Origin: an uncultured Chloroflexia bacterium
GTDB lineage: Bacteria; Chloroflexota; Anaerolineae; Anaerolineales; Anaerolineaceae
Direction: 5' to 3'
Length of the DNA: 32,000 bases
Assembly (NCBI GenBank): GCA_963704755.1
Contig: OY969938.1
Span: 930,001-962,000, forward strand
Position numbers and translations under genes: made by a program
The notes under the pieces: generated by a model
Seen by the model: only the letters and a program-made list of their open reading frames with translations
What the model was told of the DNA's origin: nothing
Databases searched by the model: none
Shown here: in pieces, positions 1 to 32,000 of the stretch
Layout: every line of letters begins with the position of its first letter
Position numbering within the stretch: position 1 is the stretch's first letter

Positions 1-566
1 ACCAAACCGGAATGGGTGCTGTTCACTATCGGCCTGTTCCTGTTGGGCATCCCCACCGGCTGGATGAACAACTTTTTAGGGGTATACATGCGCAACCTGG
101 GCGGGCGCGAATCACTGGTAGGCTTATCCTTCAGCGTAGGCGCCATCGCCGAACTGCCGGTGATGTATTTCAGCCCGCGGATATTAAGAAGATCGGCATC
201 CCGGCCATGTTTGGCATCGCCGTAGTTTCGTCGGTATTGCGTTACGTTTTATATGCGCTCATGCCGGCCGCCGAATGGGCCGTGCCGATCGCGCTGCTCA
301 ACGGGCTGACCTTTGCTACCTACTGGATCGGATCGGTGGTTTATATCGACCGCATCGCTCCGGAAAACCTGCGCTCCACCGGGCAGACCTTACTGGCGGC
401 CATCCTGGGACTGGCCAGTGCTTTAGGCGCGCCAATCGGCGGCCAGATCCTCGACCTGGCCGGCGGAGCGGTACTTTTCGCTATCGGAGCCGCCGTGGTA
501 GGTGCCAGTTACATTTTCTTCCGCCTGGGTTTCAATCGCGAAAGCAAGGCCGGCGTCACGGATTAA
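1..566 (+). pseudogene. MFS-type transporter, 3' part entering from the left edge. The frame is broken by an apparent 1-nt indel near 183-195 (true pseudogene or sequence error).
   Basis: Frame 1 from nt 1 reads TKPEWVLFTIGLFLLGIPTGWMNNFLGVYMRNLGGRESLVGLSFSVGAIAELPVMYFSPRIL, then turns to junk and stops at TAG 223-225. The hydrophobic helix pattern continues in frame 3 (KKIGIPAMFGIAVVSSVLRYVLYALMP...LGAPIGGQILDLAGG...) to TAA 564-566. The switch point lies in ...cggatattaagaagatcgg... Confidence 0.6.
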
Positions 567-613
567 CTAAATTCACCACCTTGCCAATAAACCCGTATCC
601 CGGATGAAATTTA

Positions 614-650
614 GCGGGTTTTTGAGGCGCAATGTGTCTCAAAAACCCGC
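614..650. terminator. Hairpin between convergent genes; possible bidirectional terminator
   Basis: GCGGGTTTTTGAG (614-626) and CTCAAAAACCCGC (638-650) form a 13-bp perfect stem with an 11-nt loop. It sits between the MFS stop (566) and the stop of the minus-strand gene (718). There is no clean U-tract. Confidence 0.4.
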
Positions 651-717
651 CAGTATCGCCTTCTCTCCTTACCCCGTGTGGGGCGGAGCCGGGGGTTGGG
701 TGAAAAGGTGCATCGGT

Positions 718-1668
718 TTAATTACACGTCAGGTTGAGGTCGTATTCCGGGAAGAGCTGGTGGTTGGGGTTATCGATGTAAACTTTGACCCAGCCACTGA
801 AGTTGGAATCGACTTCCATATCGTATCCCACGCTGCGCGTGGTGGCGCTATCGAAGGTGATCGACTTGGAATCGGATTTTGTCCCATCCGAGCGTTGCCA
901 GTAATACGAAACTTCACCTTTGGCAGTGGTCGTAATCGCGGCTGTCAGGTGGAAGGTGTACGGGCAATTCGCAGTGACGTTGGCATTATCCACGCTGACA
1001 GAAACTTTGTTGACTGCAAACGGTACCGAGGTGCTGCCTACCGTAATTTTGACCCAAAACGAGTCTTGCCCATTCGAGCCCAGGCCAAAGCTGGTCCCGC
1101 TGGCATCCTGGAGCTTCCAGTAGCTTTCGTAATCGTCTGCCGTACCCGGCGCAACCATATTGACCGAAATATCGATAGTGTCACCCGGTGCGACTGTGTC
1201 GGGCAAGTTGAAACTGGCCGGAGCGCCCATCGAGACACCGGAATCGAAGACTACCCGATAGCTATTCGTCCAGGTACATGACCCGTTATTCTTCAAACGC
1301 CAGGTTTTGACGAAACTTGCACCGGGAGCAAAAGTGGTCCCATCCGGAACAGTCAAATCTTTCACAAATTCGGCCCGGTTACAGGGCAAAGCCGTAGGGG
1401 CGCCGGCGATGGTTGCCGAGGCCTGGGGAGTGAAAGTCGGTGTAACGGACGAAACCGGCAAAATGGTCGGGGCGCTGGTGATATCTGAAGGCGGAGGGGT
1501 ACCCTGCGGAGCGAGCAGCGTCGAAAGCGCATCCACGGTTTGGGCTGCCGCCGTACTGATCACATCCCCCGTTGGCGTGAGGGCCTGGTTTGGGCGTGGT
1601 AAATTGCAAGACGCCAGTACCAGGGCAGCCATAAGAACAAAGATGAAGAAAACAAATAGCTTACGCAA
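718..1668 (-). CDS. Secreted lipoprotein with an NBR1/FW-type Ig-like domain plus a second beta-rich domain
   Basis: TTG start preceded by GAGGAG. The N-terminus MRKLFVFFIFVLMAALVLASC is a signal peptide with a lipobox, followed by a Thr/Pro/Ser linker. The segment FVKDLTVPDGTTFAPGASFVKTWRLKNNGSCTWTNSYRVVFDSG matches my memory of the next-to-BRCA1 Ig-like domain signature. Confidence 0.7.
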   Translation of the reverse strand: MRKLFVFFIFVLMAALVLASCNLPRPNQALTPTGDVISTAAAQTVDALSTLLAPQGTPPPSDITSAPTILPVSSVTPTFTPQASATIAGAPTALPCNRAEFVKDLTVPDGTTFAPGASFVKTWRLKNNGSCTWTNSYRVVFDSGVSMGAPASFNLPDTVAPGDTIDISVNMVAPGTADDYESYWKLQDASGTSFGLGSNGQDSFWVKITVGSTSVPFAVNKVSVSVDNANVTANCPYTFHLTAAITTTAKGEVSYYWQRSDGTKSDSKSITFDSATTRSVGYDMEVDSNFSGWVKVYIDNPNHQLFPEYDLNLTCN

Positions 1669-1694
1669 GAAAAGCTTCTCCTCACTGACAGCAG

Positions 1695-2363
1695 CTATTG
1701 AAGACCACCCCGGGAGCGCAGTAGAACGACTGCCTCCAGGTGACCCTCATCGATGGCGAAGGTCAGCGAGGTTTTTCCTTCCGAATCTCGCGCGTTGACA
1801 TCGGCCTTCGCATCTAATAGCATCTGCAATATGGTGACGTCACCGTTTTGGGCGGCGGCGTGCAAAGGGACGAAATCACCTGACTGGCGCACATTCACAT
1901 CTGCGCCGTAATCGATCAGCCGCCGGACGATTTGTTCGTTCCGGCCGGCCACCGCTGAATGTAGCGGGGTTACGTGAGAGATATTGTACGCCGGCTGGTT
2001 GACTGCTGCGCCGGCCTGGAGCAGTATCTCCACCACAGCCGGATAACCGAAAAAGCAGGCCAGTCCAAGCGGCTGAAAACCATCCGCTGCGATTGCATTG
2101 ACCATGCTGCTGTCCCCGGCGATCATTTCCTGTACTTCCTTAGCGGCGCCAATCGCGCTGGCCTCGAACACATTCAAAGCCGCCCCGTACTTGACCAGCA
2201 AGCGCGCAATAGCGGGTTGGTGATAGTAAGCTGCAATCAATACCGCCGACGATCCATCTCCTTCCTGTGAATTTACCAGGCTGGGATCTTCGCTTAAAGC
2301 CGTCTTGACCTGCTCTATCTCACCTTGCTTGATCAAATGAAAAAAAGATTCAGTAGAGATCAT
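1695..2363 (-). CDS. Ankyrin-repeat protein (about 4-5 ANK repeats)
   Basis: Repeated ANK signatures: TPLHSAVAGRNEQIVRRLIDYGADVN, VPLHAAAQNGDVTILQMLLDAKADVN, GKTSLTFAIDEGHLEAVVLLRSRG. I prefer the internal ATG at 2363 (MISTESFFHLIKQG...) over the ORF-track start at 2432, whose extension is basic junk. Confidence 0.85.
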   Translation of the reverse strand: MISTESFFHLIKQGEIEQVKTALSEDPSLVNSQEGDGSSAVLIAAYYHQPAIARLLVKYGAALNVFEASAIGAAKEVQEMIAGDSSMVNAIAADGFQPLGLACFFGYPAVVEILLQAGAAVNQPAYNISHVTPLHSAVAGRNEQIVRRLIDYGADVNVRQSGDFVPLHAAAQNGDVTILQMLLDAKADVNARDSEGKTSLTFAIDEGHLEAVVLLRSRGGLQ

Positions 2364-2629
2364 TTTTCTCACCCAAAACCATTCCGGGCCGGTTTTGCCT
2401 TTAACAATAGCCTTGTTTACAAATTCCCGCAAGGATGAACCTTATTTCTGCTCGCAAGGGCAGTCAGCCGGGCAAACTGGAGTACAGCCTGGTTCGCCGC
2501 TCCTCATAGTGCGTTTTGGGGAGTATTTTTGCGAAAAGACAGTCGCCGCTTATCCAAATAAGAGGCATGGGCTCGCTTATGCTGGCGAGTGATCTTTTTA
2601 TTTTTAGCAAACCAATAATGGTTTGTTCC

Positions 2630-4105
2630 TTACCTGGAAACAGCCTTCCGGCGCCGCAGCCACCAATCGCGTCCATATAAGAAACCCAAAACCAGGATTG
2701 TGCCAAAACTGATCGCTGCACCGATTTTCAACGACAGGATATAAGGCGGGTCGTTGTGATTGTCCAGGTACCAGAGCAGTTTGTCCGCCTGGGAAGGCGT
2801 AATCAGGTCGGTCATCGAGTGAATGCTCCATACGTGCAAATTCTGCTCCAAATCGTGGAGGGTCACCAGAGCCGAGCCAAGGCCCAATAATGTAAAGGGG
2901 ACGGACGGTTCCAGCCGCTCCGACCAGTGTTGGAATTCTTGGACGGCCAGCGCCAGGATCAGCACCAATGCCAGGCCCATTATGCGAGAAGGCACTCTTT
3001 CGCCGTTGATTGGCGGGATTGGCAAGGCATTGAAGATCAATTGATACAGCCAGTCAAGAGATAACAAGGTGAATACACCGATTGGGAAAAGAAGCACGGC
3101 GTGGTGGTCGGGGTTTGTGCGGTTCTGGTACACCCGAACCAATCCGAAGTAAAGCAGAAAAATCGCCCCGATCAGCCCCACATACAGGCTTACCTCCCAT
3201 ACGCCAATCGGCACGTTCAGGGCCGGGTCGGTTATTTTTTGGGCCGGGTTGCCGGCCGAGACCATCCCCTCGAGAATATTGGCAAAGTATGGAAATCCAC
3301 CGTAGTAGTGGACCATATTGCTAATTTTGCCCAGGGAAGTCATCGTTGGCGCCAGGCGAAATCCACTCAATAAGACCGTGAAGATGCCCGCACCGGTAAT
3401 TGGCCAGAAATTCCTCCAGGCGAAGGGGATCAAAAACACCAGCAAGAACAGGCAATATACATATAAGTGATAATCGCCCTGCAGAAGCATTGCCGTCAGG
3501 ACGACCGAAGTGTACACCACCCAGCGCCATCCCTGGCGTTTCTCGATCAGGTCGAAGACCAGGATCAACACCCACGGCAATAAGAAATACCCCAACCAGG
3601 TGAAATGTCCAATCGATAAATGGTCCACGATATGCCCGTTGAAATTGAACAGGCCCCAAAAGACAGTGAAAGCGAATACCGACAGGCGTTTTTGCCAGGA
3701 AAAAATCAACAACCCCGCGAAACCAATGACGTACAGCATCAAATAGTCGAACACGATGAAGGTATTGAGCTGCATCCACTTCAATAATAGCAACTGCGGC
3801 GAGAAAAAAACGTCCGGTATGGCCAGATAACGGTCGGTCATATTATTGAGCGCATGTTTGTCGAAAATATGCAATGGGAACACCCACCTGACCACGGCAT
3901 CCTTTAATACCGTCAAGCGAGGCAGGGTAATACTCATCCAATCCGAATAGCCGAATGGGCTGCGCCCCCAATCCAGAAACCAGCCCCAAATCAAAGCTCC
4001 CGCGACTAAAAGAAAACCCGCCCAAACGAAATAAACCCAACGATGTTTCTTATCCGGAAAACGGAACAATATATTGAACAAATTGTGAAAAAAAGTAGGC
4101 AACAT
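2630..4105 (-). CDS. Polytopic integral membrane protein (at least 12 hydrophobic segments). Function unknown; possibly a GT-C-like glycosyltransferase.
   Basis: A 491-aa ORF with a regular succession of about 20-aa hydrophobic, aromatic-rich segments (FVWAGFLLVAGALIWGWFL, FIVFDYLMLYVIGFAGLLIF, LGYFLLPWVLILVFDLI and others) and a basic C-terminal tail. I recognise no catalytic motif with certainty. Confidence 0.7.
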   Translation of the reverse strand: MLPTFFHNLFNILFRFPDKKHRWVYFVWAGFLLVAGALIWGWFLDWGRSPFGYSDWMSITLPRLTVLKDAVVRWVFPLHIFDKHALNNMTDRYLAIPDVFFSPQLLLLKWMQLNTFIVFDYLMLYVIGFAGLLIFSWQKRLSVFAFTVFWGLFNFNGHIVDHLSIGHFTWLGYFLLPWVLILVFDLIEKRQGWRWVVYTSVVLTAMLLQGDYHLYVYCLFLLVFLIPFAWRNFWPITGAGIFTVLLSGFRLAPTMTSLGKISNMVHYYGGFPYFANILEGMVSAGNPAQKITDPALNVPIGVWEVSLYVGLIGAIFLLYFGLVRVYQNRTNPDHHAVLLFPIGVFTLLSLDWLYQLIFNALPIPPINGERVPSRIMGLALVLILALAVQEFQHWSERLEPSVPFTLLGLGSALVTLHDLEQNLHVWSIHSMTDLITPSQADKLLWYLDNHNDPPYILSLKIGAAISFGTILVLGFLYGRDWWLRRRKAVSR

Positions 4106-4830
4106 GGTTCCACTCTTGATTGTCGAGTAATAACGGTTTACTCAATTTAATAATTTGTCTTTTTTCGAAAACAAACGAAATAAGAGAAATAATGTGACTG
4201 ATTAGCCGACGAAGTAGAATTCGCAATTCGAACTGTTTGCCGGGCTGTGTCCGCGCAATCACCTCGAATCCAGGACTGACTCACATAAGACTAAGTCATG
4301 ACGAAACGGAAAAAATTTCGAAACAGCGAAATAATTTCCTTTATTATAACGGATAGATATTCCTGGCTAAATATCGGGGAGATGCGGAGGCCAACCAAAG
4401 TTCGCTCTAGAGCAGTATCTTTATATCGAATTTACATTAAATTAAAACGTTTTTTTGTTGAAATATTTCCTGATTTGAGGGAAAATTGAGTTACATATTG
4501 CACACAAAAGATAGATATTATCCAAATGAGACCGGCAGTGACCGGGAAACTGGGGTCAACATGGGAGAGTATCTGTCCGTCATCGTTTTTGACCAGACCT
4601 TATAAAGGTTATCCATTGTCGAAAAAGTAAGGCTTTTTATCCACACTGACTACCCGCTATGGAATATATCCCTGATCCAGAATAATCCAGGCCGGGCAGC
4701 AGCTATTTATTTAAAACCTGCTCGAAAATTGCTCTTTGTGTTTATTTCGAGTGGCAAAGCCACCGGAATAAACTCAGAAACAATCATTTCCTGATAGGTA
4801 CCTAAACTTTTTTTGGAGGAGTCCAAAATC

Positions 4831-6441
4831 ATGAAAAAGGCAAAGATTTTCCTTGGGCTGGCAATTGTATTGATCCTGACCATGGCGTGCAGTTTGACCG
4901 GCGCGGGATCGAGTACAGCAACGCCGCAAAGTACCACAACGCAAAGTGCGCCACAAAACACCCAACCGGTCCCCACATCAACGGCTTCAGTCGATCCGAT
5001 GGAATTATTGCGCAGCGCTACAATTCAAATTGAAGCCGAAGGTAGCTTTGTCGATCCGCAGTACGGCGATGTGTATAATGCTACCGGCTTAGGTTCCGGC
5101 TTCATTATCGATCCCTCTGGAATTGCGGTGACGAACAACCACGTAGTCACCGGTTCGGCGCTGATCAAGGTGTATGTCAACGGAGAGACCCAACCCCGAA
5201 ACGCACGCATTTTGGGCGTCTCCGAGTGCTGGGACCTGGCCGTAATCCAAATCGAAGGGGACAATAACAACTTCCCCTATCTCCAGTTCCACTCCGGCGA
5301 CGTCAACCCTGGCCTGGGTGTTTACGCTGCCGGTTTCCCCCTGGGCGACCCTGAATACACCGTAACCAAAGGAATCGTCTCGAAGGCTAAGGCCAGCGGC
5401 GAAACCTCCTGGGCTTCGGTGGATGGCGTCATCGAACACGATGCCCAAATCCTACCCGGTAACTCCGGTGGCCCGCTGGTCGATGAAGAAGGCAAGGTGG
5501 TCGGCATCAATTACGCCGCGAACGACACCTACAATACCAATTATGCCATCCGCGGCTTAGATGCCTTACCGGTGATCGATAAACTGAAACAAGGCCAGGA
5601 TTACGAATCCCTGGGCATCAACGGCGAGGCCGTTGTTTCCGACGATGGTTCGGTCTCCGGCATCTGGGTTTCCAGTGTAAAGTCCGGCTCCCCGGCCGAT
5701 AAAGTGGGCCTGGAGGGCGGCGATATCATCACCCGTATGGAAGGCCTGGTACTGGCCACCGATGGGACGATGTCAGATTACTGCGATATTATCCGTACTC
5801 GCAGCACCAGTGACGCCCTTTCGATTGAAGTGCTTCGCTCTGCGACCCAGGAGTACCTGACCGGCGAGATTAATGGTTCCGCACTCCAAACCAAGTTCTC
5901 CTTTGCCCAGGATTTGAACAGCGACACCCAGGACAACGGCTCGACCTACAGCGATTACGTCACGGTACAGGACGATTACCAGTCGATCCAGGTGAACATT
6001 CCCTCGGTCTGGACCGAGGTCGATGGATCTGCCTGGCAGTCCGATGACGAGACCATTGGGGCATCTATTTCGGCCGCCGCCAACCTGGACGAATTCAACA
6101 ATTATTTCGACGAACCAGGTGTGTTCTTCGGCGTTTCGAACGATATGGCCAAATTGGGCGGCTACGTCCAACTCTTGGACTCCTACCGATCCACATTCAA
6201 GGACGACGGTTGTACGGTCGAAGGGCGCACCGATTATGACGATTCGGTCTTCGAAGGCGCCTACGATGTCTATTCGAATTGCGGTGGGTCCAATAACCTG
6301 ATGGTTTTGCTGTCAGCCCGGCCCAAGCAAAACCAGACCGATTATCTGGTGACGGTGTTAGTCAATATCATGAGCGACGCCGATTTGAATGCACTGGATG
6401 AAATTCTGGCCACCTTCGACGTCGTCGGGCCATTGCCATAA
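4831..6441 (+). CDS. Secreted trypsin-like serine protease of the HtrA/DegP (S1C) type, with a PDZ domain and an uncharacterised C-terminal domain; lipoprotein signal
   Basis: GGAGGA lies 10 nt upstream of ATG 4831 (MKKAKIFLGLAIVLILTMACS). The catalytic triad contexts are TNNHVV, WDLAVIQI and GNSGGPLVDEEGKVVGIN. The PDZ-like segment is GIWVSSVKSGSPADKVGLEGGDIITRMEG. Confidence 0.85.
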   Translation: MKKAKIFLGLAIVLILTMACSLTGAGSSTATPQSTTTQSAPQNTQPVPTSTASVDPMELLRSATIQIEAEGSFVDPQYGDVYNATGLGSGFIIDPSGIAVTNNHVVTGSALIKVYVNGETQPRNARILGVSECWDLAVIQIEGDNNNFPYLQFHSGDVNPGLGVYAAGFPLGDPEYTVTKGIVSKAKASGETSWASVDGVIEHDAQILPGNSGGPLVDEEGKVVGINYAANDTYNTNYAIRGLDALPVIDKLKQGQDYESLGINGEAVVSDDGSVSGIWVSSVKSGSPADKVGLEGGDIITRMEGLVLATDGTMSDYCDIIRTRSTSDALSIEVLRSATQEYLTGEINGSALQTKFSFAQDLNSDTQDNGSTYSDYVTVQDDYQSIQVNIPSVWTEVDGSAWQSDDETIGASISAAANLDEFNNYFDEPGVFFGVSNDMAKLGGYVQLLDSYRSTFKDDGCTVEGRTDYDDSVFEGAYDVYSNCGGSNNLMVLLSARPKQNQTDYLVTVLVNIMSDADLNALDEILATFDVVGPLP

Positions 6442-6450
6442 GGCAGGAAA

Positions 6451-6489
6451 GGCGGTGTTATTGGGGGCAGAGCCCCCAATAACACCGCC
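6451..6489. repeat. Perfect palindrome P1 (18-bp stem, 3-nt loop)
   Basis: GGCGGTGTTATTGGGGGC-aga-GCCCCCAATAACACCGCC, starting 10 nt after the protease stop codon. No U-tract follows it. Confidence 0.9.
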
Positions 6490-6523
6490 AGAGGTCATTG
6501 CGCGGCCATCGCAAAAGAACAGA

Positions 6524-6568
6524 GCGGGATGGGAACGGATGGGTATTTTCATCCCGCTTATTTTTATT
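6524..6568 (+). terminator. Candidate intrinsic terminator downstream of the protease gene
   Basis: GCGGGATG (6524-6531) pairs with CATCCCGC (6550-6557), followed by TTATTTTTATT (6558-6568). The loop is large (18 nt). Confidence 0.4.
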
Positions 6569-6589
6569 GGTACCAAGGAGTCAAACGAA

Positions 6590-7111
6590 ATGAAACCGAA
6601 GAACCGGGTAAAAATTGGAATAGCCGCGATATTGTTGCTCATCGTCAGCCTGGCCTGTGGGTTAAGCGTAAAAAATGGGGTCTTGACGGTGCCCGTTTCC
6701 CTGAATAAAGAAACGCTCAAAACCATCTTCAATAACGCCGAACAACTATATACCACCCGTTCCGGCGAACAGATTCAGGCGCAGGTGGACGATATCCAAT
6801 TCAACGAGCCTAACAGCATCAAGGTGATGGGGACGTTTACCAGCCAGAGCGGCCAGCAAGTCCAGGGCAGCGTCGATATCGCTTTCTCGGTCGTTGACCA
6901 GGAACCGCATGTTGAAATTTCTTCTGTCAACATCCCCGGCATTGACCTGTCGTCCGATGCAATCGACCAGGTCAATGCGTCCCTCTCGCAAATGATCCAG
7001 GATGAAATCGACCGTTCAGGCCAGGCCGGGACAATTCAATCGATCACAGTAGAAGGGCAGGTGTTAAAAATCGTTCTGGCAGTACCGCTCAAAAAGGGCG
7101 CCCAGAATTAG
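6590..7111 (+). CDS. Small secreted lipoprotein, function unknown
   Basis: AAGGAG (6575-6580) lies 9 nt upstream of ATG 6590. The N-terminus MKPKNRVKIGIAAILLLIVSLACG is a signal peptide with a lipobox. The longer ORF-track start (6389) would read through palindrome P1 and the terminator, so I reject it. Confidence 0.6.
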   Translation: MKPKNRVKIGIAAILLLIVSLACGLSVKNGVLTVPVSLNKETLKTIFNNAEQLYTTRSGEQIQAQVDDIQFNEPNSIKVMGTFTSQSGQQVQGSVDIAFSVVDQEPHVEISSVNIPGIDLSSDAIDQVNASLSQMIQDEIDRSGQAGTIQSITVEGQVLKIVLAVPLKKGAQN

Positions 7112-8424
7112 TCTTTGGCCTTCAGTACTTTATTCCGGCCGGCGTGTTTGGCTTCGTACAAAGCCCGGTCGGCGGCCAGGCTGATTTTCGAGGCGCTGCG
7201 GAAGCGCGGATAGTCGGCTACCCCGCAACTGTAGGTAATCGAGAATGTTCCATCCGCACCGCGGTGATGGACTTTGGAAAAACCTTCGCGCAGCCGGCCC
7301 ATAATCGAGACTGCGTCGTCGATGAACGTGTTCGGGAAAATAATAGCGAACTCCTCACCCCCATAGCGGCCGATCAGGTCTGTACGGCGCAGCCGCTGGC
7401 GCAGCATGCGCGCCAGGCTCTTCAGCACTTTATCGCCAATGGCATGGCCATGGCGGTCGTTGACGTCCTTGAAATAATCCAGGTCGATCATCGCATAACA
7501 CAGCGGCATGTGGTTCTGATCGGCTAACTGGATTTCCTTTTCCAGGCGTTCCTTGATGGTGGTGTGATTGAGCAGGCCGGTTAGCCCATCCGAGGTCATC
7601 ATGGTGCGCAGCTTACGGTAACGTTCCACCCGCGAAGAAACGGCCGAGATCAGGTGTTCCGGCTTGATCGGCTTGATCAGGAAGTCGTCGCCGCCCATAA
7701 ACATGGCTGCCAGTTGGCGTTCTTTATCGGTCTCGGCTGAGAGATAAACGATCGGCACCGAGACGTAGTTCTCCATCTGGCGGATCAGGCGGGCTATTTC
7801 CATGCCCGAGCAGTCCGGCAGATACATATCCATCAAGATCAGGTCCGGGTTAAAGCTGAGTAACGGCTCCATCAGATGGATCGGATCGGTCACGATACGA
7901 GTCTCCATGCCTACCTTTTCCAGGTGCATGGCGTAAAAACTGGCCTGGGTCAGTGCATCTTCGATGATCAAAATTCGGAAAGGGATATTCGAATTAGGAT
8001 TGGATATTTCATCCAGCGCGCCGATCATCGCGCTGATATCGACCGGATGGACGAAAAACGCCTGGCCACCGCTCCGCACCACTTTCAGGCGGGTGAAGAA
8101 GTTGTCTTCCGGGCTGATGACGATGGTCGGTACAGACATCGCCTGGGATTGGATCACTTCGGTCACATCGTCGAATTGGTCTTCATTCTTAATGATATCG
8201 TCCATGAAGAGCAGGATCGCATTGGGGGTCGACCAACGCAACCCATCCTGAAGGCCTTCGATATCCTCGTAAATCTGGACCTGATAACCAAAAAAACCAA
8301 TTTGGCTGGCAAGTTCCTCTGCTTCGTTTTTGTTTTGTGAATAAAGAAAGATAAGATGAGATAACAGCGGTTTGTTAGCTGTTGGCAAGAAAAATGATTT
8401 ATTCGACATCAAGTAGTTGGTCAT
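7108..8424 (-). CDS. Response regulator with a degenerate N-terminal receiver, a canonical receiver and a GGDEF diguanylate cyclase domain (PleD-like)
   Basis: The second REC reads RILIIEDALTQ...PDLILMDMYLPDCSGMEIARLIR...LSAETD...GGDDFLIKP. The GGDEF domain reads DGLTGLLNHTT...MIDLDYFKDVNDRHGHAIGDKVL...RYGGEEFAIIFPNT. Its stop overlaps the stop of the convergent gene 6590-7111. Confidence 0.9.
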   Translation of the reverse strand: MTNYLMSNKSFFLPTANKPLLSHLIFLYSQNKNEAEELASQIGFFGYQVQIYEDIEGLQDGLRWSTPNAILLFMDDIIKNEDQFDDVTEVIQSQAMSVPTIVISPEDNFFTRLKVVRSGGQAFFVHPVDISAMIGALDEISNPNSNIPFRILIIEDALTQASFYAMHLEKVGMETRIVTDPIHLMEPLLSFNPDLILMDMYLPDCSGMEIARLIRQMENYVSVPIVYLSAETDKERQLAAMFMGGDDFLIKPIKPEHLISAVSSRVERYRKLRTMMTSDGLTGLLNHTTIKERLEKEIQLADQNHMPLCYAMIDLDYFKDVNDRHGHAIGDKVLKSLARMLRQRLRRTDLIGRYGGEEFAIIFPNTFIDDAVSIMGRLREGFSKVHHRGADGTFSITYSCGVADYPRFRSASKISLAADRALYEAKHAGRNKVLKAKD

Positions 8425-8880
8425 GGAACTTTCCCATTATAGTCCATACAAGTTACCGGAAAACTATACAGTTTGGTAATAGAAATGAGTTTACCCCGCT
8501 CCATATTCATCTCCTGTTGTGCCCATATATACACGGGCAACCTGGTTTTTCCCCCCGAACGTTCCTGTACCGGCCAAAAGTTAGCCACTTTTCTGTCGAT
8601 TTAGAATGAATCTCCTCATTAGCAATGGGAAATACTATTCCCCGACCGGCGATCTCCCCATAAACCCGTAACTTATTTGTTGTGTATATTATAACTGTAA
8701 ATTTCCTAAAAATATACTAGATAATTATTAGAATATTATAACCGACCTTTCCGGTAATATTTTAGTGGATTTCTTGCGCGTTTGCCCGCAAATTTACCTG
8801 AATATAAACCGCTCACACTTACCTGGAAGAGAATTCGGGGCAATCGCAACCTGCCAATTTAGTCCCAATTGAGAGATAAT

Positions 8881-8921
8881 TTTGAGTGTTATTTGGGGCG
8901 TAGCCCCAAATAACACTCAAA
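8881..8921. repeat. Perfect palindrome P2 (19-bp stem, 3-nt loop), related to P1
   Basis: TTTGAGTGTTATTTGGGGC-gta-GCCCCAAATAACACTCAAA. It shares GTGTTATT(G/T)GGGGC with P1 and is embedded in further imperfect inverted/direct repeats (8822-8984). Confidence 0.9.
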
Positions 8922-9071
8922 AAACCATTCTTTGGGGAATTGCCCTCGAAAAGCAGGCAGGTTGCAATCGCCCTGGGAAGAGAAAGGAGAAGGAAGATTA
9001 ACTAAACCTATCCGTTTTATAATCTCTTAATTCGCGCTCCTTTAAGAATATATTGGTATCATTGGAAAGAT

Positions 9072-10256
9072 ATGCCACACCCTACCTTACTTTCTCGCCT
9101 CATTGCAAAAAAGTTCGGCCTGACCGTCCTGACATCCCTGTTTCTGCTGGCATCTTGCATACCGGCCAGCCTTCCAACTGCTACACCGACCCAAGCGGTT
9201 ACCGCGACGGTCACTCCCTCGCCAACAGCAACTCTCACACAAACCCCAAACCCAACCGCTACCTTTACAGCGACCATAACGCCTTCGCCGGTGCCGCCAA
9301 CGGCTACGCCGGAACCGCTGGCGGTATTCTCGCCCCGCCTGCTGGCCGGGATTCAGCCGGCCACATACCTGCAAGATACCTGTACGTACCTGGCCGATCG
9401 CTGGTCGGCCGGCAATGCTACACCGGGTACGGTCGTCGTGCCGATCATGTATCACAGCGTACGCAAAGAGGGCGGCACGGTCACGGATAACATTACGGTT
9501 ACCCAAGACTATTTCAAAGAGACCATGGACCACGCCAAGGCGTTGGGCTTCGAAACGATTTCGATCGACCAACTGGTTGCTTTCTTGCAACACAATGCCT
9601 ATATCCCGCCGCGCTCGATGGTTCTCATCATCGATGACCGCCGCCTGGGAACGGTACAACAACATTTTCTGCCGGTTTTGCAAGCCAATAACTGGCATCT
9701 GGTGATGGCCTATATTACCGGCGTCATCAATGATAACGAATGGCAGCAAATCAAAGATGTCCTTTCGACCGGTTATGTTGAAATACAGGCCCATGGATTT
9801 TTACACAATGGATCGACCTATTTCACCGAAAATACTCCGGATGACGTCATTCACAACGAGATTTATGGCCCTATCCAGGCTTTCATGGATCACCTCGGCT
9901 ATCGCCCGACAGCCTTTATCTGGCCGGGAGGTGACTTTACCTTGAAAACCGTGCAGGATGTCCGCCAGGCCGGCTACGAAGTGGGCTTTTCGTCCTATTC
10001 CCGCGGACCGGTGATGTTCAACTGGGTACCCCTGGGTGCCGAAGAGCGCGAGATGAACGATCCGCTGCTGGTGCTGCCCCGCTATTGGAGCACCGCAGCC
10101 TACGTCAACCTGGACGACGCCGTTAATTATGCCAACCAGGCCATAGCCTTTGCCCAACAGAACGAGCAGTCTGAATTGGATTACTACAACACATACTGCA
10201 CGACTGATCCACCCATCCAACTGGCAGCGACGAGCACACAGGAAGCCCCCAAATGA
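9072..10256 (+). CDS. Polysaccharide deacetylase-family (NodB-like) lipoprotein
   Basis: The signal/lipobox is LTSLFLLASC, followed by a Thr/Pro-rich linker. The body contains VVPIMYHSV, LIIDDRRLGT, EIQAHGFLHN and FIWPGGDF, resembling carbohydrate-esterase-4-type deacetylases as I remember them. Confidence 0.7.
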   Translation: MPHPTLLSRLIAKKFGLTVLTSLFLLASCIPASLPTATPTQAVTATVTPSPTATLTQTPNPTATFTATITPSPVPPTATPEPLAVFSPRLLAGIQPATYLQDTCTYLADRWSAGNATPGTVVVPIMYHSVRKEGGTVTDNITVTQDYFKETMDHAKALGFETISIDQLVAFLQHNAYIPPRSMVLIIDDRRLGTVQQHFLPVLQANNWHLVMAYITGVINDNEWQQIKDVLSTGYVEIQAHGFLHNGSTYFTENTPDDVIHNEIYGPIQAFMDHLGYRPTAFIWPGGDFTLKTVQDVRQAGYEVGFSSYSRGPVMFNWVPLGAEEREMNDPLLVLPRYWSTAAYVNLDDAVNYANQAIAFAQQNEQSELDYYNTYCTTDPPIQLAATSTQEAPK

Positions 10257-10603
10257 ACCCTGATGGCTGTATTTTTTGCCGGATCATCGCCGGCGAAGCC
10301 CCGGCAAATATCCTCTACAGCGATGAGACGGTGACCGCCTTCGATAACCTCAATCCGATTGCACCGGTCCACATCCTCATCGTACCCAACCGGCACATCG
10401 AATCGGTCAACCTGGTCGAAGCCGGCGACGAACAGGTCGTTGGCCACCTCAGCCGGGTAGCTCGCCTGCTGGCTGAAAGGCTGGGCGTCCAATCCTCCGG
10501 CTATCGCCTGGTGATCAATACTGGACCGGATGCGGGCCAGTCTGTTTTTCACCTTCACATGCATTTGATCGGCGGCCGGCGTTTACCCTTCAGGTTCGAA
10601 TGA
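10253..10603 (+). CDS. HIT-family (histidine triad) nucleotide hydrolase/transferase
   Basis: CIFCRIIAGE at the N-terminus and the HIT motif HLHMHLIGG. There are ATGA-type overlaps with both neighbours. Confidence 0.9.
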   Translation: MNPDGCIFCRIIAGEAPANILYSDETVTAFDNLNPIAPVHILIVPNRHIESVNLVEAGDEQVVGHLSRVARLLAERLGVQSSGYRLVINTGPDAGQSVFHLHMHLIGGRRLPFRFE

Positions 10604-12147
10604 GTCACACCCGCACGTCTCGCAACTTCTGGAAGTTTTCCTGGATCGTGATCGCGATCGTTCTGGCCGGCTGCGTCCAGCCCGCCCCCCAATCGGGCCT
10701 GTGGCGGCCGGCCGAAACCACCGGAACACCCAATCCGAGCCAGCCCAATCCGCTGGCGACCGGCATCTATTTACAAGTACCGGCCACGCATGCACCCGGT
10801 ACACCTTTCCTGACACCTACCCCGGATGAGATCCATCCGGTACCGACCCTCAATACCGAACCGCAGGAATATGTAATCGCCGCCGGAGATACGCTTGGCA
10901 AGGTCGCCTCAGCCTACAACGTCAGCCTGGATACCTTGATCCAGGCCAATAACATCAGCAACGCTAACCTGGTCGAAGTGGGCCAACAGATCGTCATCCC
11001 GGCGCCTTCTCCTGAACCCGTGGGATCTTCCTTCAAGATCATCCCGGATTCCGAAGTGGTCTATAACCCCACCACCGTCCAGTTCGATGTCTTTTCTTTC
11101 GTTAAAAAATCCGGCGGGTATTTATTGAGCTACCGCGAAGATTTGACCGACGGCCTGTACACCGGCGCAGAGATCGTGCTAAAGGTAGCTCGCGAGTATT
11201 CCGTCAACCCGCGCCTGCTGCTGGCGGTGTTGGAATACCAGAGCGGTTGGGTGACCAACCCGAACCCATCTCTCCAGAGCCCGGATTACCCGATCGGCCT
11301 GGAAGATGCCGGCTACAAGGGCCTTTATTTGCAGCTTTCCTGGGCCGCCAATAATTTGAACCGCGGTTATTACCTCTGGAAAGTAAACGCGGTCTCGGAT
11401 TGGCTGCTCTCGGACGGCAGTGTGGTGCCGCCGGCACCAACCATCAACGCCGGCACTGCCGCCGTCCAGGGAATGATGGGGTTCCTTTATACGCGCGCCG
11501 GCTGGGACACGGCCGTCGGCCCGGATGGCGTGTTCAAAACCTACACCGACCTGTTCGGTTACCCGTTCGATTATGCTTACGAACCGTCCCTCCCGGCCGG
11601 CTTGAGCCAGCCGGTCCTGCAATTGCCCTTCCCCCAGGGCGATACCTGGTCGTTCACCGGCGGGCCGCATGCGGGTTGGGGCGAAGGCTCCGCCTGGGCC
11701 GCCATCGATTTTGCCCCGCCGGATGCGGGCGCAAACTGCGCGATCAGCGATGCGTTTGCCACCGCCGTAGCCGACGGGCTGGTCGTTCGCACCGATACCG
11801 GTGTGGTGGTGCTCGACCTGGACGAAGACGGCTACGAGCAGACCGGTTGGACCATTCTTTATTTGCATATGGCCGATGCCGGCAAGGTCCAGGTGGGCAC
11901 CTTCGTCAAGGCCGGTGATCCCATCGGGCACCCTTCTTGTGAAGGCGGGGTGGCGACTGGCACCCACGTTCACCTGGCCCGGCGGTATAATGGCGAGTGG
12001 ATTTCTGCGGATGGCCCATTGCCGTTCAACCTGGGCGGCTGGGTTTCGAGTGGGACCGGTGTCGAATACGAGGGGTCATTAGTCAAAGACGGTGTGACCG
12101 TAAAGGCTGTAGATAGGGTTGATCCTGAAAATCAAATCTCGTGGTAG
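10600..12147 (+). CDS. LysM-domain, M23-like metallopeptidase lipoprotein (paralog 1 of 3)
   Basis: Lipobox IVLAGC. The LysM segment is YVIAAGDTLGKVASAYNVSLDTLIQANNISNANLVEVGQQIVIP. The C-terminus has GGPHAGWGEGSAWAAIDFAP (H-x12-D) and GHPSCEGGVATGTHVHLARRYNGEW (HxH). Confidence 0.85.
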   Translation: MSHTRTSRNFWKFSWIVIAIVLAGCVQPAPQSGLWRPAETTGTPNPSQPNPLATGIYLQVPATHAPGTPFLTPTPDEIHPVPTLNTEPQEYVIAAGDTLGKVASAYNVSLDTLIQANNISNANLVEVGQQIVIPAPSPEPVGSSFKIIPDSEVVYNPTTVQFDVFSFVKKSGGYLLSYREDLTDGLYTGAEIVLKVAREYSVNPRLLLAVLEYQSGWVTNPNPSLQSPDYPIGLEDAGYKGLYLQLSWAANNLNRGYYLWKVNAVSDWLLSDGSVVPPAPTINAGTAAVQGMMGFLYTRAGWDTAVGPDGVFKTYTDLFGYPFDYAYEPSLPAGLSQPVLQLPFPQGDTWSFTGGPHAGWGEGSAWAAIDFAPPDAGANCAISDAFATAVADGLVVRTDTGVVVLDLDEDGYEQTGWTILYLHMADAGKVQVGTFVKAGDPIGHPSCEGGVATGTHVHLARRYNGEWISADGPLPFNLGGWVSSGTGVEYEGSLVKDGVTVKAVDRVDPENQISW

Positions 12148-13834
12148 GCGCATCCAGATCGCCCTGGCCGGGCTGGTCTTGCTGACCAGTGTTCTGGCCT
12201 GTTCTCAGGGATATGTTTCGAATTATGACCTGACGGCCACGGCATTGTTCCCCTCCACGGCGGTCACCAGCCCGCCCGCGCTTGCCAAGCCGACCAACGC
12301 GGAGGTTTCAGTGGCCGACCCGGCCGTGAGCCCAACTTCACTCCTGGTTCCGCCGACCAGTACCTTTACCGCCACCGACCCGGTCCTGGCCCCCACGGCT
12401 ACCCAGCCGGACGATCCTGTTCAGGATATCACCCCCGTCCCATTGGGCACCTCATTGGAAGGCCCGGTCGATACCCAGGCGCCGACTCGCGTCATTCCTA
12501 CCCCCAACCTGGGCACACCCATGCCGCCGATCCTGTACTACACCCAGGCAGGTGATACGCTCCCTTCCATCGCTTCCCGCTTTGGGGTGGATATAACCGA
12601 TATTTCCTCTACCGAAACGATCCCCGCGACCGGCTTGATCAACGCCGGTAAGCTGCTAATTATTCCGGACCGGCTGGGCGATACCGGCCCCAACGAACTC
12701 ATCCTGCCGGACAGCGAAGTCGTTTTTTCGCCGTCCGCCCTGGATTTCGACATCGACAGTTTCGTCAACCAGGCCGGCGGGTATTTGAGCACCTACCGCG
12801 AATACCTCTCGGGCGGCTGGAAGAGCGGCGCACAGGTGATTTATAAAGTCGCTATCGAAAATTCGATCAACCCGCGCCTGCTGGTGGCCCTGATCGAATA
12901 TCAATCCGGGTGGGTGTACGGCCAACCGGGCAGCCTGGCCCAAACCGATTACCCGCTTGGTTATATCCAACCCGACAAAAAAGGCCTGTATGCCCAGCTC
13001 TACCAGGCTGTCCAGCAGATTATGGTCGGCTATTACGGCTGGCGCGAGGGCACGCTTACCCAGATCGATTTTTCCGACGGCAAATCAATCCGCCTGGCGC
13101 CTCAGCTCAACGCCGGTACGGTAGCCGTGCAATATTTGTTTTCCAACCTGTATAATTCCGAACTATGGAACGGTGTCTTGGGCGGAGACAACAACTTTGG
13201 TGACCTGTACACCAAAATGTTTAGCGATCCCTGGGCGCGCGCTCAAACGGTTGAACCTTTGTTACCCGTAAATTTGACCCAGCCCGATCTAATTTTGCCT
13301 TTCCAGCCCAATTACATCTGGAGCTTCTCAGGCGGGCCGCACGCGGCCTGGGGCCCGGGTGGCGCTCGGGCAGCCCTGGATTTCGCCCCGGCTTCTACCC
13401 AGAGCGGCTGCGTGCCTTCGGATAATTGGGTGACTGCCGTCGCCAGCGGCACTGTGGTGCGCGAAGATACCGGGGTGGTTGTGCTCGATTTGGATGGTGA
13501 CGGCCACGAACAGACCGGCTGGAGCATCCTTTACTTGCATATCGCCACCCGTGATAAGATTGCCCTGGGGACCCAGGTCCAACAAGGTGACCCGATCGGC
13601 CATCCCTCCTGTGAGGGCGGCACTGCGACCGGCACTCACGTCCACATCGCCCGCAAATACAACGGCGAATGGGTGCTGGCGGACGGACCTTTGCCTTTCG
13701 TGATGAGCGGCTGGCGTGTTGTTGCCGGGCCTAACCCCTACCAGGGAGAACTGGTCAAAGATGACCAGGTCGTAACCGCATGTTCCTGCGGGGCATTTGA
13801 AACCCGCATTTCCAGACCTGCCAGTGAACCGTAA
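12119..13834 (+). CDS. LysM-domain, M23-like metallopeptidase lipoprotein (paralog 2 of 3)
   Basis: TTG start overlapping the upstream gene by 29 nt. Lipobox SVLAC, then a long Pro/Thr linker. The LysM segment is YYTQAGDTLPSIASRFGVDITDI. The C-terminus has GGPHAAWGPGGARAALDFAP and GHPSCEGGTATGTHVHIARKYNGEW. Confidence 0.85.
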   Translation: MILKIKSRGRRIQIALAGLVLLTSVLACSQGYVSNYDLTATALFPSTAVTSPPALAKPTNAEVSVADPAVSPTSLLVPPTSTFTATDPVLAPTATQPDDPVQDITPVPLGTSLEGPVDTQAPTRVIPTPNLGTPMPPILYYTQAGDTLPSIASRFGVDITDISSTETIPATGLINAGKLLIIPDRLGDTGPNELILPDSEVVFSPSALDFDIDSFVNQAGGYLSTYREYLSGGWKSGAQVIYKVAIENSINPRLLVALIEYQSGWVYGQPGSLAQTDYPLGYIQPDKKGLYAQLYQAVQQIMVGYYGWREGTLTQIDFSDGKSIRLAPQLNAGTVAVQYLFSNLYNSELWNGVLGGDNNFGDLYTKMFSDPWARAQTVEPLLPVNLTQPDLILPFQPNYIWSFSGGPHAAWGPGGARAALDFAPASTQSGCVPSDNWVTAVASGTVVREDTGVVVLDLDGDGHEQTGWSILYLHIATRDKIALGTQVQQGDPIGHPSCEGGTATGTHVHIARKYNGEWVLADGPLPFVMSGWRVVAGPNPYQGELVKDDQVVTACSCGAFETRISRPASEP

Positions 13835-15335
13835 ACTCTTTTCCGAAACGATAGCCGCTGCGATTTTATCCGTGGGGACGGTTTTTGTGTTGCTGCTCGG
13901 CGCCTGTTCGCCCTTGAATGGGATCAACCCGGCCGAAACCCCCGGCGGGAATTCAAATTCCGCCGAATCGACCCCCGCCGAATCCGTGATCACTCCCACT
14001 GCACTGCCGACCCGTCCACCGTATACCCCCGGTACCCTGGTGGATTACACCGCCCAAACCGGCGACACATTGCCGGCATTGGCGGTCCATTTCAACACCA
14101 CGGTAGACCAGATCCGCTCGGCCAACCCGAATATTCCCGTGGATGCAACCACCATGCCCCCAGGAATGCCGATGAAGATTCCCATCTATTACGAGCCGCT
14201 GTGGGGCAGCCCGTTGCAGATCATCCCCGACAGCCTGTTCGTCAACGGGCCGGCCCAGGTCGGCTTCGATGCCGTGCAGTTTGTCAATTCCCAGCCAGGC
14301 TGGTTCAAGAACTACGTTTTTTACACCGGTGACCAGAACCGCCGCGGCGGCGAGATTGTCAATTACATCGCCGAGGACTTCAGCGTCAGCCCGCGCCTGC
14401 TGCTGGCCATCCTGGAATACCAAACTGGCGCCTTGAGCAACCCCAACCGCCCGGCCAATATCGACCAATACCCCTTAGGCTACCAGGACCAATTCCATCT
14501 AGGCGCCGGCCGCCAGTTGGCCTGGGCTGCCAATGCGCTCAATAACGGCTATTACGGCTGGCGCATCGGTAATTTGAACAGCTTCACCCACCAGAACGGC
14601 CGCATCGAACAGCCAGACCCGTGGCAAAATGCCGCTACGGTGGGACTGCAATATTATTTCGCCCAGGTTCTGTCTGAAGATGCCTATGCGAAAGCCATTT
14701 CCGCCGATGGCCTGCTGAAGACCTACACGGCTTTATTTGGCGACCCCTGGCAGAACGTGCAGACTCTCATCCCCGGTAGCCTGACGGTTCCCAACATGGA
14801 TTTTCCTTTTGCCCCTAATCATGTTTGGGCCTTCACCGGTGGGCCGCACACCGGCTGGGGTGAAGGAGAGCCGTACGCTGCGGTCGATTTTGCTCCGGGC
14901 AATACCGTCGGGGGCTGCAGCCCCAGTCCGGAGCCGGCCACTGCCGTCGCCGATGGGATCATTGCTGCAACCGACGACGCCAAGGCATTTTTGGACCTGG
15001 ATGGCGACATGGATATCCGCACCGGTTGGGTCGTGATGTACCTGCACCTGGCCAACGATTCCCTTCCCAAGGTGGGCAAGGTGCTCAAGATGCGCGACCC
15101 GATCGGTATGCCCTCCTGCGAAGGCGGTGAGGCAACCGGTACCCACGTCCATATTGCCCGCATGTACAATGGCGAGTGGATACCTGCCGGTGGCGTGCTG
15201 GCTTACAACCTGGAGGGTTGGGTGGTCACTGCTGGCAGCCAGGCTTACCAAGGGACCATGACCAACGGGATCCGGGTGGTCAAAGCCTGCGTCTGCTCGG
15301 ACCAGTATGCTCAAGTCAGCGCGACAAGCCCATAA
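13797..15335 (+). CDS. LysM-domain, M23-like metallopeptidase lipoprotein (paralog 3 of 3)
   Basis: The start is uncertain: TTG 13797 or GTG 13824. Lipobox LLLGAC. The LysM segment is YTAQTGDTLPALAVHFNTTVDQIRSANPNI. The C-terminus has GGPHTGWGEGEPYAAVDFAP and GMPSCEGGEATGTHVHIARMYNGEW. Confidence 0.85.
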   Translation: MKPAFPDLPVNRKLFSETIAAAILSVGTVFVLLLGACSPLNGINPAETPGGNSNSAESTPAESVITPTALPTRPPYTPGTLVDYTAQTGDTLPALAVHFNTTVDQIRSANPNIPVDATTMPPGMPMKIPIYYEPLWGSPLQIIPDSLFVNGPAQVGFDAVQFVNSQPGWFKNYVFYTGDQNRRGGEIVNYIAEDFSVSPRLLLAILEYQTGALSNPNRPANIDQYPLGYQDQFHLGAGRQLAWAANALNNGYYGWRIGNLNSFTHQNGRIEQPDPWQNAATVGLQYYFAQVLSEDAYAKAISADGLLKTYTALFGDPWQNVQTLIPGSLTVPNMDFPFAPNHVWAFTGGPHTGWGEGEPYAAVDFAPGNTVGGCSPSPEPATAVADGIIAATDDAKAFLDLDGDMDIRTGWVVMYLHLANDSLPKVGKVLKMRDPIGMPSCEGGEATGTHVHIARMYNGEWIPAGGVLAYNLEGWVVTAGSQAYQGTMTNGIRVVKACVCSDQYAQVSATSP

Positions 15336-15370
15336 CCAGAGGGAATACATTGAGCTCATCGAATAAAGGC

Positions 15371-16691
15371 ATGCGCAATTTCACCATCATCTGGATCGGC
15401 CAGGTGCTTTCGCTGATCGGTACATCCATGACCGGCTTTGCCCTGACGATTTGGGCCTTCCAGATCACCGGCCAGGCCACCGCCCTGGCACTGGTGGCCT
15501 TTTTTAATTTCACCCCCCAAATCTTATTCAGCCCGATTGCCGGCGCCCTGGTGGATCGTTGGAACCGCAAGCTCGTCATGGCGCTCAGCGACTCGGCCTC
15601 AGCCGTCGCTACCCTGGTCGTGTTTATCCTCTATACCAGCGGGCATTTGCAAATCTGGCACCTGTACGTGACCGGGGCTTTTTCCGGCATATTCCAATCG
15701 TTCCAGTGGCCAGCTTATTCCGCCGCCATCTCGACCATGATCCCCAAGAAGCAGTTCGCCCGCGCCAGCGGGATGATGTCGATCGCCGAATGGGGCTCGG
15801 GGGTGCTGGCTCCGGTCGCCGCCAGCGCCATGATCGCCTGGAGCGGGGTAGGCAGTGTCATGCTGGTGGACCTGACCACCTTTGGGATCGCCCTGGCCGC
15901 TCTGTTGGCCGTAGCGATTCCCCAGCCGGTAATTACCAGTGAAGGTCTCGCCAGCCGAGGCAACCTGTGGAGCGAAGCCGCCTTCGGTTTTCGTTATATC
16001 TTAAAAAAACATCCCTTGTTGGGATTGCAATTGATCTTTTTCGCCGGCAACCTGATGGGCAGCATGGCCATCACACTCACCGCTCCCATGATCCTTTCGC
16101 GCACGGCCAACAATGCGACCACCCTGGGCATCGTCGAGTTCGATAGCCAGCGCCTGCGGAATCGTGGGCAGCCTGATCGTCACCGCGACCGGCGGGCTCA
16201 AACGCAAGGTCCTGGGAGTCATCGCCGGCTGGCTGATTTGCGGGCTGGGTTACCTGATTTTTGGCATGCGCGGCGGGCTGCCGGTCTGGATTCTCGGTAC
16301 CATCGTGGGGGTAACCGCTGGGCCAATCGTCAATGCTTCCAACCAGGCCATCTGGCAGGCCAAAGTATCGCCGGATATCCAGGGCAAAGTCTTTTCCGTG
16401 CGCCGGCTGATCGCCCAGATATCCTCACCAATCTCGATGCTGGTCGCCGGCCCGCTGGCGGACAAAGTTGCCGAGCCGATGATGAAAGACCCGGCCAGCG
16501 GCATGGCGCATCTTTTCGGCGGTGCCTTTGGCACCGGTCCGGGCGCCGGCATGGGCGTATTGATCTCAATCAGCGGGGGATTGATGGTCGTGGCGGCCCT
16601 GGTAGGCGCTACCAGCGCCCAGGTCCGCGGCGCCGAAACCTTGTTACCCGACATGGTTCAAGAAGGCGCAATCCCCAGCCCAGCAGATTAA
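15371..16691 (+). pseudogene. MFS transporter (EntS/MFS_3-like), interrupted by an apparent +1 nt frameshift near 16136-16141 (pseudogene or sequence error)
   Basis: ATG 15371 opens MRNFTIIWIGQVLSLIGTSMTGFALTIWAF...ALVDRWNRK.... After ...ANNATTLGIVE the frame becomes Arg-rich junk, while the frame 1 nt downstream continues as SIASACGIVGSLIVTATGGLKRKVLGVIAGWLICGLGYLIFG... to TAA 16689-16691. The total length is 1321 nt, not divisible by 3. The ORF-track extension back to 15176 overlaps the previous gene and is not credible. Confidence 0.7.
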
Positions 16692-16692
16692 A

Positions 16693-16741
16693 AAAGGAGT
16701 TTTATTATTGAGCGCAATGCGCTCAATAATAAAACTCCTTT
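16693..16741. terminator. Perfect palindrome P3 (23-bp stem, 3-nt loop); likely bidirectional terminator between convergent genes
   Basis: AAAGGAGTTTTATTATTGAGCGC-aat-GCGCTCAATAATAAAACTCCTTT. It is flanked by A-runs on the left and AAAATTTTTT on the right, so both transcripts would end in a hairpin plus a U-rich tract. Confidence 0.65.
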
Positions 16742-16749
16742 AAAATTTT

Positions 16750-17166
16750 TTATCCTTCTTGAATAACAATCTGGCGGGTAAAATTCACGTTCCCCCGCAA
16801 GGTGGCGATTCCTGAACAATATTTGGTCTCGGAAAGCTCGACCGCCCGTTCGACGGCGGCCGGGTCGATCGACTTCCCGGTCACGCGGTATTCGATTTCC
16901 ATGTCGGTGAACTTGCGCGGGTGGTCCGCGGCGCGCGTCCCATGAACCAGCACTTCAAAAGCCGTGACGTCCTGGCGTTTCTTCTTCAAGATCGAAATCA
17001 CGTCCATGGCCGTGCAGCCGGCAATACCGACCGCGACCATTTCCATCGGTGTGAAGCCCGACTCGTCACCGCCGACTGCCTTTTTCGAATCCAGGCGCAC
17101 CTGGAACCCGGAATCGGCCGTTCCGTTGAAGGCCAGCCCGTCTTGCCAGGTTACTTTCGCTTGCAT
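16750..17166 (-). CDS. OsmC/Ohr-family peroxiredoxin-like protein
   Basis: 138 aa containing GFTPMEMVAVGIAGCTAMDVISILKKKR and LSETKYCSGIATLRG, the two conserved Cys contexts of OsmC-family proteins. Confidence 0.9.
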   Translation of the reverse strand: MQAKVTWQDGLAFNGTADSGFQVRLDSKKAVGGDESGFTPMEMVAVGIAGCTAMDVISILKKKRQDVTAFEVLVHGTRAADHPRKFTDMEIEYRVTGKSIDPAAVERAVELSETKYCSGIATLRGNVNFTRQIVIQEG

Positions 17167-17177
17167 AGGATTGTCCT

Positions 17178-17840
17178 TTACGCTACCGCTTCCTGGATTT
17201 TCTGCATCAGGTTCGCTTCGGGTACTGCCCCAACCACTTCGCTGCTGCCTTCATTGATAATCGTATGAGGGACACCGGAAACATTGAAGCGGGTGGCCAG
17301 CTCATTGAACTCCATCGCCTCGATCATTTCGGCTTCGACCATGGAACTTTCGAAGGCGAGCTGGTGCGCCAGCACCACCGCCCGTGGGCAATAAGGGCAG
17401 GTGGGCGTGACAAAAACTTGTAATTTGACCGGCTGGGTCAATTTGCCCAGCAGATCGCGGGTTTCTTTGGCCAGGCCTGAATCTCTTTGCGAAACAACCA
17501 GCAAATCGTTGATCAGCGAGGTAAACTCGTGCCCGGCCGGAATACCGTAATAACGGATGCCATAATCGATGGTTCCGTCGTCTTGCTTCCCCAACAAGAC
17601 GAACCCGGGCGCCTTATCGATTTTATACTTTTTGGCCAGTTCGGCGTCTTTCGCCAGGTCATAAGTTTGCAGGGACAGTTTATCGGTCAGCGCAGTGATG
17701 TCTTCCAGTAGTTCGCTGGTATCTTTGCAATATTCACAATTTTCCTGGCTGGTAAAGAGAACGATCTCTACCGGAAAACTTAAATCCTTAAAAACGTCTC
17801 GCACCTGTTGCTTTACGTTGTCATCCAATAAGGGTGCCAT
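17178..17840 (-). CDS. Glutaredoxin/thioredoxin-fold protein-disulfide oxidoreductase with two domains (archaeal-PDO-like)
   Basis: Two CxxC sites: SQENCEYCKD in the first half and VTPTCPYCPRAV in the second. AGGAGG lies 10 nt upstream of the ATG. It is 11 nt upstream of the OsmC gene on the same strand. Confidence 0.85.
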   Translation of the reverse strand: MAPLLDDNVKQQVRDVFKDLSFPVEIVLFTSQENCEYCKDTSELLEDITALTDKLSLQTYDLAKDAELAKKYKIDKAPGFVLLGKQDDGTIDYGIRYYGIPAGHEFTSLINDLLVVSQRDSGLAKETRDLLGKLTQPVKLQVFVTPTCPYCPRAVVLAHQLAFESSMVEAEMIEAMEFNELATRFNVSGVPHTIINEGSSEVVGAVPEANLMQKIQEAVA

Positions 17841-17877
17841 AACGGATCTTTCCTCCTGAGGATTGGCTAAATCATTG

Positions 17878-17905
17878 CAACCCGCCGGCCTTTGCAGAGA
17901 GTTCC
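17878..17905 (-). promoter_or_regulatory. Candidate ECF (SigR-like) promoter upstream of the thioredoxin-fold gene
   Basis: The minus strand reads GGAAC-N19-GTTG, about 35 nt upstream of the ATG at 17840. This is a pattern match only. The GGAAC abuts a 14-mer that recurs at 21949-21962, which weakens the call. Confidence 0.25.
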
Positions 17906-17983
17906 CGAATTTGAGGTGCTCTTACCCGCCGGCCGAGCAGTCACAATCTTTTTTAGTAACTACCCAGGCCATTTGAAAATGAG

Positions 17984-18038
17984 GGGTGTTTTTGTTGTTT
18001 TTCGCGTGCTTCGCACGCGAAAAACAACAAAAACACCC
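17984..18038. repeat. Perfect palindrome P4 (26-bp stem, 3-nt loop), same family as P6
   Basis: GGGTGTTTTTGTTGTTTTTCGCGTGC-ttc-GCACGCGAAAAACAACAAAAACACCC, located between the anti-sigma stop and the thioredoxin-fold gene. Confidence 0.9.
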
Positions 18039-18112
18039 GATCCTTTTTGGATAGCCGAGCAATTACACTTTTTATTAAGATGCACAAGACCAGGAAAAGT
18101 GACGGAACCGGT

Positions 18113-18364
18113 TCAGGTATTCAAAAAATCGTCCAGATTCAGGCGTGAATACAGCCGTTTGCGGACCGCAACCGGGACTTTGTCTTCCTCGGTAGTTACC
18201 TGATAGAGTTCGATCGTCTTGCGCATGGTATTCACGACGATGCGACAGTTCTCACACCCCTGCAAGTGTTTTTCCAACTCAGTACACAGGGCCGGGGGCA
18301 GAGTCCCGTCCACAAAGTCTGATAAAGAAGCCAATAACTGGTGGCAATCGTTGTGGTTATTCAT
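18113..18364 (-). CDS. Small cytoplasmic zinc-binding anti-sigma factor (ZAS family, RsrA-like)
   Basis: 83 aa with no hydrophobic segment. It carries C7 and H33-x3-C37-x2-C40 (EKHLQGCENC). Its start overlaps the sigma gene stop by 8 nt. Confidence 0.75.
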   Translation of the reverse strand: MNNHNDCHQLLASLSDFVDGTLPPALCTELEKHLQGCENCRIVVNTMRKTIELYQVTTEEDKVPVAVRKRLYSRLNLDDFLNT

Positions 18365-18974
18365 GTTTTTTCAGCTCCACTAAACGATCTCCAAAGTACT
18401 TCGCCAGGTCCTGGCGCAAACGCAAACGCGCGCGGAGCAATCTCGTTTTCACATTGGTCTCGCTTAAATCAAGTGCTTCTGCGGTCTCTTTAATGGACAA
18501 CCCGTCTAAATCTCTCAAGATAAATACAGATCTCAACGTCTCTGGCAAAACCTGGATGGTCCGATCGAGGAAAGACCTGGCCTCAGATGAAAGCAGTTCG
18601 TCCTCCGGTAGGCAACAAAAATCGGCCAGCACCAGGTCGCTTTCGTCCAACTCGTCTTCTTCCTCCCGATTTTCTTCGGCCGGCAGGCGCTCAGGTTTCC
18701 GCTTGCGCAGCAGCATCAATGATTCATTGACGGCAATACGGTAAAGCCAGGTGGAAAGGCTGGAGCGGCCCTCGAAATTCGGTAAACCGTGCAGTGCTTT
18801 GATGAATGTCTCTTGCAGCACGTCTTCCGCGTCCTGGGAGTCGCTGGTAAAGCGCAACGCCGTCCGGTAGATCGTATCGGAAAACTGCTCCACCATCTCT
18901 GCGAAAGCTGCCCGATCTCCGTTTTTTAACCGGTCGATGAATTCGCTCGAGTTGTTAAGGGTCTCGTTAATCAT
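18357..18974 (-). CDS. ECF-type RNA polymerase sigma-70 family factor
   Basis: Region 2 reads DAEDVLQETFIKALHGLPNFEGRSSLSTWLYRIAVNESLMLLRKRK. Region 4 reads LPETLRSVFILRDLDGLSIKETAEALDLSETNVKTRLLRARLRLRQ. An acidic insert lies between the two regions. Confidence 0.9.
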   Translation of the reverse strand: MINETLNNSSEFIDRLKNGDRAAFAEMVEQFSDTIYRTALRFTSDSQDAEDVLQETFIKALHGLPNFEGRSSLSTWLYRIAVNESLMLLRKRKPERLPAEENREEEDELDESDLVLADFCCLPEDELLSSEARSFLDRTIQVLPETLRSVFILRDLDGLSIKETAEALDLSETNVKTRLLRARLRLRQDLAKYFGDRLVELKKHE

Positions 18975-19013
18975 TAGATGCCGTTACCTGCATAAAGTTG
19001 CGGACATTCCTGC

Positions 19014-20060
19014 CTATGATAAAGCCCAGGTCGGCGATACATCCATGTTGAGTGCATCGCGGTGACCGAAACCATAATGAAAATATCCCGCGGCCGCGAT
19101 CATGGCGGCGTTATCGGTACACAACGAAAGCGGGGGAATATTGACGTGATATTCGCGTTGGGACAGGAATGCCTCGCGCAAGGCGCGGTTGGCAGACACA
19201 CCGCCTGCTACCAGGATTTCTTTGGCATTGTACACCTGGGCCGCGTGCAGGGTCTTCTCAACCAGAGCATCCACCACGGCAGCCTGGAAACTGGCTGCCA
19301 GGTCGGCCACCGGCAAATTACGGCCGCTGGCCTGGATATCTTGCACCGTCCGCAGCACGGCCGTTTTCAGGCCGCTGAATGAGAAGTTCCAGGTGCCTTC
19401 CAGGCGAGCTCGCGGGAAATTGAAAGCCTTCGGGTTGCCATCTATGGATGCTTTTTGAATGGCCGGCCCACCCGGGTAAGACAGGCCGATCAGGCGAGCG
19501 ACTTTGTCGAAAGCCTCTCCGGCGGCATCGTCCAGGGTAGCTCCCAGGCGCTTGTATTCCAGGTGGCCGGTCATCAGGTTGATTTCGGTATGGCCACCCG
19601 AGACCAGCAGTGCCAGCAGCGGAAATTCGGGTGGGTTGGGCGGCTGAGGCGTATCGGAGGGGTATACCCAGGAAGAATAGATATGACCCTCCAGGTGGTT
19701 CACCCCGATCAAGGGCAGGTTGGTGGAAATCGCCAGGCCTTTGGCCATGTTCATTCCAACCACCAGCGAACCGGCCAGGCCAGGCCCGCGCGTGACCGCG
19801 ATGGCATCGATATCGCTCAATCCCAGGTGAGCACGCTGTAAAGCCTCATCCACGATCGCGTAAATCGTGAGGATGTGCTGGCGAGAGGCCACTTCCGGGA
19901 ACACCCCGCCGTATTGGGCGTGGATATCGATCTGGGAAGCGACCACACTGGAGAGCAGCGAGCGGCCATTCTCGACCACAGCCGCAGCCGTCTCGTCACA
20001 AGAAGATTCAATGCCCAATATCCGGGCAGGAGGAAGGTCAGCAGGTGTTCGTTGGTTCAT
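19014..20060 (-). CDS. tsaD: tRNA N6-adenosine threonylcarbamoyltransferase
   Basis: ILGIESSCDETAAAVV, QYGGVFPEVASRQH, GVNHLEGHIYS, LLVSGGHT; length 348 aa. Confidence 0.95.
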   Translation of the reverse strand: MNQRTPADLPPARILGIESSCDETAAAVVENGRSLLSSVVASQIDIHAQYGGVFPEVASRQHILTIYAIVDEALQRAHLGLSDIDAIAVTRGPGLAGSLVVGMNMAKGLAISTNLPLIGVNHLEGHIYSSWVYPSDTPQPPNPPEFPLLALLVSGGHTEINLMTGHLEYKRLGATLDDAAGEAFDKVARLIGLSYPGGPAIQKASIDGNPKAFNFPRARLEGTWNFSFSGLKTAVLRTVQDIQASGRNLPVADLAASFQAAVVDALVEKTLHAAQVYNAKEILVAGGVSANRALREAFLSQREYHVNIPPLSLCTDNAAMIAAAGYFHYGFGHRDALNMDVSPTWALS

Positions 20061-20099
20061 GCGTAAACTATATCACAACCGCGAAAAGATTTCCTGTGT

Positions 20100-20172
20100 G
20101 AGAATGATCCTGAAAAGGAGGTATTCACGGGGGCTTCGCCCCCGTGAATACCTCCTTTTCAGGATCATTCTC
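20100..20172. repeat. Perfect palindrome P5 (35-bp stem, 3-nt loop)
   Basis: GAGAATGATCCTGAAAAGGAGGTATTCACGGGGGC-ttc-GCCCCCGTGAATACCTCCTTTTCAGGATCATTCTC, located between the tsaD start and the M24 peptidase stop. Confidence 0.9.
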
Positions 20173-20191
20173 CAGATTTCAAAGGGAAAAG

Positions 20192-21427
20192 CTACTGCCG
20201 GATGGGCAGCACAAAATCGTAGGGATATTCGGCCAGGGACTCGAAAGTACCATCCGCGTTGGCCACAAAGGTATTCTCCACCCGGAAGCCCATCCCGCGT
20301 GAGGGGTAATACAGACCAGGCTCGATGGCGAACACGCTGCCGGGCGCCAGAATGTCCAGGCTGCCGGCATTCGCACCTGAGAAAGGCATCTCATGAATGT
20401 GCAGGCCAACTCCATGTCCGATGCTGTGGACGTAGCCTTCCTGGGTCCCGGGCGTGGACAGACTGGTAGGGTGGCCGTAAGCTTCGAACAGCTCGCAGGT
20501 CTTTCGCTGCACATCCTGGAAAGGTGCGTTGAGCTTCAATTCGGTGACGATTTGTTTATACACTTCCAATACCTGGACGTACAACTCGAGGGCTTTATCG
20601 GTGGCATAACCCAGTGACCAGGTGCGGGTGAAATCATAAAAATAGCCCCCACCGGCCTCACAGGGGAAGATATCGAACACGATCGTCTCGCCCAATCGCA
20701 GCACATCGTTCGGGCTGCCGCTGCTGTGGGGTACCCCGGCATCCCGGCCAATCGCGAAGATGGTCCCTTCCGGATTCTCCGCGCCCAGTTCGGCCAGCCA
20801 CAGGTCGATGTTCGATTTGACATCCTTGATCCGTAAGGGCTGCCCGTCCGGCTTGACCAGCATCTCATTGCGCGCGTGGTGGCTGGTTATGAAATCCGCC
20901 GTCCGGCTGACTACCTCGGTGGTGGTCCTGGCAATTTTACGGATCCGATCGATCTCGTCCGGGTCCTTGGTCATCATAGCCGGCAGCAGGATTGGATCGT
21001 CGTAGAAACCGGTAAATTCGATATCGGGCATCAGATTGCTCAATCGCCCAATGGCAGCCACGAATGGGCCGACTTCCACCTGGCCGTACAAGGCTACCCG
21101 GCCGTGGGTGATGCCCAGGTCTTCGAGCATTTGCTTATAACGTAAAGCGATACTCATGGCGACGTCGCCATCGGCCTGTTGATAAAACCCGTGCAGCGGG
21201 TATTGAGAAAGCGTGCGCACGTTCAAATGCGTCTTGGCGGCTTCCTCGCGCTCCATATCGTTGCAAAAAACCGTGCCGGTGCCATCGCAAGGTTTGATCA
21301 AGGTTGCCTGGGTAACGTGTCCGCCTCCGGTCAGGTAAGTCATGGCCGGATTATGGAAAGCATCTCCGCTCACCAATAATGCATCGATCTGGTTTTGCTT
21401 CATCAACTGGTCAATCTCTTTTTTCAT
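20192..21427 (-). CDS. M24-family Xaa-Pro aminopeptidase/dipeptidase
   Basis: C-terminal metal-binding contexts FDIFPCEAGGGYFYDFTRT, HSIGHGVGLHIHEMPF, FAIEPGLY and VENTFV, plus a creatinase-like N-terminal domain. Confidence 0.9.
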   Translation of the reverse strand: MKKEIDQLMKQNQIDALLVSGDAFHNPAMTYLTGGGHVTQATLIKPCDGTGTVFCNDMEREEAAKTHLNVRTLSQYPLHGFYQQADGDVAMSIALRYKQMLEDLGITHGRVALYGQVEVGPFVAAIGRLSNLMPDIEFTGFYDDPILLPAMMTKDPDEIDRIRKIARTTTEVVSRTADFITSHHARNEMLVKPDGQPLRIKDVKSNIDLWLAELGAENPEGTIFAIGRDAGVPHSSGSPNDVLRLGETIVFDIFPCEAGGGYFYDFTRTWSLGYATDKALELYVQVLEVYKQIVTELKLNAPFQDVQRKTCELFEAYGHPTSLSTPGTQEGYVHSIGHGVGLHIHEMPFSGANAGSLDILAPGSVFAIEPGLYYPSRGMGFRVENTFVANADGTFESLAEYPYDFVLPIRQ

Positions 21428-21478
21428 TGACGTAACCTCTTTTCAATATGTTCGTCTACGCACGGTGATCCGCGCAGA

Positions 21479-21889
21479 TTATTCGTGGCCAGATTCTTTC
21501 GGGGTAAACCGGCTGCGCTCTGCCAACCGTAAAGCAAATTCGATCACCCCCAACCCCGCGGCCAGCGCTACCGCTAGAGGCAGGCTGAGGAAACGTCCCA
21601 GTTGAAACCAGGCAATCAAATCGAAATATACCCCCGCCCAAATTGCTTCGCGAATGATAATACTCGCCGAGACTTTGGAATCTCTACTGAAGCGCCAATG
21701 GAAGAAATAGACCGCCGGCAAGGCCAATCCACTGACCGCGATCGTGCTCAAGAAGAAGAAAAACCAGCGCGGTCCCAGGGTTGGGACCGTAAAATTGAAC
21801 AAATAAAATAAACCTGCCAACCCGATCCCGCCCAGGATCAAGCTGGTGGCCAGGAAAGGCAGAAAAGGAGGGAGTCGCGATTCTTCCAA
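21479..21889 (-). CDS. Small membrane protein (3-4 hydrophobic segments), function unknown
   Basis: The ORF has no internal ATG. A TTG at 21889 is preceded by AAGAGGA. The longer ORF-track start (22027) would read through the 18-bp hairpin at 21950-22000. Hydrophobic stretches include PPFLPFLATSLILGGIGLAGLFYLF and FFFFLSTIAVSGLALPAVYFF. Confidence 0.5.
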   Translation of the reverse strand: MEESRLPPFLPFLATSLILGGIGLAGLFYLFNFTVPTLGPRWFFFFLSTIAVSGLALPAVYFFHWRFSRDSKVSASIIIREAIWAGVYFDLIAWFQLGRFLSLPLAVALAAGLGVIEFALRLAERSRFTPKESGHE

Positions 21890-21949
21890 AAAATCCTCTT
21901 TGATGGGTAGCCTTTGCCGGTAACTATTCAGGCTCGTGTAAGAAAATTC

Positions 21950-22000
21950 CGAATTTGAGGTGTTGGTTGAGAAAAATCCCCTACCAACACCTCGAATTCG
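21950..22000 (-). terminator. Candidate intrinsic terminator of the APH-like gene
   Basis: On the minus strand, CGAATTCGAGGTGTTGGT, a 15-nt loop and ACCAACACCTCAAATTCG pair at 17 of 18 positions. GAATTTTCTT follows. Confidence 0.45.
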
Positions 22001-22034
22001 TTTTATTTTACTCGTTGGGCTGAACAATTCCCTT

Positions 22035-22841
22035 TTAATAAATTATAACCTCATCCCCTTGAGACAAGGACACCAGCCAGGCTTGAATTTCCGGGATATT
22101 CTCGCTCAAGCGGGCCGCCGCCACAACCGGCAGCCAGCGGGCGTATTCCACTTTGGCCTGAGGTTTATCCTTGAAATAGTTGTTCAAATATTCTTTGACA
22201 AACAGGCGCAAAAAACGTTTTTCCAGCGGGCTGACCGCCTGCTCGCTGGCGGCCGCGCCTAACATAATGATCACTGTGCGGGCCACGTCCGCCAATGGAT
22301 TGCCGCTGCTGGCATCGCTCCAATCGATGATGATCGCGCCGTCCGGGGTAATCATCACGTTGCCCGGGTGGAAATCACCGTGGCAAACCTGTTCGCCATC
22401 CGGCAGGGTGTTGAGTTCGGCGATCAGCTTATCTTGGGCCAGCCGGGAGAGCACACTGGCATGGCTGATTTTCCACTCCAGGATCATCCGCTGGGCCGGC
22501 AGGTCGTTGCCGGTAATGGTGTGGACGCGTTGGTGCAGGGAACCCAACTGCCTGGCATAGGCATTCAAGCGCCAGGGCTGGCGTCGAAAATATTCCAGCA
22601 TCGTCCGCCCGTCGACCCGCTCATAAACCAGCCCGTTGCGCCCATCTACCTGCACGATCTCCCCCACCGCGGGCACCGGCAGTCCGCCGGCGTGAACGGC
22701 TTGGGCCAGCCTGGCTTCATATTCAATGCCATCCTGGCCGACCCACTCGTGAAAGAGCTTCAACACCTGGCCATCGCCATACGGGTAAACGTCGGCGGTC
22801 CGTCCCTGGGCCAGGGGTTTGGAGTTAAGAATTTCATTCAT
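22035..22841 (-). CDS. Aminoglycoside/choline-kinase-type phosphotransferase (APH family)
   Basis: The catalytic loop and metal-binding contexts are VCHGDFHPGNVMITPDGAIIIDWSDASSGNPLADVA; 268 aa. Confidence 0.85.
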   Translation of the reverse strand: MNEILNSKPLAQGRTADVYPYGDGQVLKLFHEWVGQDGIEYEARLAQAVHAGGLPVPAVGEIVQVDGRNGLVYERVDGRTMLEYFRRQPWRLNAYARQLGSLHQRVHTITGNDLPAQRMILEWKISHASVLSRLAQDKLIAELNTLPDGEQVCHGDFHPGNVMITPDGAIIIDWSDASSGNPLADVARTVIIMLGAAASEQAVSPLEKRFLRLFVKEYLNNYFKDKPQAKVEYARWLPVVAAARLSENIPEIQAWLVSLSQGDEVIIY

Positions 22842-22887
22842 AAAGAGTCACCACCATTGCGGGGATACCGTAAATTCTAACCGAAAC

Positions 22888-22944
22888 GGGGAGTTTTTAT
22901 TGTTTTTCGCGTGCTTCGCACGCGAAAAACAATAAAAACTCCCC
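22888..22944. repeat. Perfect palindrome P6 (27-bp stem, 3-nt loop), same family as P4
   Basis: GGGGAGTTTTTATTGTTTTTCGCGTGC-ttc-GCACGCGAAAAACAATAAAAACTCCCC. The inner 15 bp of each arm, plus the loop, are identical to P4. Confidence 0.9.
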
Positions 22945-22980
22945 TAATTTCCGAATGGGTAGCGCCGACCATTCTAATTC

Positions 22981-23596
22981 CTACGGAACTGGGTTTGGAA
23001 TGCGTAGCTCGGGTTTCCAACCCGAGAAAACGCCGGCCGGTCAAGAACCAGGCAATAGGATCAGGCCCCGCCCGAAAGGAGACCCACGCAGGTGGGTCTT
23101 TGTGCATCCGTAGGTGCAGCTTTAGCTGCTACGAGCCTGGCCAAAAATGCCGGCCTTGCTACCCCCCGGCTTTGAAAGCCGGGCTACAGAACTGGGTTTG
23201 GAAAACGTAGCTCGGGTTGGAAACCCGAGAAAACGCCGGCCGGTCAAGAACCAGGCTATAGGATCAGGCCCCGCCCGAAAGGAGACCCACGCAGGTGGGT
23301 CTTTGTGCATCCGTAGGCACAGCTTTAGCTGCTGCGGGCCTGGCCAAAAATGCCGGCCTTGCTACTCCCCGGCTTTGAAAGCCGGGCTACGGAACCAGGT
23401 TTGGATAATGTAGCTCGGGTTTCCAACCCGAGAAAGCGCCGGCCAAACTATATCCAGGCTATGGAAATGACTTCTGCCCAAAAGGAGACCCACGCAGGTG
23501 GGTCTTTGTGTATCCGTAGGTGCAGCTTTAGCTGCTGCGAGCCTGGCCAAAAATGCCGGCCTTGCTACCCCCCGGCTTTGAAAGCCGGGCTACGAA
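22981..23596. repeat. Tandem array of three complete 203-nt units plus about 7 nt of a fourth; hairpin-rich and non-coding
   Basis: Units start at 22981, 23184 and 23387, and a truncated one at 23590 (CTACGGA/CTACAGA/CTACGGA/CTACGAA). Copies 1 and 2 differ at roughly a dozen positions. Copy 3 carries a substituted block. Each unit has four conserved hairpins. Confidence 0.9.
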
Positions 23597-23628
23597 ATTC
23601 TCATGCTTCCTAAAATTTTGGATCCTTT

Positions 23629-23657
23629 TTGAATTTTTATATCAAATGTGGTAGAAT
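23629..23657 (+). promoter_or_regulatory. Sigma-70-type promoter for the SAM riboswitch/metH transcript
   Basis: TTGAAT (23629-23634), a 17-nt spacer, then TGgTAGAAT (extended -10, with TAGAAT at 23652-23657). This is about 15 nt upstream of the riboswitch P1 helix. Confidence 0.55.
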
Positions 23658-23671
23658 TTTTTTCAACATTT

Positions 23672-23788
<117 letters not shown>

Positions 23789-23806
23789 GAACAAAGTTCA
23801 CAAGCG

Positions 23807-23828
23807 CCTCTCGTCCGAGAGGTTTTTT
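23807..23828 (+). terminator. Riboswitch expression-platform intrinsic terminator
   Basis: CCTCTCG-tc-CGAGAGG followed by TTTTTT (23823-23828). AGGAG and the metH ATG (23845) come immediately after. Confidence 0.8.
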
Positions 23829-23844
23829 ATTACAGGAGTGCGGA

Positions 23845-26800
23845 ATGCAGCGAAAATATACCAATCGCCGGTACCTGGATGCTTTGGAAGAACGTGTATT
23901 GATATTCGATGGGGCCATGGGCACCAGCCTTCAGCAAATGGAACTGACCGCCGAGCAGTTCGGCGGTGAGCGCACCAATGGGTGTAACGACTACCTGGTG
24001 ATCAGCTACCCGCAGGCGGTCGAACAGATTCATCGTTCCTTCCTGGAAGTCGGCGTGGACGTCATCGAGACCGACACCTTTCGTTCGAACCGGCTGACCC
24101 TGGCCGAATACGGTCTGCAAGAGCGGGTGCTCGAGATCAATACCGTCGCGGCCCAACTGGCCCGCCGGCTGGCCGACGAGTACAGTCGGGAGGACCATCC
24201 ACGTTTCGTGGCCGGCTCGATCGGCCCGTCCGGCAAGCTGCCCTCCATGGACGACCCCGAGCTTTCCAACGTCAGCTTTGCCGAACTGGCCGATATCTTC
24301 CGTGAACAGGCCCTCGGCCTGCTGCGCGGCGGCGTGGACCTGATCCTGATCGAGACCTCCCAGGATATTCTGGAAGTCAAGGCCGCCATCCTGGGCATCC
24401 AGACCGCCTTTGCCGAAACCGGCATCTACCTGCCCCTCCAGGCCCAGGTAACCCTGGATACCAGCGGCCGCATGCTGTTGGGCACCGACATCAGCGCGGT
24501 CGAGGCCATTCTGGAAGGGCTGCCCATCGACGTGATCGGGCTGAACTGCTCCACCGGCCCGGAACACATGCGCGACCCCATCCGCTACCTGGGCGAACAG
24601 ACCAACCTGCCCGTTTCCTGCATTCCCAACGCCGGCCTGCCCTTGAACGTGGATGGCAAGGCCGTCTATCCGCTCGAGCCCGAACCGTTTGCCGAAGCCA
24701 TGGCCGAGTTCGTCGAAAAGAACCACATCAGTGTGGTTGGCGGCTGCTGCGGCACCACCCCGGCCCACCTCAAGCTGCTGGTCGAGAAGATCGGCGGCCA
24801 TCGCCGCCCCGCCCGGCCAATTTTGGATATTCCCCGCCTGGCCTCCGCCATGCAGGCCCAACCCATGCTGCAAGAGCCGCGTCCCTTCCTGATCGGCGAA
24901 CGGCTCAACACTCAGGGATCGCGCAAATTCAAACGCCTGATCCTGGACGAGCAGTTCGACGACGTGCTCGAGATTGCCCGCGACCAGGTCGATTCAGGCG
25001 CTCACGGCCTGGATGTGTGCGTGGCTCTAACCGAACGGGCCAACGAAGCCGAGACCATCCGCAAAGTGATCAAAAAGCTGGCTCCGTTGATCAACGTGCC
25101 GCTGGTAATCGATACCACCGAATTGGAAGTGCTGGAAACCGCCCTGCAAACTGCCCCTGGGCGCTGCCTGATCAATTCGACCCACCTGGAAAGCGGGCGT
25201 GAAAAAGCCGACCGGGTCTTCAGCCTGGCCAAGAAGTATAACGCGGCCGTCATCGTCCTGACCATCGATGAACAGGGCATGGCCAAAACGGTCGAGCGCA
25301 AACTGGAAGTGGCCAAACGGATCTACGATATCGCCGTGAACGACAACGGCTTGAAACCCGAAGACCTGGTCTTCGATGCCCTGACGTTTACCCTGGCCAC
25401 CGGCGACGCCGAGTTCAGTAATTCGGCCCTGGATACCATTCAAGGCATCCGCACGATCAAAGCTGAACTGCCGGGCGTGCTGACCTCGCTGGGCGTCAGC
25501 AACGTATCTTTTGGCTTGCAGCCGCGCGCCAGGGCCATCCTCAACAGCGTTATGCTTTACCACTGTGTGCAGGCCGGCCTGGATATGGCCATCGTCAACC
25601 CGGCCCAGATCAAACCCTACGCCGAAATTCCGGCCGAAGAACGCCGTTTGGCCGAGGATCTGATCCTCAACCGTGCACCGGATGCGCTGCAAAAATTGAT
25701 CGAAGCCGTCAGCCAGGCTGACCCGGACGAGGACACCCAAAAAGGCGGCGTCCAGGCCATTCTGGCAACCCTCAACGCCGAAGAGCGCCTGCACTGGCGC
25801 ATCCTGCACCGCCTCAAGGACGGCGTCGAGGACGACATCGAAGAGATCCTTCACCGCGACGGTGTGACCTCGCTCAACGAAACTGCTGTAATCGTACTGA
25901 ATACCGTTCTATTGCCGGCCATGAAAGAAGTGGGCGACAAGTTCGGTTCCGGCGAGTTGATCCTGCCGTTCGTGCTCCAGTCGGCCGAAGTGATGAAAAA
26001 GGCCGTCAGCCACCTGGAAAACTACCTGGAAAAACAGGAAGGCGTCAGCAAAGGGCTGCTGGTGCTGGCCACCGTATATGGCGACGTGCATGACATCGGC
26101 AAGAACCTGGTTAAGACCATCCTCTCTAACAACGGCTACGACGTCATCGACCTGGGCAAACAGGTGCCGGCCGAGACGATTATCTCCAAGGCGGTCGAAG
26201 TCAACGCCAGCGCCATCGGCCTGAGCGCGCTGCTGGTCAGCACCAGCAAGCAAATGCCGCTGATCGTCAACGAGCTGCACCGGCGCGGGTTGAGCTACCC
26301 GGTGTTGATCGGCGGAGCGGCCATCAATCCGCGCTTCGGCCGCCGGATTCTGCGCACCGAAGACGGCCAGGTTTACGAGCCCGGCGTGTTTTACTGCAAA
26401 GATGCCTTCGAAGGTCTCTACACCATGGATTCGCTCAGCGACCCGCAAAAAAAAGCGGATTTGGTGGCACGTATCCAGCGCGAATCCGACATGGAATTGG
26501 GCCGGGAAACCAAACCGGCTGCCTCGCTGAATGGCACCCAGCGATCGAATGTACAACCCGCAAAATTCATCCCGCGGCCGCCCTCCTGGGGCCCGCGGGT
26601 AGTCCATTCGATGCCCTTGCAGGAGGTCTTCACCTGCCTGGCCAAAAACGAGCTTTTCCGCCTGTCCTGGGGCGCCAAGAATACTCACGGCGAAGCCTGG
26701 GAAGAGCTGCAAGCCGAATATGAAAAACGGCTGGATCGCATGTGCCGCGAAGCGTTAGCCTCAGGCTGGCTGAACCCGCGCGGCGTGTACGGCTACTGGC

Positions 26801-27360
26801 CGGTCCAGGCGGATGGCAACGATTTGGTGGTTTTCGAGCCGGCGTCGGTCCAGGCCGGTTCGCCGGTGGAGATGGAGCGCTTCAACTTCCTGCGCCAATC
26901 CGGCGGCGATAATCTCTGCCTGGCCGATTATTTCCTGCCCCTGGGCTCAGAAACCCTGGACGTGGTCGCATTCCAGATCGTTACCGTCGGTGAACAGGCT
27001 TCACAACACTTCGAGAATTTGCAAGACAGCGCCAATTACTCCGAGGCCTATTTTGGCCACGGGCTGGCCGTACAAACGGCTGAAGCCGCCGCCGAATACC
27101 TGCATCGCCACATCCGCCGCGAACTGGGGCTGCCGGCCGAGCAGGGCAAGCGCTATTCCTGGGGCTACCCCTCCATCCCGGACCTGTCCGACCACCAGAA
27201 AGTTTTCCGCCTGTTGCCGGCTGAATCCGAGCTGGGGATGCACCTGACCGAAGCCTACCAGCTCGTACCGGAACAGTCCACAGCTGCCATCATCCTTCAC
27301 CATCCGCAGGCGCGTTATTTCAACCTGGGTGAAAGCCGGGTTGAGCAGTTATCCCGTTAA
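23845..27360 (+). CDS. metH: Cobalamin-dependent methionine synthase
   Basis: 1171 aa. The Hcy-binding domain has VVGGCCGTTPAH. A pterin-binding domain follows. The B12-binding motif is GDVHDIGKN with ...SALLVST..., and there is a C-terminal AdoMet activation domain (RYSWGYPSIPD). Confidence 0.95.
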   Translation: MQRKYTNRRYLDALEERVLIFDGAMGTSLQQMELTAEQFGGERTNGCNDYLVISYPQAVEQIHRSFLEVGVDVIETDTFRSNRLTLAEYGLQERVLEINTVAAQLARRLADEYSREDHPRFVAGSIGPSGKLPSMDDPELSNVSFAELADIFREQALGLLRGGVDLILIETSQDILEVKAAILGIQTAFAETGIYLPLQAQVTLDTSGRMLLGTDISAVEAILEGLPIDVIGLNCSTGPEHMRDPIRYLGEQTNLPVSCIPNAGLPLNVDGKAVYPLEPEPFAEAMAEFVEKNHISVVGGCCGTTPAHLKLLVEKIGGHRRPARPILDIPRLASAMQAQPMLQEPRPFLIGERLNTQGSRKFKRLILDEQFDDVLEIARDQVDSGAHGLDVCVALTERANEAETIRKVIKKLAPLINVPLVIDTTELEVLETALQTAPGRCLINSTHLESGREKADRVFSLAKKYNAAVIVLTIDEQGMAKTVERKLEVAKRIYDIAVNDNGLKPEDLVFDALTFTLATGDAEFSNSALDTIQGIRTIKAELPGVLTSLGVSNVSFGLQPRARAILNSVMLYHCVQAGLDMAIVNPAQIKPYAEIPAEERRLAEDLILNRAPDALQKLIEAVSQADPDEDTQKGGVQAILATLNAEERLHWRILHRLKDGVEDDIEEILHRDGVTSLNETAVIVLNTVLLPAMKEVGDKFGSGELILPFVLQSAEVMKKAVSHLENYLEKQEGVSKGLLVLATVYGDVHDIGKNLVKTILSNNGYDVIDLGKQVPAETIISKAVEVNASAIGLSALLVSTSKQMPLIVNELHRRGLSYPVLIGGAAINPRFGRRILRTEDGQVYEPGVFYCKDAFEGLYTMDSLSDPQKKADLVARIQRESDMELGRETKPAASLNGTQRSNVQPAKFIPRPPSWGPRVVHSMPLQEVFTCLAKNELFRLSWGAKNTHGEAWEELQAEYEKRLDRMCREALASGWLNPRGVYGYWPVQADGNDLVVFEPASVQAGSPVEMERFNFLRQSGGDNLCLADYFLPLGSETLDVVAFQIVTVGEQASQHFENLQDSANYSEAYFGHGLAVQTAEAAAEYLHRHIRRELGLPAEQGKRYSWGYPSIPDLSDHQKVFRLLPAESELGMHLTEAYQLVPEQSTAAIILHHPQARYFNLGESRVEQLSR

Positions 27361-27366
27361 TGGATT

Positions 27367-29268
27367 ATGAACACCTACCAGAAATTCCGCGAATATCTCG
27401 CCGAACAGCACCCGGTCCTTTCGGACGGTGCCATGGGGACGCTGCTAAACCAGCACGGGGTCCAGTTCGAGCAGTGTTTCGATGAGCTCAACCTGACCAA
27501 CCCGGCCATGGTCGCCGGCATCCACAAGGAATACATCGACGCCGGCGCCATCATGATCCAGACCAACACCTTTGGCGCCAATCCCTACAAACTGGCCCAC
27601 CACGGGCTGGAAGACCGGCTGGTCGATATTAATGCGGCCGCCGTCGAGCTGGCCCACCGGGTGGTGCTGGCTTCTTTTCAGGACGTAATGATCGCCGGGG
27701 ATATCGGCCCGCTTGGCGTGCGCCTGGCGCCTTTTGGACGGGTCCAGCCTGAACAGGCGCGCCAGGCTTTTGCCCGCCAGATCGAAGCCCTGGTGGATGC
27801 CGGCGTGGACTTGCTCATCGTCGAAACGATGACCGATGTTTATGAGGTCCGCGAAGCTATTTTGGCCGCCCGCCAGGTGGACCCCAACATCCCCATTATC
27901 GCCTCGATGACCTTCACCCGCGATGACCGTACTTTGCTGGGTGACGACCCGGCCCGGGTCGCCCGGCGAATCCATGAAGCCGGCGCGGATGTGATCGGGG
28001 TCAACTGTTCGGGCGGGCCTAACCAGATCCTGCGGATCCTCAAACACATGCAAAGCGCCTTGCCCCAAGGCAAATTCTCGGTCATGCCGAATGCCGGCTG
28101 GCCGGAGCAGGCCGATGGGCGCATCAAGTACCCGGCTTCACCGGATTATTTCTCCGATTACACCCAGGCCTTCCTGCAAACCGGAGCCTGCGTAATCGGC
28201 GGCTGCTGTGGGACTACTCCCGGCCACATCGAGGTGATGCGCAAAGCTATGGATACCTTCGAACCGGCCGATTTGGCTAAGGGATTTAGCATCAGCGTGG
28301 TGGAAAAAGAAGAGGCTGAAGAGGAGACCACTGCCCCGACCCGTTTTGCGCAAAAACTGGCTGCCGGTCGTTTTGCCGTGGCGGTCGAGATGGACCCGCC
28401 GCGCGGGCTGACTACCCAAAAGGTGCTGGCCGGCTCCAGCCTGCTGGCCGACGCTGGCGCGGATGTGATCAACGTGGCCGACAGCCCCATGGCGCGTATG
28501 CGCATGAGCCCCTGGGCGGTTTGCCGCCTGATCCAGGATAAAGTTGGCATCGAGACCGTGCTGCACTTCCCCACCCGCGGGCGAAACCTGCTGCGGGTGC
28601 AGGGCGATTTGCTGGCCGCCCATGCCTTAGGCGTGCACAACGTATTCGTCGTCATGGGCGACCCTACCTCTATCGGCGACTACCCCGAGGCCATGGACAA
28701 TTTCGACCTGGTCCCCTCCGGGCTGATCAAACTGATTAAACAGGGTTTCAACGCCGGCGTCGATCACGCCGGGGTCAACATCGGCCAGCCGACCAATTTT
28801 TTCGTCGGCTGCGCGCTCAATTTGAACCCGGCCAACCCGGAAGCCGAGATCAAGAACCTGCGCCGCAAGCTGGCCGCAGGCGCCGACTTCTTGCTTACCC
28901 AGCCCATTTACGACCCCGAGCCTGCCCATAAGTTTTATAGCCGCATCCAGGCGGAGATCCCCGATTTTCACCAACCGCTGCTGGTCGGCTTGCTGCCGCT
29001 GGTCTCGGACCGGCACGCCGCTTTCCTGCAGCATGAGGTCCCCGGTATCGACATTCCCGACGCCATTCACCGCCAGATGCGCACGGCCGGCGAGCATGGT
29101 TTGCAACAGGGGATCGAAATTGCGATAGAATTAATCGAGCAAATCAAATCCTTTGCCCAGGGCATTTACCTGATGCCTGCATTCAACCGGTTCGATAACG
29201 CCGCCGAAATCATCGAAGCCATTTGCGAGGGAGAGAAAGAGCCGAAACCGGATGCTGTTAACGATTGA
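27367..29268 (+). CDS. Bifunctional homocysteine S-methyltransferase / 5,10-methylenetetrahydrofolate reductase (YitJ-like)
   Basis: The N-terminal Hcy-methyltransferase domain has VLSDGAMGT and VIGGCCGTTPGHI. The C-terminal MTHFR-like domain has AVEMDPPRG, HFPTRGRN and FLLTQPIYD. 633 aa. Confidence 0.9.
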   Translation: MNTYQKFREYLAEQHPVLSDGAMGTLLNQHGVQFEQCFDELNLTNPAMVAGIHKEYIDAGAIMIQTNTFGANPYKLAHHGLEDRLVDINAAAVELAHRVVLASFQDVMIAGDIGPLGVRLAPFGRVQPEQARQAFARQIEALVDAGVDLLIVETMTDVYEVREAILAARQVDPNIPIIASMTFTRDDRTLLGDDPARVARRIHEAGADVIGVNCSGGPNQILRILKHMQSALPQGKFSVMPNAGWPEQADGRIKYPASPDYFSDYTQAFLQTGACVIGGCCGTTPGHIEVMRKAMDTFEPADLAKGFSISVVEKEEAEEETTAPTRFAQKLAAGRFAVAVEMDPPRGLTTQKVLAGSSLLADAGADVINVADSPMARMRMSPWAVCRLIQDKVGIETVLHFPTRGRNLLRVQGDLLAAHALGVHNVFVVMGDPTSIGDYPEAMDNFDLVPSGLIKLIKQGFNAGVDHAGVNIGQPTNFFVGCALNLNPANPEAEIKNLRRKLAAGADFLLTQPIYDPEPAHKFYSRIQAEIPDFHQPLLVGLLPLVSDRHAAFLQHEVPGIDIPDAIHRQMRTAGEHGLQQGIEIAIELIEQIKSFAQGIYLMPAFNRFDNAAEIIEAICEGEKEPKPDAVND

Positions 29269-30028
29269 CATTGGCAATACCAACCTCACCCTGGGGTTGT
29301 ACAACAACGGTGAGCTGGACGGTCGCTGGCGCCTGGCCACCGATCACGAGCGCATGCCGGACGAATACGGCCTGCAAATACTGGCCTTGCTCCAGCACGC
29401 CCAGGTTTCGCCGGACCAGTTGGAAGGCGTTTGCCTGGCCTCGGTCGTCCCACCCCTGACCACCCGGCTTTTGCGAGCCTGCCAGTGGTACCTGAAAAAG
29501 CCTGTCCTGGTTATCGATGACCAGGTGGAGACCGGCGTCAAGATCCTCTATGAAGATTCCAAGGCTATCGGCGCCGACCGCATCGCCGACGCGGTGGCGG
29601 TCAAACATTTGTATGGCTGGCCGGCCTGCGTGGTCGATTTTGGCACCGCTACTACCTTCGATGGCATTAATGCCCAGGGCGAATACCTGGGTGGAGCCAT
29701 CGCGCCCGGTATCGGCATCGCCGCCGACGCCCTCTACGAACACGCCGCCAAGCTGCCGCGGGTGGATTTGCAGCGACCGCCGAATGTGATCGGCCGCAAC
29801 ACTACCCATGCCATCCAATCCGGTTTGTTGTTCGGCTACGTGTCCATGGTCGAGGGCATGGTTGCCCGCTTTAAAAAAGAACTGGGAGACAATACCAAAG
29901 TAATCGCCACCGGCGGGCTGGCCGAGGTGGTCGCAGCCCAGACAGACGTCCTGGAGATCGTGGCACCCTGGCTGACATTAGAGGGCTTGCGTATTCTATG
30001 GGAGATGAATCGAACACAACATGGCTAA
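29252..30028 (+). CDS. coaX: Type III pantothenate kinase
   Basis: MLLTIDIGNTNLTLGLY, VVDFGTATTFD and ATGGLA; 258 aa. It overlaps the upstream gene by 17 nt. Confidence 0.95.
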   Translation: MLLTIDIGNTNLTLGLYNNGELDGRWRLATDHERMPDEYGLQILALLQHAQVSPDQLEGVCLASVVPPLTTRLLRACQWYLKKPVLVIDDQVETGVKILYEDSKAIGADRIADAVAVKHLYGWPACVVDFGTATTFDGINAQGEYLGGAIAPGIGIAADALYEHAAKLPRVDLQRPPNVIGRNTTHAIQSGLLFGYVSMVEGMVARFKKELGDNTKVIATGGLAEVVAAQTDVLEIVAPWLTLEGLRILWEMNRTQHG

Positions 30029-31232
30029 CCCGGTTGAGGGAAAACGTATTCTTTTGGGGGTCACCGGCTCGATCGCGGCCTATAAGGCTGTTGAAATTGC
30101 TTCCCATCTGGCTCAATGGGGTGCTCAGGTGGACACGGTCCTGACCGAAAGCGCCCAGAAATTTGTCACCCCACTTACTTTCCAATCCGTCACCGGCCGA
30201 AAAGCCTATACCGACGCTGATTTGTGGGGCGGCGAAGGCCACGTGACTCATGTCGGTCTGGGCCGCTCGGCCGACTTGCTCGTCATCGCCCCGGCTTCGG
30301 CCAACACGCTGGCCAAACTGGCCCATGGCCTGGGGGATAACCTGCTTGCGCTGACCGCACTGGCCTGCCACTGCCCTATCCTGGCCGCACCGGCTATGGA
30401 CGCGGGCATGTTCGAACACCCGGCCACGCAGACTAACGTGGAGATTTTGGCCAAACGCGGGGTCGATATCATCGGCCCGGCCGAGGGCCATCTGGCCTCC
30501 GGGTTGACCGGCCGCGGCCGGATGGTCGAACCGCTGAGCGTCGTCGCACGAGTGCGCTACTTGCTCTCGCGCAGCGGTCCGCTGGCCGGCAAAAAAGTCG
30601 TCATTTCCGCCGGTGGCACCCAGGAGGCCATCGATCCGGTCCGGATGATTACCAACCGATCTTCCGGAAAACAAGGTTTCGCCCTTGCCCAGGCAGCCCT
30701 GGACGCAGGCGCGGACGTCACCCTGGTCACCACCACGCTGGCACCTGGGGCTCCAGACGCAGCGGAAGTCATTCAGGTGAAATCGGCCGCCGAAATGCTT
30801 TCCGCCATCCTGGAATCGGTCCCCGGCGCCGACCTGCTGGTCATGGCCGCGGCCGTCGCCGATTTCCGCCCGGTGCATACGGCCACGGACAAAATCAAAA
30901 AACGCGACGGCATCCACGCGATCGAGCTCGAGCCGACCACCGACATCCTCAAGGCGGTCGCCGCGCAAAGAAACAGCAGCGGGTTCCCGCGTTTCACCAT
31001 CGGCTTTGCCGCCGAAAGTAAGGATTTGCTGGATAATGCCAGGGTCAAACTAACCGAAAAACGCCTGGATTTGATTGTCGCCAATGATATATCCGGCCCC
31101 GAAGCCGGCTTCGAGGTCGATAACAACCGGGTCGCGTTGATTTTCCCGGATGGTACCATCGAGCGTCTGGATTTGATGGCCAAGGACGCCGTTGCTGAAA
31201 TCATCCTGCAACGCGCAGCGACATGGTTCTAG
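30021..31232 (+). CDS. coaBC: Bifunctional phosphopantothenoylcysteine decarboxylase / phosphopantothenate-cysteine ligase
   Basis: KRILLGVTGSIAAYKAVE (flavoprotein CoaC part) and ITNRSSGKQG, AAAVADFRP (CoaB part); 403 aa. It overlaps coaX by 8 nt. Confidence 0.95.
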   Translation: MANPVEGKRILLGVTGSIAAYKAVEIASHLAQWGAQVDTVLTESAQKFVTPLTFQSVTGRKAYTDADLWGGEGHVTHVGLGRSADLLVIAPASANTLAKLAHGLGDNLLALTALACHCPILAAPAMDAGMFEHPATQTNVEILAKRGVDIIGPAEGHLASGLTGRGRMVEPLSVVARVRYLLSRSGPLAGKKVVISAGGTQEAIDPVRMITNRSSGKQGFALAQAALDAGADVTLVTTTLAPGAPDAAEVIQVKSAAEMLSAILESVPGADLLVMAAAVADFRPVHTATDKIKKRDGIHAIELEPTTDILKAVAAQRNSSGFPRFTIGFAAESKDLLDNARVKLTEKRLDLIVANDISGPEAGFEVDNNRVALIFPDGTIERLDLMAKDAVAEIILQRAATWF

Positions 31233-31391
31233 AGATTATCCTAAATGTGGGGTGTGCCGGCCGGCTCACTCCAATTGGGGGTCCATCCCAATTCGCATCG
31301 CTTTGACACTCCATTTATAATAATGGTATGGGATTTATAGTTGCTCAAGTCCCTCGATAAAAGTCTTGAGCAGCAACTGGGATTTTTGACT

Positions 31392-32000
31392 ATGACAATT
31401 TTGATCATTTCCGATATCCATGCGAATAAAGAAGCGCTGGACGCCGTTTTAGCCGATGCCGGTGATTACGATGAGGTATGGTGCCTGGGCGACCTGGTCG
31501 ATTATGGCCCCAACCCGAACGAATGTATCGAGACGATCCAGGATTTGCCAAACCTGACCTGCCTGATGGGCAACCATGACGCCGCGGTTCTGGGTAAGCT
31601 GGACCTATCCACTTTCAACCGCGAAGCCTTTACCTCGGTTGCCTGGACCAAAGAGCAAATCACCCCCGGTAATCTGGCCTTCCTGGATAAGCTGCACGAA
31701 CGGGTCAATTTCGGGCAGGTGACGCTCAGTCATGGCAGCCCGCGGAACCCCATCTGGGAATATTTATTGGATATCAACACCGTATTGGCCAATTTCGCCT
31801 TCTTTACCACCCCGTATTGTTTCGTCGGCCACACCCATATTCCGATCCATTACATCTACAACGGCAACGGCCACGTCGATTGGGCCGTACCTTCGCCCCG
31901 CAAAAGTTTTGTCATCAACAGCCATTCCATCCTCAACCCAGGCTCGGTCGGCCAACCGCGTGACCGCGATCCACGCGCGGCGTATGCCCTTTATTACCCG
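31392..32000 (+). CDS. Calcineurin-like metallophosphoesterase (YfcE/MJ0936-type), 5' part; continues past the window end
   Basis: ATG 31392 opens MTILIISDIHANKEALDAV...VWCLGDLVDYGPNP...MGNHD...SHGSP...FVGHTHIP...NPGSVGQPRD. This ORF is not in the supplied track because no stop falls inside the window. Confidence 0.8.
   Translation, partial: MTILIISDIHANKEALDAVLADAGDYDEVWCLGDLVDYGPNPNECIETIQDLPNLTCLMGNHDAAVLGKLDLSTFNREAFTSVAWTKEQITPGNLAFLDKLHERVNFGQVTLSHGSPRNPIWEYLLDINTVLANFAFFTTPYCFVGHTHIPIHYIYNGNGHVDWAVPSPRKSFVINSHSILNPGSVGQPRDRDPRAAYALYYP

Follow-up and report, generated by a model that had tools for sequence, protein, structure and literature searches.

What kind of element is the array of hairpin-rich repeats that lies between two divergently transcribed genes of an uncultured Anaerolineae-type Chloroflexota bacterium, directly upstream of its methionine synthase gene metH? 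The array spans 616 bp of a 32,000-nucleotide stretch of DNA (hereafter, the window), and a first, sequence-only reading had offered a tandemly duplicated structured small RNA, a protein-binding or architectural array, and a satellite built from a MITE-like element. Here we report an analysis of the repeat unit and its palindromes, of the corresponding loci in related genomes, and of known repeat systems with a similar layout. A new structured RNA is unsupported, and the array most likely belongs to a known class of small selfish bacterial repeats. It is probably a tandem cluster of GTAG-tagged REP palindromes that resembles BIME and REPIN clusters, known here from one locus.

Structure of the tandem array

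Tandem Repeats Finder reported a 203-bp period at 22981-23594 (3.0 copies, 90% matches, 0% indels, score 995), and together with an alignment of the copies this gives 3.03 head-to-tail units at 22981-23596 without indels; the period, the unit starts and the partial fourth copy described at first were all recovered (Table 1). Copies 1 and 2 are 94.1% identical, copies 1 and 3 86.7%, and copies 2 and 3 84.7%, so that any two differ by 12-31 substitutions, and identical runs of 28-60 bp remain between them. The three-copy alignment has 35 variable columns per unit. In columns 59-94, copies 1 and 2 differ by one base, and copy 3 carries a more A+T-rich patch that is partly alignable. A diversity-generating retroelement was rejected as the source of this patch, since the differences are not adenine-specific and the annotated open reading frames include no reverse transcriptase. 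The G+C content of the array is 0.54-0.61, versus 0.435-0.465 in the native intergenic DNA on both flanks, and its linkers are A-rich on the plus strand (AT skew +0.02 to +0.2). A short direct repeat, CTACGRAA, brackets the unit. As in a target-site duplication, the pentanucleotide AATTC adjoins the first unit on its 5' side and the terminal CTACGA on its 3' side, a single 5-nt match in A+T-rich DNA that is possibly due to chance.

Table 1. Features of the array and its surroundings (window coordinates; H1-H4, hairpins of the unit)
Feature	Position	Strand	Description
Units 1 / 2 / 3	22981-23183 / 23184-23386 / 23387-23589	.	Found by alignment
Partial fourth unit	23590-23596		CTACGA(A); closes the array
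Variable patch, copy 3	23445-23480		Unit columns 59-94; 18 of the 27 differences from copy 1
REP H1, copy 1	23004-23026	+	GTAG + CTCGGGTT-TCC-AACCCGAG; GTAG unpaired, 8-bp stem, 3-nt loop
REP H1, copy 2	23207-23229	+	Tag and stem as in copy 1; loop GGA instead of TCC
REP H1, copy 3	23410-23432	+	
Untagged perfect palindrome H2	23080-23099, 23283-23302, 23486-23505	.	AGACCCAC-GCAG-GTGGGTCT
REP-like H3, copy 1	23110-23132	+	GTAG-GT-GCAGC-TTTA-GCTGC-TAC; tag, 2 nt, 5-bp stem, TTTA loop, 3-nt tail
REP-like H3, copies 2 / 3	23313-23335 / 23516-23538	+	Stem of copy 2 weakened
REP H4, copy 1	23165-23187	-	GTAG + CCCGGCTT-TCA-AAGCCGGG, read on the minus strand
REP H4, copy 2	23368-23390	-	
REP H4, copy 3	23571-23593	-	CTAC tag is the partial fourth unit at the array end
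Spacer of the tail-to-tail pair H4(-)/H1(+)	23188-23206		19 nt, junction of units 1 and 2; equivalents at 22985-23003 and 23391-23409
Consensus patterns			H1/H4, GTAGCYCGGSTTNNNAASCCGRG; H3, GTAGGWGCAGCTTTAGCTGC
APH-family phosphotransferase gene	22035-22841	-	Transcribed away from the array
Perfect palindrome	22888-22944	.	27-bp arms; between the array and the APH-like gene, outside the repeat unit
Promoter of the SAM riboswitch and metH	23629-23657	+	Sigma-70-type, TTGAAT-17-TAGAAT, TG-extended
SAM-I riboswitch aptamer	23672-23787	+	RF00162, 85.4 bits
Terminator	23806-23823		After the SAM-I riboswitch
metH	23845-27360	+	Downstream of the riboswitch terminator

The APH-like gene and metH are 1003 bp apart, and the array lies in this gap, which gives it the extragenic location of REP elements; a setting between divergently transcribed genes is the least common one for REPs (PMC3733652). 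Its end is 33-35 nt from the -35 hexamer of the metH promoter, in agreement with the initial estimate of about 35 nt. Long perfect palindromes, such as the one on the APH side, are common in the intergenic DNA of this genome. A Logan contig (L001) that ends near the array was dismissed as a clue to it, as the break is due to perfect palindromes instead.

Several other classes were tested. The view that the array is non-coding was borne out by a composite query of all six unit frames, which found no match among 5.8 billion proteins; a 27-codon GTG frame starting 10 nt after an AAAGGAG motif was rejected as coding because four of its six variable columns alter the amino acid. The array is not a CRISPR, as the whole 203-bp unit repeats instead of repeats of ~23-50 nt with unique spacers, and no Cas genes were found in the window. 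A viroid-like or ribozyme multimer was discarded for want of any ribozyme match. A MITE was rejected as well, since comparison of the unit with itself shows only internal hairpins and 6-8-nt matches, and no terminal inverted repeat. The proposed MITE-like satellite was nevertheless the closest of the original options, and the element can be named more precisely as a GTAG-tagged REP pair in tandem. The earlier statement that the array matches no known RNA family or CRISPR was correct, but a known class of DNA repeats that it does match had gone unrecognised.

Tagged palindromes and their inverted pairing

Each unit contains the four local hairpins that the sequence-only reading had listed. No copy of H1, H2 or H4 has a mismatch in its arms, and the outermost pair of H3 is missing from copy 2. 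A unit has three perfect hairpins whose arms are at least 8 bp long, versus a mean of 0.026 in shuffled sequences (none of 5000 shuffles reached three). H1 has an 8-3-8 structure, H4 the same (or 9-1-9), and H3 is 5-4-5; all three fall within the limits for REP palindromes, namely a stem of 5-13 bp and a loop of 2-20 nt. The tag expected of a REP is also present: GTAG stands at offset 0 from H1 on the plus strand and from H4 on the minus strand, and at offset 2 from the plus-strand H3, with no substitution in any copy. The H4 tag is the CTAC that begins the next unit, and the pseudoknot-type contact suggested before between CTACGGA and TCCGTAG turns out to be two opposed GTAG tags, those of H4 (minus strand) and H3 (plus strand). 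When H1 or H4 folds alone as single-stranded DNA, GTAG stays unpaired (for H1 of copy 1, -8.1 kcal/mol, z = -5.4); the H3 fold is weak (z = -1.9). H2 has no tag and belongs to the co-amplified stretch that lies between the REPs. About 138 bp of each unit lie outside the H4/H1 pair and contain H3 and H2, and about 100 bp, including H2 and the variable patch, are unexplained as 'flanking' DNA.

The association of tag and hairpin is stronger than expected by chance. Of the 256 tetranucleotides, GTAG alone directly adjoins two of the three strong hairpins, and the probability of finding it at two or more of their six flanks is 2e-4, a value that refers to a tag picked post hoc from the literature, where it is itself defined a priori. 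GTAG and CTAC together occur five times per unit versus 1.46 times in shuffles (P = 0.014), and their density is 22.7 per kb in the array versus 4.4 per kb in the window. The three tags do not vary between copies, whereas all four columns preceding the H1 tag do. At most one of the 72 stem and tag positions is a variable column (P = 0.0033), and substitutions spare the stems (P = 0.012).

H1(+) and H4(-) are related to each other: they share the same geometry and are identical at 18 of 23 positions, with four of the five differences combining into two compensatory stem pairs. They agree at eight of 11 independent positions (P = 0.0016; ~0.01 when corrected for six comparisons). The two palindromes are opposed across the unit junction with their tags inward, separated by a 19-nt spacer that is the most variable short stretch of the unit, with variation in seven of its 19 columns (7/35 of all variable columns). 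A variable spacer between the tags has been described for tail-to-tail REP dimers, and the H4/H1 pair fits a heterodimer in the sense of that work (PMC3733652). The array thus displays two related REPs in inverse orientation with a variable linker between them, as in a BIME, and this pair recurs head-to-tail with its flanking DNA, as in BIME clusters or tandem REPIN clusters. The single long hairpin of a REPIN was not found, as the single-stranded DNA folds gave two separate hairpins at both junctions and on both strands; the H4 and H1 arms are complementary at 18 of 23 positions, and a long imperfect hairpin is possible, not favoured. The H1 loop of copy 2, which had escaped the earlier inspection, is the exact reverse complement of that in copy 1 (TCC to GGA), and positions 28-46 of unit 1 match H1 of copy 2 at 100% on the opposite strand only.

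Known repeat systems and the distribution of the unit

Two published REP layouts, both known from experimental work, are reproduced in the array. In REPSm, a 16-nt perfect palindrome with a 3-nt interruption has GTAG directly on its 5' side, and in REPMb, a 10-nt palindrome with a 4-nt interruption (loop TTTA) lies two bases from GTAG (PMC8266576). H1 and H4(-) are in exact register with REPSm of Stenotrophomonas maltophilia (REPtron Sm; group-3; SMAG / GTAG families 6-9), with loop positions 13-15, but their stem and loop sequences differ from it. S. maltophilia REPs are spread genome-wide and flank a RAYT gene, whereas the array is known from one Anaerolineae-type Chloroflexota locus. H3 has the register of REPMb of Marinomonas sp. 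MWYL1 (group-3 REPtron Mb), with GTAG, 2 nt, a 5-bp stem and a TTTA loop at positions 12-15, and again a different stem sequence; its GW dinucleotide and 3-nt tail are shared with the Pseudomonas GTAG-1/-2 REP families. H3 is assigned as a REP with less certainty than H1 and H4, because it folds weakly and is degraded in copy 2.

The higher-order arrangement also has precedents. In the BIMEs of E. coli and in the REPIN clusters and GI-GIII arrays of Pseudomonas fluorescens SBW25, inverted pairs separated by a variable linker likewise recur head-to-tail along with neighbouring sequence. Ordered clusters of up to four REPINs and >700 bp, and REP arrays with a 184-bp period, are on record for P. 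fluorescens (PMC3116915); the SBW25 period (112 + 72) and cluster size compare with three pairs and a 203-bp period here. The array differs from these systems in that its pair forms two hairpins, not one REPIN hairpin, in its unusual divergent-gene setting, and in that Pseudomonas and E. coli have hundreds of dispersed copies, among which clusters make up a minor part, whereas here the cluster alone is seen. A possible parallel in the same phylum, in arrangement, is provided by the GTAG-23 REPs of Thermomicrobium roseum (Chloroflexi), which occur in a few large tandem blocks. Block clustering of this kind would explain the lack of copies in the rest of the window. The T. roseum elements lie inside CCGSSCC(n3,4)GGSSCGG palindromes, to which GCCGGCC at unit columns 52-58 and 169-175 is only loosely similar.

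Genome-wide repetition, in families of 20 to thousands of units, is part of the definition of a REP, and the searches found the unit at this locus only. No further palindrome of the H1, H4 or H3 type was found in the other 31 kb of the window or in ~170 kb of retrieved loci, and no RAYT or Y1 transposase gene within the 32-kb window. A Y1 gene in one relative (L011) was discounted as a RAYT lead, being an ordinary IS200/IS605 transposase (NF033573) that is uninformative about the source genome. A pattern scan with the H2 core GACCCACNNNNGTGGGTCTTTGT, a non-REP part of the unit, against a genome collection and against metagenomic and viral sequences returned five genome, three metagenome and two viral single matches; the genome and metagenome matches were rejected as homologues and attributed to chance, because the blastn alignment is confined to the 24-nt hairpin. 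Two further pattern scans of the viral collection, including one with the REP consensus on viral contigs, and blastn against plasmids and phages gave no match.

Among the six relatives examined (L010, L012, L013, L015, L018 and L019), neither an array nor a trace of the unit is present in L012, L013, L015, L018 and L019, and in the first three of these the region upstream of the riboswitch and metH was seen to lack an array. The sixth, L010 (scaffold ATLA15-1_SAMN03981678-S001_METAG-scaffold_14749), is syntenic with 79% DNA identity and has a 10-N scaffold gap exactly at the array site. Sequence similarity to the relatives begins at 23642, and a search for a second strain of the source species found none. 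Because the array is absent from the readable relatives, its distribution would fit a lineage-specific insertion or expansion.

Alternative explanations and possible origin of the array

An unlikely but still sizeable alternative is a plain local tandem duplication of hairpin-rich native intergenic DNA, i.e. a minisatellite, in which the tags and the likeness of H1 and H4 are coincidental or stem from an older internal inverted duplication. It accords with the single locus seen in the H2-core scans, the plasmid and phage blastn and the viral REP-consensus scan, with the abundance of long perfect intergenic palindromes in this genome, and with the partial unit at the array end, which leaves the unit bracketed by CTACGRAA in a manner typical of slippage or unequal crossing-over. 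Coincidence is, however, hard to reconcile with the tag statistic (P = 2e-4), the compensatory relatedness of H1 and H4 (P ~0.002-0.01) and the match to two published REP layouts, and the array is richer in G+C than the native DNA around it. The persistence of long identical runs between diverged copies also argues against it: a neutral array is expected to collapse by homologous recombination before gathering 12-31 substitutions.

The survival of three copies at 6-15% divergence despite such runs, with stems and tags spared, leaves room for selection. The array may accordingly be maintained as a component of the control region of the divergent APH-like gene and metH, where it would insulate by absorbing supercoils or binding a protein, or be transcribed as a series of hairpins; its REP family would exist in this Anaerolineae lineage only as a few large tandem blocks, as in T. 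roseum, and perhaps lack a RAYT. We consider this doubtful.

A transcribed structured RNA, consisting of three small RNA units or of a processed leader or antisense RNA that acts on metH or the APH-like gene, is more doubtful still. Both strands fold better than shuffles (z = -3.0 for plus, -4.3 for minus), and the raised G+C content, the spared stems (P = 0.012), the A-rich plus-strand linkers, the palindrome at 22888-22944 as a potential terminator of a minus-strand transcript, and literature reports of transcription and RNA-level action for many REPs would all agree with it. However, Rfam gave only the SAM riboswitch above the gathering threshold and, at E up to 10, nothing in the array region but low scores well under each family's gathering score, that is, no match, and no tRNA or tmRNA genes were found. 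No sigma-70-type promoter was detected inside the units, the only promoter-like site being the metH promoter, which is directed away, and no convincing intrinsic terminator was found inside them, as the terminator-like sites (four versus 2.6 +/- 1.8 in shuffles) have poor T-runs. Only Watson-Crick pairs occur in the three strong hairpins, which fold equally well from either strand, one copy carries the H1 loop as its reverse complement, and nothing comparable occurs in the relatives. Covariation among the three copies, all paralogous, amounts to double changes in one of 61 plus-strand and two of 68 minus-strand pairs, all in weak short helices. Of the long-range complementarities proposed before, the 6-7-nt matches are indeed present, but they are at chance level (blastn-short E = 1.8-7.2), and the long-range pairs of the minimum free energy folds differ from copy to copy. 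The tandem structured small RNA of the sequence-only reading is therefore unsupported, since it has no Rfam family, no sigma-70-type promoter or convincing terminator in its units, no fold common to the copies, no usable covariation among them and no conservation in relatives. NsiR1 of Nostoc/Anabaena is likewise a tandem series of direct repeats in the intergenic DNA ahead of a gene; every repeat reportedly comes with a promoter and a terminator and gives rise to a ~60-nt small RNA, whereas no unit of the array has either, and an NsiR1-type array was rejected on this ground.

An architectural or insulating DNA element between the divergent promoters, with palindromes that are bound by a protein, in the way that gyrase or IHF binds enterobacterial BIMEs, or that extrude as cruciforms and take up the negative supercoils generated by divergent transcription, would suit the position of the array exactly between the APH-like promoter region and the metH promoter, the perfect symmetry of the palindromes, the loop flip by which the H1 arms are seen to interact at the DNA level, and the persistence of three diverged copies, but it is very improbable, since four different palindrome sequences do not make one repeated binding site and the relatives run the same promoter pair without an array.

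For a tandem cluster of GTAG-tagged REPs, the reading that we prefer, a plausible origin can be outlined. Single-stranded DNA hairpins with a 5' GTAG would be substrates of REP-associated Y1 tyrosine transposases (RAYT, TnpA-REP), enzymes that bind the hairpin and tag and cut at nearby CT dinucleotides. The H4/H1 pair may have been placed or formed at the site in the source lineage, and unequal recombination or slippage at the short CTACGRAA repeats could then have raised it, with its flanking DNA, to three copies. Subsequent substitutions would have left stems and tags intact, and one H1 loop may have been inverted by recombination between its own arms. The array is upstream of both divergent promoters and, as it contains no promoter itself, most likely consists of selfish or neutral DNA that is not transcribed, rather than of an RNA gene. 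Through the cluster, the promoter of a methionine synthase operon under SAM-riboswitch control has ~600 bp of added DNA immediately upstream, and a change in the copy number of the cluster could affect that promoter.

For annotation, a mysterious structured-RNA candidate becomes a member of a recognisable repeat class, with a simple rule, namely inverted pairs of perfect palindromes that each have GTAG on the 5' side; specialists in bacterial repeats would find this unsurprising. REP and RAYT elements have been described mostly in Proteobacteria, and in the sources consulted the Chloroflexi are represented by a single species, T. roseum. If the REP interpretation is right, a group-3-type RAYT is predicted in the source genome, and the array would be the second example in the Chloroflexi, now in the Anaerolineae, so that clustered REP blocks may be recurrent in the phylum.

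Repeat architecture and genomic surroundings

Tandem Repeats Finder returned a single strong array at 22981-23594 with a period of 203, 3.0 copies, 90% matches, 0 indels and a score of 995. The three copies align over 203 gapless columns, 35 of them variable, with pairwise identities of 94.1% (copies 1 and 2), 86.7% (1 and 3) and 84.7% (2 and 3), and a fourth unit starts at 23590 but breaks off after CTACGA(A). These results confirm the head-to-tail 203-nt array described in a sequence-only reading, and the four local hairpins (H1 to H4) that it placed in the unit were all found in position: H1, H2 and H4 are perfectly paired in every copy, and copy 2 lacks the outer pair of H3. Each unit has three perfect hairpins whose arms reach at least 8 bp, compared with a mean of 0.026 in dinucleotide-preserving shuffles (n = 5000), none of which reached three; the 31 kb of the window outside the array contain 14 such hairpins, six of which are very long intergenic palindromes.

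Of the 27 differences between copies 3 and 1, 18 fall in a 36-nt patch of copy 3 (23445-23480). The A+T content of this patch is much higher than that of its counterparts in copies 1 and 2, its differences are not adenine-specific, and gene conversion involving a further, unseen copy or a local relaxation of constraint is possible. AATTC occurs at 22976-22980, just before unit 1, and at 23596-23600, right after the terminal CTACGA; the two occurrences may represent a target-site duplication of 5 bp enclosing the entire 615-bp block, or may match by chance in a setting rich in A+T. The flanks are also as previously described, with an APH-family gene, a palindrome, a promoter, a SAM-I riboswitch and metH.

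Features flanking the array in the window, and the scaffold gap at the corresponding site of a relative
Feature	Position	Strand	Remark
APH-family phosphotransferase gene	22035-22841	minus	
Perfect palindrome	22888-22944		27-bp arms
Promoter before SAM-I riboswitch/metH	23629-23657		
SAM-I riboswitch	23672-23787		85.4 bits
Terminator-like hairpin	23806-23823		
metH	23845-27360		
Gap in syntenic relative L010	about 1151-1160		ENA scaffold ATLA15-1_SAMN03981678-S001_METAG-scaffold_14749

Directly after metH and in the same orientation lies a fusion gene (27367-29268) that joins a second homocysteine S-methyltransferase domain to a methylenetetrahydrofolate reductase (MTHFR) domain, probably in the same SAM-riboswitch-controlled operon. 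The exact MetH product was not found in the protein collection, whereas the neighbouring APH-like protein matches at 100%; metH may be annotated in the source record with another start, or as a pseudogene. Elsewhere in the window, 10600-15335 carries three tandem paralogous genes (10600-12147, 12119-13834 and 13797-15335); a LysM domain occurs in each of the three, and an M23 peptidase domain in each of the first two. The DNA similarity of these genes, 66-77%, is seen as repeat families D2-D4 at spacings of ~1500-1670 bp.

The six long perfect palindromes (6451-6489, 8880-8922, 16693-16741, 17984-18038, 20100-20172 and 22888-22944) are intergenic, with arms of 18-35 bp and loops of 1-3 nt, and none carries a GTAG tag. 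Those at 17984-18038 and 22888-22944 are siblings, 93% identical, with similarity extending to about 70 nt; in both, the G+C core has T-runs before it and A-runs after it, opposite to the order in a canonical intrinsic terminator. At two corresponding sites of the relative L010, upstream of its APH-like gene and between its M24 peptidase and TsaD genes, the palindromes differ from these. A short-read Logan contig of the same species, from ERR11571143, is 99.96% identical to 20138-22922, and that sample evidently contains the source species; both its ends fall inside perfect palindromes (20100-20172 and 22888-22944), and its assembly is broken by these and not by the 203-bp array.

GTAG-tagged hairpins and published REPs

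The array is real and was well described, but its interpretation changes. On the plus strand, H1 consists of GTAG followed by CTCGGGTT-TCC-AACCCGAG; on the minus strand, H4 consists of GTAG followed by CCCGGCTT-TCA-AAGCCGGG, its tag being the CTAC that opens the next unit; and H3 reads GTAG-GT-GCAGC-TTTA-GCTGC-TAC. GTAG is the only one of the 256 tetranucleotides abutting two of the three strong hairpins, and its presence at two or more of six hairpin flanks has a probability of 2e-4. H1 and H4 have equal geometry and are identical at 18 of 23 positions, four of the five differences forming two compensatory stem pairs (T-A against C-G; G-C against C-G); among independent positions, 8 of 11 agree (P = 0.0016; corrected, about 0.01). 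As single-stranded DNA, either element forms its hairpin on its own and leaves GTAG unpaired. Across the unit junction H4 and H1 face each other, tags inward, around a 19-nt spacer in which 7 of the 35 variable columns lie. The tags do not vary, all four columns preceding the H1 tag do, and stems plus tags include at most one variable column in 72 positions (P = 0.0033). A plain local minisatellite, in which the tags are coincidental, is an unlikely explanation of the array.

As sequences, the tags, palindromes and pairing conform to the published definition of GTAG-tagged REPs (repetitive extragenic palindromes). H1 and H4 have the register of REPSm, a 16-nt perfect palindrome with a 3-nt interruption and GTAG directly before it, and H3 has the register and the identical loop sequence of REPMb, a 10-nt palindrome with a 4-nt interruption, two bases from GTAG, with the loop T12-T13-T14-A15 (PMC8266576). 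REP pairs with tags inside are known as 'TT dimers', in which spacers tend to vary and the two partners are often unlike (PMC3733652). The ordered REPIN clusters of P. fluorescens SBW25 consist of REPINs repeated in tandem along with flanking sequence, the largest having four REPINs in >700 bp, and tandem GI-GIII REP arrays have spacings of 112 and 72 bp, a 184-bp period (PMC3116915); our array, which has three pairs in 616 bp and a period of 203 bp, belongs to the same type and the same size range. H4 and H1 do not form a single REPIN hairpin together, and the array sits between divergent genes, the least common setting for REPs (PMC3733652). REP families are defined by having many copies per genome. 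The window contains no further REP copy outside the array and no Y1 transposase; clustering of a REP family in tandem blocks, as in Thermomicrobium roseum, would explain this lack of further copies. About 100 bp per unit, including the untagged H2 and the copy 3 patch at 23445-23480, are not accounted for. On balance, the array is probably a tandem block of GTAG-tagged REP palindromes, resembling a BIME or a REPIN cluster, in a genome of Anaerolineae type.

By analogy with the REP literature, single-stranded H1, H4 and H3 would be substrates of a RAYT (TnpA-REP, the REP-associated Y1 tyrosine transposase), an enzyme whose target is the hairpin together with GTAG and which cleaves at CT dinucleotides close by, among them the one in CTAC (PMC8266576). 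The H1 loop of copy 2 (23219-23221, columns 36-38) is the exact reverse complement of that in copy 1, TCC having become GGA with the stem unchanged; this hairpin-loop inversion is a DNA-level event, most readily explained by the two arms of the hairpin having recombined with each other. Since the mutant substrates assayed in PMC8266576 included one with a reverse-complemented loop, the loop-flipped H1 may be a poorer substrate.

Transcription and RNA structure

An unrecognised structured RNA was among the options raised from sequence alone, and fold z-scores of -3.0 and -4.3, together with a G+C content higher than in the flanking intergenic DNA, favour a transcribed array of this kind. However, the long-range complementarities once cited for it are 6-7-nt matches at chance level (E = 1.8-7.2), and in minimum-free-energy folds the long-range pairs differ among the three copies on both strands, only the four local hairpins being constant. 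Consensus folding yielded one double change on the plus strand and two on the minus strand, all in weak short helices, and the three paralogous copies thus carry no usable covariation signal. Rfam has no match for the array even at E = 10, in agreement with the initial view that it belongs to no known RNA family; within 22500-24000 no sigma-70-type promoter other than that of metH was found, and terminator-like sites in the array are no commoner than in shuffles. With no Rfam match, no promoter of its own and no shared long-range fold, the proposal is not supported, and we consider a transcribed structured RNA array improbable. On the minus strand at 23636-23644, TGATATAAA resembles by eye an extended -10 element, back-to-back with the metH promoter -35; lacking a usable -35 of its own, it was not called by the consensus scanner. 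If active, it would drive minus-strand transcription across the entire array in the direction of the 22888-22944 palindrome.

Distribution, origin and likely role

The next-best matches of the APH-like protein are 67% and 59% identical, with named sources in Anaerolineae, Anaerolineales or Chloroflexota, and the MetH N-terminus has no other match >85% identity, its top named matches being Bellilinea sp. MAGs; these matches point to a source genome of Anaerolineae type that has no close relative in the collections. In L010, which is syntenic at ~79% DNA identity with the same gene order, a 10-N scaffold gap lies exactly between the upstream palindrome and the conserved TCAAATGTGGTAGAAT promoter, i.e. 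at the array site, and an unassembled repeat inside it is possible; the gap of this closest syntenic relative also hides its -35 region. In three other relatives (L012, L013 and L015), similarity to the intergenic region begins only at ~23642, the promoter, and the metH upstream region spans 250-506 bp, as against 1003 bp in the window, with nothing like the 203-bp unit. The array is absent from two long contigs of more distant relatives (L018 and L019). Scanning genome, metagenome and viral collections for the H2 core pattern turned up only a handful of solitary matches, blastn matches to this core in genomes and metagenomes were to the hairpin alone, plasmid and phage collections gave no match, and a composite query sampling all six reading frames of the unit found none among 5.8 billion proteins. 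Having no counterpart in these five relatives or in these searches, the array can be regarded as a lineage-specific addition.

The repeated block begins with CTACGGAA and ends with CTACGAA, so that the unit is bracketed by a short direct repeat coinciding with the REP tag. These boundaries suggest that amplification proceeded by unequal recombination or slippage at this repeat; a RAYT-mediated route is also conceivable. A neutral array is expected to collapse by homologous recombination before gathering 12-31 substitutions, and the persistence of identical runs of 28-60 bp between copies alongside that many substitutions leaves some room for functional readings, among which an architectural or supercoil-buffering element is very improbable. 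Because it lies upstream of both divergent promoters and lacks its own, the array is most likely untranscribed, selfish or neutral DNA.
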